Origin: Nitrospirota bacterium
GTDB taxonomy: Bacteria; Nitrospirota; UBA9217
Direction of reading: 5' to 3'
DNA length: 64,000 nt
Assembly: GCA_035516155.1 (NCBI GenBank)
Contig: DATJAP010000011.1
Coordinates: 38,288-102,287 of the forward strand
Shown: piece after piece, positions 1 through 64,000 of the stretch
Layout: each line of letters starts with the position of its first letter
Position numbering within the stretch: position 1 is the first letter of the stretch
Program-made: the position numbers and the translations under genes
Notes under the pieces: generated by a model
What the model was told of the DNA's origin: nothing
What the model saw: the letters and a program-made list of their open reading frames with translations, nothing else
Database searches by the model: none

Positions 1-1
1 G

Positions 2-478
2 TCTGGCATGCAGAACCTGCTTGGTCCGAGGATACTTCATGCTTTTGCGCATGGAGGCGCGTCTGAAATGCGCGCTTTGGTCTTCAAAGCGACAGCACTC
101 TTGGTTTTGATTACATCGATCTTCTTTGCTGTTATCGTGATATTCGGCAATATGTTTATTGTTTTGCTTTATGGTCACAAGTATAGCGGAAATGGCCTGA
201 TTGTTTCCATTATGGCATTAAGCCTGGTAATGGGATCTGCGACGTTTCCGTTTTCACGGGGTCTCTTTGCTATGGAACGCGCCGATGTGGACTTCAAGAT
301 TAATATAGTTGTGGTTGCGACGCTGGGACTCAATATATACTTGGTCCGCACCTTTGGCTTAATCGGCGCCGCATATGGCCTGCTTGCTACTCACTCACTA
401 TCGACGTTCTTGAGGGGCATCGCCTTCAACCGCATAGCGCGCACCAAAATTGTGGCTGTGGAGATAGCAGCGGGATAA
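2..478 (+). CDS. C-terminal part of a MOP/Wzx-type polysaccharide flippase (5' end outside the window)
   Basis: The frame is open to the window edge. The product is strongly hydrophobic and multi-helix (VIVIFGNMFIVLLYGHKYSGNGLIV, LIGAAYGLLATHSLSTFL). It sits at the head of a glycan biosynthesis cluster. Confidence 0.5.
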   Translation, partial: SGMQNLLGPRILHAFAHGGASEMRALVFKATALLVLITSIFFAVIVIFGNMFIVLLYGHKYSGNGLIVSIMALSLVMGSATFPFSRGLFAMERADVDFKINIVVVATLGLNIYLVRTFGLIGAAYGLLATHSLSTFLRGIAFNRIARTKIVAVEIAAG

Positions 479-521
479 GCAAATAGGTTAGGCAAATGAT
501 TCTGAATTGTGAAGGATCCTC

Positions 522-1475
522 ATGACTGTGCACTTTTCCGTCGTAATACCACTTTACAATAAAGCCCGCTTTATAAGGAGAGCCTTAGACTCCGTGTTAA
601 AGCAGACCGTGGAAGACTATGAGGTTATTGTCGTGGATGATGGCTCCACAGATGATGGCCCTGAATTGGTGGCTCAATATGGCAATGGCTGTATCAGGCT
701 CATTCGACAAGAGAATCGCGGAGAATCGGCGGCAAGGAACAGAGGTATAGCGGAAGCCCAAGGGGAATTCACGGCATTTCTGGATGCAGACGATGCCTGG
801 AAGCCTCACTACTTGCATACAATTAAAAAACTGATAGACAAACACCCTGAAGCCGGCGCGTATGCTACTGCCTATGAAATCATTTTGCCAAGTGGAAGGG
901 TAATTTGTCCAAAGTTCGAAGCTGTTCCGAGCCCGCCATGGCAAGGCCTCCTGCGCAGTTATTTCAGATCAGCCATCGGTTCTCCCCCCGTTTGTTCAAG
1001 CGCCGTAACCATTCCTCAAAAAGTTTTTCGAGAGGTAGGCACTTTCTCTGTGGGTGTTCCCTTGGGGGCGGATTTGGATATGTGGGGACGGATAGCCATG
1101 AGATATCCAATCGCCTTCAGCAATACGATTGGCGCATCATACATTCAGGATGATCAACATCCGGCAAGTAGAAAACATTATTTTTTCGAGAACCCGGAAT
1201 CAGTTTTTGTGCGGTCAGCCGGGGAAGCAATTAGACGGGGCGAAATCAGAATGGCCGATCTCAAAGACCTGACTGAGTACATGACGAAGCTCCAGCTCGC
1301 TGTCGGATATGATTGCCTTGTCGATGGCCGAAATCCTGTGATAGCTCGAAAAATTATCTTTAAGACATGCCCGAGAAGCTTGCGCCTTAAATGGAAAAGA
1401 TACAGGATTTTAATTCAGACGTGCCTGCCTGATAAGTTTATGAGGATCGCGTACAGAATAATAAGAGGAGCATAA
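522..1475 (+). CDS. Family 2 glycosyltransferase
   Basis: Classic GT2 N-terminus: FSVVIPLYNKARFIRRALDSVLKQTVEDYEVIVVDDGSTDDG, followed by an FLDADD (DxD) motif. Confidence 0.85.
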   Translation: MTVHFSVVIPLYNKARFIRRALDSVLKQTVEDYEVIVVDDGSTDDGPELVAQYGNGCIRLIRQENRGESAARNRGIAEAQGEFTAFLDADDAWKPHYLHTIKKLIDKHPEAGAYATAYEIILPSGRVICPKFEAVPSPPWQGLLRSYFRSAIGSPPVCSSAVTIPQKVFREVGTFSVGVPLGADLDMWGRIAMRYPIAFSNTIGASYIQDDQHPASRKHYFFENPESVFVRSAGEAIRRGEIRMADLKDLTEYMTKLQLAVGYDCLVDGRNPVIARKIIFKTCPRSLRLKWKRYRILIQTCLPDKFMRIAYRIIRGA

Positions 1476-4099
1476 TGCAATATGTTTTATCATGCTTCTT
1501 CGGGCTCATGATGCTGGCGGCTGTCACCACGGTGAAGGAGATAGACGGAAGTGAATCAGTGAAGGGTATAGATATTATCCCGACACCGAAATTAATGGAA
1601 CTGACCGGAAAGAGGTTTGTTTTAACTCATAACGGAAGACCCGAAGCGATGATCATTATTGATGAGAACAATAGAAAGGCGGCGCTTGCGGCCCAGGAGA
1701 TCAATAATTTTATTAATGCTCTTGGAGGACAGCCACTGCCTATAGGAACGGATGTGAATAATGGTGCTGGGCGGTCGCGCAGCATAAACACAATCCAGTT
1801 GGTGTCTCCGCAAAAGACGCCATCAGGCGATTTTCCCAGTGTGGTACGGGAGGCCATGGACATCCTTTCTACAAAAGGCGAGCAGGGGTATGCGATACGG
1901 TTTTACAGCGGGCAGAAAGAAGGTGAGGCAGCGGTCCTCGCCGGCATCGGATGGCAGGGACTGCTGAACGCAAGCAGTACTTTTTGCCTGCTTATAAAGA
2001 AGGAAGGCGCAACGATTTTCATGACAGAGGCTCAGGTTACCGACTGGCCAGACTTCAAGTACCGGGGATTGCCGGTCTGGCCGCTTCCGGGATCCTTTGA
2101 CGATTTCAAAAAATATGTTGATTGGGCGTTCCGCTATAAGTTCAACAGGATTTATACTTACACAACAAGGCAAAAAGCTCCCGACGGTTTCAATCTTCCG
2201 AGCTCCGAAGAACGCCGGTATCTGAGGAAGATCAATGCCTATGCGAGAGATCGGGGAATCAAGATCAACTATGAATTGACCTGGGCGGTAGCTCAGGTAT
2301 CCCAAGGGGAGAGCAGAGATGAGCATCAGGGATCTGTTCTTATTAACGATCAGTATTACTCCTGGAGCGACGACGCATCATTAAGGAAGCGCGCGTCGGA
2401 AATTGCCCAGTTCGCACACGAGACCGAAGCAGAATCTCTACTTTTCCATTGCATCGACACTTACGAGGAAGGCTGGGACAAACGGGGGAAGAATGACCAT
2501 AAGCGTTTTGGAAAGGATCGGGCGTCAGCTGATGCGAATGTAATAAACATATTCACCAGGGAAATTCGCAAGAGCAACCCCGGGATCGAATTGCAGTTTG
2601 TGGTAGCCCCGTATCATGCAAATTTCGATCTCCTTGGGAACGAACGCTACAAAACTTGGATTGCCCGACTGACAGCGTTGATCCCGAACGATGTATACCT
2701 TACCGTCGCTGAATTGAACAGAGAACAAACGGATTCCTGGATCGCCGTTGCCAGGCAACCATTGGTCCACTGGATAAACGGCTATGCCTTTCAATGGGGC
2801 AGGTACTTTTCGATTCTTCCCGCATTTGACAAGACGGCCTTTTACGAGGGACGAGATCGTGACATTATCATCCATTGGGAGCCGATCGGCTATTTCAACG
2901 GGGAAGTGATGCAATTGATTGCGGCCGAGTACTCATGGAACGTTGACGCACCGGGGAGCGGACAAATCACTGAAGAGAGAGCGGGCAAGATCATGGTCGG
3001 CGGGGCTGACCTTCACTATCGCAAAGAAATGATCAACGGCATGGATGCAGGTGCCTGGGCCTGGTATCGTGGAACAGGCGAACCGGAGCCGGCGTTGGGT
3101 AATCTCCTGCTCAAAGCCTGCCGGCTTGAATTCGGCGAAGAAGCGGCACCCTATATGGTCGAGTTCTTTCGAAACAATCCTATCGGCTGGCGTAACGCGG
3201 GACTCTACAACCAGGTCCTTCATGATGTTATGCCGGGAAAAGAATTGGATGCATGTAGCGACCAGCTTAAGAAAACGAAAGATGCATTGTCGAGCCTGAA
3301 AAAAGCATTGACGGTCATAAGGATGAACAGTCCCGTGAGGGAAAGGTTGAAACGTTTCCTGAGCAATACGTATAATCAGGCACTCGTGATTAACGGTATG
3401 ACTGCCTATTATCAGGCAAAGCAACTATTGGCGAAGGGTTTAAACGCAGAAGCTTCGGAAGTAATAATCAATGTTCGCAATCAGATCGCAGCGATTAGGC
3501 GAAAAATGGAAAAGACAGGGTACTGGTCGGATGAGTCACAGGTATGGCATGAAGAAAGTGAGAACAGTTTGAAAATTGCTGAGGCAGGCATACATAAAGT
3601 CCTTTCGAGGAACCTCTTAAAAAATCCCGGGTTTGAAGAACCGCTTGGCCCCATCGACCATAACAATAAAACTATACCATGGTGGTCATCCTTCGGCTCC
3701 TTGGAAATAACGCAAGACAGTCACAGCGGAAGATATGCGGCTAAATTAAAATTGAAATCTTCCGATGATTTTGTTCTTATGGAGCAGGCATTAGCCGTCG
3801 TGCCGGGGTGTAATGGGTACGTAGAGTTTTGGTTGAAAAAAGACGACAATTTCAGGGTCATCCCGGTACTCCAGTATTGGAATGCCGATCACACCAAAAA
3901 AATAGAGGATTTGGCCGTCAATGATTTTCCTTTCAACACAGCTGTTCAGGATTACGGGATGTATAGCGGCACGTTCCTCTTGCCTCCGCATGTTACGCGG
4001 GCGGTATTTAAGATATACGCAGATTGGTTTGGATTTACCCCCAATCAGGAAAAAATGCTTTACCTTGATGACGTGTTTGTGAGCTGTGGGTCAAATTAA
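1475..4099 (+). CDS. Secreted GH20-like/DUF4838-like putative glycosidase with a C-terminal CBM4_9-like carbohydrate-binding module
   Basis: N-terminal signal peptide (FFGLMMLAAVTTV). The DWPDFKYRGL motif resembles the GH20 catalytic-domain entry motif. The C-terminal ~160 aa begin NLLKNPGFEE and include HSGRYAAKLKL, typical of CBM4_9. The 1-nt TAATG overlap with the GT2 gene suggests co-translation. Confidence 0.45.
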   Translation: MQYVLSCFFGLMMLAAVTTVKEIDGSESVKGIDIIPTPKLMELTGKRFVLTHNGRPEAMIIIDENNRKAALAAQEINNFINALGGQPLPIGTDVNNGAGRSRSINTIQLVSPQKTPSGDFPSVVREAMDILSTKGEQGYAIRFYSGQKEGEAAVLAGIGWQGLLNASSTFCLLIKKEGATIFMTEAQVTDWPDFKYRGLPVWPLPGSFDDFKKYVDWAFRYKFNRIYTYTTRQKAPDGFNLPSSEERRYLRKINAYARDRGIKINYELTWAVAQVSQGESRDEHQGSVLINDQYYSWSDDASLRKRASEIAQFAHETEAESLLFHCIDTYEEGWDKRGKNDHKRFGKDRASADANVINIFTREIRKSNPGIELQFVVAPYHANFDLLGNERYKTWIARLTALIPNDVYLTVAELNREQTDSWIAVARQPLVHWINGYAFQWGRYFSILPAFDKTAFYEGRDRDIIIHWEPIGYFNGEVMQLIAAEYSWNVDAPGSGQITEERAGKIMVGGADLHYRKEMINGMDAGAWAWYRGTGEPEPALGNLLLKACRLEFGEEAAPYMVEFFRNNPIGWRNAGLYNQVLHDVMPGKELDACSDQLKKTKDALSSLKKALTVIRMNSPVRERLKRFLSNTYNQALVINGMTAYYQAKQLLAKGLNAEASEVIINVRNQIAAIRRKMEKTGYWSDESQVWHEESENSLKIAEAGIHKVLSRNLLKNPGFEEPLGPIDHNNKTIPWWSSFGSLEITQDSHSGRYAAKLKLKSSDDFVLMEQALAVVPGCNGYVEFWLKKDDNFRVIPVLQYWNADHTKKIEDLAVNDFPFNTAVQDYGMYSGTFLLPPHVTRAVFKIYADWFGFTPNQEKMLYLDDVFVSCGSN

Positions 4100-4233
4100 A
4101 GAAAACATTTCTTGTGAAAGGACCATTCGCCTCTTGCACGGTTCATGCATTCCTCCTTGCGCCGATCAATTTCGCGCATACCTGCTCAGCATTCCAACGA
4201 TCGGAGATCATCTCATAGGGCAATGAAAAGATC

Positions 4234-5289
4234 ATGAAGATCCTCATGCTGGTGGACTGGCAGGTCAAACGGCTGGAAGCGGATTCCGATACGATCCAAT
4301 CGCCGGATAAGGTTGTGGCGGATCGTCCCTACTGGTTTTTCAGATATTGGCCTGATGCCCGGATCGAAGTCGATGTTCTGGATATCGGCAACATATCAGG
4401 GATACAGTCTTTTGAAAGCAGGGTCCTCCGTTTTTTCGTTATGCAATCATTAAGAGCGTATCATATAAGAAAGAAATACGATCTGATCATTTCTCATAGC
4501 GCACGGAGCGCACTGGTTCTTGCATTTTTACGTTCACTGTTGAAAGAATGTGTGCCGCCGCATATCGTTATTGATGTCGGCTGTTTTAACGGGGGCAGAA
4601 AAAACCCCACGGAACTCTCTTTGATCAAAAAAGCGAGCAGGTCCATTGGCGGAGTAATCACGCATAGCAGCGTTCAATCGGAGTACTACGATAAATATAT
4701 GCCTCACCTTCCGTATCGCTTTGTTCCTTTCGGTGTTGATGCCGATTATTTCAAGCCCCAGGGCCTTCAGCAAGATGATTTTGTTTTGTCATTTGGCTCC
4801 CGCGCGAGAGACTATCCGACATTGATCAAAGCGTGGAAAAAGGTCTCCAAGGAACATACACGATTGAAAATCATCGGTGTCGACAAGAAGTCTGCCGTTG
4901 ATTATCAGGATTCTAACATAGAGATCGTCAGCCGGGTCCCTCTTCGGACTCTTATGTTGAACATAACCAAGGCTCGTTTCGTTATCATTCCGTTGCCCTA
5001 TTACAAGTACTCGTACGGACAAATGAGTTTTCTACAGTCAATGGCGCTCGGTAAGAGTTGTATCGTCACGAAAACACCGAGTTCGCAAGATTATCTGAAA
5101 CACAATGAAGATGCCCTCCTTGTTCGTCCATATGACCAGGGGGATCTTGCAGAAAAAATCACCATGCTGCTTGAGAATCAACACCTGAATGACCGTATTG
5201 CCCTAAGCGCCCGTGGAACAATTGAAAACAAATGCAACGAAAAACACATGGCCATTGAAATGTACAATTTTATCTCGGAGCGCATATAA
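4234..5289 (+). CDS. GT-B fold (GT4-like) glycosyltransferase
   Basis: 351 aa. The C-terminal half has the GT4-type nucleotide-sugar binding region (YGQMSFLQSMALGKSCIVTKTPSSQDYL). Glycan cluster context. Confidence 0.65.
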   Translation: MKILMLVDWQVKRLEADSDTIQSPDKVVADRPYWFFRYWPDARIEVDVLDIGNISGIQSFESRVLRFFVMQSLRAYHIRKKYDLIISHSARSALVLAFLRSLLKECVPPHIVIDVGCFNGGRKNPTELSLIKKASRSIGGVITHSSVQSEYYDKYMPHLPYRFVPFGVDADYFKPQGLQQDDFVLSFGSRARDYPTLIKAWKKVSKEHTRLKIIGVDKKSAVDYQDSNIEIVSRVPLRTLMLNITKARFVIIPLPYYKYSYGQMSFLQSMALGKSCIVTKTPSSQDYLKHNEDALLVRPYDQGDLAEKITMLLENQHLNDRIALSARGTIENKCNEKHMAIEMYNFISERI

Positions 5290-5381
5290 GTGAGAGCATT
5301 GCTCGGTTCTCCAATCTTGCACCAGTTACAAATCCTTCGAATCCGCAGCGGGAATTCCAGTAATACATATGTGAGAGAAAG

Positions 5382-7013
5382 ATGATGCCGTTGATGCAGA
5401 TTCGTTACGCATGGCCGTCAAAAGGGGCGGTATGCGTGAGAATGATTATAGGAGGCATGTTAATCTTTTTCTTGCATGGCTGCAGTGATAATGATGCCCG
5501 CACCTTGGGCGACGCTTGTTCCAGTGGAGGCTGCGTTCCCGGATCATCGCCAAGAAGTTATTATATATCTGATTCAACGGGCAGCGACGGTTATACGGCT
5601 GCAGAGGCGCAAAATCCATTAACTCCGTGGAAGTCCTTGAATAATATATCAGGTGTTGTTAAGGGCGATTTTGTATGCCTCAAGAAAGGAGACACTTGGA
5701 CTAATCAGACCCTTGCCACAACTGACGATGGCGAAACTTTTTCGGCTTATGGCACGGGAGCAAAGCCAGTCGTGATCGGTCCGGGGTCAGGCGGGTGGGC
5801 CTTCAGTTCCATCTCCCATTCAGACGTTGTTGTTGACGGCATTGAGTTCTGTAATGCTGACACTACCGTTATGATTGTTGGGGCTGATTCCCCCACGATT
5901 AAAAATTGTAAGATTGTCGGTACGGGAAGTACCAATGCTGAAGGCATTCGTATAAATTCAAATGGTTATAATATTACTAATGTTCTTATCGGTGGGGCAG
6001 GTCAAGGAAACGAAATTATATCTTCGGGTATAGGCATTATATTGGTTCCTGGAAATCCTGATACGATATACGATGCTGAGATTTCTTATAATAATATTCA
6101 CGACTGCGGTTTAGAAGGCATTAAAACTTATGGATCAACGTCAAGCTATACGGGACCTTATGGAATAAATGTCAGCCACAACACATTTAATAACATAGGT
6201 ACGCGGGCCATTTGGGTGCAAGGCGGGTGGCAAAACGTTGCGGGTCACCCAAATTATATAGGCTATAACACGGCAACGAATATTGGGACGCTTTCATCTC
6301 CAAATGTCAACGCTTTTCAGTTGAATTACATAGATACGGCTATTATTGAATATAACACCATCGCGAATGTCTATACGAGCGCCCCCGATGGCGACGGCAT
6401 TGAACTCGACTTGGCATGGGGCGATCACAGTAAAATGTCAAACAACCTCACCGTGAGATATAACATTGTGAGCGGCTGCAATTCGGGGGGTGAATCTCAA
6501 TCCGCGGGTATCAGTGCCGTAGGATGCACAAACAGTGCCATTTATTACAACATCGTTCATCATAATCATATCGGAATATCACATTCCACGCAATATACTA
6601 CGACGAACTCGTTTTATAACAATGTGATGGACAGTAATAATTATGGCGCCTTACGGGGGGACTACTACGGACATGTTGGGGCACCTGCTTCCGTCTGGAA
6701 AAACAATATTATTTCCAACAGTGTTATATATGGATTTATTCTGGATCAGTGGTCATCTGGCCCGAGTGAATCGTATAACCTCTGGTTCAACAACCCTGCA
6801 AATATCTATAAGGACGGGGCGGGACCGATTCCTATCGATTCAACCGACATAGTTAATGATCCTCTATTTCTGGGACCAACAGACTATCATCTTGCCGACA
6901 ACTCGCCCGCTATCTTCGCCGGGACTAATGTTGGCCTGACTTCCGACTTCGACGGAAACCCGGTACCAAAAAATATGGGTGGAACACCCAGCATCGGGGC
7001 GTATGAGCCATAG
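5382..7013 (+). CDS. Right-handed parallel beta-helix (pectate-lyase fold) protein, probable lipoprotein
   Basis: Signal and lipobox-like FFLHGCSD. The body is Gly/Asn/Ile-rich with periodic coils (NCKIVGTGSTNAEGIRINSNGYNITNVLIGG, ISYNNIHDCGLEGI, YNIVSGCNSGG). Confidence 0.7.
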   Translation: MMPLMQIRYAWPSKGAVCVRMIIGGMLIFFLHGCSDNDARTLGDACSSGGCVPGSSPRSYYISDSTGSDGYTAAEAQNPLTPWKSLNNISGVVKGDFVCLKKGDTWTNQTLATTDDGETFSAYGTGAKPVVIGPGSGGWAFSSISHSDVVVDGIEFCNADTTVMIVGADSPTIKNCKIVGTGSTNAEGIRINSNGYNITNVLIGGAGQGNEIISSGIGIILVPGNPDTIYDAEISYNNIHDCGLEGIKTYGSTSSYTGPYGINVSHNTFNNIGTRAIWVQGGWQNVAGHPNYIGYNTATNIGTLSSPNVNAFQLNYIDTAIIEYNTIANVYTSAPDGDGIELDLAWGDHSKMSNNLTVRYNIVSGCNSGGESQSAGISAVGCTNSAIYYNIVHHNHIGISHSTQYTTTNSFYNNVMDSNNYGALRGDYYGHVGAPASVWKNNIISNSVIYGFILDQWSSGPSESYNLWFNNPANIYKDGAGPIPIDSTDIVNDPLFLGPTDYHLADNSPAIFAGTNVGLTSDFDGNPVPKNMGGTPSIGAYEP

Positions 7014-7071
7014 AATTGGGGCGGGACCGGGGCCGTCAACAATTCCTCACTTACCACCATAAGAGAAAATT

Positions 7072-8067
7072 ATGTTAGAGACGGTCCCATGTAACCTGTG
7101 CGGTGGCGCCGATACGGAGCTATTATTCGGCGTAACCGATCACTGCACCGGCCAGGAACAAAAGTTCAACGTCGTGCGATGCAGGTCATGTGACTTGGCT
7201 TATGTGAACCCACGGCCGACACAAGACATAATCTCGCAGTATTACCCGCAAGACTCGTATTACTCATATCGTTTTGGGGACCAAAACACCTTAAAACGCA
7301 GAATCAGGAACTATGTTCTCGAAGAACAGGGCGGGTATTCGCATATCGGAAAAGACAATGTATTAGTCATAGCAATAGGAAAGATCATAAAACATCTATT
7401 AAAGAACCAGGTCCTGATGTCCGTTCCTTATGTGCCGGGCGGAAAAGCTCTCGATATAGGATGTGGATGCGGGGAATTATTACTATGGTTGAAGAACCAT
7501 GGATGGAGCGAAGTGCGCGGCGTTGAAATATCAAAAGGTGCAGCAGCATTGGCCAATGATCATGGTCTCAATGTATTTTGCGGAGAACTTGCAAATGCGC
7601 ATTATCCCGATAGTTATTTTGACTACATTTCGCTTATTCATGTTCTGGAACATATGCATGATCCAGTGATGACACTGAATGAGATTTGTCGAATTCTGAA
7701 ACCGGATGGTTTGCTCGTCGTAGGAGTTCCCAATTTTGCGAGCTATGAGAATAAAGTTTTTGGTGAATATCAGAGTTTCATGAAAGAGGTGCCCCGTCAT
7801 CTCTATCATTTTTCCAAAAAATCGATAACTGACATGTTTGAAAAAAGCGGGTTGATGATACAAATGACTTTAGGAAAAACCTTTTTTTTACCCGGGGCGA
7901 ATAGGAATAGTCTAAAAATATTGTACAGGCATGAGTCCAAAGCGACATTTATACGGGCATTGTGGAAGATTTATATTCAGAAACCGATTAAGTACTTTTT
8001 GTCCACTGAAAAGGAAGCCTTTGGTCAATTATTTACATTTTATGTTAGAAAAAAGAACGGGACCTGA
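7072..8067 (+). CDS. Class I SAM-dependent methyltransferase with an N-terminal Cys4 zinc ribbon
   Basis: CNLCGG...CRSCDL zinc ribbon. SAM motif I is ALDIGCGCGELL. A post-I acidic residue and the LKPDGLLVVGVPN motif are present. Confidence 0.8.
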   Translation: MLETVPCNLCGGADTELLFGVTDHCTGQEQKFNVVRCRSCDLAYVNPRPTQDIISQYYPQDSYYSYRFGDQNTLKRRIRNYVLEEQGGYSHIGKDNVLVIAIGKIIKHLLKNQVLMSVPYVPGGKALDIGCGCGELLLWLKNHGWSEVRGVEISKGAAALANDHGLNVFCGELANAHYPDSYFDYISLIHVLEHMHDPVMTLNEICRILKPDGLLVVGVPNFASYENKVFGEYQSFMKEVPRHLYHFSKKSITDMFEKSGLMIQMTLGKTFFLPGANRNSLKILYRHESKATFIRALWKIYIQKPIKYFLSTEKEAFGQLFTFYVRKKNGT

Positions 8068-8222
8068 TCATCATTACTCCTAACGTGATGAGCCAATGAG
8101 TCATAATATTGAAAATATTTTTGTCTTTATCAAGCTATGAATGATCATCTCGATCATGAGATGCTGGTGAAAGATGAGCCACTCTGTGAACCGCTTTCAG
8201 AGTTAAGGACTGATTAATTCCC

Positions 8223-9530
8223 ATGGACTCAGCAATAATCGTTGCCGTACTTATCGGTGCGGCTGCCGTCATATTCAGTATAAGCCCGGTCTATGGCATT
8301 GCCTTCATTACCGCCTTCAGAACCCTCTCGATGCTCGCGGCCATTCCCATGGGTAAATATGAATATAGCGCTGAGGGTTTTTTGACCCTTGTTATTATTA
8401 TTGCCGGTCTTATATTCGTCACTATGAATTTGCAGACCCTCAAGGGGGTCATTAAATGGCCGTTCGTTATTTTTATTCTTTATTGCGGACTGACCGTCGT
8501 TGGTGCGGCAGATATGGCCAATTTCTCAAAAAAAATCGCCCGGTTAATCGGATATTTCTTCATGTACCTGATGGTGGTTCAACTTAGCATAAAGGAAAAA
8601 AATAAAAAAATATTAAGTTATGCGTTTATTGTTTCTATTTTCGTCACAACATTGCCAGCCATATATATATACTATATCGCTCCTGAAGCATATATGAAAT
8701 CGATTTATAGCACACAGAAGGTGTTAAGCGAAGTCGGTATTATGTCTAAAAATAATTATGGTTTTTACTGCTGTTATATGGTGTTTTTCCTCTTTTACAT
8801 GTATTCCTGCTCGAAAACGATATTTTTAAAGGTTCTAATTTTTAGTCTATTTATTATTCAGACAATTATGCTAGTGCTGTCATACACTCGGACAGCTTGG
8901 GCGGGTTTTATCGTATCCTTGCCCTTCTTCATATTGTTTTCGAAGAATAAAAAAAGGTTAGTAATCCCGGTACTCGCCACGATGATCATCATCGCATCAC
9001 TCTTTTCAGTTATTTATTATGGCGCATATAAGGATGTTACGGAAAAGAAAGAATATGGATTCAGCTCCTGGCAATATAGATGGGGTTATGCTTGGCCGGC
9101 TTCCATCAAAGCGTTTCAGGAAAAGCCAATTATGGGCTGGGGGCTAGGCAATGACTTATATGCACTTGCCAAGGCCGCAAAATTCGATAATACCTCGCAC
9201 AATGATTATCTGCTTATTTTAGTGGAGACCGGCCTAATCGGAATATCATTATATTTGTGGTTGTTGGCTGCTCTTTTCTTGCGGACGTTATCAGGAATCC
9301 GTTCAGCTAAAGATGATGAATCCAGATTACTGTATGTGACCACTCTCGCTATTTTTACATCTTTCCTAGTCGGGTCGCTTGGCGAACATCTCGTGCAGAC
9401 GCCGGGGGCGACCGGTTACGTAATAACTATTCTGGGAATGGCGCACGGAACGATATTAGCAGCCCATAAAAAAAGCATTCCTGTATCGGGGGAGGAGGGT
9501 GTGGGGTGTCCCCCACTCCCCGCATTATGA
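8223..9530 (+). CDS. O-antigen ligase/polymerase family (Wzy_C) membrane protein
   Basis: About 10-12 predicted TM helices. Very AT-rich gene. Wzy_C-type loop: SYTRTAWAGF...GWGLGN...SHNDYLLILVETGLIG. Confidence 0.75.
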   Translation: MDSAIIVAVLIGAAAVIFSISPVYGIAFITAFRTLSMLAAIPMGKYEYSAEGFLTLVIIIAGLIFVTMNLQTLKGVIKWPFVIFILYCGLTVVGAADMANFSKKIARLIGYFFMYLMVVQLSIKEKNKKILSYAFIVSIFVTTLPAIYIYYIAPEAYMKSIYSTQKVLSEVGIMSKNNYGFYCCYMVFFLFYMYSCSKTIFLKVLIFSLFIIQTIMLVLSYTRTAWAGFIVSLPFFILFSKNKKRLVIPVLATMIIIASLFSVIYYGAYKDVTEKKEYGFSSWQYRWGYAWPASIKAFQEKPIMGWGLGNDLYALAKAAKFDNTSHNDYLLILVETGLIGISLYLWLLAALFLRTLSGIRSAKDDESRLLYVTTLAIFTSFLVGSLGEHLVQTPGATGYVITILGMAHGTILAAHKKSIPVSGEEGVGCPPLPAL

Positions 9531-10741
9531 ATTTAATTTTCGCGAATAACAATTATTATCTGAAAGGCGGGGCAGATAAGGTATTTTTTGACGAAATTCG
9601 ACTTTTGGAATCGCAAAAGCATACGGTAATTCCATTTGCAATGCACAATTCCTTAAACAAGAAGATCCCTTATTCCAGTTATTTTCCTTCCGGCATATCA
9701 TATGATAACACGGGGCTCGTTGAGAAAATTAAAACAGCTCCCAAGATTATTTATTCTTTGGATGCAAAGCGCCAGTTTCACAGGCTTCTGTCGTCTGTCA
9801 ATGTTGACATCATTCATGCCCACAACATTTATGGAAGATTGACGTCATCAATCGTCGATGCCGCAAAAATAATGAAAAAACCAATCGTACTCACGTTGCA
9901 TGATTACAAGCTTGTTTGCCCTTCTTATCTTATGTTGAATCACGGAACAACATGCGAAAAGTGCAAAGGCGCTCATTACTATCATTGTTTTGTTACAAGA
10001 TGCCATCGCGACAGCTTTGTCGCCTCATTCATCTACTCGCTCGAAAGCTATTTTAACTCCGTGCTGAGAAAATACGACTGGATCAGGTATCTCATTTGTC
10101 CGAGCAATTTTATAAAAGAGAAATTCATTGAGATGGGGATGCCTGAAGATAAGCTGAAAATAGTTTACAATTTGCTCGATTGTACTGATTTTGCCCCGAA
10201 CTATGACGGAGGAAAGTATTTACTTTATGCAGGTAAGCTAACGAAAGAGAAAGGCGTCATGACCCTGCTCAAGGCGGTCACGGGATTAGACCTATCATTG
10301 AAGATAGTGGGAGATGGTCCATTGAGGTCCGAATATGAAGGATATGTGCGGGAAAACCAATTGAATAATGTGACTTTTGAGGGGTTCAAATCCGGTGAAG
10401 AACTCAAATCATATTTCAGATATGCCGCTTTCCACATTGTACCTTCAGAATGGTATGAAAATGCGCCGATGACAGTCATTGAGGCATTTGCTTATGGAAA
10501 GCCTGTAATTGGCGGGCGGATCGGCGGTATACCGGAAATGGTCTTAGAGGGAGAAACCGGTTTCCTGTTCACGCCTGGAGATCATGATGAGCTGCGCGAA
10601 AAAATTTCTTATTTAGCCTATAATCCTTCAAAAATAGCGGAGATGGGGAGAAAAGCACGTAAACGAGTTGAGGCGGAACATAATCCTCATATCCATTATA
10701 AAAGATTGAGGAACGTCTACGAGGCGGCAATTCGTCTCTGA
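9527..10741 (+). CDS. GT4 family glycosyltransferase
   Basis: The ATG at 9527 makes an ATGA overlap with the upstream stop. EX7E region: [39 protein letters not shown]. The track ORF start at 9506 is probably an upstream extension. Confidence 0.8.
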
Positions 10742-10792
10742 TGCTTCTCAATCTGTCGTAAGCCATCATTCTGAAAGAAAGGAACGACGCTC

Positions 10793-11725
10793 ATGAAGAT
10801 ACTTGTGACGGGAGGAGCGGGGTTTATTGGCAGCCACCTTGATGATGCACTGCTTCGGAGAGGGCATGAAGTTGCAGCTATAGACAACTTTATCCTGGGT
10901 ACCATCGACAATGTAAGACACAATCTTGCCGACGATTCTTTCAAATTATACCACGAGGATATTCTGAACATTGGTAAGCTCGAGGATATTTTTAAAACGG
11001 AGAAATTTGATGCGGTCTTCCATCTTGCGGCGAATTCCGACATACAGAGATCTATCGAAGCACCTTCAGTAGATTATGAATTGACATTTCAGACAACCTT
11101 CAACGTCCTCTTGTGCATGAAGAAATTCCAGGTCAATAATATTCTGTTTGCCTCCTCCTCAGCCATTTACGGGGAGTCTGATGCTACTCTCAGTGAGGAC
11201 TCAGGTCCGCTTTTCCCGATTTCACACTATGGGGCGGCAAAACTGGCCTCAGAAGCATTCATTTCCTCCTTTTGTGAGAATTATGGCCTGAAAGCCTGGA
11301 TATTCAGATTTCCGAATGTGGTGGGGGAGAGGTCGACCCATGGTGTGATTCACGATTTTGTGCGGAGGCTGCGAATCAATCCGAAGACATTAGACGTAAT
11401 GGGCGATGGAAACCAGAACAAACCGTACCTTTACATCAAAGATCTTGTGGACGCCATGCTGTTCTGCTGGGATCGCTCAAAAGATAAGATCAACTATTTC
11501 AATATCGGAGTTGATACGCGGACTAGGGTCAAAACGATAGCTGATATTGTGATCAGGAATATGGGTTTGAATCCGAGGATCAACTTTACCGGCGGTGACA
11601 GGGGCTGGGTTGGCGATGTGCCCGAATTCACGTATGATCTGGCAAAGCTTAAACGTTTAGGTTGGACGCCACGGCATACGTCGGACGAGGCAGTCGATCT
11701 CGCCGTAAAAGCGATGCTGCTTTAA
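10793..11725 (+). CDS. NAD-dependent sugar epimerase/dehydratase (extended SDR)
   Basis: Rossmann motif [15 protein letters not shown]. Catalytic YxxxK (YGAAKLASE). Confidence 0.85.
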
Positions 11726-11746
11726 AACAGGTAACAGGCAGACCAC

Positions 11747-12853
11747 ATGAGAATAGCACATATCATAATCAAGGGCGTCGAAGTATCCGGCGGGATCGAG
11801 AAGTATGCCCTGGAACTCGGGTCTAGGCTTGTGAATCGAGGTCATGAAGTAGATGTTTACGCTATTCGAAGATACAAACCGCTCTATAGCGATTACAAAG
11901 GTGTTCGGATAATTCCTCTACCAAGCCTGAAGGGAAGAATTTTCGAAAAACTATCCGCTACGTTCGTGGCTTCCCTCGATCAACTCATAAGAAAAAGTGA
12001 CATCGTTCATTATCATGCATTCGGACAATCCATCCTGTCCTTCATTCCGAAGCTCAGAGGGAAACCAATACTTCTGCAGGGCCATGGGATCGAGTGGATG
12101 AGATCGAGATGGGGAGCCGGGGGACGGCTGTTCTTTCGATTGACGGAAGGGCCTTCGTTGAAGATTGCTGACCGGGTCACGGTGGTTTCGAAGGTCCAGA
12201 AGGAATACTTCAAGAAAAAGTATAACGTCGATACGGTTTACATTCCGCCCGGAATCGACGAGCCTGTGCGTAGAAAGCCGAACCTTATCAGGGCCTTGGG
12301 CCTTGAAGGCAATGATTATGTGCTCTTTGCATCGCGACTGGTGAGGGAGAAAGGCGCTCATTACCTGATAGAGGCTTTTTCCAGGCTGGAGACCGACAAA
12401 AAACTGGTGATCGTAGGCGACGTGAGAAACGAGGACAGCTATAAGGCTGAGTTGAAAAAGCTTGCGAAGCAGAAACCGGATAAGATTATCTTTACGGGCT
12501 ATGTGTCGAGAGAGATGTTACAGGAGTTCTATTCCAATGCGTACCTCTTTGTGCTGCCATCGGAGCTCGAGGGTCTGTCGGCAGGCCTCCTGGAGGCTAT
12601 GAGCTATGGCAATGCCTGCCTGGTCAGCGACATAGAGGAGAACAGGGAAGGGCTGGGGACGGATGGTTTTTATTTCAGGAACCGGGATGTCGATGATATG
12701 ACATCAGTGCTGAAGACCCTCCTCGCCTCTGAGGAGACGCTTAAGGACATGAGAGAAAAGGCGTTGTCCAAGATCATGACGGCCCATTCCTGGGACACGG
12801 TAACGGACCAGATAGAGCGCCTTTACGGAGAAATAGTGGAGGATGTACGCTGA
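11747..12853 (+). CDS. GT4 family glycosyltransferase
   Basis: RLVREKGAHYLIEAF...PSELEGLSAGLLEAMSYGNACLVSD (EX7E-type motif). Confidence 0.8.
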   Translation: MRIAHIIIKGVEVSGGIEKYALELGSRLVNRGHEVDVYAIRRYKPLYSDYKGVRIIPLPSLKGRIFEKLSATFVASLDQLIRKSDIVHYHAFGQSILSFIPKLRGKPILLQGHGIEWMRSRWGAGGRLFFRLTEGPSLKIADRVTVVSKVQKEYFKKKYNVDTVYIPPGIDEPVRRKPNLIRALGLEGNDYVLFASRLVREKGAHYLIEAFSRLETDKKLVIVGDVRNEDSYKAELKKLAKQKPDKIIFTGYVSREMLQEFYSNAYLFVLPSELEGLSAGLLEAMSYGNACLVSDIEENREGLGTDGFYFRNRDVDDMTSVLKTLLASEETLKDMREKALSKIMTAHSWDTVTDQIERLYGEIVEDVR

Positions 12854-13836
12854 TGAAGAAAGACCTGAAGACCGATTTTCGCTTTGCAAGCATCATTACC
12901 ACTTACAGGTGCAATGCACAGTGTCACATGTGCAATATCTGGAAGTTCCCCACCGATCAAAAGGAGGAACTGGATGTTTCAATCTACGAGAAACTGCCCA
13001 ACGTTCATTCCTTCAATGTGACCGGTGGCGAGCCTTTTTTGAGGAGCGAGCTTCCGGACATTATCCGGATTCTGAAAAAAAAGTCGCGAAGAATCGTCAT
13101 CAGCTCGAACGGCTACTTTACAGATCGTATCGCCAGGCTTTTTAAGCAGCACAGGGACATTGGGCTTCGGGTGAGTCTCGAGGGGCTGCCGCGGGCCAAT
13201 GACGATTTGAGAGGGATAAAAGACGGTTTCGACCGTGGGATAAGAACCCTGATCGAGCTCGATAGAATGGGCGTAAAGGACATCGGTTTCGGAATCACCG
13301 TTTCTGATAGGAACGCTAAAGATCTTCTGGAGCTTTATCACCTTTCCAAAATGATGAAACTGGAGTTTGCGAGCGCGGCACTCCACAACGCGTTTTATTT
13401 CCATAAATTCGATAACAAGTTTGATGATCCCGTGGCGGCAAAGCATGAATTTAAGAAGCTGGCCGAGGAATTGCTCCGATCGAAGCGTGTCAAGGATTGG
13501 TTTCGAGCCTTCTTCAACTATGGCCTCGCACAGTACATTGATGGAAAGCCCAGGCCCCTCCCCTGCGAAATGGGTCACGACTCTTTCTTCCTTGATCCTT
13601 TCGGGAGAATCCTCGCTTGTAATGCGCTGGACCAAAGCATGGGTAACTTGAAGGGGTCTTCATTCGATACTATCTGGTCGAGTCCTGAGTCTGAAGCGGT
13701 GAGGGCACAAGTGCGTGCCTGCCAGAAGAACTGCTGGATGATTGGAAGCGTGAGCCAACAGATGAAGAAGTATATCTGGGTTCCTGCTGGATGGATAATA
13801 AAGCATAAGTTCCTCGGCCGGAAAATCTGCGTCTAA
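12853..13836 (+). CDS. Radical SAM protein with a C-terminal Cys-rich (SPASM/twitch-like) extension
   Basis: CNAQCHMCN matches the CxxxCxxC cluster motif. GGEPFL glycine-rich SAM motif. C-terminal cysteines at CEMGH...ACN...CQKNCW. 1-nt overlap with the upstream GT4 gene. Confidence 0.75.
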   Translation: MKKDLKTDFRFASIITTYRCNAQCHMCNIWKFPTDQKEELDVSIYEKLPNVHSFNVTGGEPFLRSELPDIIRILKKKSRRIVISSNGYFTDRIARLFKQHRDIGLRVSLEGLPRANDDLRGIKDGFDRGIRTLIELDRMGVKDIGFGITVSDRNAKDLLELYHLSKMMKLEFASAALHNAFYFHKFDNKFDDPVAAKHEFKKLAEELLRSKRVKDWFRAFFNYGLAQYIDGKPRPLPCEMGHDSFFLDPFGRILACNALDQSMGNLKGSSFDTIWSSPESEAVRAQVRACQKNCWMIGSVSQQMKKYIWVPAGWIIKHKFLGRKICV

Positions 13837-13870
13837 TTGCAACCCGAGACCATCTGCAATTCACTAAACG

Positions 13871-15793
13871 ATGAATATCACGTCTACCTCCGCTATAATA
13901 ATTGCCGGTGGGAAAGGCACCAGAGTGGCCGGTGCCGCTAAGGACCTGCCGAAGTGCCTCATTCCGATTGGAGATAAACCTCTTTTACAGCATCAGATCG
14001 AATTCTTAAAAGCCAACGGTCTACTTAATATCAAAATTCTAATAGGCCATTTGGGCGATAAAATAGTCGGATACTTTGGAGATGGGACCTCATTCGGCGT
14101 CAATATATCCTATTTCAAGGAGAAGTATCCGCTTGGAACAGCGGGGTGCGTTAAGGAATTCGAAACTGATATTGGCGATGAAGATTTTCTCGTATTGTAT
14201 GGAGATATACTCGCCGAAATGAAACTCGCGGATCTTTTCCTTTTCCATGAATCAAATGCAGCAGCTGCAACATTGGTCGTGCATCCCAACGACCATCCCC
14301 ATGATAGCGACATTGTTGTTCTTGATGAGCGCTCAGCAATATCTGCGATCATTCAGAAAGACAATAAATCCGGATTTTATCCCAATTGTGTCAATGCTGC
14401 GATCTATGTACTGTCGAAGCGGGTATTTAAATACATTGACAAGGATCGTTTCTCTGACTTTATGAAAGATGTGTTTCCTAAAATGTTAATGCATGGAGAG
14501 AGACTGTGCGGTTACCGGACAGCTGAATACATAAAGGATATGGGCACAGTCGAAAGGTTAGCGGAGGTCCGGGCTGATTTTGCGGACGGTAGACTAGGCC
14601 GATTTCAGAAAGGGCAACAACGGCCGGCGATTTTCATGGACCGAGACGGTACCATTGTAAAGAAAATTGATCTACTCAGACGGGAGGAAGAGCTCACTAT
14701 TTATCCTTTTTCTGCTCAAGCCATCAGGAGGATTAATAATTCAAATTATCTTGCAATACTCATCACAAATCAACCTGTGATAGCAAGAAACTTGTGCACA
14801 CCGAACGAACTCAAAATGATTCACAACAAGTTGGAAACACTCTTGGGTCAGGAGAAGGCATATCTCAATGATATTTGCTATTGTCCTCACCATCCAGATG
14901 GCGGTTATCCTGGAGAAAACAGTGCCCTCAAAATAGACTGTGAATGCCGGAAACCGAAGACCGGCATGATTCAGTACGCTGCAGAACGGTACAATATTGA
15001 CTTAAAGGCTTCATGGATGATCGGTGACACAACAGCGGACATACAAACGGGAATCAATGCGGGGCAGAAGACGATTCTGGTCCGCACCGGAGATGCAGGG
15101 AAAGATCAAAAGTGGCGAATTGACCCTGACTATACCTTTGATGATGTCGAGCAGGCAATAGATTTCATACTGATGTCCCGAGATTTGTATAGCTCTTATA
15201 TTAGAGCAATCCTTGATAAGATTCATGTCCAAAAAGACGCCACTCCGATAGTCATCTCCATTGGGGGGCTGGCAAGATCCGGAAAGTCTACTTTTGCAGC
15301 ATATTTGAAAAACAGTATCCTGGAAGCGAACCTATCTTGCCAGGTATTGTCGCTGGACAGTTGGTTGCTGAATTTAAATGAGAGGAACGGCAAGCAAAAC
15401 GTCAGGGAGCGATACAGATATCGCGATATTGAGCGAGATGTCAGAGAGGCAATAGACGGAAAAGATGTTGTTATCAAACGGTATAACCCTTTCACGAGAG
15501 CCGTGGATTCAACCCGTATTTTTTCTCTTGGAAGTTCCAGATGTTTAATCATAGAAGGGGTTCCGGCAATGGACATAGCCGGACTTAGAAATATGTCAAA
15601 ATTAAAAATATATGTCGATTGCGATGAGTCAATCAGGCGTGAAAGGCTTTTGCGCTTCTATCGTTGGAAAGAAATGCAGGATAAACAAATTACCGAAATC
15701 CTTTGCGAACGCAACCAGGACGAAACCCCTTACATTGTTGATTCAAAGAAATATGCGGACATCGTGATAACTCTTCAAGGAAGGTTCACATGA
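13871..15793 (+). CDS. Tri-domain fusion: sugar-1-phosphate nucleotidyltransferase (HddC-like), GmhB-type HAD heptose bisphosphate phosphatase, and a P-loop uridine-kinase/PRK-like domain
   Basis: - aa 1-240: AIIIAGGKGTRV...LPKCLIPIGDKPLL (NTP_transferase).
- aa ~250-440: AIFMDRDGTI plus CYCPHHPDGG...CECRKPKTGM (GmhB zinc and HAD motifs) and GDTTADIQTGINAG.
- aa ~455-640: ISIGGLARSGKST Walker A and LSLDSW, as in uridine kinase/PRK. Confidence 0.7.
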   Translation: MNITSTSAIIIAGGKGTRVAGAAKDLPKCLIPIGDKPLLQHQIEFLKANGLLNIKILIGHLGDKIVGYFGDGTSFGVNISYFKEKYPLGTAGCVKEFETDIGDEDFLVLYGDILAEMKLADLFLFHESNAAAATLVVHPNDHPHDSDIVVLDERSAISAIIQKDNKSGFYPNCVNAAIYVLSKRVFKYIDKDRFSDFMKDVFPKMLMHGERLCGYRTAEYIKDMGTVERLAEVRADFADGRLGRFQKGQQRPAIFMDRDGTIVKKIDLLRREEELTIYPFSAQAIRRINNSNYLAILITNQPVIARNLCTPNELKMIHNKLETLLGQEKAYLNDICYCPHHPDGGYPGENSALKIDCECRKPKTGMIQYAAERYNIDLKASWMIGDTTADIQTGINAGQKTILVRTGDAGKDQKWRIDPDYTFDDVEQAIDFILMSRDLYSSYIRAILDKIHVQKDATPIVISIGGLARSGKSTFAAYLKNSILEANLSCQVLSLDSWLLNLNERNGKQNVRERYRYRDIERDVREAIDGKDVVIKRYNPFTRAVDSTRIFSLGSSRCLIIEGVPAMDIAGLRNMSKLKIYVDCDESIRRERLLRFYRWKEMQDKQITEILCERNQDETPYIVDSKKYADIVITLQGRFT

Positions 15794-16767
15794 TTATTAC
15801 AAGGACGCCATTTAGAATCAGTTTTGCAGGCGGGGGCAGCGACTTGAGGGACTATTATTCGAAGTACGGCGGATCGGTTGTCAGTACCTCTATCAACAAG
15901 TATATTTACCTTTCTATGCATCCTTACTTCCACGAGAAAAGATATTTCTTAAAATATTCGAAAAATGAACTTGTTGATGACGTGAACCGAGTAGAGCACA
16001 AAATCATCAGGAAGGTATTTCAAGATTACGCAATTGCCGGCGTTGATTTCAATTCCAGTGCTGATGTGCCCGCTAGTACAGGGCTTGGTTCTTCCTCCGC
16101 ATTCACGGTTGGCCTAACCAATCTTTGCAATGCTTTCACAAGTAAATACATGAGTCAAGAGGACATGGCGGCATATGCCTGTACCGTGGAAATCGACAAA
16201 CTCGGTGAACCCATTGGCAAGCAGGACCAGTATGCCTGCGCTGTTGGAGGAATCAATTTCATCCGCTTCAACAGCGACGAATCGGTTGTGGTTGAAAAGA
16301 TCCTGTTGAAAAAGGAAAAGGCCGAGGAACTTGAGAAGAATCTTCTTCTCTTCTATATGGGGAGTACCCGGTCAGCGAGTTCCATTCTCAGTGAACAGAA
16401 ACAGAATCTTTCCGAAAATAACGGTAAATTGAAGAATCTACATAAGATGGTCGAGCTTTCAAAGGTACTGAAACGTGAACTGCAGAATAATAATGTGGAT
16501 TCATTGGGAGAGATACTCCATGCTGGATGGATTTACAAGAGGGAGTTGGCCTCATCCATAACAAATGAGACAATCGACTGCTACTACAATACGGCGATAA
16601 AGAATGGGGCTATCGGGGGAAAGCTTCTTGGGGCTGGAGGGGGAGGTTTCCTGCTGCTTTATGTGAGAAGACAAGAGCATGAGAGGCTACGAAGAGCATT
16701 GAGCGACTTGAGTGAATTCCAATTTAAATTTGAAACTATAGGGTCAACAGTCATCTATTATGACTGA
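15790..16767 (+). CDS. hddA: GHMP-family sugar kinase, D-glycero-D-manno-heptose 7-phosphate kinase-like
   Basis: N-terminus IITRTPFRISFAGGGSDL. GHMP motif PASTGLGSSSAF. C-terminal GGKLLGAGGGGFLL. ATGA overlap with the upstream gene. Confidence 0.7.
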   Translation: MIITRTPFRISFAGGGSDLRDYYSKYGGSVVSTSINKYIYLSMHPYFHEKRYFLKYSKNELVDDVNRVEHKIIRKVFQDYAIAGVDFNSSADVPASTGLGSSSAFTVGLTNLCNAFTSKYMSQEDMAAYACTVEIDKLGEPIGKQDQYACAVGGINFIRFNSDESVVVEKILLKKEKAEELEKNLLLFYMGSTRSASSILSEQKQNLSENNGKLKNLHKMVELSKVLKRELQNNNVDSLGEILHAGWIYKRELASSITNETIDCYYNTAIKNGAIGGKLLGAGGGGFLLLYVRRQEHERLRRALSDLSEFQFKFETIGSTVIYYD

Positions 16768-16785
16768 CCAGAGGCGGAGGCGCAC

Positions 16786-17364
16786 ATGACTTTTACCGTT
16801 CTTATTGATCAGTATCTAGAGAAGCTCCAGCGTACTATTGACGCCTTGGACCGAAGACAGCTTAACAAACTGGCTGAATTACTTATGGATGCCTACCAAA
16901 GAGATGCGAATATATTCATCTGCGGCAATGGTGGAAGCGCATTGACGGCCTCACACTTTGCGTGCGATTTGAACAAGGGTGCGAGCTACGGTTTAGAGAA
17001 GAGATGGAGGGTCATTGCTTTGACTGACAACCTGGCAACCATTATGGCTTATGCAAACGACGTGTCCTATGACGAAGTATTCGTGGAACAGTTAAAGAAT
17101 TTTATGAAGCCAAAAGATGTCATTATTGCCATATCGGGAAGTGGAAATTCCGTCAATGTCCTGAAAGCAATAAAATACGCCCGCGAAAAGGGCGGCATGA
17201 CTATAGGTCTTACCGGGTATGATGGAGGCTCCTTGGCGAAGATAGCCAATTTAGCTCTCAATGCCAATATCAATGATATGCAGATATCCGAAGACATCCA
17301 TATGATCACTAGCCACCTCATCATGAGTGCTCTCAAGCAAACTACTCCGGGGAGCAATAAATAG
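16786..17364 (+). CDS. gmhA: SIS-domain phosphoheptose isomerase
   Basis: ANIFICGNGGSALTASHFACDL and DVIIAISGSGNSVNV are hallmark GmhA/SIS motifs. 192 aa. Confidence 0.8.
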   Translation: MTFTVLIDQYLEKLQRTIDALDRRQLNKLAELLMDAYQRDANIFICGNGGSALTASHFACDLNKGASYGLEKRWRVIALTDNLATIMAYANDVSYDEVFVEQLKNFMKPKDVIIAISGSGNSVNVLKAIKYAREKGGMTIGLTGYDGGSLAKIANLALNANINDMQISEDIHMITSHLIMSALKQTTPGSNK

Positions 17365-17409
17365 CTTGCATTGGGACAGGAAATAATATTGCACGAAAGA
17401 GTTTGAAAC

Positions 17410-18981
17410 ATGAATAAGTTAAAAGCCCATCTCGCAGATCTTCGGATACAGATTGCCGTCCTGGCGGTACTCTTCATAGTAGCCTATTACGTTCCGCTCA
17501 AAACCATGGCAAAAATATGGTGGGAGAACGAGGACTACTCCTATGGATTTATGATCCCGCTCGCGTCGGCCTATCTGCTCTGGGAGAACCGGAAAAGCCT
17601 CGGCGCGATCCCGGTCAGGAGCGCATGGGGTGGACTTCCGGTGCTGTTGCTGTTCACCCTGCTCTCCCTCTACGGGATCCTCGGCTCCAGTGGAAATGTC
17701 TCAATGCCGTCCATACCCGTGCTGATCGTGCTGTTCACCCTGTTCTGCTTTGGGGTCGAAGCGGTCAAGCGACTGATGCTTCCGCTGGGGTTCCTCTTTT
17801 TCATGGTTCCTCTTCCCGCGATCATCGAGCGGTATCTCGGTCTGCAACTCAAAGCCATATCCACCAGACTAGGAGGAGAGTTCATCGCCCTGTGCAATAT
17901 TCCGGTCAACATAAGCGGCAATATTATCGATCTTGGCGTGATGCAGCTGCAAGTTGTGGACGCATGCAGCGGCATGCGCTATATTTTCCCGCTGCTCGCT
18001 CTGGGATTACTTTTTGCGCATTTTTTCGAGAGAGCATTTTGGAAGAAGATAGTCTGCGTTCTCGTGACCATTCCCGTGGGCGTCATGTTCAATGCATTGC
18101 GGATCGGGCTCACGGGGGTGCTCATGGAACGCTTCGGCCCCAGCGTCGCACAGGGGTTCTTTCATGACCTGGAGGGCTGGATCGTGTTCGTGTTCGCCTT
18201 CATCATGCTATTTGCCGTCAGGTGGGTTCTAAGGATATTCCCGCCCCGGGCTGGGGTTGGCCGGCAGCCGACTGCCCCGGAAGCCGGTCCAGTCCCGTTA
18301 GCGGCGACAGAGCGGGGGAAGACGACGTCCGCATTTCTGGTTGCTGCGGGGGTCCTAATGGCCGTCGCGGCACTCAGCCTAAGCACGAGTACCCTGCCAC
18401 CCGTTGTCATCACGGGTGGCATCGAGAGCCTGCCTCTGGTTATCGGACCATGGAAAGGGAGTCAGGAAATCATCAACTCGGTCATGGTTCAGGAATCAGG
18501 CGCTGAACAGGCCTTCAGCGGATATTTCACAGACCGGTCCGGTGGCCGTGTGTCGCTTTACGTCGGGTACCGGAGTTCGGCATTCCTTGCCAATGAGAAC
18601 TTCTTTCATAGCCCCACAGTATGCATCCCTTCCTCGGGGTGGGTGGAACGAGACGTGAAACGAAGAACAATCACCGGCGTCCCCCCATTTGGTTCCCTCG
18701 AGGTCATGACGATGGTCATCGAAAAGGAAGGGATACGGCAGCTCGTTTACTTCTGGTTCCAAACCAAGAACCGAGCTACGTACGACAAGAACATTAACCG
18801 GTTCCATCTTTCGCTTCATGCCCTCCAACGCGACAACACCTATGACCTGTTTCTGCGCCCGATCACGCCCATCGACGGGACGGAGAGGATCGAAAATGCC
18901 GAGCAGAGGCTCGACACGTTCATACGGGACCTGATGCCTGTTCTTCTTCAGTTCCTGAAAGAAAAGCAGGTCACCACATAG
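17410..18981 (+). CDS. Exosortase (EpsH/Xrt family) fused to a C-terminal EpsI-family domain
   Basis: - WWENEDYSYGFMIPLASAYLLW N-terminal signature.
- Catalytic-type residues in VDACSGMRYIFPLL (Cys), NALRIG (Arg) and FHDLEGW (His).
- From about aa 330 (nt ~18400) an EpsI-like periplasmic domain: IGPWKGS...LYVGYRSS...FHSPTVCIPSSGW. Confidence 0.85.
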   Translation: MNKLKAHLADLRIQIAVLAVLFIVAYYVPLKTMAKIWWENEDYSYGFMIPLASAYLLWENRKSLGAIPVRSAWGGLPVLLLFTLLSLYGILGSSGNVSMPSIPVLIVLFTLFCFGVEAVKRLMLPLGFLFFMVPLPAIIERYLGLQLKAISTRLGGEFIALCNIPVNISGNIIDLGVMQLQVVDACSGMRYIFPLLALGLLFAHFFERAFWKKIVCVLVTIPVGVMFNALRIGLTGVLMERFGPSVAQGFFHDLEGWIVFVFAFIMLFAVRWVLRIFPPRAGVGRQPTAPEAGPVPLAATERGKTTSAFLVAAGVLMAVAALSLSTSTLPPVVITGGIESLPLVIGPWKGSQEIINSVMVQESGAEQAFSGYFTDRSGGRVSLYVGYRSSAFLANENFFHSPTVCIPSSGWVERDVKRRTITGVPPFGSLEVMTMVIEKEGIRQLVYFWFQTKNRATYDKNINRFHLSLHALQRDNTYDLFLRPITPIDGTERIENAEQRLDTFIRDLMPVLLQFLKEKQVTT

Positions 18982-18995
18982 GTATTCCCCCCCTT

Positions 18996-20639
18996 ATGCT
19001 ATATCTCTCGACTATGATGCTCTCGGTATTCATCACTGTAAGCCTGATACCCATGATGAGCTGGCTTGCGGACAAGTACCAGGTTATGGACCTTCCCAAT
19101 CCCCGGAAGATCCATGTCCGTCCGGTGCCGAGGATCGGGGGGCTAGCGATGGCCGTTGGTGTCTTTATCCCCATCGTTCTTTGGGCCCTCGCCAACGAGT
19201 TCGTGCGGGCTTTTATCGCGGCAACGAGCCTCCTGGTCATCTTTGGATTCATCGACGACATGAAAGGGCTCGGATACCAGGTGAAATTCGGCGGGCAGAT
19301 CCTTGCGGCCCTGATCATAATATTCTACGGCGGGCTCAAGATCAGCTCCCTCGGTAGCCTTCTGCCGGGAGACATGCAGCTGACCGAATCGCTGAAGATC
19401 ATGCTTACCTTGGTGTCAATCGTCGGCGTCACGAACGCGGTGAACTTGGCCGACGGCCTCGACGGGCTTGCCGGGGGTATCTCGCTGCTCAGCTTCTGCT
19501 GCATTGGATATCTCGCATATCTTGACGGCAGTAACACGGTCCTGCTCATAACCGTGGCCGTGGCTGGTGCGATATTCGGATTTCTCCGGTTCAATACCTA
19601 TCCCGCTAGTCTCTTCATGGGCGATACAGGAAGTCAGCTGCTGGGGTTCTCCGCGATCGTGCTGGCGATTAAGACGACTCAAGGCAATACTCCTCTGAGT
19701 CCCGTGCTGCCGCTTATCATCCTTGGCTTACCCGTGCTCGACACACTGAGCGTCATGGTGCACAGAATCAGCCGGGGCAGGTCGCCTTTTTCGCCGGACA
19801 AGAATCATTTTCATCACCGGTTGATCAAGTTTGGGCTTTCCCACTCCGAAGCGGTGTTCGTCATATACGTGATACAGGCGCTGATGATCCTCGCCGCCAT
19901 CTACTTCAAATATTATTCCGACTGGATTCTCATTGCCGGCTACTGTACCTTCTCCATGGTTGTTGTCAGAATGTTCGCCGTTGTGGACCGCAAGGCCCTC
20001 CGGTTCCCGCGTTTTCGCATCATGGAGGCGGCCGTCAAGGGTCGGCTGCGGAAAATAAAGGAAAACAACTACATCATCAGGTTCTCCTTCGGCGTATTGA
20101 AACTGGTCATCCCCCTTCTCCTGCTGTTTTCCTGCTTCATTCCCGCACGGATCCCGGAGCATGTCTCAATCACGGCCCTCTGCTTCAGTGTGCTGATTCT
20201 AGGGGTATTTCTAGCGCGGAAGAGATACTTAGGGTCGAGTCTGCGACTCGTGCTCTATCTGACTGTCCCCCTCGTTCTCTATTGCATTGAGGAGGGAAGA
20301 GCGGCCTGGATGAACGAAAAGGCGTTGTTTCTGTACCGGCTGTGCTTCGGCATCATTGCTGTATTCATTATGCTCACGGTCAAGTTCTCGAAACGATCGC
20401 AAGGTTTCAGAATGTCGACCATGGACTTTCTGATCGTCTTCATTGCCGTGACCGTACCCAATTTGACAGGTCAGCTGGCACAGCATTTCAATTTGGGCCT
20501 GCTGGCAGTGGAGATTATTGTATTCTTTTTCGGCTATGAAGTGGTGATCAACGAACTTCGGGAAAAGTTCGATACCCTCACGATGGCGACGTTTGCCGCA
20601 ATGGTGGTTCTCAGTGTTCGAGGATACGTGGGAGTTTGA
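18996..20639 (+). CDS. MraY/WecA-family polyprenyl-phosphate sugar-1-phosphate transferase with a long C-terminal membrane extension
   Basis: DLPNPRKIHVRPVPRIGG, GFIDDMKGL, NAVNLADGLDGLAGG and FMGDTGSQLLGF are canonical PNPT motifs. 547 aa versus ~360 for typical WecA. Confidence 0.85.
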   Translation: MLYLSTMMLSVFITVSLIPMMSWLADKYQVMDLPNPRKIHVRPVPRIGGLAMAVGVFIPIVLWALANEFVRAFIAATSLLVIFGFIDDMKGLGYQVKFGGQILAALIIIFYGGLKISSLGSLLPGDMQLTESLKIMLTLVSIVGVTNAVNLADGLDGLAGGISLLSFCCIGYLAYLDGSNTVLLITVAVAGAIFGFLRFNTYPASLFMGDTGSQLLGFSAIVLAIKTTQGNTPLSPVLPLIILGLPVLDTLSVMVHRISRGRSPFSPDKNHFHHRLIKFGLSHSEAVFVIYVIQALMILAAIYFKYYSDWILIAGYCTFSMVVVRMFAVVDRKALRFPRFRIMEAAVKGRLRKIKENNYIIRFSFGVLKLVIPLLLLFSCFIPARIPEHVSITALCFSVLILGVFLARKRYLGSSLRLVLYLTVPLVLYCIEEGRAAWMNEKALFLYRLCFGIIAVFIMLTVKFSKRSQGFRMSTMDFLIVFIAVTVPNLTGQLAQHFNLGLLAVEIIVFFFGYEVVINELREKFDTLTMATFAAMVVLSVRGYVGV

Positions 20640-20770
20640 GAGGGCTTCCGGCAGGAACGGGCTCCTTCCGGGGGAAGACACTCGGTGCAACTAAAACGAA
20701 GCCAGGATCCGATAATAGTGGACAATGGCTGGGAAATATTTTCCGGCAGTGGAAAAGGGAGGCGTGGAAC

Positions 20771-22765
20771 ATGTGTATAAAGAACAGAGTGCTTCTGGGA
20801 ATCGTTGCGTTGTTGGCCGTCATGATCACGGTATCCTGCGGTGGGCCGGAACAGAAAAAGGCCCAGTTTTTAAACAAAGGCAAAGCGCTTTATGAAAAAG
20901 GGGAATATGCTAAAGCACAGCTGGAGTTCAGAAATGCAATCCAGATCGATGTCAAGTATGCCGATGCCTATTATATGCTGGGAATGACCGCCTTGAGGTC
21001 CGGCAACCCACGTGGAGCCTACGGCGGTTTCGCCAAGGCTATCGAACTGAATCCTCGGCATTGGGACGCCCAGCTGCAGGTGGGATGGTTCCTCCTGGGC
21101 AGCGGCAATACCCGTGAAGCCATGGACAAGGCCGAACTTATACTGAAGAGCAACCCGGCATACGAGGACGCCTTCATCTTGAAGGGGGCGGTGTTGTTGA
21201 AGAAAAAGGATATGGACGGGGCCCGTAAATATTTCGAGTCGGTGCTTGGCCGCGACGTGCATAAGCCTGAGGGTTACCTCCTGCTGACCTCGGTCTACGC
21301 TGAGAAGGACGACGCGGTCAACGTCGAGCGGGTCCTGCTGGACGGCATCAGGGAAAATCAGAAGTCCGTCCCCCTTTATCTTGGCCTTGCCGATCTTTAT
21401 GTAAAGAAGAAACGGATGGACGATGCCATCCGCCAGATGCAGAAGGTAGTCGAGATAGAACCGAATGTGAACCGGCATCGCCTGAACTTGGCCGCGCTCT
21501 ACTGGCAGTCGAGCAGGGAGCAGCAGGCAAAGGATGTTCTGAATTCATACGTACAGACGGATCCCAAAAAAGAGGACCGCTGGATCCAAGCTGCCCAGTT
21601 CTACATAGCGCGAAACAAACTCGGCGACGGTGAGGAGCAGTTGAAAGAAGGGATTCGGCAGAATGGAAAGAGCTTTCCGATCCGTTTCGCCCTGAGCGCC
21701 TACTATTTTGATTCCAATCGACCAGACGAGGGGCTTGCCGTCCTGCAGGACTGTCTGAAATTGGAACGGAATGCCGCCAATCCCAATATCCTGCACACTA
21801 AAAATTCCCTGGCAGAGTTCTATATTTCCCGTTCGGAGCTGGACAAGGCAAAACAGTATGTCGACGAGGTGATCAAAGAAAGCCCGAAGGACGTTGATGC
21901 TAACTATCTCGCGGGAACCATTCACCTCAGGAAGCAGGAGGCTCTGCAGGCCGTGTCATCGTTCAGGACCGTGATAAACGAACGGCAGGAGTTCATTCCC
22001 GGGTACGTCGGCTTGGCGGATGCCCACCTGTTGAACAAAGAGTATAAACTGGCCTTTGATACGCTCCAGAATGCATTGAAGATCGCACCGAAGTCCCGCG
22101 AGGTGATCCGCGTCATGGCCCGCGTCTACGCCGTGCAGAAGGATTTCAAGAATGCCGAGACAGAGTTTCGCCAGCTTCTGACCGCCAACCCCAAGGACCT
22201 TGAGGTGCATGCCGATCTGGGGGACCTGATGCTTTTAGCGGGAGACGCGCGGCGGGCGGAAGGGGAGTATCTGGTCATCAAGCGGCTTGCCCCGAACAAT
22301 CCGGTGAGCTATGTGAAGCTGAGCGCCCTCTACGGAAGCCAGAAGAAATGGGATAAGGCCATAGACGAACTGGAGCGAGCGGTACGCACCCGTCCGGACC
22401 TCTGGGCGACGACGAACGACCTGGCTTATCTCCTGACCGAATACGGTAACGGAAAAAAAGACCTAGACCGCGCCCTTGCACTTGCCGAGAAGGCGAGAAC
22501 ACTGAATCCAGATAATCCGTCGGTGTTTGACACCCTTGGCTGGGTTAACTTCCGGAAGGGTGATGACAAGCAGGCAATCGAGTGGCTGGGGAAGGCTCAG
22601 GCCAAAAGCGCCGGGAGCCCCATCATTAACTACCATCTCGGGATGGCGTACAACCAGATCGGCATGCCGGAAAAGGCCAAGCAGTATCTGAAGATAGCCC
22701 TTGCATCGAAGGCTGCATTCCCCGGAAGGGGTCAAGCCGAAAAGACGATGGCGGCCATCCATTGA
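20771..22765 (+). CDS. TPR-repeat lipoprotein (PEP-CTERM system PrsT-like)
   Basis: The start at the 20771 ATG gives the signal and lipobox LLAVMITVSCGG. The rest is tandem TPR units (YAKAQLEFRNAIQIDVKYADAYYMLG and similar). The track ORF start at 20636 adds an implausible non-signal leader. Confidence 0.7.
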   Translation: MCIKNRVLLGIVALLAVMITVSCGGPEQKKAQFLNKGKALYEKGEYAKAQLEFRNAIQIDVKYADAYYMLGMTALRSGNPRGAYGGFAKAIELNPRHWDAQLQVGWFLLGSGNTREAMDKAELILKSNPAYEDAFILKGAVLLKKKDMDGARKYFESVLGRDVHKPEGYLLLTSVYAEKDDAVNVERVLLDGIRENQKSVPLYLGLADLYVKKKRMDDAIRQMQKVVEIEPNVNRHRLNLAALYWQSSREQQAKDVLNSYVQTDPKKEDRWIQAAQFYIARNKLGDGEEQLKEGIRQNGKSFPIRFALSAYYFDSNRPDEGLAVLQDCLKLERNAANPNILHTKNSLAEFYISRSELDKAKQYVDEVIKESPKDVDANYLAGTIHLRKQEALQAVSSFRTVINERQEFIPGYVGLADAHLLNKEYKLAFDTLQNALKIAPKSREVIRVMARVYAVQKDFKNAETEFRQLLTANPKDLEVHADLGDLMLLAGDARRAEGEYLVIKRLAPNNPVSYVKLSALYGSQKKWDKAIDELERAVRTRPDLWATTNDLAYLLTEYGNGKKDLDRALALAEKARTLNPDNPSVFDTLGWVNFRKGDDKQAIEWLGKAQAKSAGSPIINYHLGMAYNQIGMPEKAKQYLKIALASKAAFPGRGQAEKTMAAIH

Positions 22766-22793
22766 TCTAAGAAAATGGAGGAGCAAAGCGATT

Positions 22794-23390
22794 ATGATAC
22801 GTAAAATATTGGTGCTGTTGATGGTTGGACTGCTGGGTGTATGGTCTCCGGTCTTTTCCGAGGGATCGACCGAACCGGCCCTGTCGGCGGGTGAGGAGAG
22901 CATGGAGCAGGGCTATCTCATCGGTCCCAGCGATGTCCTCGAGGTATCCGTATGGAAGGACGAGGCCTTGACGAGATCCTGCGTGGTCAGGCCTGACGGG
23001 TTCATATCGTTCCCGCTTATTGGAGATGTGCCCGCAGCGGGCAAGACCGTGCTCGAACTGAAATCGGAGATGGAGCGCAAACTGAACCGGTTTGTTCCGG
23101 GAGTCGTCCTCCTCATCGACATAAAGCAGATCAACAGCCTAATCATCTATGTGATTGGCAAGGTGAACAATCCCGGCCGGTTCGTTTTGGGTGTCGATGT
23201 GACCGTCCTGCAGGCGCTGGCAGCGGCGGGGGGGCTCAATGTTTTCGCCAAAGGGCGCAAGATCAAAATATTCCGAAGCGGCAAAGATGAGACCACAATT
23301 TTTCCCTTCGATTACGATGAAGTCGTGGATGGAAAGCACCTGGAACAGAATATCCATCTTATGCGAGGCGATGTCGTGGTCGTACCGTGA
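22794..23390 (+). CDS. Polysaccharide export protein (Wza/Poly_export + SLBB, PEP-CTERM locus type)
   Basis: Signal peptide MIRKILVLLMVGLLGVWSPVFSEG. Poly_export motif GPSDVLEVSVWKDEALTRSCVVRPDGFISFPLIGDVPAAGKTVLEL. SLBB-like C-terminus. Confidence 0.8.
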   Translation: MIRKILVLLMVGLLGVWSPVFSEGSTEPALSAGEESMEQGYLIGPSDVLEVSVWKDEALTRSCVVRPDGFISFPLIGDVPAAGKTVLELKSEMERKLNRFVPGVVLLIDIKQINSLIIYVIGKVNNPGRFVLGVDVTVLQALAAAGGLNVFAKGRKIKIFRSGKDETTIFPFDYDEVVDGKHLEQNIHLMRGDVVVVP

Positions 23391-24733
23391 GGAATGCCGG
23401 ACGTTACATAACGCTCATCGTGCTCCTGTTGGTATGCCCGTCGCTTGCGCGGGGTGATGAAATATGTTTTATACCGTCCATGGCCTTGAAGGAGGAATAC
23501 AACAGCAACATTATGCTGGTTCCTGAAGCGAACGGTGTAATAAAGGATTATATCACGACCCTATCGCCCGGCTTCGATCTGACCGACAAGACCGATCGGC
23601 TCGATTCCTTGCTGTCGCTCCGGCTGGACCGGCTGCAATACTCCAAGTACGATTATCTCAGTGCGACCAACCAGTCGTACAATGGCACCGTACGGTACGC
23701 GGCCACGCCGCTGTTTACTCTTTCGGCGGGAGCGGGATATACGAGGATTGCCAATTTGAGCCTTTATACGGGGTCGGCCTATTCACCGTCGGTCGGCACA
23801 GTTTCCTCCGGCGGCAACAGTTCTCCCCCGCCGGTACCGGTGACGTCTCCCCCTACGGCCGGCAACTCTAATTCCGGCGGAGTTATTATTGCAAGTCCCG
23901 CACTACCTCTTGTGGCTTTACCGGTACAGAGTACAACCGCCTCGATGTCCACAGGCTATCAACTGACGGAAAAAACATCGCTCCTGTCCCAGTATCAATA
24001 TGTTGGGAGCTCTTATCAACAACCGTATTATCGTGCCACATCCTATGACGTGCAGGCGGGGCTTACGACCGATTTCAGTGAGTACCTTCCCCGGGTGAAA
24101 GGCCTTCTGAATACGGAATACAGCCAGTATCTCTTGCCTGATTCAAGAACCATCAACGTAGCGGGTTCTATTGGTTTTTCCTACGCTGTCAGCGAGACCT
24201 GGAGCGTTCTCGCTCAAGGCGGTATCCGCCGTACCGAGTCAGAACAATTTTTAAACACATGGGTTCCCAACGGCAACCCCGGTTCGTCCACTCTCGTCAG
24301 GGAGAGGCTCAACAATATTGCTTGGGGCCAAGTCGGTAATCTTTCCCTGAACTACCAAGGTGAATACATGGATGCACATCTTATGTATACCAAGGATCTT
24401 ACCTTGGCCTCGGGTCTCCAGTCCGCGACCGACGAAAACGACCTGCAGATCGCAGCCACGTACAAAATCAGTTATGAACTGTCGGTCTCACTGTCGGCCG
24501 AGTATACCACATACCAGTCGCCTGAACAGAATGCGGCCGTTGTCGTCAATCAGCGGGACATTAGCATCTCGCCGGTCATCCGGTACGACTTCTCAAGGGA
24601 CTTAGCACTCGAGGCAACCTACCAACAGATCAGGATCGATTACCATACAGAGAATACCGAGGCAAACAGACAGTCGTACTTCTTGCGTTTGACAGCCCGG
24701 TTCCCGTACTGCAGTTCGAGCCAGTACAAATAA
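23387..24733 (+). CDS. Putative outer-membrane beta-barrel protein of the PEP-CTERM-associated type
   Basis: Signal peptide. Alternating-hydrophobicity strands rich in Y/S/T/G (LSAGAGYTRI, GSIGFSYAVSETWSVLAQGGIRR, ISPVIRYDFSRDLALEATYQQ). GTGA overlap with the exporter gene. Position matches the uncharacterised OMP slot of exosortase loci. Confidence 0.5.
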   Translation: MRNAGRYITLIVLLLVCPSLARGDEICFIPSMALKEEYNSNIMLVPEANGVIKDYITTLSPGFDLTDKTDRLDSLLSLRLDRLQYSKYDYLSATNQSYNGTVRYAATPLFTLSAGAGYTRIANLSLYTGSAYSPSVGTVSSGGNSSPPPVPVTSPPTAGNSNSGGVIIASPALPLVALPVQSTTASMSTGYQLTEKTSLLSQYQYVGSSYQQPYYRATSYDVQAGLTTDFSEYLPRVKGLLNTEYSQYLLPDSRTINVAGSIGFSYAVSETWSVLAQGGIRRTESEQFLNTWVPNGNPGSSTLVRERLNNIAWGQVGNLSLNYQGEYMDAHLMYTKDLTLASGLQSATDENDLQIAATYKISYELSVSLSAEYTTYQSPEQNAAVVVNQRDISISPVIRYDFSRDLALEATYQQIRIDYHTENTEANRQSYFLRLTARFPYCSSSQYK

Positions 24734-24747
24734 TCATAGGAGCGTTA

Positions 24748-26322
24748 ATGATGGAGGAAGCCAAAATAACAAGTACCAAGGATGTGGTCAGGATCATCAA
24801 AAGGAGGCGATGGGCGCTTATCATTCCAGCTCTGATTGTTCCGCTACTTTCCGTGTTGGTCATCTTGCTCTGGAAGCCTGTCTATCGCTCCACGTCCACG
24901 ATTCTGATCGAGGAGCAGGAAATCTCCCGGGAGTACGTGATGGCGGCCGTGACGAGCTACGCGGAACAGCGTCTGCAGATCATTAACCAGCGGATTATGA
25001 GCGCCGGCCGGCTGCTTGAGATCATCAACCGATTCAACCTGTATGCAGATAAGCGAAACAAGATGACGTCGGAAGAGATCATCGAGAACATGCGAAAGAA
25101 GGACATTAAGTTCGAGACCATAATGGCTGACGTTATTGATCGGAGGACAGGACAGAAAACGGCTGCTACCATCGCATTTACCGTCTCCTACGAGGGACAC
25201 AATCCTCAAGTGGTCCAGCAGGTCGCGAATGAGCTTGCGTCCCTTTATCTTGAGGAGAACATGAAGGTTGTGGGGCAGCAGACGGAAGGTACGACGAAGT
25301 TCCTGGATGAGGAAATGAAATCCGTTCAGGCCGAACTTGTCGAGTTAGAAAGGAAAATCGCGGTTTACAAGGAGCGGCACAGCCAGGCCCTGCCTGATTT
25401 GTTACAGTTCAACCTGCAATCCCTGGATTGGGACGAGCGGAACTGGGATCAATTGAACGAGCAGCTCCGGGCGCTCCGGGATAAGGAAAGCTACTACCAG
25501 TCAGAACTGGCCACAATGGTGCCAGACGCGACCAACCAGGATAAAGATCGGCTGAAGGAGCTGCGGGTTGCCCTCGTCGACCTGAAGGCGAGGTATTCCG
25601 AAGAATACCCCGACGTGATCAAGACCAAGGCGGAGATCGCTGTTTTGGAGAAGAAGCTCCAGGAAAAGGTGAGCGAACCCACCGATCAGAAAAAACCCGA
25701 CAATCCCGCCTACATCGCGCTTGCCTCGGAGCTGGCCGGCGTCCAGGCGGACATCAAGTCCATTAAGCTGCAGATCGATGACATTGAGCGGAAACGGGAA
25801 GATTTCCAGCGCAGGCTGGAAGCATCTCCCAAAGTCGAGGAAGGGTTCAAAGACCTTATGGTCCAGCGGAACAATACCCAGGCTAAATATGACGATCTCA
25901 TGAAAAAGTACATGGAAGCCAAGGTGGCTTATGGCCTGGAAAAGGAGCAGATGGGTGAACGGTTTACATTGATCGATCCGGCAAGGCTCCCTGAAAAAGC
26001 GGTACGGCCGAACCGTCCGATCATTCTTCTGATTGGGCTCATTCTTGGTATCGCATCCGGAGTAGGGACCGCGTCTCTCCAGGAGGTATCCGACCGGTCT
26101 GTCCGGAAGACGGAGGATTTGGCCAAAGTTTTTCCGTTTCCCGTTTTGTCGGAGATCCCGGAGATTGTCACGCTCGAGGACGAACAGCGAAATAAGAAAC
26201 GATTGATAATAGCCTCCGTCTCTACCATCCTCTTCATACTGATCGTTGCCTTGGTTATCCAATTCTTTGTGATGGATTTGGACATCCTCTGGATCCGTAT
26301 GATGAAATACATCGCTATGTAA
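24748..26322 (+). CDS. Polysaccharide chain-length determinant (Wzz/GumC-type, PEP-CTERM locus)
   Basis: N-terminal TM plus Wzz motif (IIKRRRWALIIPALIV...YRSTSTILIE). Long coiled-coil periplasmic region. C-terminal PNRPIILLIGLILGIASG TM helix. Confidence 0.8.
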   Translation: MMEEAKITSTKDVVRIIKRRRWALIIPALIVPLLSVLVILLWKPVYRSTSTILIEEQEISREYVMAAVTSYAEQRLQIINQRIMSAGRLLEIINRFNLYADKRNKMTSEEIIENMRKKDIKFETIMADVIDRRTGQKTAATIAFTVSYEGHNPQVVQQVANELASLYLEENMKVVGQQTEGTTKFLDEEMKSVQAELVELERKIAVYKERHSQALPDLLQFNLQSLDWDERNWDQLNEQLRALRDKESYYQSELATMVPDATNQDKDRLKELRVALVDLKARYSEEYPDVIKTKAEIAVLEKKLQEKVSEPTDQKKPDNPAYIALASELAGVQADIKSIKLQIDDIERKREDFQRRLEASPKVEEGFKDLMVQRNNTQAKYDDLMKKYMEAKVAYGLEKEQMGERFTLIDPARLPEKAVRPNRPIILLIGLILGIASGVGTASLQEVSDRSVRKTEDLAKVFPFPVLSEIPEIVTLEDEQRNKKRLIIASVSTILFILIVALVIQFFVMDLDILWIRMMKYIAM

Positions 26323-26332
26323 CGAAACCGCT

Positions 26333-27160
26333 ATGACGGCTAGGAGAGAATCGATGATGCATAAGATGAAGGAAATGATCGCCCTTATCAGGCAGAAGGG
26401 TGGAAATGGTCACCTAAAAACAACTCCGCCTCCCCTCTGGGAACATGCCTCTGAGCAGGACAGGGAGCAAGCCGGATGGATATCGCCTGCCTATGTTCAG
26501 TCGCAGTCGGTCAAACTGGATCCGCTGCTCCTTGCCAGGAACCGTTGTCTCCTGTATCTGGACAACACCAGGGAAGCGGAGTCCTTCAGAGTATTACGAA
26601 CACAGGTTCTGCAACGGACTAGAGATTCGGGTGCCAACACAATTATGGTCACAAGCGCGCTCCCGGGCGAGGGAAAAACCATTACCGCCATCAATCTAGC
26701 CATCGCGATCGCGCGGGAATTCCAGCATACGGTCATGCTGGTCGACGGCGATCTGAGAAAGCAGAGCGTCCATAAATACCTGGGTTGCGGGGGTGGAAAG
26801 GGGCTCATGGATTATCTTGCTGGCCGCTCGCCTTTTTCCGAACTGATCACGTGGGCTGGCATAGAAAAAATGACTGTTATTTCGGGCGGTAGCCTGCTGC
26901 AAGAAAGCGCCGAGATCCTCGGCTCTCCCCGCATGCGGGAACTGGTGCCAAGCATGAAGGGGCGCTATTCCGATCGGTATATCATTTTCGACGTACCTCC
27001 CATTCTGACCGGAGCCGACGTGCTGACAATGGCACCTCTAGTCGACAAGATACTCGTTGTTGTTCAGGCTGGCAAGACTTCAACGGACGACGTCAAGAAG
27101 GCCCTTCAGTACCTTCCGAAGGAGAAAATCCTCGGGTTGGTCCTGAACCGCTGTTATTGA
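26333..27160 (+). CDS. CpsD/CapB/EpsG-family P-loop ATPase (BY-kinase-like)
   Basis: Walker A is VTSALPGEGKTITAINLA. Walker A' is VMLVDGDLRK. Walker B is YIIFDVPP. There is no C-terminal tyrosine cluster: the protein ends LVLNRCY. Confidence 0.8.
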   Translation: MTARRESMMHKMKEMIALIRQKGGNGHLKTTPPPLWEHASEQDREQAGWISPAYVQSQSVKLDPLLLARNRCLLYLDNTREAESFRVLRTQVLQRTRDSGANTIMVTSALPGEGKTITAINLAIAIAREFQHTVMLVDGDLRKQSVHKYLGCGGGKGLMDYLAGRSPFSELITWAGIEKMTVISGGSLLQESAEILGSPRMRELVPSMKGRYSDRYIIFDVPPILTGADVLTMAPLVDKILVVVQAGKTSTDDVKKALQYLPKEKILGLVLNRCY

Positions 27161-27330
27161 CGTCTCATAAACAGTTATCCTCCAGGTTTTAATGAGATAC
27201 AGGGTAATCGATCAGAACCAGATTCCCGCTCAGAATTTTTGTGGAAATTACAAAAACAGGCGCGCCGAATGTTAAGGTTAGTATGAAACAATTAATTAGC
27301 CGAAATTGCGGAAGAACAGAGGGTGGAGCG

Positions 27331-27468
27331 ATGGAAAAACTGACAAAGATCATCGATTTCCTCAAGATACTCATGGACAGAAAGTTCACGGGTTCGATTA
27401 AGATTAAGTTCACTCGCGGGACTGTCGAGCGAGTGGAGCAGTTCGAAGAAATATTGAAGAACAAGTGA
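27331..27468 (+). CDS. Small YezD/DUF2292-like protein
   Basis: 45 aa: MEKLTKIIDFLKILMDRKFTGSIKIKFTRGTVERVEQFEEILKNK. It matches my recollection of the YezD pattern (GS-x-I-x-hydrophobic ... E-x-x-E). GAGGGTGGAG RBS upstream. Confidence 0.45.
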   Translation: MEKLTKIIDFLKILMDRKFTGSIKIKFTRGTVERVEQFEEILKNK

Positions 27469-27495
27469 TAAGGGACTTTTGCTGATCGGCATGCC

Positions 27496-27954
27496 TTAGG
27501 AGGGGATCAGAAAGCCCGAAGCAAGAAGGTGCGCGCATCTCGTTGCGAGCTGGCTCTTTTCGAGCGGGTATGAGGAAAAATCTCTTGCGGGTACAGAGTA
27601 TGAGCGGACAGAACCAAGAAGGCTCTGTGTGCGGTATTGACGCTTATGCCGGGGAGCGATAGTTTTTGGCAATCCCTGCCCAAAAGCGCGCAGAAGACCA
27701 TGAGCAAAAACCTGTCTGAAAGCGTACAAGCCGTAGGCTGGAAATGTTTTTCGTGATTCAAAGACAGCATGGAATTTCTCCAACGTGCCCCTAGTGCCTA
27801 ATATCATCAGGATAACATAGTTTTGGATACCCAAATATCGGAAGAGGATATTGACTCTGGCCCGCTCATTCCCCTGGCAAGCGCGAAGCGCCAGGAGGGG
27901 CCGAGCGGACAGGGTTGCTTTGTTTGTGTGTCGGTTCTCTTTTTGAGAGATCAC
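27496..27954 (-). pseudogene. Possible decayed IS200/RAYT-like (Y1 transposase) remnant
   Basis: Minus-strand frames carry scattered matches to the REP-associated tyrosine transposase pattern: ARPL...GNER...ILF, ILG...EKFHA, AYGL, RHKR...SLLGSVRSY. There is no intact HUH motif and matches are spread over two frames. Confidence 0.3.
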
Positions 27955-28133
27955 AACTGAAATAGTCTTGCACTAAACATGCATTATTAGTGGGCATTTG
28001 CGCACCTGCCTGATTTATTTTACTCCTTCAAAAACGTTGTTATTGATCCAGCAATACATTGGGCCTGTTCATCGCTTGTCACCGAGAATTGTGCCGGAGT
28101 GCTGTGCATACCTTATGTGATGGGAGCTGAGCT

Positions 28134-28535
28134 GTGGGGGATGATATGAAGAATGATATGAGAACAGGTGAGTTGTTTCGCATCTTGGTTATATCGGTTT
28201 CGCTCCTCATCCAGTCATGCGGTAGCGGAGCGCCGGACAGCAGTGGAATTCCAAACAACTATACGGTAGGCGGCTCCGTATCCAACCTCGTCGACAACGG
28301 ACTTGTGCTTCAGAATAACGGCTGTGATGACCTTGTAATTTCAACTAGCAGTACTTCTTTTACTTTTCCGACGACCATTGCTGACGGAGATGACTACAAT
28401 GTCACAGTAAAGACCCAGCCTGAAACGCAGCTTTGTATGGTAACGCAAGCCAGTGGGACAGTTTCCGGCACAAATGTGACGAATGTCGGAGTTCAATGCT
28501 CTCTCCGACCGGAATTTATGCTAATTAGAGAATAG
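28134..28535 (+). CDS. Small secreted lipoprotein with a GLVLQNNG-type beta domain
   Basis: Lipobox LLIQSCGSG. The domain TVGGSVSNLVDNGLVLQNNGCDDLVISTSSTSFTFPTTIADGDDYNVTVKTQPETQLCMVTQASGTVSGTNVTNVGVQC resembles a repeat common in uncharacterised bacterial lipoproteins. The start could also be the ATG at 28146. Confidence 0.5.
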   Translation: MGDDMKNDMRTGELFRILVISVSLLIQSCGSGAPDSSGIPNNYTVGGSVSNLVDNGLVLQNNGCDDLVISTSSTSFTFPTTIADGDDYNVTVKTQPETQLCMVTQASGTVSGTNVTNVGVQCSLRPEFMLIRE

Positions 28536-28812
28536 TCTTGCAAAGACGGCACGATCTATACATAAATGTTGAGGAGCCATACATATTATTTACAGTCGCG
28601 GCAAATGCAGCGCCTTTTAAATTGGGATCCCAACCGATTTACGAAAATTAAACATCTTATTCGTCTCGTAAGAAACCTGCGCATCAACAACCAACTTCAG
28701 AACAAAAAAACAACTATTTTGTCGGCATCTCCCTGTTGAACAGATTTTTGTGACGTTACCCGGGGTAAAAGTCAATCCCGAAAACCATCACTCTGGAACG
28801 ATGGTGCAATCT

Positions 28813-29010
28813 TTACGTCTGTCGGAGGAAATACGCAAGGCTTTCCTGGTATGAGCGGTCTACTTCTTCCGGAGGGAACCCGAGTTCCCGCACAAGCCAC
28901 TGGACGGCTTCGGCAAGCTGGGCGGATTCTTTTTCATTCAGATGTGGGGTGACCATCATCACGCTTGGTACCGGCATAGACACCTCCCTGGTTCCTGGTT
29001 TTTTAAACAA
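28813..29010 (-). CDS. Hypothetical small protein
   Basis: Evidence is the ORF only: an acidic helical C-terminal half (EKESAQLAEAVQWLVRELGFPPEEVDRSYQESLAYFL). The start is uncertain. Confidence 0.2.
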   Translation of the reverse strand: MFKKPGTREVSMPVPSVMMVTPHLNEKESAQLAEAVQWLVRELGFPPEEVDRSYQESLAYFLRQT

Positions 29011-29172
29011 TATTCAGCAGCTCAAACTTATATTCGATCTGCTCGCGTCAAATGCCCCCTTCTCCAACATCCTGCACCATGAGGGAAGGCAAACATCTGT
29101 ATCGGAGGAACTTCTGCGAGTCTGGAAGAAATAACGGAGAGACAGTGTCTAGAGGGGACAATACGCCTGAAG

Positions 29173-29212
29173 CATTACATGAATATTGAAATAAGGTTAA
29201 AATTCCGTTAAA
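29173..29212 (+). promoter_or_regulatory. Weak 11-bp-phased array CATTACA / TATTGAA / GGTTAAA / CGTTAAA
   Basis: Four NNTTAMA heptamers start at 29173, 29184, 29195 and 29206, exactly 11 bp apart, in a 450-bp AT-rich non-coding stretch. Confidence 0.25.
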
Positions 29213-29458
29213 TGAATGCTTCGTTCGATTGACTCAGAGATAAAACGATGACCTGAAGAAGTATTTGACAGCCGAGATTACAGGTGAGGGCAGAAAATTC
29301 CAATAGATCTGAAATTTATCATCATTTGGTGGAACAGCGAATGCTCGACTTCACACATTGTCCCTTACGAGATAATCATTGCCAGATGCGATTATTATTA
29401 AATCCATATTGTAGTATGCAACTCTAGATCAATTCAGAAATCATTCAGGTAGAATTCA

Positions 29459-29800
29459 TCAAGCCTCTCCACTCCCACCTTCAACCGAGTCGACCGCAAT
29501 CTTTTCTGCTACGTCAAGGACCTTTTCCGCTGCCTGCTCGATAACTTCATCAGACGTTTTTGCCTTAGAAAGAATAAAAAAACCCTGTTTTTCAAGAAAG
29601 CTGATGATCTGCTCGTGTTTGATCTTATTTTCATCGAAATGCATTAATGCGCTGCCAGTAACAGGGTTGGTTTCTACCGACGTTATCCCTTCCAAACACC
29701 CTATAGCCTTTTCAAAAGTAGCCGCATTCTGCGGATTATCGTGGATGAATGGCGTTTGAATTCTTAGTCTGCCGGGGACATAATTATAATAATAATCCAT
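29459..29800 (-). CDS. Stand-alone HMA2-like (CxxC-less heavy-metal-associated-like) domain protein
   Basis: The ATG at 29800 is preceded by an AAGGAG RBS. The sequence MDYYYNYVPGRLRIQTPFIHDN...GITSVETNPVTGSALMHFDENKIKHEQIISFLEKQGF is paralogous to 43892, 45304 and 55216 in this window. Confidence 0.6.
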   Translation of the reverse strand: MDYYYNYVPGRLRIQTPFIHDNPQNAATFEKAIGCLEGITSVETNPVTGSALMHFDENKIKHEQIISFLEKQGFFILSKAKTSDEVIEQAAEKVLDVAEKIAVDSVEGGSGEA

Positions 29801-31135
29801 AAAATTCTCCTTTCTTAAACACCGATTATACAGAGGGAAGTTGATTATGTCCAGGTTCATTATGCCGTAACGACATACCAACCACTATGAACAATCGTAA
29901 CAAAAGAAAGATAGTGCAAGCATCGTAAAGACCCCGCCGACAACTACCACGATTAAGCCGCCAGTTTTTCCCCGACCGAACTCTCTTCGGTCAACTTGAG
30001 CTATGTCGGAAAATGCGGCGCTTTCTTTTTAAATGATGATCCATGGATCCGTGATTTCTTTCACTTCGGAATCCAGTACTTTGTTATCTTTCATGACGAT
30101 AGGAATATTATCTCCATGTCGAGCGGTACCGGCAATCACTCCGGAATTAAGCGTCACCGTCGTAACGTCGTTCATCCGGGCGCAAGAGTAACACGCAAAG
30201 CCGGGATCAGAATAATTTGAATCGTTTAGTAGAATTAACCCATCTTGTTCCGCAAAACTTTTTGGTTCTTGCGAGACTTGCTCTACGGAGTTTATCTAAT
30301 GTAAATATTACTGAAGAAATACAGCCGACGTTAGCCATTATCTTTACGTATAATCTATGCCTTTTCCCACGCGTTATCAAGAATATATTTCGGATGGACT
30401 AAACGTCACTAGTAAATCTATTAAACTGCAGCTCTTATCCTGATTCTATGGTTAACGATATCACAGTGGTGTTGCGGCAGATCGATGGCAACCGATGCCC
30501 GTTCTTGTGATCAAGGTATGAACTGTGTCCATAAATCGGATGACAAAGGGCCAATGATCTTTGGGCCCGGCTCTAAGTAGGGATACTTTGACGAGGGAAT
30601 ATCCTTGATTGAGAGAAAGATCTAAAATTGCGACGAATGAGGAACCCTTTACTCTAATTGTTGTTGACGGCGCTTTTATCCGTAGCCAGAGAGCTGATTA
30701 CATCAGCTTTGAAAACAATACCGTCTATATAATAATAAGAAAACGGTGTCGGACTTCACTGTTCGCCATGAAACCATTCACTGGAGTGCCAATGTGGGAA
30801 ATGAGGCTCACGGATCCGAATTATTTATCGCCTGAGCTTCTTACTGAATCATCCCTTCCTCAGGTGTTGCCGGAATATCTTTTATCGTGTAGAAATCGGA
30901 CGTGTAAATGGGTGGATAATGCAGAGGGAAGGGGAAGCCATCGGCTTTGCAGATACAGCGATTCGCCATGCAATATTGAGAGTCTTGGACAGGCGGCACA
31001 GCAAATCACGTGCTCGTGAAATTGAAAAACAGGATAGAGATTGCCATGAAGAGGTAAAATGAAATAGTCAGGAAGAGCTCAAGGCAAGCTGTCTGACTTT
31101 AAGAATCCCGGTGAAATCCGCGAGCAACCTTTTCC

Positions 31136-31342
31136 TTAACAGGCGCCGGGGGAAATCAAGAATTCGCTTTCCAGTCCGAGCCAAGAAACGTTCCATGCCA
31201 AGGCGCGTGGCCAGAAACCCGTCCGCTGTCGTCGAGAAAGGGGGCAGACACCCAAGTCCCGTATCTTCATCCTTCGCTGATGCCGAATGCATTTTGTATA
31301 TTCCCAGCAGTTTGTTCTGTTCATTCCTCTATTTGTCTTCAT
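31136..31342 (-). CDS. Small Cys/Trp-motif ORF resembling the first half of 'two-CW domain' proteins; possibly degenerate
   Basis: It contains NCWEYTKC-x9-LGVCP, which matches my recollection of the first CW motif and spacing of two-CW domain peptides. No second CW motif is found in frame. It lies 56 bp downstream of the histidine kinase on the same strand. Confidence 0.3.
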   Translation of the reverse strand: MKTNRGMNRTNCWEYTKCIRHQRRMKIRDLGVCPLSRRQRTGFWPRALAWNVSWLGLESEFLISPGAC

Positions 31343-31398
31343 TCTCGATGGTCACTCGCTGTCAAAGCCGACAACTATTCGCGATCAGAACATATCTG

Positions 31399-32256
31399 TC
31401 ATCTGCTCTTTATCACCCGCCCGGGAGACCGCTTCATAGTTGTCAGCGGGAGTGTGATCTCGACGATTGTTCCTTCTCCAGTCCTGCTGGACGCAGTGAT
31501 GTTGCCGCCCAGCGCGTTGACCAGATTTTTGACAATCCGGAGGCCCAGGCCGGGAGTATCTTGTTCCTGCACTTCAGAATCGTGCGTGTGATCGGAGACG
31601 TCGAATAGTTCCTTGACCTGTTCCTGAGTCATTCCTCTGCCGTTGTCCGCGACGGTCATCCGGAGGAGGTCGTCTTCCTTGCAGAGAATTATGGCCACGC
31701 GGCCCCGGTCGGTGAATTTAACCGCATTGCTCATAAGCTCTGTCATAATCCGGCTTATCATGGCGGGGTCGGATTCAATGACAAGTGGAGTTGCGGCGGA
31801 GACGTCCATAATGGTTAACGGTTTGTTGCCGGCCAGTCTACGCCCCGTCTGTGAAACTTCATCCAGAAGCGTTACGATGTCGAATTGTTCATATGCTGGT
31901 TCGGGAGGCTCCATCTCGATCCTCGCAAGATCAACGATATTGGAAATGACCGCGGAAAGGTTTGTGGCATCTCCTATGAGAAGCGAAAGCCTTTCCTGAA
32001 CGCTTTTGAGCTCTCCTTTCTGGTATGCCACTCGTACGAGCTCTGCCATGCCGAGAAGTTCGTAGAGCGCAGAGCCTGCGTCGCGTGTCGCCCGTGAGAC
32101 CTCGGGCGAGTGTGCACGAAGGTGGCCCGCGTTACCCCTGTGGCCGGGAGCACAAGATGCGTTTTGCGTCGGAGAGTGCAAAGCTTCGAGGACCGCCGGC
32201 ATGCATTGCAAAACGGTTTTTCTAGAGTAAGTTGAGGGACTCTGTGTCGGCTTCAT
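31399..32256 (-). CDS. Soluble histidine kinase (DHp + HATPase_c) without an obvious sensor domain
   Basis: The ATG at 32256 has an AAAGGAGAAACC RBS. N box is ELMSNAVKFT, G1 is DNGRGM, G2 is GLGLRIVKNL. The DHp region LYELLGMAELV is recognisable but the canonical SHExRTP H-box is not. The nearest His is in RAHSPEV. Confidence 0.8.
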   Translation of the reverse strand: MKPTQSPSTYSRKTVLQCMPAVLEALHSPTQNASCAPGHRGNAGHLRAHSPEVSRATRDAGSALYELLGMAELVRVAYQKGELKSVQERLSLLIGDATNLSAVISNIVDLARIEMEPPEPAYEQFDIVTLLDEVSQTGRRLAGNKPLTIMDVSAATPLVIESDPAMISRIMTELMSNAVKFTDRGRVAIILCKEDDLLRMTVADNGRGMTQEQVKELFDVSDHTHDSEVQEQDTPGLGLRIVKNLVNALGGNITASSRTGEGTIVEITLPLTTMKRSPGRVIKSR

Positions 32257-32288
32257 GGTTTCTCCTTTATGGCGATTAGTGCCGGAAG

Positions 32289-33422
32289 TCAATCAGCATT
32301 GCTTTCGCCGGGGAAATATCCGCTACCTCTCATGGTTAAAGTATCATTGTCAGGACTAAACCTTTCCATTTTCATCATCTGTTCAGCAGTTGTCCGTCGG
32401 TTAAGCACAAGCAACAGTATTGAGGCGAGGAATAGCAAAAAGTAAAATGTAAGAAAGCGCCAGCCGGCGGTCACGATTACGATAGCATCTGCCGGCAATA
32501 AAGAACGATAGGTAAGGTAGAAGATGGCCTCGGCGCCGCCCGTCCCTCCGGGTGAAGGAATGAATGCCACGAGTGCAAAGACAACAACCTGAAGTGCCAT
32601 GAACAGCAGCGGTTGGGACGGAATGCCGAGGCCCATCAGCAGCAAAGAGATAATTGAGTACCTGCATAACCACTGAACAGTCGTTAACGTCATGGTCAGT
32701 GCAAAAAATTTTTTTCCGGTACGGATGATGGCGTGGTAGGTACCGATAAAATTGCGATACGAGGAAATGAGCCGAACTGTTATGCTCCGCACGGCGGGAA
32801 ACAGCCTGTTTATCCCTTCCGATTGAAACAGGAGCAGGAAAAAGGCTGACAGGACGGCGACCGCTATTCCCGCCGCGGGCAGCCAGAAATGAGCGTGCCT
32901 CAGTGCGCTCAATCCGTTTTTCACGACCGGAAGGTTCCATGCTGACGAAAGAGTGAGCGTGACCGGCACCATGACGAGAAAAAAAAGGGCGTCCTCAAAA
33001 TTTTCCAGTAGTGTAAGCGAAAAGGCGGTGCCGGCGGAAAATTCCCGCTTCATCAGCAGTCCGATTTTTACCGGGCATCCGCCGATGAACGGCGGAGAGA
33101 CCGCCGCTCCGAGTTCGGCGCCGAGCACTATTTTGAATATGTCGCGATAGCGTATTTTCCCACCGAGAAATTTACCCCAGAGGAACAGTCGGAGCGAACC
33201 GGTGAACCAGGGCACGATGCTCAGGAGCAGGGCGACGGCCAGATATCCTGGCTTAACGCGTAAGGCAGCATGGAACGTCTCCCGGTCGACGGCCATAAGA
33301 CAAAATAAGACGTTCCCAATGACCCCGAGTGGTATGAGAAAGAACAGTTTGCCGAACAACCTTTCTGCCCCTGTTGTCGGGCGGGGGTGTTTTTCGCTTG
33401 TGAGGTTAGGCGCAGGTCGCAT
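32289..33422 (-). CDS. UPF0104 / lysyl-phosphatidylglycerol-synthase TM-region (MprF flippase-like) membrane protein
   Basis: About 8 TM helices. Family-typical start: LFGKLFFLIPLGVIGNVLFCLMAVDRETF...LLLSIVPWFTGSLRLFLW. It overlaps the upstream acyltransferase stop by 17 nt. Confidence 0.7.
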   Translation of the reverse strand: MRPAPNLTSEKHPRPTTGAERLFGKLFFLIPLGVIGNVLFCLMAVDRETFHAALRVKPGYLAVALLLSIVPWFTGSLRLFLWGKFLGGKIRYRDIFKIVLGAELGAAVSPPFIGGCPVKIGLLMKREFSAGTAFSLTLLENFEDALFFLVMVPVTLTLSSAWNLPVVKNGLSALRHAHFWLPAAGIAVAVLSAFFLLLFQSEGINRLFPAVRSITVRLISSYRNFIGTYHAIIRTGKKFFALTMTLTTVQWLCRYSIISLLLMGLGIPSQPLLFMALQVVVFALVAFIPSPGGTGGAEAIFYLTYRSLLPADAIVIVTAGWRFLTFYFLLFLASILLLVLNRRTTAEQMMKMERFSPDNDTLTMRGSGYFPGESNAD

Positions 33423-35247
33423 AGCGGTCGCGCTTTAACGCTTCATGATACGTCAGGAAGAGTTCGGCGCCTTCCTTGCCCATATACCGGTCCAGCATCC
33501 TGTGCTCCGTCTTGGTGAGGTCGACTATGATCAGACCATCGAGCACGTTTCCGAAAGCCGGATCAACATTGAACCCGGCGATCCTGCCGCCGAGCTTGAG
33601 GTATTGTTTCAGGAGTATCGGGATTCCCTTATTGTCCGATTCGATGGAGGATATCAATTCCGATATGTCCTCGATGTCGTCTTTGATGATCCTGACAGCG
33701 GCATCGACATCCCATCCTCTGAGCGATTTTGACTTAAGCGGCTTTCTGGCCTTTACCAATCCAGCCATATCATCCCGATACCGTGACATTTTTAAAAATT
33801 TGACGATCAGCTCTTTCGACAATGCCTGGTAGCCGTCGGTAATGCTGACAGGACCGAACAGTGTCTTGTAGTGGGGATTGTCTACAATGAACCGGCCAAT
33901 GCCTTTCCAGAGGAGCAGCAGCGGCGCATAGGACTTCTGGTATTCGAGACGGATGAAGGAGCGGCCCATTTCGAGTGAGGGACCGAGACGTTCGATAAAT
34001 TCAGGCTTATACCGGAAGAGGGTACTGGTGTAGAGACCCTTGAGACCGTATTTTTTAACGAGTTCGTCGGTTCTCCCGAGACGGTAGGCACCGACCACTT
34101 CCTGCTTCGCCCGGTTCCAGATGAACAGGTGGATATAGGTGCGGTCGAAGCGGTCAATATCCACCAGTTTCCCCGTCCCTTCGCCGACCGCGCGGAAGGT
34201 AATTTCGCGCAATCGTCCGATTTCCAGCACGATATTCGGGATCTGATCGGCCATGGCCTGTATTACGAACTGATCTCCGCTCTCAACCAGGGTTTGGCTC
34301 GGAGCAAGCCTGCGGAGTTCTTCGAGCATCATGTCAGGATTGCGGGGTGGCATAATGGCATTACCCGGGTCTTCTTTTTTTATCTGCAGGGAGGATGTAA
34401 AGCCACGGTATGCCTTACGGATTTGGCGAAGTTCCAGAAGATAGGTGCGTAACCTGAGATACTCCGACATGTCAGGGTCCTGCTCAAACGTCTTCAATCT
34501 ATCAAAGGGAATGAGGTCCCCGATGCGGAGCTGGATATTTTTGCGTCCTTTGTTGAGCAATTCGGCCGGCAGCATAGCCGTTCTGAGGAGAGGATGAACC
34601 ATTCCCGCCATGTGGAAGACCGCGCTGTTCGTGCCATGGAAAAATATGGGAAGCACTGGCGCCCCGGTTTTCCGGATGACCCCGGCAACAGTGGGGCTCC
34701 ACGTCGGGTCGGTTATTGTGCCTTTCTGGATATCGAAATGAGACACCGTGCCGGCGGGGAAGACAACGAGCATTCCGCCGTTCCTGACCCACTGGATGCT
34801 TTCCCGGAGCGGCTTGATATTTTCCTTCATCGCATGCTCCTGCTTGAAGGGATTCACCGGGATGAGCAGATCGCGCATTTCCGGAATTGCGGTAAGAAGG
34901 TGGTTTGCCATGAACTTTACATCGCAGCGAATCGATCGAAAGAGCGATGCTAAAATAATACCTTCAATGCCTCCGAAAGGGTGGTTTGCAACGACAATTA
35001 CGGGACCAGACGGTATCATAATTTTTGAAAGGTCCTTGTCGCTGAGATCATAGTTTACCTTCAGCTGTTCTAGGACCTTATCCGTGAATGGGCGGTTATC
35101 CGCCATCCGGGCGACGTCAGCGTATGCCTGGTTCAGCCGAGGAAAAGCGAGAACATGTTCAAGGGGACCCTTTACCATGGTGAAGAGCTTGTTCTGGAGA
35201 GGGTCGTTGAACTTAATGTCAAGGTTGAAAATACGGTCGTTGGTCAT
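33406..35247 (-). CDS. Bifunctional OlsF-like aminolipid synthase: N-terminal PlsC-type O-acyltransferase plus C-terminal OlsB/GNAT-type N-acyltransferase
   Basis: - N-terminal VIVVANHPFGGIEGIILASL and FPAGTVSH (lysophospholipid acyltransferase blocks).
- C-terminal FRAVGEGTGKLVDIDRFDRTYIHLFIWNRAKQEVVGAYRLGR...GLYTSTLF, typical of OlsB/hemolysin-like GNAT N-acyl amino acid synthases.
- The domain order is the same as described for OlsF. Confidence 0.75.
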   Translation of the reverse strand: MTNDRIFNLDIKFNDPLQNKLFTMVKGPLEHVLAFPRLNQAYADVARMADNRPFTDKVLEQLKVNYDLSDKDLSKIMIPSGPVIVVANHPFGGIEGIILASLFRSIRCDVKFMANHLLTAIPEMRDLLIPVNPFKQEHAMKENIKPLRESIQWVRNGGMLVVFPAGTVSHFDIQKGTITDPTWSPTVAGVIRKTGAPVLPIFFHGTNSAVFHMAGMVHPLLRTAMLPAELLNKGRKNIQLRIGDLIPFDRLKTFEQDPDMSEYLRLRTYLLELRQIRKAYRGFTSSLQIKKEDPGNAIMPPRNPDMMLEELRRLAPSQTLVESGDQFVIQAMADQIPNIVLEIGRLREITFRAVGEGTGKLVDIDRFDRTYIHLFIWNRAKQEVVGAYRLGRTDELVKKYGLKGLYTSTLFRYKPEFIERLGPSLEMGRSFIRLEYQKSYAPLLLLWKGIGRFIVDNPHYKTLFGPVSITDGYQALSKELIVKFLKMSRYRDDMAGLVKARKPLKSKSLRGWDVDAAVRIIKDDIEDISELISSIESDNKGIPILLKQYLKLGGRIAGFNVDPAFGNVLDGLIIVDLTKTEHRMLDRYMGKEGAELFLTYHEALKRDRYATCA

Positions 35248-35366
35248 GAGATCTCCTTACTTATTATGAATAGAGTCCAAAGTTCGGCGCTAAAGTTCAG
35301 AGTAAAATCAGGGGCAGGGGTTCACTCTCAAAACTTTGAACGCTGAACTCTGCACTTTTTTGCGAT

Positions 35367-36605
35367 CTACGCTACCTTTTCCCGTATTCTGTCCGTGATG
35401 CGGTAACCCCATGACCAGAATCCGGTCTCGGGGCAGGGCAACAAACAGGAGTCTTTCCCGATACGGTACCGGTTTCCGCGCCAAATCACGGTTGAACTTA
35501 TGAAGGGTACGAACCAAATTACGCCGATGATGAGGTCCTTGATCGGCGCTAGGAAATAGACGAACGGGGATTGTTTCTCTAACGTACTGTTACCCTCCCG
35601 CGACTCTAGGGTCCTGCCGATTATCGAATCACCGAGGATTTTGATAAGTCCTACAAGGGCTGTGAACGATAATGTGGTCCGTGAAAAACCTGACGCCAGG
35701 TTCGGGATCGCAGAGATAAAAACAGGGTTTGCAAGGAGCTCCGAGAAGTACTTATATCCGCCAATTTTCCATCTGAGTTTGCCCCATCGCGTGTGACGGT
35801 TCAGAAACCGCTTGATGCTCCAGAACTCATTAACATTGCTGACCAGGTGGTGGGAGAGGACCACTTTTTTCCCCGCCCGGGACATTTCCCTTCCGATTAT
35901 AAAATCCTCAGCCAAAATATCCTTGAAATTTTCGAGCCCGCCCAGCATGTTCAAGTCGTCCTTTTTCATGAGCATGGATTTACCGATGACGCAGGGCATA
36001 TTGAGGAAACGGTCGAGAAAACTGACGCTGCCGATAATAAAAGAGTTCAGATGAAGATTTTCAAACCGGGCGCCAATAGTGCGGCCGCCGATGCCTTTGA
36101 TCAGGTTGCTCACCAGCCCGACAGCCGGGTCCTCTGTATGACGCATGATTTCACGCAGATAGTTTTTTTCAACCATCACATTGCTGTCACTGATCAGGAT
36201 GTAAGGATGACGGGACCTCCGGTATGCAGGAACGAGATTGTTGATCTTGGGATTGAGCCCTGTTGCGCACCGCTCCACGATGATCGTGATATTTCTTTCC
36301 GGGTGTTTTTCCTGAATCTTTTTCGCTATTTTGTATGCGGGATCATTGTGGTCCTGGAGGGACAGCAGCAGCTCGTATTCGGGATAGTCCTGGGTGCAAA
36401 AGCTGGAAAGATTGTCGAAGAGATTATCGTCGAGCCCACGCAGGGGTTTGAGGATTGAGACGGGAGCTAATGCGTCGCTCGCGCAGTCCGATGCGATGGC
36501 AGCCCGGCCGTTCTTCCTGATGAGGTAACAGGCCGCTCCCGTCTGGAGTAGGTAAAGAACGATGCCTACGGCACAGATCGTTGCACAGAGGATAAAGGTA
36601 ATCAT
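35367..36605 (-). CDS. Membrane GT2/GT21-like glycosyltransferase (ceramide-glucosyltransferase-like)
   Basis: VSILKPLRGLDDNLFDNLSSFCTQDYPEYELLLSL, ISDSNV (DxD-like) and NRHTRWGKLRW ((Q/R)xxRW). N- and C-terminal TM helices. Confidence 0.75.
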   Translation of the reverse strand: MITFILCATICAVGIVLYLLQTGAACYLIRKNGRAAIASDCASDALAPVSILKPLRGLDDNLFDNLSSFCTQDYPEYELLLSLQDHNDPAYKIAKKIQEKHPERNITIIVERCATGLNPKINNLVPAYRRSRHPYILISDSNVMVEKNYLREIMRHTEDPAVGLVSNLIKGIGGRTIGARFENLHLNSFIIGSVSFLDRFLNMPCVIGKSMLMKKDDLNMLGGLENFKDILAEDFIIGREMSRAGKKVVLSHHLVSNVNEFWSIKRFLNRHTRWGKLRWKIGGYKYFSELLANPVFISAIPNLASGFSRTTLSFTALVGLIKILGDSIIGRTLESREGNSTLEKQSPFVYFLAPIKDLIIGVIWFVPFISSTVIWRGNRYRIGKDSCLLPCPETGFWSWGYRITDRIREKVA

Positions 36606-36655
36606 AATCCGCCTCCCGAAAGGTGATACATATAAGGCTAATCAATCGTCATCAT

Positions 36656-37348
36656 TCAGTTCCTGAATAGCGTGATTGCCACTCCTTTGTTGTGTCGGAT
36701 ACAGTTTTTCACCGCATCGACGTTTTTATCGCAGTTCAGCAACGTTTTCCAGGAGTAGAGGTGCCGTGCCTTGTGAAAGTCACTGTTCGCGATGTAGGGG
36801 TATTTTTTCAGGCTGATCACATTGAACACATCGTCCCGGTTGGCAATCTCCCAAGCATCGATGTATTTCGAGTATTTATCTCGGTTGTTCCACAAAAAGA
36901 GCGTGTCGGGGTTTAAGATGTCTGGAGTATGGTGGGGATGACAGGCGATAGTCAGTGCATCCTGGCGCTTTGCGTCAAGAAAAATCTCTTCATAATCCAT
37001 ACACGCGGGGACGAATTCCTTGATGTCGAGAAGCAGGAAATGAGCGGATTCATCCTTGGAGAGGTGGTTCTTGGTGATTTCAACTCCGGGAATCACGAGC
37101 ATTTCATATTTGTCCCACGCCCGTTTCGCTTCGGTCCGTATGGTGGAAAGGTACTCGTCAAAATTGTCTCCCCGGACCGACAAGTTGAAGTGTCGCGCGA
37201 ATTTCCCCAATGTGTTGTCACCATTTACCACATGGTCCGTGATGGCAATTACGTCGAATCCCGCCTGGCCGAAAAGATCTATGGTCTTGCTCATCTCCAC
37301 TGAGCCGTCCGAAAAGGTCGTGTGAATATGAAAGTCACACAGCATCAT
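36656..37348 (-). CDS. PHP-domain metal-dependent phosphoesterase
   Basis: CDFHIHTTFSDGS, IAITDHV, ACHPHH and NSDFH match the PHP histidine/aspartate motifs. Confidence 0.8.
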   Translation of the reverse strand: MMLCDFHIHTTFSDGSVEMSKTIDLFGQAGFDVIAITDHVVNGDNTLGKFARHFNLSVRGDNFDEYLSTIRTEAKRAWDKYEMLVIPGVEITKNHLSKDESAHFLLLDIKEFVPACMDYEEIFLDAKRQDALTIACHPHHTPDILNPDTLFLWNNRDKYSKYIDAWEIANRDDVFNVISLKKYPYIANSDFHKARHLYSWKTLLNCDKNVDAVKNCIRHNKGVAITLFRN

Positions 37349-37381
37349 TGTCGAAATTATATGGGACGTCTATTACGGAGG

Positions 37382-37410
37382 TATTACGAAAATATTAAGT
37401 TCTTGTTACA
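37382..37410 (+). promoter_or_regulatory. 11-bp-phased direct repeats TATTACG / TATTAAG / TGTTACA upstream of the PHP gene
   Basis: The heptamers start at 37382, 37393 and 37404. They lie 34-66 bp upstream of the PHP start codon (37348, minus strand). Confidence 0.4.
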
Positions 37411-37454
37411 GAAAGAAATATTCTGAGGAGTGGGGTAATTCAATGCCGGTCATT

Positions 37455-37730
37455 TCATGGTAAGTGTTTTTCTTTTTTGATCGGCATCATCGTGACGAGG
37501 TCGGCCGGCCGCCGGCATTCGAGCACGAGCGACTTGACGAGTTCCTCGATATGCTCTTGGCTGACGAATTGATCGGGGACCATGGAAAGGACAGCTTTTT
37601 TTTCACAGTGCTCATACGTTTCCCCGCCTTCGATCATGTCATAATCGACAACGGTCACCTGAACAGGTGATGTTGAAAATATTTCGGCCACAACACCGCT
37701 TTCAATTCTGATAATAATGGAATTATTCAT
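37455..37730 (-). CDS. Hypothetical small acidic protein
   Basis: The ATG at 37730 is preceded by AAGGGAGA. 91 aa with no recognised domain. It sits between the GH1 and PHP genes on the same strand. Confidence 0.35.
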   Translation of the reverse strand: MNNSIIIRIESGVVAEIFSTSPVQVTVVDYDMIEGGETYEHCEKKAVLSMVPDQFVSQEHIEELVKSLVLECRRPADLVTMMPIKKEKHLP

Positions 37731-37838
37731 ACATCTCCCTTTTTTCATAGTTGATCGGTTCGAAGAACTGGAAATCTCGATGCCGATGAGGGTAGCAAAG
37801 CATTGTTAATGTGCGATTACGTTCAGGTGAAGCTTTTC

Positions 37839-39101
37839 TTACATATGAGACCGGCTTTGGATAAGGTAGGAGTAGTAGGAGGCCGCGCTGGTCGGCGTAC
37901 GCTTGAGCGTCTTGAAGTCAACCCGGTACAGCCCGAACCGCGCATCGAGACCCTGAAGCCACTCGTAGTTGTCGATGAGGGTCCAGTAGTAATATCCCCG
38001 GATGTCGAGACCCTCCTTGAGACACCGTTCGATCACGTCAATGTGCCGCTTCATGTATTTCACTTTTTCCTCTGTATCATGCGTTGCGATGCCGTTCTCG
38101 GTGATTACGATCGGCAGGTTGAGCCGCGACGCGTATCGAAGGACCTTGGCGAGGCCGCGGGGGTGGATTTCCCATCCGAGATTCGTGAGCCCGTGTCCGT
38201 CGATGTCGAGGTGCCGGAGCTCGACTCCCATTTTTTTGAAGGGATTGAAGCGGAGGTGGATTCGGGTATAGTAATTCACGCCGAAAAAATCGAGCTTGTC
38301 CTTAATCGGAACCTCAATCTCCACCTGGCGAGAAAAAGGGAATTTGATGATGAAGATTCCTGTACGGAACGCGTTGATGATAGAGTGATTGTAAAAGTAG
38401 TTTGCCGTCTTCTTCAGAAGCCGGTCAAGAGGGTTCCATGTTTTCCAGGGAGCAAAAACAGACATGTTGTGCGCAACGCTCACTCGGGCATCAGGAATGT
38501 ATCGGTGAATGATGTCATAGGCCTTGCCGTGGGACGCAAAGATGTTTTTCAATGCAACGAGGGCGCGGGGCACATCCCGCAGTCCCGGAGGCATACATCC
38601 GTCCATATAACCGCCGATGATTATGACATAGGGTTCGTTGAATGTTATCCAGGTGCGCACATTCCTGAGAGTCGAAACCATCATTTCGGTGTACCGTAGA
38701 AATTTCTCAATGGATGCGGTCCGGTGCCAAGGTGTCCGCTCCAGAAACCAGCGCGGGTGAGTAAAGTGGTGGAGCGTAACCATCGGTTCGATGTGGTAGC
38801 TGTGAAGGATATCAATGATCTCCTGGTAGTGAGCGATCGCTTCCTCGTCCCATGTGTCGGGCCGGGGCTGAATCCTGCTCCACTCCAGGGAAAACCGGTA
38901 CGAGTTGACGCCAAGCTCCTTCAGCAGCTTGAGGTCCTCCCGGAACATGGCATAGTGGCTCGTGATCTGCGGCATGTCTCTGAGTACGGGATCCCAAACA
39001 GTCCAATCCGCATTCGGAGAACCTTCGAGTTGAAACGCCGAGGTTGCCACGCCCCACTGAAAATCCTTGGGAAAAACCTTTTCCTTCGAATGTTCCCTCA
39101 T
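37839..39101 (-). CDS. Glycoside hydrolase family 1 (beta-glucosidase-like)
   Basis: FQWGVATSAFQLEGS N-terminal signature. Acid/base ITFNEPYV. Nucleophile VITENGIA. Confidence 0.85.
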   Translation of the reverse strand: MREHSKEKVFPKDFQWGVATSAFQLEGSPNADWTVWDPVLRDMPQITSHYAMFREDLKLLKELGVNSYRFSLEWSRIQPRPDTWDEEAIAHYQEIIDILHSYHIEPMVTLHHFTHPRWFLERTPWHRTASIEKFLRYTEMMVSTLRNVRTWITFNEPYVIIIGGYMDGCMPPGLRDVPRALVALKNIFASHGKAYDIIHRYIPDARVSVAHNMSVFAPWKTWNPLDRLLKKTANYFYNHSIINAFRTGIFIIKFPFSRQVEIEVPIKDKLDFFGVNYYTRIHLRFNPFKKMGVELRHLDIDGHGLTNLGWEIHPRGLAKVLRYASRLNLPIVITENGIATHDTEEKVKYMKRHIDVIERCLKEGLDIRGYYYWTLIDNYEWLQGLDARFGLYRVDFKTLKRTPTSAASYYSYLIQSRSHM

Positions 39102-39220
39102 GTAAGCGCCGGTATCCTCCGCCTTAACGCCAATGAAGTATCATTAAAATAAGTCCCGCCATGGAGACCACGATAAGGACAGCATCCTCGATTTTTTTTA
39201 AACAAGCCTTGTTTAGACAG

Positions 39221-39646
39221 TTATCCATGATTCACCTCTTCAGCTTCGAAGGATTTCTCCGGTGAAAATACCACGGCCAGTGTCCTGATGCAGCCGATCA
39301 CGAGGATCAGGATTGCGAGAGCTAGGATCATCCCTTGTTGCAGGGTGTGTTCGTAGAGCCCAATCATGATTTCGCGGAGTACGAAAACCAGTGCGGCATC
39401 TGTAATAAAGGTTATTTTAAGACGGTGTACGGTAAAATATTCGATGATGCTTCGAAGCAACTCGATGACGACGAACAGGGAAAGAATGTTGGTCACCATC
39501 ATGTCGAAGGCCGCCGCGATGGTGCGGCTCCCGAATACGGCTCGAAGGTCAAGAATGACCCGCGCGATCCCCATTAAAAGAGCGATGATCACGAGCGGGA
39601 TCATAAATTTAATCATGGTGTCGACGATTTTCGTGAAGTATTTCAT
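39221..39646 (-). CDS. psiE: PsiE-family (phosphate-starvation-inducible) membrane protein
   Basis: 141 aa with four TM helices. The central block FVVIELLRSIIEYFTVHRLKITFITDAALVFVLREIMIG parallels E. coli PsiE (FEFIALIVKYF...LRYFVYIGITAIVRLIIV). Confidence 0.55.
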   Translation of the reverse strand: MKYFTKIVDTMIKFMIPLVIIALLMGIARVILDLRAVFGSRTIAAAFDMMVTNILSLFVVIELLRSIIEYFTVHRLKITFITDAALVFVLREIMIGLYEHTLQQGMILALAILILVIGCIRTLAVVFSPEKSFEAEEVNHG

Positions 39647-39730
39647 GGCCCCTTGCCCGACGCGTCATGGTTGGCCGCCCTGGAACTCCGTGCGCTAAAC
39701 CGCTCATGTTAGGACATACTGTCATGATTT

Positions 39731-39759
39731 CATTACACAACCGTTACCAATTTGTTACA
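39731..39759 (+). promoter_or_regulatory. 11-bp-phased direct repeats CATTACA / CGTTACC / TGTTACA
   Basis: The heptamers start at 39731, 39742 and 39753 in the psiE-like/hemerythrin divergent intergenic region. Confidence 0.45.
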
Positions 39760-39839
39760 ATTGCATGAAATTGAGGCATGTTTGAGACTTAATGGCTTAT
39801 GACTATCGCAAACATCACGGGAGTGGATTTCTTTGTTAT

Positions 39840-39857
39840 TGTAACATTTCTGTAACA
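39840..39857 (-). promoter_or_regulatory. Tandem TGTTACA-N4-TGTTACA (read on the minus strand), Pho-box-like
   Basis: The plus strand reads TGTAACATTTCTGTAACA. The minus strand reads TGTTACAGAAATGTTACA. It includes the 11-mer GAAATGTTACA that recurs at 43216 and 55564. It lies ~195-210 bp upstream of the psiE-like start. Confidence 0.5.
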
Positions 39858-40233
39858 CGGCTGTTTTACAATTACTACGGTTGCGCCATGCTGGGGACTC
39901 CTGACGCCCGGCGCATGATCTGAGCAATGCCTTTGATTTCACTTCGACGACTTCATCCGGGCATTGAAGAGATAGAGTCAAAATCTTACCAATACTTAAG
40001 ACACGGAGTGGACCGGGAAGCGCTTAATACACGAATATTTATACGCTTCCTGCGTTTTTGCTCTATCACTATTCACCACGTTTTGAATTATATTGTACCC
40101 ACTAATTTACTCGTGGTAAAATAGCAATATTGGACGCATTCCCCTAATCCGAAGGATTTTGGGAGGATGGCGAATGCGCGTATTTCAGCCGGCGCATATC
40201 AATACTATTTGCATGGAAGTTCTAAGAGGAGTT

Positions 40234-40641
40234 ATGGGTTACTTAAAATGGAACAATCGGTATTCAGTCCATGTGGATGAAATAGACAAACAGCACCAGA
40301 AGCTTATCAACCTGATCAATGAAATGTATGACGCCATGCAAGCCGGCAAGGGCGGGGAAATTATAGATACTGTCGTCGATCGGTTCGTTGATTACACGGT
40401 TTATCATTTCAACACCGAAGAACGGTTGTTGCAGCAGCATGGTTATCCAAAGTATGATGCTCACAAGGAGATGCACGACAATATTGCCAAAAAGGCCCGT
40501 GACCTTAAGGAAACATTGGAAAAAGGGAACAAACCATCGAACATCGATGTCATGCTTCTGCTGACAAACTGGCTAAACGCTCACATCCTTGAGGAAGATA
40601 AGAAATACGCGCCTCACATTGCTTCCAAAGCAAATCCCTGA
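40234..40641 (+). CDS. Bacteriohemerythrin
   Basis: The ATG at 40234 follows an AAGAGGAG RBS. WNNRYSVHVDEIDKQHQKLINLIN, YTVYHFNTEERLL, HKEMHD and WLNAHILEEDKKY carry the hemerythrin His/Glu/Asp iron ligand pattern. Confidence 0.85.
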   Translation: MGYLKWNNRYSVHVDEIDKQHQKLINLINEMYDAMQAGKGGEIIDTVVDRFVDYTVYHFNTEERLLQQHGYPKYDAHKEMHDNIAKKARDLKETLEKGNKPSNIDVMLLLTNWLNAHILEEDKKYAPHIASKANP

Positions 40642-40876
40642 TTCATTGCATATCCTATGGTTTTTGACCGGGATCTTAAGGAAAAAATAAATTGGATCAA
40701 TTTATTTTATGTTTTGGTTGCCTCATAAGTATGCAATACTCATTTCAGGGCGCACAAAGTTATTAAAAAATCCTTTTGCACAGGGTTCATACCAGGTTAT
40801 AAACAGCTCCGGTGAACATGAATGTTGGAATTGGGACATTTTTCATTTCCTTTGTTTTCTTCTTTAGACCGGCGTT

Positions 40877-41033
40877 CTATGCGGCAATGGATCTGGTCTC
40901 GCATAATTCGTGACTACGCAGGAGTTCATCATTGGTTCCAATGAGCTGAGAAGGATCTTTGATTTGCCAATGAAGCCGCTGGAGCGCACCCGGAACAACA
41001 GGGCATTTCTCGTCGCTTGCATCATCGCATGCT
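40877..41033 (-). pseudogene. C-terminal fragment of an ArsC / low-molecular-weight phosphatase-type gene
   Basis: The minus-strand frame reads ACDDASDEKCPVVPGALQRLHWQIKDPSQLIGTNDELL. It aligns with thioredoxin-type ArsC ([37 protein letters not shown]). There is no N-terminal CX5R half and no start codon. The frame runs directly into the (AT)n tract. Confidence 0.5.
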
Positions 41034-41055
41034 ATATAATATATATATATATATG
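41034..41055. repeat. (AT)n dinucleotide microsatellite
   Basis: The sequence is tatataatatatatatatatat (22 nt), read directly. It abuts the ArsC-like fragment. Confidence 0.95.
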
Positions 41056-41171
41056 GTCAGTGCATTCCACAAGCGGTGCTCGACCGTGAACCGGATAAGT
41101 GGCAAAGGTTGCGGGACGGGTCTGTTCAAGAGATAGTGCGCTGCTGAAGGAGAAAATAATAACGGCACATT

Positions 41172-41477
41172 ATGAGGAAACGATCAGGAGGAATTGACAT
41201 GCCGGGAGCCGACACCCGCAATTACGCCGGGATCGATCATACAAAAATCGATATGATGGTCAGGGAACTGAGCGAGGTCGGAGCAATAATAACAGGGAAC
41301 AATCCCTGGCATATCAACACGCGACAACATGGAGTCATACTGACAGCGGAATGGAATGAGACTGCTTCAACGTTGGTTGTATCCATTACTCACTGCGGCT
41401 GGTTTGTTCCCCGCCGGAGGGTATGGAGTATCCTCGATGAACTTATCAGTAATGTTCAGAGGCTCGAAACAATATAA
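41172..41477 (+). CDS. Hypothetical protein
   Basis: 101-aa ORF with a GGAG-type RBS region (aaggagaaaataataacggcacatt). No recognised domain. Confidence 0.3.
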   Translation: MRKRSGGIDMPGADTRNYAGIDHTKIDMMVRELSEVGAIITGNNPWHINTRQHGVILTAEWNETASTLVVSITHCGWFVPRRRVWSILDELISNVQRLETI

Positions 41478-41513
41478 CCGCAATCGCGGTAAAAGTCTTC
41501 AGGTGTTCTCTCT

Positions 41514-42224
41514 TCATTCCCCCTCGACATAGTATCCCACGCCACGCCGCGTTTTCACAAACAGGGGCCGGGCCGGGTCGTCTTCAATATGTGTCCTCAG
41601 CCTTCTGATATGGACGTCGACCGTCCTGGGTTCAACGAACGTGTCATCCTGCCACAACGCATCGAGCAACTGGTCGCGGCTGAACACCTTCCCTCTGCGT
41701 TCAACGAGATAGAGAAGGAGCCTGAACTCGGTTGAACTCAGGTTCAGCGGAACATTGTTTTTGCTTACGATGTAGCGTTCCTTGTCGATGCGTAGATTGT
41801 GGACGGTGAGGACACTTTCCTGCGTTTTCCTGCCGGCTCCTCTCCGGAGTACGGCATTTACGCGGGCAGTGAGTTCCTTGGGGCTGAACGGCTTCGTCAT
41901 GTAGTCGTCGGCACCTGTTTCGAGGCCCTGTACCCTGTCGGTTACATCGCTTTTGGCCGTCAGCATGATGATCGGCATAGATGCCGTTTTCGGATTGCTT
42001 CGAATTATGCGGCAGAGCTCGGTTCCCTGAAGGCCCGGAAGCATAAGGTCGAGAATGACAAGGCTGTATCCGCCTTTCTTGATCTTATCTAGGGCCTCCT
42101 CGCCATCGGACGCAGAGGAAACTTTGAACCCTTCCCGTGTGAGATTATAGGTGACAAGCTCCACAAGATCGGGTTCATCATCAACAACGAGTATACGTAT
42201 TGTCTGCGCAGCGGCTACGCTCAT
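41514..42224 (-). CDS. OmpR/PhoB-family response regulator (PhoB-like)
   Basis: Receiver: RILVVDDEPDLVELV...LVILDLMLPG...MLTAKSDVTDRVQGLETGADDYMTKPFSPKEL, near-identical to the PhoB signature. Winged helix: STEFRLLLYL...FVEPRTVDVHIRRLR...VKTRRGVGY. Confidence 0.85.
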   Translation of the reverse strand: MSVAAAQTIRILVVDDEPDLVELVTYNLTREGFKVSSASDGEEALDKIKKGGYSLVILDLMLPGLQGTELCRIIRSNPKTASMPIIMLTAKSDVTDRVQGLETGADDYMTKPFSPKELTARVNAVLRRGAGRKTQESVLTVHNLRIDKERYIVSKNNVPLNLSSTEFRLLLYLVERRGKVFSRDQLLDALWQDDTFVEPRTVDVHIRRLRTHIEDDPARPLFVKTRRGVGYYVEGE

Positions 42225-42267
42225 AGGGTATCCAGAACACAGGATTCAAATAATTGAGAATTCGTTA

Positions 42268-42555
42268 TTATTTTGTGGTATCTTCTTTAAGAACCTTCAG
42301 GTATGTCCTGCACCTCGGATACCGGGAACATCGGAAGCGAAGTATTGTTTGCTCATCGCGGTAGAGGTGCATCGGATTCCCGCACGCTGCGCACAACGGC
42401 CTGCCCTTTACCCTCATGCGCTGTGAAACAGTAAATTGCATGCCGCACATCAAGCAGAGATAACGTTGATTGCCTGTCCGCGCTTTCCCATCGCGGTAAA
42501 CTGTTATTGATTGACAGGCCGGACATTGGATATTTTCGATTGTGTCTTTAGACAT
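42268..42555 (-). CDS. Double zinc-ribbon protein (InsA-like N-terminal ribbon + second Cys4 ribbon), paralog of 55197-55535
   Basis: CPAC-x16-C-x2-CG-x-QF, then RPLCAACGNPMHLY...LRFRCSRYPRCRTY. It lies 43 bp upstream of the PhoB-like regulator on the same strand. Confidence 0.6.
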   Translation of the reverse strand: MSKDTIENIQCPACQSITVYRDGKARTGNQRYLCLMCGMQFTVSQRMRVKGRPLCAACGNPMHLYRDEQTILRFRCSRYPRCRTYLKVLKEDTTK

Positions 42556-42674
42556 TCTGACTACTTATACTGAGAAGTTTGTTGTATAGAACAGTTCGGT
42601 GCACGTGTGAGAAACGTGTGGATGTCAATAATGATCCCGAAATGAAGTTTTGCTGATTTCTAGGCGTCTGGCCA

Positions 42675-42905
42675 TCATCCGTGCCGCAGTCGTGCCTTAA
42701 CGCTCCGGCTGACAAGGACCGGCAGAAAGGCCCTTATCCTGGCCTCCTTTTTCAAAACATCCAAATCAGCCATATAATATTGTCGAATTTCATCGGCGGG
42801 CAGCTGAAGTTCCTGAGCGAGTTTCTGAATAGCGCGGGAATGCTGATCAACTTCCTTTTCATCACCGCGTAACAAGCCAGACGGTATTGTGGGCTTTTGA
42901 TCCAT
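42675..42905 (-). CDS. DUF3562-like small protein
   Basis: The ATG at 42905 follows an AAGAAGGAG RBS. AIQKLAQELQLPADEIRQYYMADLDVLKKEARIRAFLPVLVSRSVKARL fits the DUF3562 pattern known from sulfate reducers. Paralog at 50200. Confidence 0.55.
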   Translation of the reverse strand: MDQKPTIPSGLLRGDEKEVDQHSRAIQKLAQELQLPADEIRQYYMADLDVLKKEARIRAFLPVLVSRSVKARLRHG

Positions 42906-42974
42906 GGCGATCTCCTTCTTTCTCCGCGTCAGAGGTGGAAAGCGATAACCCCCCCCGGTGTTGCCGAGCATTTT

Positions 42975-43121
42975 CTACCCCCGAAGAATTTTTGCGAGGA
43001 ACAGCGGGCAGCGATCGTAATCTTCCGTACAGCAATAAAGCGCCTTCCGGCGCGTATCGATAGCCACAGTCATAATCGACGCTGAACAGAATATGCTTTC
43101 CGCCTTCCAATAGGGGCACAT
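42975..43121 (-). CDS. Small Cys-rich protein
   Basis: The sequence is MCPYWKAESIFCSASIMTVAIDTRRKALYCCTEDYDRCPLFLAKILRG (6 Cys in 48 aa). It sits immediately upstream of the DUF3562 gene. The RBS is weak and the alternative TTG start at 43205 is not excluded. Confidence 0.3.
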   Translation of the reverse strand: MCPYWKAESIFCSASIMTVAIDTRRKALYCCTEDYDRCPLFLAKILRG

Positions 43122-43150
43122 GAATGCGTGAACGTTTGCCTCTTTTGTAC

Positions 43151-43237
43151 TGTTACAGACTATTGACCGAGATATATACAAGTTCACCTTGCTCTTTCTT
43201 CGCAACTATAACGTGGAAATGTTACAGTAATATTACA
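43151..43237 (+). promoter_or_regulatory. TGTTACA elements: single at 43151, tandem TGTTACA-N4-TATTACA at 43220-43237
   Basis: The region contains ggaaatgttacagtaatattacaaat (GAAATGTTACA at 43216-43226). It lies in the divergent region between the Cys-rich/DUF3562 genes and the DUF5132-ATPase operon. Confidence 0.45.
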
Positions 43238-43586
43238 AATAGCAAAAAAATCTGTGACATGAGGAAACAGTCTGTTTACAGCATGCAAGTGGTGCTGGAA
43301 TACTGCGTAACAATCATGATACAGCGATACTTGCACGCAAAGATGGCACTCTACCGACAGTGCTATTATGACATCCGTGTATTGTATCATGGGATTCTTT
43401 ATTATCCGAATAGCTGCGGCTCCTGGTGTGGGAAATAATTACTTGCGCTCGATGACACTGTCAGTGGATAAAAAGGGTATACTTAATTTATTGTTATATT
43501 ATTGATAGTAGGCAAGTAATGAAAGTGAAAATAGACAGTGCTTCGGGAAAAGGCTACAATTTGTTCATACGAAAGGAGATCATGAT

Positions 43587-43895
43587 ATGGCACTTTTGGA
43601 CGATGGTTTGAAAGGTAATCTGGTCACAGGTCTTGCTATTGGCGTAGGAGCGGCAATATTAGCACCTGTCGTAATACCTTTGTTTGCCAATATTGCGAAA
43701 CCGTTGGCGAAAGCGGCGATCAAAGGAGGGATACAGCTTTATGAGCGCGGTAAGGAAACTTTTGCCGAGGTCGCTGAAATAACCGAGGATATTGTGGCGG
43801 AAGCAAAGGCGGAGCTGTCGGAAGCTGCTGCGGCAGCGGCGGCGCCAGCAGCGGCGGCAGTAGCGGCGCCACCGGACGAGACACACGCGTCATGA
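43587..43895 (+). CDS. DUF5132-like small membrane-anchored protein
   Basis: AAAGGAGATCATGAT RBS. N-terminal hydrophobic GxxxG-type segment GLAIGVGAAILAPVVIPLF, then AKPLAKAAIKGGIQLYERGKETFAEVAEITEDIVAEAKAEL and an Ala/Pro tail. ATGA overlap with the next gene. Confidence 0.6.
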   Translation: MALLDDGLKGNLVTGLAIGVGAAILAPVVIPLFANIAKPLAKAAIKGGIQLYERGKETFAEVAEITEDIVAEAKAELSEAAAAAAAPAAAAVAAPPDETHAS

Positions 43896-44365
43896 TACGG
43901 GATGCAGTGGTATCGCATAACTCGCGGGGAAGGTTCCGGGTAAAAATCGCCTCGTTGAAAGGTGATAGAGAGGCGATTAATGTCTGCAAGGAACAATTTA
44001 TGCGTTGCCCGGGTATCAACACGGTGGAGGTGAACGCGCTGACGGGAAGCATGCTCTTTCTGCACGAGACGAGCATGGCCGCCATTACTGAGTACGCGCG
44101 AACGAAAGATATCTTTATCTTGCGAGAGCAAGGGTCTAACCCGGGGAATTTTCACCAGAATATAACTGAAACGTTCAAAGGAATCGATAACAAAATCAAG
44201 AGCTTGACCGACGGAGAGATGAACATGGGTGGAGTGGCATTCGTCGTTCTACTGGGAGCGGGGGCCATCCAGGTTCTCAGTGGAAACGCTGGCGCGCTTC
44301 CTTGGTACGGTGCATTCTGGTACGCATTCAATATTTTTTTAAAGTCGAAGGAGCCGGAAAAGTAG
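43892..44365 (+). CDS. HMA2-like domain protein with a C-terminal hydrophobic anchor
   Basis: N-terminal GRFRVKIASLKGDREAINVCKEQFMRCPGINTVEVNALTGSMLFLHE (HMA2-like, no CxxC). C-terminal MGGVAFVVLLGAGAIQVLSGNAGALPWYGAFWYAFNIF. Confidence 0.65.
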   Translation: MIRDAVVSHNSRGRFRVKIASLKGDREAINVCKEQFMRCPGINTVEVNALTGSMLFLHETSMAAITEYARTKDIFILREQGSNPGNFHQNITETFKGIDNKIKSLTDGEMNMGGVAFVVLLGAGAIQVLSGNAGALPWYGAFWYAFNIFLKSKEPEK

Positions 44366-44640
44366 CAGGGGTAGGCTGGCTGGACTTATTGAGAACCTGA
44401 ACACTGGTGGGGTTTTTCATCCAATCCCGACGAAACACACTTATCAAACTTATCTCATTTCCCAGGAAAGCCTTCAGAGATATTTAGGATGCCATGATCG
44501 AAGTCCCTCCATCTTCTTCGGATCGAGCCAGGAGAAAAGCCATGAATGATAGGAGGCAAAAACCACAAAGGAAGGCGGCTGTGAAGCGTCGGCCGCGCAG
44601 TCAATCATCAAAAGGCGACCAAACAACAGGAGGTGTAGCA

Positions 44641-45252
44641 ATGTCAAGTGCAGAGACCATAGAGAATCCAGCATCAAAAGAGGAAATCGGTAAAGCAGGG
44701 ACTACGGTTAAGGAAGGTGTCGTAAGTAGTCTCAAGGGCATTAATGAGATTGAGGCGGAAATCGTTAGCCTGGTGCGGAACACTGTATCCAACACGCTTC
44801 GTGCAACAGGCAGTGTTGCCGGTGAGGCGGTTGTTATCACAAAGGATGTGGTCAAGGGGGCCATTCAGGCAACGGAGGAGGTTGGCACCGGCCTGATCCT
44901 GAGCACCAAGAGTGTCGCGAAAGGCGTTGTCATGGGCGTGAGCGACGTGGGCGGTGATGTGATCGCGGTTGCGGGCTCCACCGTTAAGGGCGCCGTTAAA
45001 GGGGCGGCTGAAGTCGGCGCGGATGTGGCGATGGTGGCTCGACGGGCCGTGGACGGCGTGATTGAAGCCACGAAGGAAGTCGGTGGGAATGCAGAAGAAG
45101 TGGCGAAGGTAGCCGTAACGGGAGCGATTGAGGCTGCATCGACGATCGGCAACACGGCGGTCAAGGCAGTCAAGGACATGTTGGTCGGCGTTGTCGAAGG
45201 GGTAAAGGAAGTTGCGAGCACTGCCCTTCCAAAATCCAGGCCTGCCGCGTAG
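44641..45252 (+). CDS. Tandem 22-residue-repeat (11-mer x2) Gly/Ala/Val/Lys/Glu-rich protein
   Basis: The ATG at 44641 follows AGGAGGTGTAGCA. Gly of the KG dipeptide recurs at ORF residues 122, 144, 166, 188, 210 and 232, and the VG dipeptide at 130, 152, 174, 196 and 218. Upstream in-frame starts at 44494 and 44542 would add a highly basic leader. Confidence 0.6.
   Translation: MSSAETIENPASKEEIGKAGTTVKEGVVSSLKGINEIEAEIVSLVRNTVSNTLRATGSVAGEAVVITKDVVKGAIQATEEVGTGLILSTKSVAKGVVMGVSDVGGDVIAVAGSTVKGAVKGAAEVGADVAMVARRAVDGVIEATKEVGGNAEEVAKVAVTGAIEAASTIGNTAVKAVKDMLVGVVEGVKEVASTALPKSRPAA
44773..45219 (+). repeat. Coding tandem repeat, 66-bp period, six clean plus one or two degenerate units
   Basis: The period is derived from the 22-aa periodicity of xxKxVxKGAIxAxxEVGxxxxx units in the translated ORF. 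Confidence 0.7.
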
Positions 45253-45303
45253 AAATCGGGGCGCACACCAGATCGGTTTTCGTGTCCGAAAGGGGGGCGA
45301 CGC

Positions 45304-48300
45304 GTGATCCAGACCGTTCATGCCGCGGTTAAAGGGCGTGTCCGTTATAAAGTTGATGGGCTCTATCGTTCGGAATCATTGAAACAGCATATTGAGCAAG
45401 GTCTCGTTCAGCACGAAGGGATCCTAAACGTTTCCGTCAACACGCTGACGGGCTCGGTTCTCATATTGTACGATATACGGAACGGCAATGGCAATGATGC
45501 AGTTGCCGTGGCCGGACTCCTCAAAGAGATCGTCGAAAGTCACCCAGCGGGCTCCTCAGCCGGCGGGGTGGAGAGAGAGAAGAGGAGACCTCGCGCCGTC
45601 GCTGCTTCGCCCATCACGCGGAGCGATGATCCCGGGTTTGCCCGCGGTAGTACGCCTCCGGTGCATCCGCAAGCAGGAGGAAAAAATCCGAGCCTGCGAA
45701 AAGTTAGGTCGCAAGTCGTCCATGCTGAGGAACAGCCTGAAGATCTCTGGCACTGCATGACGAGGCAGGAAGTTCTGCATCAGTGGGATGCCTCCGGCTC
45801 AACAGGCCTGTCTTTGGAATCCGCTTTGAGACGTGCAGCTCAATACGGTCCAAACCTCTTGCCGGAATCGGTTCCCCGATCCGGGTGGAGCATCTTCTTC
45901 GACCAGTTCAAATCCCTTCCCGTTGGCCTTCTCGGAATAGCCGCAGGCATATCAGTCTTCACGGGTGGCATTGCCGATGCTGTCGTGATCCTCGGCGTCG
46001 TGATGATTAATGCTGCCATCGGATATACGACCGAAAGGCAGACGGAAAAAACCATTCACGGTCTTAAGAGCCTCGTCCAGCCGGTGTCAACGGTCATTCG
46101 CGGCAATGCGCTGCAGGATATCGACGCCAAAGACATCGTGCCGGGCGACCTGCTCGTTCTCAGGCCCGGCAGCTATGTTGCCGCCGACGCCCGGCTTCTG
46201 GATTTGAATTATCTCAGCGTTGATGAATCAGCGCTGACTGGCGAGAGCATGCCGGTCAATAAGACAAAAGGGAAGCTGCAGTCGCCCGATATCCCGCTTG
46301 GCGACCGGACGAACATGGTGTATATGGGCACCCTTGTCACCGGAGGTCAGGGCCTTGCCGTTGTTGTGGCGACAGGCCGCTATACGGAGATGGGGAAGAT
46401 CCAGACTCTTGTGGGAACAGCGCGTCCTCCCGACACCCCCATGGAACGGCAGATGGACAGAATGGGCATTCAACTGGTCATCATCAGCAGTGCGGTATGC
46501 GGCATCGTGTTCATCATAGGGCTGCTGCGCGGCTATGGTTTTCTCCAGATGCTTAAAACCTCCATTGCACTGGCTGTTGCCGCGGTGCCCGAGGGTCTGC
46601 CGACCATAGCCACAACAACGCTGGCACTCGGCATCAGGCGCATGCGGGAATTAAATGTTCTTATTCGTCACCTTGACGCCGTGGAGGCTCTCGGTGCCGT
46701 TCAGACCATCTGTCTTGATAAAACCGGGACCATTACCATGAATCGCATGTCGGTCGTCGAGGTTCATGCCGGCCTGCGCCGTTTTACGGTATTCGACGGC
46801 AGGATTTCCGCCGATGGTACCACCATTAATCCCTATTCCAACGACGAAATCCTCCGCCTTGTCCATCTGTCGGTCCTCTGCAATGAATCAACGGTATCGA
46901 GACAGGAAGGCGAATATTCGGTTCAGGGCTCCTCGACGGAAAATGCCCTGGTTCATATGGCGCTCGCGGTCGGCGTCGACGTTAATGCGCTCCGGTCTCA
47001 GTATTCGCTGGTCAAAATCAACCACCGTTCCGAAGACCGTCATTACATGAGCACCATTCACCGTGCTGGTGAGGGACAGGGGTTGCTGGCTCTGAAGGGA
47101 AGCCCTTCCGAAGTGCTATCGATGTGTCAATGGTATCTCAAGGACGGTGAGAGGCTTTTACTTGATGACCATGCGCGGGAATTACTGGACAAGGAAAATG
47201 AACGGATGGCCGGTGATGCGCTCCGCGTGCTCGCGGTCTGCTATGCCCTGGCCGACGAGAAGGCGCTGAACAACGGCGATGGCTTCGAAGAAGGGCTCAC
47301 CTGGGTCGGGCTGGTAGGCATGGCTGATGTCGTTCGCGCCGGTGTAAAGAACCTCATGGGGACCTTTCATCGCGCGGGGATTGATACGGTCATGATTACC
47401 GGCGACCAGGGACCGACGGCCTATGCCATAGGAAAGGAACTCAACCTCAGCAAGGACGAAGAGCTGGAAATCCTGGACTCGAGCCATCTTTCTCAGCTGG
47501 ATCCTGAAGTCATGACGGCTCTCGCGGGACGGGTCAATGTCTTCGCACGGGTGAGCCCGGCAAACAAACTCCAGATCGTGCAGGCGCTCCAGTCGGCCGG
47601 TAAGGTCGTGGCCATGACCGGAGACGGCATCAATGATGGACCGGCACTCAAAGCGGCCGATATCGGCATTGCCATGGGCCACACGGGCACCGATGTGGCG
47701 AGAGAGGTGGCAGATGTCGTACTGGAGGACGATAATCTTGAAACCATGGTGATCGCCATCAGTCAGGGCCGGACGGTTTACAACAATATCAGAAAGTCAG
47801 TCCGGTTCCTTCTTGCGACGAACATGAGCGAGATCATGGTGATGTTTACCGCGATGGCGGGAGGAATGGGACAGCCGCTAAATGTCATGCAGCTTCTCTG
47901 GATCAACCTGATTTCGGATATCTTCCCCGGACTGGCGCTGGCCCTTGAGCCGCCAGAGCCCGATATCCTGTCCCGGCCTCCGCGCAATCCGAATGAACCA
48001 ATCATCAAACCCGGGGACTTCAAACGGATCCTTTTCGAGTCATCCACCATTTCCGCCGGGTCCTTGGCGGCTTATGGTTATGGCCTCGCACGATATGGTC
48101 AGGGGGCCGAGGCGGGAAGCATGGCATTCATGAGCCTCTGTACGGGTCAGCTTTTGCACGCGATCAGCTGCCGTTCCGAAACGCACAGCATCTTCGATTC
48201 CGACCGGCTAGCAACGAACAAGTATCTTACCGTGGCCCTCGCGGGTTCCCTCAGTATCCAGACCGCAACCATGTTCGTCCCGGGCCTGCGGCGGTTCCTC

Positions 48301-48480
48301 GGTTTAAGCCCGCTGGGGCCAGTGGACGCCTTAATAGCCATAGGGAGCGCAGTCGTGCCGCTTCTCATTAACGAAGCAACAAAGACACGCGCCATTACCG
48401 TTCCACAGCAGACGAAACAGGGCGATTCCCCAGTCGCAGCCGGGGAGCCGGAAAACATTCGTTTAGACGCGGTTATGTGA
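45304..48480 (+). CDS. P2-type (SERCA/PMCA-like) cation-transporting P-type ATPase with an N-terminal HMA2-like domain
   Basis: - GTG start after AAAGGGGGG.
- N-terminal KGRVRYKVDGLYRS...GILNVSVNTLTGSVLILYD.
- Core motifs LTGESMPV, ICLDKTGTITMN, TGDGINDGPALKAADIGIAMG and TM4 AVPEGLPT (P2-type rather than the CPC/SPC of P1B). Confidence 0.9.
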   Translation: MIQTVHAAVKGRVRYKVDGLYRSESLKQHIEQGLVQHEGILNVSVNTLTGSVLILYDIRNGNGNDAVAVAGLLKEIVESHPAGSSAGGVEREKRRPRAVAASPITRSDDPGFARGSTPPVHPQAGGKNPSLRKVRSQVVHAEEQPEDLWHCMTRQEVLHQWDASGSTGLSLESALRRAAQYGPNLLPESVPRSGWSIFFDQFKSLPVGLLGIAAGISVFTGGIADAVVILGVVMINAAIGYTTERQTEKTIHGLKSLVQPVSTVIRGNALQDIDAKDIVPGDLLVLRPGSYVAADARLLDLNYLSVDESALTGESMPVNKTKGKLQSPDIPLGDRTNMVYMGTLVTGGQGLAVVVATGRYTEMGKIQTLVGTARPPDTPMERQMDRMGIQLVIISSAVCGIVFIIGLLRGYGFLQMLKTSIALAVAAVPEGLPTIATTTLALGIRRMRELNVLIRHLDAVEALGAVQTICLDKTGTITMNRMSVVEVHAGLRRFTVFDGRISADGTTINPYSNDEILRLVHLSVLCNESTVSRQEGEYSVQGSSTENALVHMALAVGVDVNALRSQYSLVKINHRSEDRHYMSTIHRAGEGQGLLALKGSPSEVLSMCQWYLKDGERLLLDDHARELLDKENERMAGDALRVLAVCYALADEKALNNGDGFEEGLTWVGLVGMADVVRAGVKNLMGTFHRAGIDTVMITGDQGPTAYAIGKELNLSKDEELEILDSSHLSQLDPEVMTALAGRVNVFARVSPANKLQIVQALQSAGKVVAMTGDGINDGPALKAADIGIAMGHTGTDVAREVADVVLEDDNLETMVIAISQGRTVYNNIRKSVRFLLATNMSEIMVMFTAMAGGMGQPLNVMQLLWINLISDIFPGLALALEPPEPDILSRPPRNPNEPIIKPGDFKRILFESSTISAGSLAAYGYGLARYGQGAEAGSMAFMSLCTGQLLHAISCRSETHSIFDSDRLATNKYLTVALAGSLSIQTATMFVPGLRRFLGLSPLGPVDALIAIGSAVVPLLINEATKTRAITVPQQTKQGDSPVAAGEPENIRLDAVM

Positions 48481-48644
48481 TCGCGCCTGATGGAGATTGA
48501 GGATTAGGTATCATCTAATCTATGACCGGTGTTCATTGGGGGAATGAAAATCGACGATTGTCCGGCTTTCGAGAGACTTCACCATCATATTTGAATTCCG
48601 CCCTCCATTAAGGTGGGGAGAGTTCTGAAGAAAGGCAATCTTAG

Positions 48645-49844
48645 ATGAAAAAAGATTTCATGTTTACCTCGGAATCGGTGACGGAAGGCCATCCTGACAA
48701 GCTGTGCGACGTCATCAGCGATGCCATCGTGGACCATTTCCTTCAGCAGGATCCGTTTGCGAATATTATTGCCGAATGCGCGGTTGCAACGGCCATTGTG
48801 TTTATCGCGGCGCGATTTTCCTCGCCGGTCAGAGCCGACTTCGCGAACATCGCCCGCCAGGTCATCAATATGGTCGGCTATGATCAAAAGGCGTTCAATT
48901 CCAAGACCTGCAGCATTATAACGAGTCTCAAGGAGTTTCCCGACGGAGTTCGGAGAGGTATCGATGAACTAACGATGACGGAGGACGAGCTCGAACGGGT
49001 CAGTGTGCGGAACCAGGTCACAGTCTTCGGATTTGCCTGCAATCAGACGTCGGCGTTCATGCCTCTCCCCATATGGCTCGCGCACCGGCTTGCCCGAAAG
49101 CTGACGTCCGTAAGGCTCCAGAAGATTCTGCCCTATCTCGCGCCCGATGGAAAAACGCAGGTGGGCGTGGAATACCGGAACGGCAGTCCCTCCCGCATTC
49201 ACAGCATAACGGTCATTGCAAGCCAGGAACGTTCTCCGGAAAAAGGCGGACCAAACGGGGGAAAACTTACTGATGATATCAGGGAGGCGGTAATCAATAC
49301 GGTTTTCCAGGACGAGGTGGTGAAGCCGGACGACAAAACGCGGATTTTCGTCAATCCGGAAGGCCCCTTCATCCAGGGCGGCCCCTCGGTGCATTCGGGG
49401 CTCACGGGAAGGAAAAACGCGATTGACACCTATGGAGAATATTCGCGCCACAGCGGGTCGGCGCTGACCGGCAAAGACCCTTCGCGGATCGACCGGATCG
49501 GGGCTTATGCCGCCCGCTATGCGGCGAAAAATGTGGTTGCGGCGGGACTGGCCACGTCCTGTGAAGTTCAGCTCAGCTACTCAATCGGTTTTTCGCGTCC
49601 CGTGAGCGTCCAGGTGGAAACCTTCGGGACCGGCGTAATATCCGATGAAAAGATAGCCGACCTGGTGGAGAAACATTTCGATTTCCGTCTGGCGGGGATC
49701 ATCCGACAGTTCAATCTGCGATACCTGCCATCGCAGGTCAAGGGGGGGTTCTATCGCAAACTCGCGGCCTACGGTCAGGTAGGAAGAATGGACATCGGCC
49801 TCCCTTGGGAGCTAACGGACAAGGCCGCTCTCCTGAAGAAATGA
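48645..49844 (+). CDS. metK: S-adenosylmethionine synthetase
   Basis: FTSESVTEGHPDKLCDVISDAIVD, GLTGRKNAIDTYG and TGKDPSRIDRIGAYAARY are MetK signatures. It is somewhat divergent from the enterobacterial sequence. Confidence 0.9.
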   Translation: MKKDFMFTSESVTEGHPDKLCDVISDAIVDHFLQQDPFANIIAECAVATAIVFIAARFSSPVRADFANIARQVINMVGYDQKAFNSKTCSIITSLKEFPDGVRRGIDELTMTEDELERVSVRNQVTVFGFACNQTSAFMPLPIWLAHRLARKLTSVRLQKILPYLAPDGKTQVGVEYRNGSPSRIHSITVIASQERSPEKGGPNGGKLTDDIREAVINTVFQDEVVKPDDKTRIFVNPEGPFIQGGPSVHSGLTGRKNAIDTYGEYSRHSGSALTGKDPSRIDRIGAYAARYAAKNVVAAGLATSCEVQLSYSIGFSRPVSVQVETFGTGVISDEKIADLVEKHFDFRLAGIIRQFNLRYLPSQVKGGFYRKLAAYGQVGRMDIGLPWELTDKAALLKK

Positions 49845-50199
49845 TACCGGCCAGGCGAGGCGCGGATGTATGGTTGAGATGTCCTGTTGATTGAGACGTG
49901 CTATGATATAAATAGGGAGCATCAAAGACATGATAATTTGGAGCTTATCGCCGGAAAAGATTTTTCTGGTAGCAAGGGCAAGAGAAACGGATCAGGGGGT
50001 TAGAGGGAAACCTTAAGGATGATAAAATCTCTATTGCAAGGAATAGTCGGTTTTTGTGACGTATAGAGCGAAGGGTACATAGAAAAAGGGCACGAGGCGC
50101 GTTCAGGCCTCTGGTTCCGATAGTCAGTCGGAACAAGTCGCAGTGAGAGGGAGCGAGTCGCTGACGAACGGCCCCAGATGGTGGAGGAGGGAACACAGC

Positions 50200-50457
50200 A
50201 TGGACAAGAAGATGGTTTTCAATCACACTGTGGAACGTAATCATCAGGTTGCCATTGAGAATCTCGCTAAGAGCCTCAATCATTCTCCGGAACGCATCAA
50301 TACGCTGTATGCGATGGTCCTCAGGCACTACCTGAAAACGGCGCGGATCAAACATTTTGTCTCGGCACTCGTCACCAAACGAGTCAAGGAGTTGATAAAG
50401 GATACTAGGCTGCCTTCTGATATAGAAGGCAGGAGAAGCCATTCCCGTGAATTTTAA
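50200..50457 (+). CDS. DUF3562-like small protein (paralog of 42675-42905)
   Basis: The ATG at 50200 follows GGAGGAGGG. VAIENLAKSLNHSPERINTLYAMVLRHYLKTARIKHFVSALVTKRVKELI parallels the 42905 protein. Confidence 0.5.
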   Translation: MDKKMVFNHTVERNHQVAIENLAKSLNHSPERINTLYAMVLRHYLKTARIKHFVSALVTKRVKELIKDTRLPSDIEGRRSHSREF

Positions 50458-50552
50458 TACCGGAGGGTATGCCGATCAACGAAAATCTGCCGTGAACTTA
50501 CCGTCGTTGAGTGGGAACGCATTATCTTCCAGGGAGTCTGTTTATCCGGCTC

Positions 50553-50672
50553 CTACGACGCTCTTTGGAGTTCAGCGCCGCAGCTGCATAATTCCACGAC
50601 TTCCGGGCAGGTAATCTGATACGACTTATTACAATTCGGACATACAAATTCAACCCTATATCGCGGATCCAT
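50553..50672 (-). CDS. 39-aa zinc-ribbon mini-protein (below the ORF-track length cutoff)
   Basis: The sequence is MDPRYRVEFVCPNCNKSYQITCPEVVELCSCGAELQRAS (CPxC...CxC). GGAGGTG RBS 9 nt upstream. It competes with the 81-aa track ORF (50522-50767) in another frame, which lacks any motif. Confidence 0.35.
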   Translation of the reverse strand: MDPRYRVEFVCPNCNKSYQITCPEVVELCSCGAELQRAS

Positions 50673-50773
50673 TCTTGAACACCTCCGGAGATTAAAATGG
50701 CTTGCGGGAGCGTCTCGCGCTCATCGCAATCGCTGATGCCATCTTCTTTCTTAAGAAGAAAATACAATAATGA

Positions 50774-50813
50774 GTTTACAGTAGTGTGACAGTTGCATTA
50801 AACTTCCATTACG
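50774..50813 (+). promoter_or_regulatory. Weaker 11-bp-phased array GTTTACA / TGTGACA / CATTAAA / CATTACG
   Basis: The heptamers start at 50774, 50785, 50796 and 50807, between the mini zinc-ribbon ORF and mgtA. Confidence 0.3.
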
Positions 50814-51130
50814 TGGTCATCCCACGAAAGGGCTGGGAGCGTTCGTGAAGAAGAATCGAGAGGAGGCCTGATAGCTGTCCCGGCGCCAGCGTCTCTAATT
50901 CATGGTTGCGAAATAATAATACGTAACCCTTCCGGTCCGCCTGTTGCGGGCAGATATGGCCTTAATTGAATACGAATAATAAGCAGAACAGGACCATTTT
51001 TTCATCATCCCCCGCCCCGGACAGGCATGTAATAAATTATCTGATAGACAGTTGTGGAATTAGCGATTACGGTGTTATATGTAGTGATCTAATTCCGGAC
51101 TTTTCGACAAGATGATTCAAGAAGTTACAT

Positions 51131-53770
51131 ATGATGCCTCCCTTTGTTTCTAAAAAAAATGCGGCGAAACCCATTGAGATGACTCAGAGTGAGCAGGATC
51201 TTCTCGCTATATGCGCTCTCACTCCAGAGGCGGCTCTTGCAACGGTCGGCGTATCAGAGAGGGGATTGGATCCCGATCAGGTGCGCGACCGGCGGACACG
51301 CTTCGGTTGGAACGCGACCGCAAATCACAAAAAAACGGGTTTTCTTTATGAAATCTATCAGCGCTGCAAAAACCCCCTTGTTATTCAGCTTCTGGTCATT
51401 GCAGCGATCTCCTTCGCTATGGGTGATCTTCGCGCGACGGTTATGGTCGCTGCCATGGCCCTCCTGAGTGTGGGGCTCGGTTACTATCAGGAATCACGGG
51501 CGGACCGTGCGGTGGAAAAGCTTCAAGCCATGGTGCGCACAACCTGTGTCGCGATGCGCGAGGGAAAAGAAACAGAGCTTCTCATGGACCAATTGGTTCC
51601 CGGTGACATCGTCATCCTCGCGGCAGGAGACATGATCCCAGCCGATTTGCGCCTTCTCAGCACCAAGGATTTTTTCGTAAGCCAGTCCGTGCTTACAGGG
51701 GAGTCGATGCCGGTCGAAAAAATGGCTGCCGCAGCAGCCACGTCCACTCAGAACGGTTTGGAATTAGCAAATGCCTGCTTTCAGGGGAGCAACGTCCTGA
51801 GCGGGTCGGCGCGTGGGCTTGTGGTTAACACCGGCAACAGAACTTACTTCGGCTCAATTTCAAAGAATCTTTCTTCACTGCGCGTCCTGACCAATTTTGA
51901 CAAAGGAATCAATGCCTTCACCTGGCTGATGATCCGTTTCATGATCGTCATGGTGGCGGTGGTTTTCCTCATTATCGGCATCACAAAGCACAACTGGCTG
52001 GAGGCGCTGCTGTTCGGCCTTGCCGTGGCCGTCGGACTTACCCCGGAGATGCTCCCGATGATTGTGACGGTCAATCTATCGAAGGGAGCGCTCGCGATGT
52101 CGCGGAAGAAAGTAATCGTCAAGAGACTCAACGCCATTCAGAACTTCGGCGCTATGGACGTATTCTGCACGGACAAGACCGGCACGCTTACTCAGGACCG
52201 CGTCGTACTCGAAAAGTATGTTGATGTAACAAACCGCCAAAGCGATGACGTGCTTCGCTATGCGTACCTGAACAGCTACTACCAGACGGGTCTGCGTAAC
52301 CTGCTAGACCGGGCCATCCTGGAACACGGCGAACTTGATGTCGAGCGCACCTGCCGGAAGGTGGACGAAATTCCTTTTGATTTTTCGCGGAAGCGGATGT
52401 CGGTGATCATCGATTATGAAGGCGCTCACGTGCTCATCTGCAAGGGAGCGGTGGAGGAAATGTTCGTTGTCTGCGACCACTACCAGGTTGATGAGGAAAT
52501 CCATCCTCTCATCGAAATGCTTAAAAAAGATCTCATGGAAGAGTACCGGGCTCTGAGCGCAGACGGCTACCGGGTCCTGGCAATCGCATACCGAGAGTAT
52601 CCCCAGACCCAACAGGTCTTTTCCGCGGTGAATGAATCCGGCTTGATACTTTTAGGATATGTAGCTTTTTTCGATCCGCCGAAGGATTCCGCCCTCAAGG
52701 CGCTGGCGGAATTGCGCCGTGTGGGAGTATCCACCAAGATTCTCACCGGCGACAATGAACTCGTGACACGGAAAGTGTGCCGTGATGTCGGCTTGGAGAT
52801 TGAGGGAATTGTAACCGGTCCGCAGCTCATCGGCCTCAGCGACGACGAGCTGACGGAGCTGGCGGAAAAATCCACGGTGTTTGCCCGTTTATCACCGCTT
52901 CAGAAAGAGCAGCTGATTCGCGCCATGCATCGGGGTGGTCATGTTGTCGGATTTCTGGGAGACGGCATCAATGATGCACCGGCAATGAGAGCCGCCGATG
53001 TGGGTATTTCCGTCGACACCGCAGTCGATGTGGCTAAGGAATCGGCGGACATCATCCTCCTGGAAAAAGACCTTTCCGTTTTGGAGCAGGGGACCCTCGA
53101 GGGTCGCAAAGTATTCGGCAACATTATCAAATATATTAAAATGGGCGCAAGCTCCAATTTCGGCAATATGTTCAGCGTTGTCGGAGCCAGCCTTTTCCTG
53201 CCTTTTATTCCCATGGCGCCGATTCAGGTATTGGTCAACAACCTTCTTTATGATCTTTCCCAGTCCGGCATCCCAACGGACAAGGTGGATGACGAATTTC
53301 TGGAAAAACCCCGCCGCTGGAACATTAACAGCATCAAAAAGTTCATGCTGTATATCGGTCCCACAAGCTCGGTGTTCGACTACACGACGTATGCCCTGAT
53401 GCTTTTTGTTTTTCACTGCGCGCGTTACTCCCTCCCGGGGGTGTCGGATAATTCCAAAGTCTATTATGAGAGTCTTTTCCACACAGGGTGGTTTGTCGAA
53501 TCAATATTGACCCAGACGCTCATCGTGCACGTTATTCGGACCAATCGGATACCATTTATCCAGAGCAGGGCCAGCGCCGCCCTGACGCTGACCACGCTCA
53601 CCGTCATGGCCGCGGGAATCATCCTGCCCTATTCGCCGCTGGCGGATTATCTTGGCTTCGTAAGACTCCCCGCCGCGTACTGGCTGTGGATCGTAATGAC
53701 CCTCACGGCCTACGTGTCATTGACGCACTACGTCAAAACTTGGTTTGTTCGCAAATTTGGAGGCGATTAG
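51131..53770 (+). CDS. mgtA: Magnesium-translocating P-type ATPase
   Basis: YYQESRADRAVEKLQAMV, LTGESMPVEK, FCTDKTGTLTQDRV, TM4 LTPEMLPMIVTV and GDGINDAPAMRAADVGISV. The length (879 aa) and motifs are typical of MgtA/MgtB. Confidence 0.9.
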   Translation: MMPPFVSKKNAAKPIEMTQSEQDLLAICALTPEAALATVGVSERGLDPDQVRDRRTRFGWNATANHKKTGFLYEIYQRCKNPLVIQLLVIAAISFAMGDLRATVMVAAMALLSVGLGYYQESRADRAVEKLQAMVRTTCVAMREGKETELLMDQLVPGDIVILAAGDMIPADLRLLSTKDFFVSQSVLTGESMPVEKMAAAAATSTQNGLELANACFQGSNVLSGSARGLVVNTGNRTYFGSISKNLSSLRVLTNFDKGINAFTWLMIRFMIVMVAVVFLIIGITKHNWLEALLFGLAVAVGLTPEMLPMIVTVNLSKGALAMSRKKVIVKRLNAIQNFGAMDVFCTDKTGTLTQDRVVLEKYVDVTNRQSDDVLRYAYLNSYYQTGLRNLLDRAILEHGELDVERTCRKVDEIPFDFSRKRMSVIIDYEGAHVLICKGAVEEMFVVCDHYQVDEEIHPLIEMLKKDLMEEYRALSADGYRVLAIAYREYPQTQQVFSAVNESGLILLGYVAFFDPPKDSALKALAELRRVGVSTKILTGDNELVTRKVCRDVGLEIEGIVTGPQLIGLSDDELTELAEKSTVFARLSPLQKEQLIRAMHRGGHVVGFLGDGINDAPAMRAADVGISVDTAVDVAKESADIILLEKDLSVLEQGTLEGRKVFGNIIKYIKMGASSNFGNMFSVVGASLFLPFIPMAPIQVLVNNLLYDLSQSGIPTDKVDDEFLEKPRRWNINSIKKFMLYIGPTSSVFDYTTYALMLFVFHCARYSLPGVSDNSKVYYESLFHTGWFVESILTQTLIVHVIRTNRIPFIQSRASAALTLTTLTVMAAGIILPYSPLADYLGFVRLPAAYWLWIVMTLTAYVSLTHYVKTWFVRKFGGD

Positions 53771-53772
53771 GC

Positions 53773-54543
53773 ATGAAAAGTCTTTTGACCGCGCTCAAGG
53801 ACGGTCGGCTTGTGGAACTTCCCGACAGTGACAAAGAACAATCATTGCGATACCTTGCGCATCTTATCGAGGGCATCCCGGAACTGGGTGGGCATCTTCA
53901 GGTTGATGAAGACGTGCTGGTTCGCGAGCGCGAGGGAAACACCGGGATCGGCCTGGGGGTGGCCTGCCCCCATACGCGCGGCACTGGTGCGGGAGAATTA
54001 TGGTGCGCGGTGGGTTGGAGCCCTGCAGGGATCGATTACGGTTCTTCTGACAATCAAAAAGTTCATCTTGTGGTTATGTATTATGTCCCCGATTCAGAAA
54101 AAGCGGCTTATCTCAAGGAAGTCTCCGCGCTTGTATCAGCCATTAAAAAAGAAGAAGGCATCCAGGCGATTTCGGGTGCAGAGGATATCGCCGATGTGCG
54201 TAATCGCCTACTGGATTGGGTATCGACGGCGATTGAGGCGGGGATGCCGGAAGCCCGCGCGCGAATGGTGCGTCTGGAAGCACGGCAGGCGGCCGCCGGT
54301 TTTGCGCCCCCGGGTCTTCAGATCATTCCCGTACTCATTGTGAGCCAGCCGGGTCAACCGCCGATTGTGCTCTCGCCAAATTCGGATTTGTCCTCGGCTC
54401 TGGAAAATGACGTCGACATTTCGCCTCTCCTGAAACGACAATCATCATTCGAGAGACTGGGATATTGGTTTGTATACCGGTCCACGATGATATACGATCC
54501 TCAGCGTCCGCTCTACGATTACCTCGCTGTGAAGGTTGGATGA
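53773..54543 (+). CDS. PTS EIIA type-2 (PtsN-like) domain protein with a C-terminal extension
   Basis: The ATG at 53773 lies 3 nt after the mgtA stop. LRYLAHLIEGIPELGG...REREGNTGIGLGVACPHTRG...VHLVVMYYVP resembles PTS_EIIA_2 (His in the GVACPH context). The track ORF start at 53488 overlaps mgtA in another frame and was rejected. Confidence 0.5.
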   Translation: MKSLLTALKDGRLVELPDSDKEQSLRYLAHLIEGIPELGGHLQVDEDVLVREREGNTGIGLGVACPHTRGTGAGELWCAVGWSPAGIDYGSSDNQKVHLVVMYYVPDSEKAAYLKEVSALVSAIKKEEGIQAISGAEDIADVRNRLLDWVSTAIEAGMPEARARMVRLEARQAAAGFAPPGLQIIPVLIVSQPGQPPIVLSPNSDLSSALENDVDISPLLKRQSSFERLGYWFVYRSTMIYDPQRPLYDYLAVKVG

Positions 54544-54844
54544 CTGACCATTCCTAAGGGTTCAACCCAGGGGCTTTTTGCGATTAGGTGGGTAAATTGT
54601 CCACAGGCGATGCTGGAGGCAGACTTGAGATAGTTCCTTCATTTCCCAAACAAAGAGAAAGGACAGCTCGCGGTGAACGATTATCATCAGTAATAATCAA
54701 ATGATGTGGCGTTTTGACAGCCTCAAAGGACGGCGGCTCCTGCCGAATTGTCTGGATTATGGAATAGAGGAAAAAAGGGAGGAAATGAGAAGCAACCCCC
54801 TGCTTCCGGGAAAAGACGGGGAGAATATCCGGCCGGATAGGCCG

Positions 54845-55216
54845 TTACAACAATATTGCCAGGAACGATAAACCCGTTCCCTGCAGCGCGGATTCGATAA
54901 CAGCGCCGGTAACCGCCTTCGTGACGACGTTGAATGCCTTTGTGGTTGCCCGGTGAATCACTTGATCGTTGGTGACGGTTTTTTCAGGATGGTAAAAACC
55001 AGCCCGCTCGAGAGTGTTCAGGATGTCCTGATGCCGGATTTCAGCGGCATTATAATGAATCAAAAGACTGCCTGTCGTGGTATTGAATTCGGCCGTGCCT
55101 ATTCCGTGGCCCATGTTCACAAGAGTTTTTTGTACCTCATAATGTACGGCGCTGTTTTTAAACAACGGATTTTTGAGTCGCAACCTTCCGGGGACATTAT
55201 GAACATAGCAATTCAC
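54845..55216 (-). CDS. HMA2-like domain protein with a short hydrophobic C-terminus
   Basis: The GTG at 55216 follows GGAGG (9-nt spacer) and gives NCYVHNVPGRLRLKNPLFKNS...GIGTAEFNTTTGSLLIHYNAAEIRHQDILNTLERAGF. An upstream ATG at 55252 is an alternative start. It overlaps the zinc-ribbon gene stop by 20 nt. Confidence 0.55.
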   Translation of the reverse strand: MNCYVHNVPGRLRLKNPLFKNSAVHYEVQKTLVNMGHGIGTAEFNTTTGSLLIHYNAAEIRHQDILNTLERAGFYHPEKTVTNDQVIHRATTKAFNVVTKAVTGAVIESALQGTGLSFLAILL

Positions 55217-55535
55217 GATGTGAAACCTCCTTCTTGTAAGGAATTTTTTCATAGGTTTTGCATACCGGATAATCCGAGCATCTGAATCGCAACCCTTGTT
55301 TATCATGCATATACAAGTGCATTTTCAGGCCGCACTGCGGACAGGTAGGACGATTTTCCAATTCATTTCGTGCAAAGCCGAGAACGAACTGCCTTCCACA
55401 AAGCACACATTTCAGGCGCTGCTTGCCGGTTTTGACATGGCCATACTTATATACAGCCTCAGAGCGGCACACGGGACATCTAAATTCACCTGTAGCCCTC
55501 ATCCTTGCACACCTTTCTTTGTACGTTATAATCAT
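55197..55535 (-). CDS. Double zinc-ribbon protein (paralog of 42268-42555)
   Basis: CPVC-x16-C-x2-CG-x-QF, then RPTCPQCGLKMHLY...LRFRCSDYPVCKTY. The real start may be Met12 (55502), matching the paralog's N-terminal length. Confidence 0.6.
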   Translation of the reverse strand: MIITYKERCARMRATGEFRCPVCRSEAVYKYGHVKTGKQRLKCVLCGRQFVLGFARNELENRPTCPQCGLKMHLYMHDKQGLRFRCSDYPVCKTYEKIPYKKEVSHRELLCS

Positions 55536-55545
55536 ATATTAAAAG

Positions 55546-55585
55546 TATTACAACTCTATGACGGAAATGTTACAATTGTGTTACA
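55546..55585 (+). promoter_or_regulatory. Four 11-bp-phased heptamers TATTACA / TATGACG / TGTTACA / TGTTACA
   Basis: The heptamers start at 55546, 55557, 55568 and 55579. The array contains GAAATGTTACA (55564-55574). It lies immediately upstream of the zinc-ribbon/HMA2 gene pair. Confidence 0.5.
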
Positions 55586-55632
55586 TTTATCATTGCCATG
55601 AACGTCTATCAGGACTCGCAATTTGGCATATT

Positions 55633-56949
55633 TCATGATAGGCAGACTTCGGCAATTTCCTGCTCAATTGATTTCATATCACTTATTCGTGTTTCCCCGA
55701 AAAGGGCGAGCTTTGCGAAATTAGGCGGCAAGCGGCAGTCAAAGGAGTCACAGGCCAGAAAGTATTTTATATCGTCAGCCCAAATTCTTCTGAACGGTCC
55801 ATCCAGCATCATCCTGCGGTAGAAAAGATACGGCGAAGTAAAGAGCGAAATCAAGGGGCCGATCATTTCCGAGGGATCTCTGAAGCACTCCCAGTGGCAT
55901 TTCCGGCACGAAGAAAGCCGGTTGAGCTCCGACAGGTCGAGATCCCAAAACTTCCCCAAATCCTCGCCACCGCGGTATCCACAGGGATAGGTGTTGCCGT
56001 CACGGGCGTTTACGAAGAGATAATCGATCCCACCTCTGCAGGCGAAGCCGTATTCCGGATTTATCTGCTGGCGCATGAGGGAATAGAGAGAACTTCTCGG
56101 CGAAAATATTCTTATGTGGCGCCTGAATTCGGGGATCGTGTGAAAGAGGGCTTTGAACAGCAATGACTTTTCCTCTGCCGTGTAATGGGTGATGCCGGTG
56201 GTATTTGTCGCTCCATATACGGCAGATAGTCCGCTGGCGTCGCCGTTGTCAATGCTCATCGGATAGCAGGCATTCACGATCGTAAATCCCATATCGATGA
56301 TCCGTTGGTAGAATTTCTGGAATGATTGTCGGTAGTAAGCGTAGAATTGCGCAGGACCTGAAAACGGCTGCTGAACAAAGCCCCCCATATTCCTGTTGAT
56401 GCCGAGGTTCGCGGACGGGTAAATGCCATGGGCATGGAAAAGCGGGAGTGCTTTTTCGATACCGGCTATAACCCTGGGAAGTCCTCTCATCGATTCGTGG
56501 ACAGCGGGGTCCACCGAGTCGATGCTTATCCAGAATGTATATAGACCGGCATCAGCTAGTTTTCCAGCCAGCTTTTTTACTCCGTCCAGATAGCCCCGCT
56601 TCTCCGGGTTCGCAAAGAGATAACCATTGGTGCCGGTCCTGGTGTATGTTATCCCCGCGCTTCTTGCGTATTTCAACAAATCGGTAATCTCGTCCAGATA
56701 TAGCAGCGGCTCACCGCCCGTAAAGGAAAGCGCTTTGACTCCCTTCCGCGCTGCGGCATCGATAATCTTTGTTGCCGTGGCCTTGTCGAGTTTAGATCGT
56801 TTGAAGGGTTCCGTCACGCGCATAGAGCACTGCGGGCACCGGGCGTTGCATGCATCGGTATATTGCACGACGAGCTGCCTGATACCCCGGTCGCGCACGA
56901 GTGGAAAGAGCGCGGTGATTGAGGGCATGCTTTTTTTAAGCGTATGCAT
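55633..56949 (-). CDS. Radical SAM enzyme with a Cys-rich C-terminal region
   Basis: DACNARCPQCSM matches CxxxCxxC. FTGGEPLL SAM-binding motif. C-terminal CGYRGG...SCRKCHWEC suggests an auxiliary cluster. Confidence 0.8.
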   Translation of the reverse strand: MHTLKKSMPSITALFPLVRDRGIRQLVVQYTDACNARCPQCSMRVTEPFKRSKLDKATATKIIDAAARKGVKALSFTGGEPLLYLDEITDLLKYARSAGITYTRTGTNGYLFANPEKRGYLDGVKKLAGKLADAGLYTFWISIDSVDPAVHESMRGLPRVIAGIEKALPLFHAHGIYPSANLGINRNMGGFVQQPFSGPAQFYAYYRQSFQKFYQRIIDMGFTIVNACYPMSIDNGDASGLSAVYGATNTTGITHYTAEEKSLLFKALFHTIPEFRRHIRIFSPRSSLYSLMRQQINPEYGFACRGGIDYLFVNARDGNTYPCGYRGGEDLGKFWDLDLSELNRLSSCRKCHWECFRDPSEMIGPLISLFTSPYLFYRRMMLDGPFRRIWADDIKYFLACDSFDCRLPPNFAKLALFGETRISDMKSIEQEIAEVCLS

Positions 56950-56972
56950 CTTGGCTGGACGTCCGTTGCCCG

Positions 56973-59384
56973 CTATCCGACGGTCTGGATCTCATGGCTG
57001 AGTATTGTGGAGTATACTTCATGTTCGCGTGGGCTGTTGGACTCGATAAACAGTCTCGCCTCTTTGCCCATGGCGGAGGCCATCCTTCTGTCCGATGCGA
57101 ACAGCTGCATTACATTGACCAATGCATCAATGCCTTCAGTTTTGACGATAAAGCCGCTCAGGCCGTCTTTGAGTAGTTCCTTCGGCCCGCCCTGATCGGA
57201 CACGACAACAGGAAGACCCGATGCCTGGGCTTCCAGAACGACGTTGCCGAAGGTGTCCGTGGTGCTCGGGAAAACAAAAACGTCGGCAGAGGCGTATGCC
57301 CTGGACAGCTCTTCTCCTGCTAGGAACCCTGTGAATAGCACCGAATATCCTTCCAGCTTCTTTTCGAGCTCCTTCCTGTACGGGCCGTCACCGACAATTA
57401 TAAGAGTACTTCTGTCGCCGGAATCAATCAGGCCCGTGAATGCATTGGCCAGGAGTTCCAGGTTCTTCTCCCTTGACACCCTGCCTACATAAAGGAACTT
57501 CAGTTCGTCGCCCAGACCATGGCTGCGCCAAAAAGTCGGGTCTCTTTTTCCCGGAGAAAACATTTTTGTGTCGACCCATCGCGGCAGGGGTTTGACCTTG
57601 GAGGACACCAGCCCCCGTTCGATGAGTTGTGAGCGTGTGCTCGCAGAGGGAACCATGACTTCGTCCATGAGGTTGTAGAACCATATCATGTAATTCCAAG
57701 CCACATCTTCCAGGAACGAATCGTTCGTCAGGCTTCCCACATATTGGGGGATGTCCGTGTGATAGGCGCCGGAGATCGGAATGTCCATAAGCTTAGAGAT
57801 GAAGAGGGAGAGTATGCCGAGCGTTCCGGGTGTACTGGCATGAATTCTAGTAAAGCTCTCCCGGTCGAAATAATCGATAATATCGAGCATCGGCGGAAAA
57901 TGGAGCTTTAAATCAGGATATTCGGGAAGGGAGAACTCTCCGACAGACTTGAAGTTCATCACCCCGTTCCTGAAGCCCGTATCTTGTTCGCTTGCGGTGA
58001 TGACGATCAGCTCAATGTCCCGCTTTTTTGCAGTCTCTATAAGTCGCTTTATGGTGATGGCGACTCCATTGATCTCATTCAGCGTATCTGTGAAGAGCGC
58101 GATTTTCTGGCGACCTCCCGCGCTGGCCGGGAGAGCGAACCGGGTAGCGAGTTCCTTTACCAAGGCCTTACTCCTGTGCTGGTGATGAAATGCAACATAA
58201 TACGGCGAGGCAAGGAGATGGATGAAACCGATGGTTCCTAAGGAATTGAAGAGCTCCATGATGCCGGTCGATGGATATTCCCTCGTAAGACGTTCAGTAT
58301 AGATATAAACAAGCCTGTTGACAAGATAGCTTGTTACGGAAAAGACCTTTCTGTTGATGTCACCGCTGTTAAGGGAACGAAGAAAACCTGCGTCATTCAG
58401 AAGCCGCCTCGCTTCCCGATCGAGGATTTGCTCAAAAGTTTTTCCATCATGTCCGTTGTATACTTCCGGGATATTTTTTTTAATAAAGAGGCTCAGCTTA
58501 TCAAAGAAAGATGATTTCCGGTCATCGGCGCTTAACACACGGTTCAGAAGGGCGTTGATGAAGGGGAATTGATTCGTTCGCTTCGGCTCGATCTTTTCCT
58601 TGAAGAAGCGGTACCCAATTCCATAAATGCTGTGCGATAAAGTGAGGGCATCGCCGTCCTCGCCCTCCGCCCAGACCTCCCGCCGGCTTAGAGAATCCAT
58701 AAATGCCTGAAGAGTCTCTCCCCGGGAGGACGCTGTATAAGCCCGTCCGACGAAAAAACCACTATGATCGTCGGAGCCGCCAACCATAGCTTTCTTCCAG
58801 GGTTCGCCACCATAAGGGATGATGTCGTACTTGTCAGCCATCCGTTCGATGCGCTGAGCAGTCAGTGATGCGACGAGGTCGCTGATGCAGCTGTTGTACC
58901 TGTTTGAGCGGGATCCGTTTATCGTCTCGAAAGCATTGAACAGCAGTAACATTTTTTCAACCGTATCGGCAGTGAGCCTCGAGTTCATATCGTAGAGAAG
59001 ATGAGCGAGAAAATGGACGACGTTGTGCTTACGAAAATATCCCACAAGCTCATAGACGTTATTCCGCAGATGCATGATATCTCTGAACCTGTCTTCGGCT
59101 ATGTCCAGAGCCACGACATGCAGTTTGCAACCATCGTCGGGCAGGTAGGTCGTCACTTCAGCACTGATGAATGCTCCCGGAAGGTGGGCGATTTCAAGCG
59201 CCCCCGTAATCGAGTTGTGATCGCTGATCGTAACGTAGTCCATGCCCCTCTTCAGCGCCGTATGGTAAATGAATTCGGGTTTCGTGTAGCTCTCCGGACA
59301 ATTGAATTTACGCAGAGCCCAGCTGGAGGGTTTGTTTGAGTGGCGTGAATGGACATGCAGATCGGCTTTATAGGTTTTTGGCAT
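56973..59384 (-). CDS. Fusion protein: N-terminal PHP phosphoesterase domain + C-terminal GT4 (GT-B) glycosyltransferase
   Basis: N-terminal ADLHVHSRHSNKPS, VTISDHNSITG and GGSDDHSG (PHP motifs). C-terminal GRVSREKNL...PSTTDTFGNVVLEAQASGLPVVVSDQGGPKELL (EX7E-type GT4 motif). Confidence 0.8.
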   Translation of the reverse strand: MPKTYKADLHVHSRHSNKPSSWALRKFNCPESYTKPEFIYHTALKRGMDYVTISDHNSITGALEIAHLPGAFISAEVTTYLPDDGCKLHVVALDIAEDRFRDIMHLRNNVYELVGYFRKHNVVHFLAHLLYDMNSRLTADTVEKMLLLFNAFETINGSRSNRYNSCISDLVASLTAQRIERMADKYDIIPYGGEPWKKAMVGGSDDHSGFFVGRAYTASSRGETLQAFMDSLSRREVWAEGEDGDALTLSHSIYGIGYRFFKEKIEPKRTNQFPFINALLNRVLSADDRKSSFFDKLSLFIKKNIPEVYNGHDGKTFEQILDREARRLLNDAGFLRSLNSGDINRKVFSVTSYLVNRLVYIYTERLTREYPSTGIMELFNSLGTIGFIHLLASPYYVAFHHQHRSKALVKELATRFALPASAGGRQKIALFTDTLNEINGVAITIKRLIETAKKRDIELIVITASEQDTGFRNGVMNFKSVGEFSLPEYPDLKLHFPPMLDIIDYFDRESFTRIHASTPGTLGILSLFISKLMDIPISGAYHTDIPQYVGSLTNDSFLEDVAWNYMIWFYNLMDEVMVPSASTRSQLIERGLVSSKVKPLPRWVDTKMFSPGKRDPTFWRSHGLGDELKFLYVGRVSREKNLELLANAFTGLIDSGDRSTLIIVGDGPYRKELEKKLEGYSVLFTGFLAGEELSRAYASADVFVFPSTTDTFGNVVLEAQASGLPVVVSDQGGPKELLKDGLSGFIVKTEGIDALVNVMQLFASDRRMASAMGKEARLFIESNSPREHEVYSTILSHEIQTVG

Positions 59385-59644
59385 ACCTTATTTTATAGAC
59401 ACGAGATATTACACGCCGATTACCATTGTATGAAGATTTGATGAAGTCTAGGGCAGGTGCACTCCGTGGACAAACGCTTAGGATCATTTGGAAAAGACCA
59501 GTCTCCGGGGAAACCTTCAGCGCTAGCATCTCCGGGCGTCGGGTCAGGAAATATCGCCGCACAGTCATATTTACGTAACATTCGGGACGTATAATGTCTG
59601 TTACCAGGCGTTAAAATCATACCTGTATCAAAGGAGAGGAGGAC

Positions 59645-60040
59645 ATGTTTAATAACGGTTACGAAAAAAGAAAAGAAATGCGTTATGACAATATATCGCT
59701 AATTGATTATGTGGTCCCTGGTCAGGAGGACGATTTGCGGACGGCGGTAACGAGAAACGTTAGCGAGGGTGGACTGAATGTCTGTTTATTCGAGCCTCTT
59801 CCCATTGGACAGGAGCTCATTATCAAAAGAATGCTCCCCGTTGGCAGCAGTTCGGCAACTATCTGCTGGATCAAGAAGGAAGCTGAAAGATTTTACAAGG
59901 CGGGGATGAAATTCAGAGCAACGTTCTCTGCTGCAGGCCACGAGAAAGAGTCCGTGGTTTCTGCCGACAACGAGGCAAAGATGTCGATCGGGGTGACATG
60001 TCAGTTATTATCAGCGTATAATGTTATGGTAACTAGTTAA
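59645..60040 (+). CDS. PilZ-domain protein (putative c-di-GMP receptor)
   Basis: RKEMR (RxxxR) followed ~30 aa later by NVSEGG (D/NxSxxG). GGAGAGGAGG RBS. Confidence 0.7.
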   Translation: MFNNGYEKRKEMRYDNISLIDYVVPGQEDDLRTAVTRNVSEGGLNVCLFEPLPIGQELIIKRMLPVGSSSATICWIKKEAERFYKAGMKFRATFSAAGHEKESVVSADNEAKMSIGVTCQLLSAYNVMVTS

Positions 60041-60108
60041 TCGATAGCCCTGAGTATTGGGAAAATGCCGCGGGTTGAGAAGCGGTTCGGTAGTGCGCCG
60101 CCGGTCAA

Positions 60109-62436
60109 TTACCCAAAAAGACTTTCAATACTCAGAAGTTTGCCAAAATCCCAGATATTCATATAAAAACCGTCGAGGCGATAATTTCTGATTTGCTGCT
60201 CCTCGCGATACCAGAAAAAAAGATCGCTTGCCGGATAGAGATAGCCGAACTGGTAGGAAGTAAAATCTTTTCTCCTCCGCGCAATCAATTCCACGGGGTA
60301 GCGGTACATCGATTCCTCCTGATGGACAAGAGACAGCGCCTGCTCCCGCTTCGATGCCGCTTCCGCCAGGTATTGCTCTGATGGTCCGCTTTTTTCTGAT
60401 GCCTCATTCTTCTTCGCGATCAATGCCCTGATGGTCAACGCCCTGTGCTCCGCCCTGAGCGCGGTTAATTCAAGGCCATTTATCAGCCCGTCCAAAAGGA
60501 CACGTCCTTCGGGAACCGCGCTTGCTGAGACATGGTAATCCTGTTTCGACAGAAGGCGCAGGTTCGTCACCAGTGTGTTTGCTTTCTCGGCATATTCCAC
60601 GAGCATCGTAACAGGTCCCCGCAGGACCTCATCTGCTTCGGCGTCCGATGCGCTATGCAGAAGCCATTGATAGGAAAACGGCAGTCTCGGTTGAAAAGGC
60701 CTGTTGAACGGCCAGGGTAGCTCGGATGATGGGTCCAGGGCCGAGAGAAAAGGCATCAGACGTAGCTCTTTGAAGTATTGGTTTTGAAGCGTGAGGGCTG
60801 CATGCCAAGCGCGGAAAATCCGCTGGTCGGGAAATAAATCTCGGATCATTGCCAGCGGCTCGACAGGTTTTTCTCTCTCTCCTTCGATATGCCTCCAGGA
60901 CCAACGGGCGATGCTCCAGTCAACGAGCCAATATCCCCACTCCCAGCCAGAACTGAAGGTGAGGTGGTTGTCTACACCCAGCTTTTTCAAGGCCTCCATA
61001 TCAGACAGCCGCGTTTCGAGATAGGACAGGAGAAACAAGGGCACTGAATTATCGAATGCAACCCAGTAGGAAGACTCCGGCCAATACCAGGTTTCCCGCA
61101 TCTGGTTTTCGATTCTTGCCCTGGCTAACATGTGCCGCTGGTTGATGTTCCCGTAGACAGGCGCGTAAGATTCCGACAGGGAATAGCACATCACGGTATG
61201 GATCAGGATACCGGTTTTCAGCGAGGATCCCTCGTATGATTTATATGGCTGAGCGGGTTGAATTTCTTCGGCATTCTTGGGCGCTTTTTTGTTGTTATCC
61301 GGGATGACGTGTGTTGCAAAAAACATTTTTGTTCCATAATCGTTCGTGATGCGTTTGACGATATATTCCCTGAGTGATGGGCAAATACGCCCGATATCTG
61401 GCAAATATTCTCCCATTGTGAAATCGACGCTTACAAAGTCCCATTTGACGCGGAACAGCCAAGAAAGGGCTTCGTCGATCTGGTGTCGATAGGAAGGGAA
61501 AAATTTCAGCAGGTGAACTGCCGTGAAAGCCCTTTGCTGAATGCTGGAAAGGGAGAATTCTACGCCCATAAGGATGCCTCTCCGGTGCGCATAGGCGACG
61601 AACTCTTCTGCGTGTGCAAGCCATCGATCTCGGTCAACGCCGCGGAGTAGATAAAACTGGAAAGTATTCTGCTGATTTCGCGCAAGCCAGTCTATATACT
61701 CCTTGACTTCCGCCGCGGCATGGGGATAGTCAGGATTGTGTATCTGCTCCGTCAGTTCAATGGGATGCAAGGTATGTAGGTGAAAACCCTTCTTATCGAA
61801 GCGGGGTATAGCCTTCCAGCGGAAATCGGCTGTCAGCGGCCAGACGTCATGAAAGGGGATGAGCGTTCGCTTGGGATGATAGAACTTAAATCCCAACTTC
61901 TCCTGGAGCAGGCCGTACAGACCGAAGCTTACTCCTTGACAGGACGGGGTGATCAATTTGCAAATGATCCTGCCTGACTCGCGGGAGGAAATCCATTCAT
62001 ATGAATGCTCCGGATAGGGGAGATAATCATAGGGATGATGCAAGGCAAATGGGGAAGGTTTGCCTTGGCGCTCTTGGTCTATTGCAGGCAGGACAATATG
62101 CACGTCGGCGGCGGAGTTGTTCAGGCGCACCGGTACAGTCGGGAACCCCGCCCTCAATAGTTGGCGCACGTCATCGATGGTTATGCGGGTAAGAGGATTT
62201 TCGAGGAGGCCGCGGGGAACGTCAATGCTGATTGCATGCAGGGGGACGGCTTTACTTGACGCATATACAGCCGCGCGAGCAAGCCACAAAATAGATGCGC
62301 TTATGATGGGCCTGAGTGATAAAATTGTGATAACATCCCTCTTATGCGCATGAGAAGATGCCTTTGAAAAGCATCCCCCATCAGAGTGACCTCTTTTTTT
62401 TATTAATAACGTATACATCATATCACAGTTTTCCAT
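60109..62436 (-). CDS. Large hypothetical protein, possibly a glycoside-hydrolase-like (GH20/DUF4838-like) fold
   Basis: N-terminal hydrophobic anchor (IISASILWLARAAVYA). GLYGLLQEKLGFKFYHP...AIPRFDKKGFHLHTLHP resembles the entry to TIM-barrel hexosaminidase-like enzymes and the 1475-4099 protein. The assignment is weak. Confidence 0.35.
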   Translation of the reverse strand: MENCDMMYTLLIKKRGHSDGGCFSKASSHAHKRDVITILSLRPIISASILWLARAAVYASSKAVPLHAISIDVPRGLLENPLTRITIDDVRQLLRAGFPTVPVRLNNSAADVHIVLPAIDQERQGKPSPFALHHPYDYLPYPEHSYEWISSRESGRIICKLITPSCQGVSFGLYGLLQEKLGFKFYHPKRTLIPFHDVWPLTADFRWKAIPRFDKKGFHLHTLHPIELTEQIHNPDYPHAAAEVKEYIDWLARNQQNTFQFYLLRGVDRDRWLAHAEEFVAYAHRRGILMGVEFSLSSIQQRAFTAVHLLKFFPSYRHQIDEALSWLFRVKWDFVSVDFTMGEYLPDIGRICPSLREYIVKRITNDYGTKMFFATHVIPDNNKKAPKNAEEIQPAQPYKSYEGSSLKTGILIHTVMCYSLSESYAPVYGNINQRHMLARARIENQMRETWYWPESSYWVAFDNSVPLFLLSYLETRLSDMEALKKLGVDNHLTFSSGWEWGYWLVDWSIARWSWRHIEGEREKPVEPLAMIRDLFPDQRIFRAWHAALTLQNQYFKELRLMPFLSALDPSSELPWPFNRPFQPRLPFSYQWLLHSASDAEADEVLRGPVTMLVEYAEKANTLVTNLRLLSKQDYHVSASAVPEGRVLLDGLINGLELTALRAEHRALTIRALIAKKNEASEKSGPSEQYLAEAASKREQALSLVHQEESMYRYPVELIARRRKDFTSYQFGYLYPASDLFFWYREEQQIRNYRLDGFYMNIWDFGKLLSIESLFG

Positions 62437-62581
62437 CCCCGCGGTTTAAAAGTAGGCAAGATAATGAAAATAGTCCCGCCGAGGCATGCCGTTATCCAAC
62501 GTTAAACACCAGTATGACAGGGTGTCTAAATCCAGTTTCTTGTCTGCCAAAGAGACACGAAAGACCTAAAAGGGACAGGGG

Positions 62582-62749
62582 ATGCCGAGCGCTTATGACA
62601 TGAGGAAACAAGAAATATTCGAGGGAGCATATGAATGGGTAAGGCATGGGATTGACAGGTTTCCTCTTTATGATATCAAATCGATCGCCAACTGCCTGAT
62701 CAGATACAGCAAAAAGAAGTACTCGGTCAATTCTGCACACCGCTTTTGA
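62582..62749 (+). CDS. Possible 55-aa hypothetical protein (below the ORF-track cutoff)
   Basis: The sequence is MPSAYDMRKQEIFEGAYEWVRHGIDRFPLYDIKSIANCLIRYSKKKYSVNSAHRF, after a GGGACAGGGG purine-rich stretch. It competes with the antisense 94-aa track ORF. Confidence 0.2.
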   Translation: MPSAYDMRKQEIFEGAYEWVRHGIDRFPLYDIKSIANCLIRYSKKKYSVNSAHRF

Positions 62750-63129
62750 CACGGGACAGGAATAGAGCCCAGCCATGCTCTAGAACCGGGCCATTTCCAA
62801 CTTCATGGGCTGTACAACGGAACTCGGCTGCACGTATTGATCAGACAACGGAACCTGTGTCGCCAAGGGGGTCCCATTCTCGTCGTGGCCGCTGCCCGAG
62901 GAGTGGCACTTCGCCGACAATGCGAATCAGCTTTTATGAACAAATATTAGGTAGTATTTTCCAGATGATGATTCGGGGAACTCGGCTTTTCTTATGGAAT
63001 TGCTGCAGGATCCGCAAATTGTCCATTCTGCGCCATTGACAACTCGCAAAGAATGTGTACAATTTTAACAGAATGCGGGATAGAGAATGAATACCGCGAT
63101 AATGCCTGTTTTTCAAGGAGGGGAAAGCC

Positions 63130-63699
63130 ATGAATGAAGTTCTGGACTCAATCAAGAAAAGGCGGTCCGTGCGGGCCTATGAGGCGAGAACGATACCGAG
63201 GGAGATTCTGAACACCATTCTCGAGGCCGGGAACGAGGCACCCTCGGCGATGAACAGCCAGCCCTGGAGGTTCGTCGTGGTGGAGGACAAGGTGGCGAAG
63301 CGGAAGCTTCTCAGCGCCGCGCTGCCGCAGGCGAAAAAAATTACGGAAGCAGTAAAGGATGTTGATCCGGAGCGCTATGCCATGATTAAAAAACGCTATG
63401 CGGAGCTGCCAGACCCCGTGTATTACTCTGCGCCGACGATCGTATTCGTCGTTGGCAACGGGGGATATGCGGCTCATTCTTGCCCGCTGGCATGTGAAAA
63501 CATGATGCTTGCAGCGCATTCGCTGGGTTTGGGCAGCTGTTGGGTCGGCTTTGGTGCGATGGTGACTGACGATCCGGAGGTGCGGAACCTTCTTGAATTA
63601 AAAGAAGGGGACGCGATTTTCGGCCCCATACTTCTCGGCTATCCGAAAGGCGAGACGCAGCGGCCTCCCAAGAAGGGACCACGCGTAAAGTGGATATGA
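63130..63699 (+). CDS. Nitroreductase-family flavoprotein
   Basis: IKKRRSVRAYEARTIPREILNTILEAGNEAPSAMNSQPWRFVVVED is the canonical nitroreductase N-terminal block. AAGGAGGGGAAAGCC RBS. Confidence 0.85.
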   Translation: MNEVLDSIKKRRSVRAYEARTIPREILNTILEAGNEAPSAMNSQPWRFVVVEDKVAKRKLLSAALPQAKKITEAVKDVDPERYAMIKKRYAELPDPVYYSAPTIVFVVGNGGYAAHSCPLACENMMLAAHSLGLGSCWVGFGAMVTDDPEVRNLLELKEGDAIFGPILLGYPKGETQRPPKKGPRVKWI

Positions 63700-63826
63700 A
63701 CACGGAAATGAAGAAAGTGATTTTGCAACGGACTTGTAACAAGCCGTTGAGATGTTCCCGGATTGTGGAATTGATAACATAATGACAGCGAGCGCGGCTG
63801 CGCTTCAGCTGTCGTGAGGGGCCGCC

Positions 63827-64000
63827 TCACGGGATGATAATCCTGACCTTCAACCCTTTCCCTGCGTTACTCTCGATTTGCAGGTCCCATCCATGTGCCT
63901 TAACCAGATGTTTGACAATAGCAAGGCCGAGCCCCGTGCCGCCCATGTTCCGTGAACGGCCGGTGTCCACACGATAGAACCGCTCGCCAAGCCGGGGTAA
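63827..64000 (-). CDS. C-terminal end of a PhoR-like sensor histidine kinase (rest outside the window)
   Basis: The minus-strand translation [57 protein letters not shown] matches the PhoR-type G2/ATP-lid block ([21 protein letters not shown]). Confidence 0.7.

Follow-up and report, generated by a model that had tools for sequence, protein, structure and literature searches.

An 803-aa protein encoded in the window (the whole 64,000-nucleotide stretch analysed here, from the Nitrospirota bacterium assembly GCA_035516155.1) joins an N-terminal PHP domain to a C-terminal GT4 glycosyltransferase, and with moderate confidence in the explanation as a whole, we propose that it is the form of Agt used by anaerobic bacteria. 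In its Agt-type role, it would replace phospholipids with phosphorus-free glucosyl-diacylglycerol (glucosyl-DAG), glucuronosyl-DAG or both when phosphate is scarce. Judging from homology, the C-terminal GT-B domain would transfer sugar from a UDP-sugar onto DAG, and an amphipathic helical region would keep the trinuclear-metal PHP domain at the membrane surface. The PHP domain would most likely make DAG in situ by hydrolysis of a phospholipid (phospholipase-C-type) or of phosphatidate (PA-phosphatase-type), a step that would also release phosphate, and would stand in for PlcP, PlcH or PAP2, the companions of Agt-type glycosyltransferases elsewhere. Nitrospirota, Planctomycetota and part of the Bacillota have a co-transcribed radical SAM enzyme bearing auxiliary Fe-S clusters, which appears to be dedicated to the module and most likely tailors the new glycolipid, the sugar head group being the probable site. 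The module would respond to phosphate starvation as part of a regulon that also includes OlsF (ornithine lipid), PsiE and a PHP-GT21 pair.

56973–59384, minus strand: PHP-helical-GT4 fusion protein, putative anaerobe-type Agt, 803 aa (ORF, Pfam, homologues, model)
58650–59384, minus strand: PHP metal-dependent phosphoesterase domain, aa 1–245 (Foldseek, invariant metal ligands)
58140–58649, minus strand: helical region, aa 246–415, amphipathic to moderately hydrophobic helices (model secondary structure)
57015–58112, minus strand: GT4 (GT-B) glycosyltransferase domain, predicted Agt/GTcp clade, aa 425–790 (Pfam, Foldseek, motifs)
55633–56949, minus strand: radical SAM enzyme, 438 aa, with a SPASM/twitch-like Cys-rich C-terminal half (PF04055, cysteines)

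A fusion family with an Agt-type glycosyltransferase half

The open reading frame, Pfam (for the GT4 half) and Foldseek (for the PHP half) agree that both domains reside in one polypeptide, as a sequence-only reading of the locus had stated; the full-length model reached a pLDDT of 84.2 and a pTM of 0.80. The fusion is no one-off. It defines a large family that is strongly conserved among anaerobes, with representatives in Nitrospirota, Desulfobacterota, Geobacteraceae and Brocadiaceae, and that comprises more than 120 full-length homologues at 57–79% identity and hundreds of 50%-identity clusters.

Pfam placed Glyco_transf_4 at residues 438–607 (69 bits) and Glycos_transf_1 at residues 625–777 (121 bits), and Foldseek matched the GT4 domain to BshA, MshA and PimB' (TMt about 0.75). 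Over 349 aa, the glycosyltransferase half shares 34% identity (E 5e-55) with the P. aeruginosa glycosyltransferase adjoining plcH-plcR, which aligns end to end, conserved His included, and which we take, by gene position, to be PA0842/Agt2. Agt2 has been purified and acts as a DAG:UDP-GlcA/Glc transferase (PMC8528852). The fusion has the motifs GRVSREKN and FPSTTDTFG, and throughout its family the motifs that mark the Agt/GTcp clade, GRVAxEKN and FPSxTDTFG with Asp replacing the first Glu (PMC8231724), occur without variation. The fusion likewise carries DX7E (D710-x7-E718, FPSTTDTFG...E) in place of the EX7E motif first ascribed to it. At the level of sequence, this supports membership of the glycosyltransferase half in the Agt/GTcp clade of DAG glycosyltransferases, and its proposed identity as a phosphate-sparing glycolipid synthase is borne out by the clade motifs, the homology to the Agt2 candidate, the OlsF/PsiE context and the Pho-like arrays.

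The GT-B fold and the motifs GRVxxEKN and FPSxTDTFG, with the clade-specific Asp, are common to the fusion and the clade (A. tumefaciens Agt, SAR11 GTcp, P. aeruginosa Agt1/Agt2). Agt/GTcp systems act with PlcP in phosphate-starvation lipid remodelling, and the fusion, too, lies near genes for phosphorus-free lipids and, in many lineages, Pho-box-type repeats. It differs from them in having ~420 extra N-terminal residues (PHP domain and helical region), in lacking an adjacent calcineurin-type PlcP gene, in its occurrence in strict anaerobes and in the addition of a radical SAM gene in many lineages.

The earlier statement that no characterised example was known also needs revision: Dde_3613 ('agt') of Desulfovibrio (Oleidesulfovibrio) alaskensis G20, studied by Bosak et al. 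2016 (PMC5193443), is very probably a genetically characterised family member, the link being an annotation string and not an alignment. Under phosphate limitation, the Dde_3613 mutant lacks all glycolipids (MGDG/GADG, which are of the ordinary kind in D. alaskensis and in that respect count against our explanation), and its fitness defect appears only under that limitation; the paper never mentions a PHP domain (PMC5193443). Homologues were reported from delta- and epsilon-proteobacteria and some Planctomycetes (PMC5193443), a spread that fits the distribution of the fusion family. Unlike the window locus, Dde_3613 has no evident radical SAM neighbour in the fitness table.

The PHP domain and its substrate

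The PHP half is weak by sequence: PF02811 reached 13.5 bits, where the cutoff is 26.4, and was weakly matched by all 25 of 25 family members, PHP_C alone passed (22.6–24.1 bits, cutoff 21.3), and profile comparison with the PDB gave an E-value of 0.48. Structural modelling confirmed the predicted PHP fold of the N-terminal half. For the N-terminal model (pLDDT 79.6), all 12 Foldseek PDB matches with E ≤ 1e-3 were PHP phosphoesterases, and the matches included RNase AM 7ug9 (2e-8), TM0559, PsfC, BAD_1165 and Cv1693. The HVH, DH and GGSDDH motifs noted earlier are present, and their conservation reaches down to relatives of 33–39% identity: H12, D55-H56, E76, H89, H128 and G203-S204-D205-D206-H207 are invariant across all three family alignments, and H10 shows little or no variation. 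Taken together, the confirmed fold and the invariant metal-ligand set indicate that the domain is probably catalytically active.

Essentially every occurrence of the N-terminal module (PHP plus helices) is in fusion with a GT4 domain. The helical region accompanies the PHP domain in every case, with amphipathic helices at 293–360; Foldseek gave no fold match for it. It contains no transmembrane segment (KD19 at most 1.45), and neither does the fusion as a whole. COG0613/TrpH-type PHP proteins (RNase AM, the 3',5'-bisphosphonucleotide phosphatase Cv1693 and TM0559) share the fold and the order of His/Asp/Glu ligands with the fusion, which differs in its marginal sequence similarity, below the PF02811 threshold, and in adding a C-terminal helical extension of no known fold and a lipid glycosyltransferase.

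A second PHP gene lies in another operon of the window.

32289–39868, minus strand: second Pho-type lipid operon with PsiE, GH1, stand-alone PHP (TM0559-like), GT21, OlsF-like and flippase-like LPG_synthase_TM genes (conserved in metagenome loci)

The stand-alone PHP gene (36656–37348; PF02811 33 bits; TM0559 homologue, E 1.5e-63) adjoins the GT21 gene, and PHP is followed by GT21 in 54 of 56 related metagenome loci. The suggestion that this repeats the esterase-plus-glycosyltransferase pairing stands as far as recurrence goes, but hhalign assigns a probability of 2.7% to the pair, which places the two PHP genes in different subfamilies, so the parallel holds at fold level only.

By analogy, the role of the fused PHP domain is probably to supply DAG. 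Agt-type glycosyltransferases adjoin a phospholipase C in P. aeruginosa and a PAP2 phosphatase in Acinetobacter, and PlcP is paired with Agt1 in P. aeruginosa (PMC8528852); a different PHP subfamily stands before the lipid GT21 in the 54 of 56 loci noted above. The fused domain occupies the same slot beside the glycosyltransferase as PlcP (a calcineurin-like Mn phospholipase C) or PAP2, with a DAG-making role likewise proposed for it, but its fold is unrelated (TIM-barrel-like, with a trinuclear metal site) and it is fused, not separate.

To our knowledge, no PHP-superfamily member hydrolyses lipids, and the nearest structural relatives of the domain (RNase AM, the pAp phosphatase Cv1693, which has bound AMP, and BAD_1165) bind or act on nucleotides. 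These relatives lend weight to an unlikely but genuine contender, in which the domain acts on a soluble nucleotide, for example by converting glycosyltransferase-released UDP to UMP and Pi, or on another nucleotide phosphoester; product inhibition would be relieved and phosphate recycled in starvation, with DAG coming from another enzyme. The absence of a transmembrane segment would fit, and, nucleotide-sugar donors being expected for the GT4 and GT21 families, such a role would account equally well for the 54/56 recurrence. However, the slot beside Agt-type glycosyltransferases elsewhere holds the lipid phosphoesterases PlcP, PlcH and PAP2, a conserved amphipathic region accompanies every PHP domain, and bacterial glycosyltransferases generally need no dedicated UDPase. 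DAG supply remains our preferred role.

The radical SAM partner

The radical SAM gene lies 23 bp downstream of the fusion on the same strand, and its product (PF04055, 60.9 bits) has the extra C-terminal cysteines described earlier: besides C34-x3-C38-x2-C41, seven more are invariant (C228, C304, C323, C348, C351, C355 and C400). In 22 fetched loci the radical SAM gene and the fusion are adjacent and share a strand; the gene order is reversed, with adjacency kept, in loci L048 and L049. The conserved partnership of the enzyme is with the GT4 rather than the PHP domain, and in Dehalobacterium (locus L046) it is paired with an orthologous, PHP-less GT4. Of the partnership with the fusion claimed at the outset, the adjacency stood and the choice of partner did not. 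This conserved pairing with an Agt-type GT4 is so far undescribed. The gene is missing from all Geobacteraceae/Desulfuromonadales loci fetched, though the fusion is present, so the enzyme appears dispensable for the core function.

Similarity to characterised enzymes is limited to the generic core. Among PDB entries, BlsE comes closest to the family profile, and its NCBIfam model TIGR04466 scored 36.6 bits against a cutoff of 400; Pfam found no B12-binding domain of the kind that HpnJ carries. Cds (calditol synthase, archaea) and HpnJ (hopanoids) are radical SAM enzymes that reshape glycolipid head groups, and they parallel the present proposal in that a radical SAM enzyme encoded or acting alongside a glycosyltransferase works on a lipid-linked hexose. 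The route proposed for Cds runs from phosphatase to glucosyltransferase to radical SAM enzyme, and BlsE performs a glucuronide decarboxylation, glucuronosyl-DAG being a product of Agt-type glycosyltransferases. The proposed likeness is one of function and context, and the substrate here would be a bacterial DAG glycolipid.

The Cys pattern resembles the SPASM/twitch type, typical of peptide maturases, and many RiPP maturases occur among the low-score NCBIfam matches. Along with the Geobacteraceae fusions that work without the enzyme, this would suit maturation of a peptide or protein, or synthesis of a cofactor, the glycosyltransferase glycosylating another product or merely being regulated in common. 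We consider this quite unlikely, since there is no conserved small ORF beside the gene, the flanks of the pair vary by locus, and the sole constant partner is an Agt-type GT4, whichever way the two genes are ordered and whether or not PHP is present. Moreover, non-peptide enzymes of this type exist: Tes and Gms have SPASM domains, and BtrN and BlsE are further SPASM/twitch-type examples. Glycolipid tailoring remains our preferred reading.

Acceptor, gene neighbourhood and phosphate context

The best NCBIfam match of the fusion is a phosphatidylglycerol-acceptor glycosyltransferase, which is uninformative on the acceptor because the P. aeruginosa protein taken as Agt2, a proven DAG enzyme, has the identical best match. 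That match could otherwise favour the logic of sucrose-phosphate synthase and its phosphatase, whereby the glycosyltransferase would act on a phosphorylated acceptor (glycerol-3-phosphate, phosphatidylglycerol-phosphate or another phospho-intermediate) and the PHP domain would then dephosphorylate the product; SPS and MshA (GT4), which work in this way, are both among the fold or profile matches. Besides the shared best match, the clade-specific DAG-glycosyltransferase motifs and the products missing from the Dde_3613 mutant, plain MGDG and GADG, make this very unlikely. A cell-wall or exopolysaccharide glycosyltransferase unrelated to membrane-lipid remodelling, as the JGI name 'glycosyltransferase involved in cell wall biosynthesis' and weak NCBIfam matches to EPS and PEP-CTERM glycosyltransferases might suggest, is hardly credible, since those matches fall far under their cutoffs and below the lipid-glycosyltransferase ones, no polysaccharide export or polymerase genes were found near the fusion in the examined loci, the context consists of OlsF, PsiE, PSD-like, LGT-like and GT21 genes, and the Agt clade motifs and the Dde_3613 phenotype speak against it.

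The surroundings of the putative Agt-type module include the following features.

60109–62436, minus strand: UNK775, conserved exported protein of no known fold (frequent fusion neighbour)
59407–59424, minus strand: possible degenerate two-unit remnant GGTAATCggcgTGTAATA, then -10-like TATAAAAT (10/14 matches)
55546–55596, plus strand: array of four to five 7-mers (TGTTACA type) in 11-bp register, candidate PhoB/PhoP-type Pho box (scan)
54845–55535, minus strand: pair of Zn-ribbon (112 aa; 55197–55535) and HMA_2 (153-aa ORF; 54845–55306) genes (Pfam/NCBIfam)
41514–42224, minus strand: PhoB-like OmpR-family response regulator (best NCBIfam match PhoB TIGR02154, 264 bits, slightly under the cutoff of 296)

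Fourteen fetched loci have UNK775 beside the fusion, and 10 of these come from Geobacteraceae/Desulfuromonadales; the N-termini of UNK775 proteins are signal-peptide-like, and Pfam, NCBIfam and PDB searches, profile search included, gave no match. Locus L014 merges both units on one strand (PHP-GT21-...-fusion-rSAM-UNK775-OlsF-PsiE), and PSD-like and LGT-like genes are added in Brocadiaceae and Geobacteraceae loci.

At least four lineages have phased arrays 38–61 bp ahead of the start of the fusion, and the motif of these arrays also precedes psiE in the window. The presence of phased TGTWACA repeats (PhoB/PhoP type) before the module in many lineages argues for its place in the phosphate-starvation regulon proposed above. 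Upstream of the window fusion, no array occurs at ≤3 mismatches in 14, and arrays are likewise missing there in its closest relatives (L005, L020, L037); the remnant, which falls under the scan threshold, lies at a position homologous to the strong arrays of L014, L018, L004–L013, L035 and L028.

Matches of ≥16/21 in the window are limited to the 55546–55596 array and to sites upstream of psiE and the stand-alone PHP gene (second-operon arrays at 37382–37410, 39731–39759 and 39840–39868), with block-shuffled sequence averaging 0.2 hits. The four-unit array and the Zn-ribbon/HMA_2 pair already noticed downstream proved real by repeat scan and Pfam, the units being TATTACA, TATGACG, TGTTACA and TGTTACA at 55546–55585. 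This array, a candidate Pho box for the Zn-ribbon/HMA_2 genes, is placed alike in L020, L037 and L005. The pair itself is peripheral to the module, occurring near the fusion only in the window and five loci (L002, L017 with the Zn-ribbon only, L020, L035 and L037). We infer that the PhoB-like regulator may bind the arrays.

A PHP domain fused to an Agt-clade glycosyltransferase

Two reverse-strand reading frames separated by a 23-bp gap were recovered as the sequence-only reading had delineated them:

56973..59384 (-), 803-aa fusion of a PHP domain, a helical region and a GT4 glycosyltransferase domain
55633..56949 (-), 438-aa radical SAM enzyme (rSAM)

The proposed joining of PHP to GT4 also holds, the PHP domain being shown by a structure model and invariant ligands and the GT4 domain by Pfam. 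The C-terminal half matched Glyco_transf_4 at residues 438–607 (69 bits, cutoff 28.5) and Glycos_transf_1 at residues 625–777 (121 bits, cutoff 26.4), and it superposes on BshA, MshA and PimB' with a TMt of ~0.75 (Foldseek); it is predicted to be a retaining GT4 enzyme of the GT-B fold.

The Agt/GTcp clade of diacylglycerol (DAG)-dependent GT4 enzymes was defined in the SAR11 GTcp paper by the motifs GRVAxEKN and FPSxTDTFG, with an essential Asp in place of the first Glu of the usual EX7E (PMC8231724). The fusion carries GRVSREKN at 634–641 and FPSTTDTFG at 705–713, whose key residues do not vary among 34 sequences, and because FPSTTDTFG holds this Asp, the motif first read as EX7E is actually DX7E. 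In the N-terminal GT domain, the nearly invariant H542 (YHTD) is aligned to the FHTN His of the Pseudomonas aeruginosa glycosyltransferase located directly downstream of plcH-plcR, and is the putative equivalent of the catalytic GTcp His104. This P. aeruginosa protein is the closest annotated stand-alone relative found by tblastn (34% identity over 349 residues, E 5e-55, catalytic His included), and from the gene order we take it to be PA0842/Agt2. The genomic organisation is described in a figure legend of Jones et al., who found that purified Agt2 converts DAG and UDP-GlcA to glucuronosyl-DAG; Agt2 is induced by Pi stress and has a Pho box ahead of it (PMC8528852).

The best NCBIfam match of the fusion, far under its cutoff, was GlcNAc-phosphatidylglycerol synthase. 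A phosphatidylglycerol acceptor was nevertheless rejected, since the P. aeruginosa protein taken to be Agt2, a proven DAG enzyme, has the identical best match with an equal score; the match thus only places these enzymes among lipid-acceptor GT4s. Sequence, structure and context assign the GT half to the Agt clade, for whose members DAG glycosylation is established (PMC8528852). Transfer of Glc, GlcA or Gal from a UDP-sugar to DAG is the predicted reaction, supported by homology and by the mutant phenotype of Dde_3613, the ‘agt’ gene of D. alaskensis G20.

For the N-terminal half, Pfam gave a marginal PHP_C match (22.6 bits); searching the PDB with the sequence of these 419 aa returned no match, so the PHP assignment needed its own test. 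When PF02811 and PHP_C were tested directly, PHP_C reached 24.1 bits, above its cutoff of 21.3, and PF02811 scored 13.5 bits on the window protein, below its gathering threshold of 26.4; all 25 of 25 N-terminal domains of the family matched PF02811 weakly (E from 2e-4, the best, to 1). An N-terminal profile retrieved a single marginal PHP match from the PDB (3e0f, E 0.48). As sequence and profile searches were insufficient, the fold had to be settled with a structure model of the domain alone; Foldseek with the full-length model (pLDDT 84.2, pTM 0.80) was dominated by GT-B matches. With the AlphaFold model of residues 1–425 (pLDDT 79.6), 12 of 12 Foldseek matches at E ≤ 1e-3 were PHP phosphoesterases, among them RNase AM (7ug9), TM0559 (2anu), PsfC, BAD_1165 and Cv1693, and the PHP domains of DNA polymerase III ranked next. 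Across a family alignment of 34 sequences, down to 38% identity, H12, D55-H56, E76, H89, H128 and D205-D206-H207 do not vary and H10 hardly does (over all alignments of the family it is fully or almost fully conserved), following the PHP metal-ligand order HxH...H...E...H...H...DxH. The domain is a divergent member of the PHP superfamily: the PHP-only Foldseek matches, the conserved ligands and the weak PF02811 scores indicate a real domain at approximately residues 1–245 that is probably active.

Helices, some amphipathic and none transmembrane, make up residues 246–415, a region for which Foldseek with the 1–425 model found no match among known folds. PlcP-type phospholipase C has a calcineurin-like metallophosphoesterase fold, whereas the fusion is modelled with a PHP fold and had no Metallophos match in Pfam; it may work like PlcP, yet does not belong to the PlcP family.

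We infer that the PHP domain supplies DAG to the glycosyltransferase, because lipid phosphoesterases of three other folds fill the same slot beside Agt-type GTs and because the amphipathic helical region always accompanies the domain. Both observations count against the alternative that it is a UDP or nucleotide hydrolase, a role it may have, since nucleotides are the substrates of its nearest structural relatives. If the PHP domain does form DAG, the PHP superfamily would gain an activity new to it, and lipid remodelling without PlcP in these organisms would be explained.

Distribution of the family and a probable studied member

Replacement of phospholipids by glycolipids is a major bacterial answer to phosphate scarcity, and the known PlcP and Agt pathway comes from aerobic proteobacteria. 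The fusion family is found widely among sulfate reducers, Geobacter, Nitrospirota and anammox bacteria, which are thought to supply the abundant MGDG of anoxic water columns, and it appears to be the anaerobes' version of phosphate-starvation lipid remodelling.

The initial impression that no characterised example of the fusion was known has to be revised, as the family is large and Dde_3613 is, by its annotation, probably a member. Database searches recovered at least 120 full-length (~800 aa) homologues with 57–79% identity from Nitrospirota, Geobacter/Geotalea, Brocadiaceae and Thermodesulfovibrionales. With a 40%-identical deltaproteobacterial member as the next query, at least 120 further full-length proteins came from Desulfobacterales, Desulfatiglandaceae, Latescibacteria and other groups, with 5,577 of 8,000 candidates at E ≤ 1e-20. 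A profile of the N-terminal module, searched exhaustively, returned 688 clusters (50% identity) at E ≤ 1e-30, in which the PHP-helical module was always N-terminal; six of nine sampled proteins of shorter or atypical length had GT4 domains (mostly partial), and the other three (425–594 aa) had no Pfam match. On the basis of these clusters and this sample, the PHP-helical module appears to be essentially restricted to the GT4 fusion. A tblastn search of plasmids with the N-terminal module gave no match. The literature searched described neither a PHP-fused lipid GT nor a GT-linked lipid radical SAM enzyme for these phyla; the PHP-GT4 architecture is visible in databases and undescribed in that literature.

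Bosak et al. (2016) reported that D. alaskensis G20 with a transposon insertion in Dde_3613 was without any MGDG or GADG and was impaired under phosphate limitation only (PMC5193443). The gene was annotated as ‘agt’, glycosyltransferase group I, with close homologues in many delta-proteobacteria, epsilon-proteobacteria and ‘some Planctomycetes’, and the main text nowhere mentions PHP, phosphoesterase or phospholipase (PMC5193443). The fusion is linked to Dde_3613 by annotation alone, in the supplementary table of that study (PMC5193443); this annotation and the overlapping taxonomic range make it likely that the window fusion is orthologous to a phosphate-starvation glycolipid synthase validated by genetics. 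If the orthology holds, the extra domain of Dde_3613 was likely overlooked. No Desulfovibrio was named among the best 120 matches to a distant homologue (from L036). Already known are the GT function and, very probably, one studied gene of the family; the unexplained parts are what the PHP domain catalyses, the radical SAM partner and a conserved exported protein encoded nearby (UNK775).

The radical SAM partner and the gene neighbourhood

The window was compared with 41 loci (L001–L041, including one duplicate contig and two fragments). rSAM lies directly downstream of the fusion on the same strand in 22 of the 41 (one of them the duplicate contig), in Nitrospirota, Thermodesulfovibrionales, Dissulfurispiraceae, Planctomycetota and one unclassified MAG, and is missing from 16 of 16 Geobacteraceae/Desulfuromonadales loci. 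Two further sets of neighbours recur:

60109-62436 (-), UNK775, Trp-rich protein of ~700–775 aa with a signal-peptide-like N-terminus and 60% mean column identity
L002 2718-7991, also L023, L024, L026, L030 and L034, second neighbour set of an 806-aa unannotated protein, a 352-aa PS-decarboxylase-like protein and a 350-aa LGT-like membrane protein

UNK775 homologues occur near the fusion in 14 loci (L001, L014, L020, L023, L024, L026, L029, L031, L033, L034 and L037–L040), ten of which are from Geobacteraceae/Desulfuromonadales, where rSAM is missing; neither a single sequence nor a 13-sequence profile found a relative in Pfam, NCBIfam or the PDB. The second set recurs as a trio or pair in fusion loci of Brocadiaceae, Geobacteraceae and Desulfuromonadales, and the Brocadiaceae locus additionally encodes a sulfotransferase, a second SPASM radical SAM protein and a GT21. 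In the Thermodesulfovibrionales locus L014, both ‘operons’ of the window are fused into one same-strand cluster in the order PHP(TM0559-like)-GT21-DedA-DUF3047-MCP-fusion-rSAM-UNK775-OlsF-PsiE. The fusion thus sits in a neighbourhood of phosphorus-free-lipid genes with Pho-type repeats.

Genes for DUF3047 and DedA/VTT-family proteins adjoin the module in some Nitrospirota loci (L014 6738-8065, L004 11827-12477); DedA proteins are implicated in lipid flipping. A 131-aa PilZ-domain protein (window 59645-60040, +), divergently encoded between UNK775 and the fusion, was seen in no other locus. In Acinetobacter baumannii CP035931.1 (L043 2857-4731), an Agt-like GT4 with 34% identity to the GT half of the fusion is directly followed by a PAP2 phosphatase gene, which may be another pairing of a DAG-forming phosphatase with a glycolipid synthase; a paper on phosphate limitation in A. 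baumannii neither characterised nor discussed this pair (PMC11419095).

The radical SAM enzyme matched PF04055 (60.9 bits, cutoff 29.5) with an invariant CX3CX2C at C34/C38/C41, and the extra C-terminal cysteines noticed initially were borne out as seven more invariant Cys: C228, C304-x18-C323 (with G-x4-C), C348-x2-C351-x3-C355 and C400. SPASM/twitch domains carry the C-terminal motif CX9-15GX4C ... CX2CX5CX3C ... C; the pattern here resembles such an auxiliary-cluster domain with non-canonical spacing and without a PF13186 match in Pfam. The enzyme family is large (the best 120 matches all have at least 50% identity), and in reverse look-ups its constant partner was an Agt-type GT4: the fusion precedes rSAM in L047 and follows it in L048 and L049, and in a Dehalobacterium locus (L046) a stand-alone 383-aa GT4 with 36% identity to the GT half (E 1e-65) accompanies it. 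No small ORF that might specify a peptide substrate is conserved beside rSAM in the compared loci. The pairing with Agt-type GT4s is conserved in some phyla, and rSAM would tailor the glycolipid; the conserved partner points to a tailored product nobody has looked for.

NCBIfam matches of rSAM were confined to the core and all far beneath their cutoffs. In the PDB, the family profile matched best BlsE, the cytosylglucuronate decarboxylase (E 1.2e-11, 47 bits), over the core residues 24–182 only, with MoaA behind. Since Agt-type enzymes make glucuronosyl-DAG, this sequence likeness is suggestive, if weak; membership of the BlsE family itself was rejected, as TIGR04466 gave 36.6 bits against a cutoff of 400 and the likeness stops at the core. 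In the Dehalobacterium MAG, a 135-aa UDP-glucose-dehydrogenase-like ORF lies between GT4 and rSAM (L046 2783-3190), and it was discounted as support for a glucuronide because it is an internally deleted remnant (Rossmann part and C-terminal tail) unique to that locus. HpnJ has an N-terminal B12-binding domain, and the lack of a Pfam match to such a domain in rSAM counts against an HpnJ-like enzyme. A ladderane role, an idea raised by the Brocadiaceae locus, was dismissed, as Nitrospirota and Bacillota also have members of the rSAM family and the ladderane candidates depend on B12 and are tied to fatty-acid synthesis.

Taken as a three-step pathway in anaerobic bacteria, PHP, GT4 and radical SAM activities would lead to a radically modified phosphorus-free glycolipid, a scheme that we put forward tentatively and consider rather unlikely to hold in full. 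The PHP domain would convert a phospholipid or phosphatidate to DAG, the GT4 domain would form glucuronosyl- or glucosyl-DAG, and rSAM would remodel the head group. Decarboxylation of the BlsE kind could give a pentosyl-DAG; ring contraction could instead give an ether-like cyclitol lipid comparable to calditol in archaea and to the cyclitol ethers of hopanoids. According to a 2026 review of lipid-modifying radical SAM enzymes, calditol synthesis is proposed to require a glucosyltransferase, the radical SAM enzyme Cds and a phosphatase yet to be identified, the same three types of activity that the fusion and rSAM encode; the review contains nothing resembling rSAM. If true, the scheme would add a new class of bacterial membrane lipids free of phosphorus and the first PHP enzyme to act on lipids, and the lipid might serve as a new biomarker for anoxic environments short of phosphate.

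Pho-type repeats and the second operon

Phased direct 7-mer repeats at 11-bp spacing are the architecture of PhoB/PhoP boxes. In the window, TGTTACA is enriched (13 observed, 4 expected), as are 11-bp-phased two-unit pairs (15 observed, 2.8 expected), and arrays of at least three units (at least 16/21 matches) occur at three places compared with an average of 0.2 in block shuffles: upstream of a stand-alone PHP gene, upstream of psiE (two arrays) and at 55546-55596. The last includes the four-unit array of the sequence-only reading, found at 55546-55585 between the rSAM stop and the Zn-ribbon start. By architecture, with at least two direct 7-mer repeats at 11-bp spacing upstream of phosphate-starvation genes, these are candidate PhoB/PhoP-type Pho boxes; the E. 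coli consensus is quoted in PMC8528852. A predicted PhoB-like regulator is encoded in the window (41514-42224), with PhoB as its best NCBIfam match (264 bits, just below cutoff).

Upstream of the fusion itself, arrays lie 38–61 bp before the start codon in a Nitrospirota group (L004–L012) and in L014, L018 and L028, and were found by alignment in L009, L013 and L035 as well; near the ATG they pass into a TATAAA-like -10 element. About one-third of the 38 array matches in 712 kb of loci fall inside the ~60-bp windows upstream of the fusion, and at least four lineages carry them compared with roughly 0.1 expected by chance (a rough estimate). The window promoter has only a two-unit remnant, GGTAATCggcgTGTAATA (10/14 matches), plus TATAAAAT, and its closest relatives (L005, L020 and L037) have no array before the fusion; direct Pho control is therefore a well-supported prediction for the family and a possible one for the window genome. 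The -10-like element lies only ~8–16 bp before the ATG in several lineages (window 59385-59424; L014 9941-10003; L018 5908-5971), which suggests a leaderless or very-short-leader fusion mRNA.

The Zn-ribbon and HMA_2 pair of the sequence-only reading lies directly behind the four-unit array (window 54845-55596), an arrangement also present in L020 and L037. The 112-aa Zn-ribbon is an IS1/IS1595-type zinc-binding domain only, HMA_2 is a 153-aa ORF, and as listed the two overlap by 110 bp, one start probably being mis-set. Elsewhere in the window are a Ca-type P-type ATPase (1058 aa, 45304-48480, +) and an MgtA-type one (879 aa, 51131-53770, +; 1122 bits to TIGR01524), with a SAM synthetase gene between them (48645-49844) and a weak two-unit TGTTACA-like site (3 mismatches, 50774-50791) ~340 bp upstream of the MgtA-type gene.

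The stand-alone PHP gene belongs to a further cluster:

32289-39868 (-), conserved Pho-type second operon encoding PsiE, GH1, PHP, GT21, an OlsF-like bifunctional acyltransferase and a flippase-like LPG_synthase_TM; homologous loci L050–L129

The presence of a GH1 glycosidase within this lipid operon is unexplained. Its adjacent PHP and GT21-like genes had been read as a parallel to the fusion, and the pairing of PHP with a glycosyltransferase is real: in 54 of the 56 metagenome loci with enough sequence, the gene right after the stand-alone PHP is GT21. The stand-alone protein is, however, a close TM0559 homologue (E 1.5e-63) that is not alignable with the fused domain (hhalign probability 2.7%), so the parallel joins two different PHP subfamilies. 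For the GT21, NCBIfam ranks the hopanoid enzyme HpnI first (240 bits, short of the 310 cutoff).
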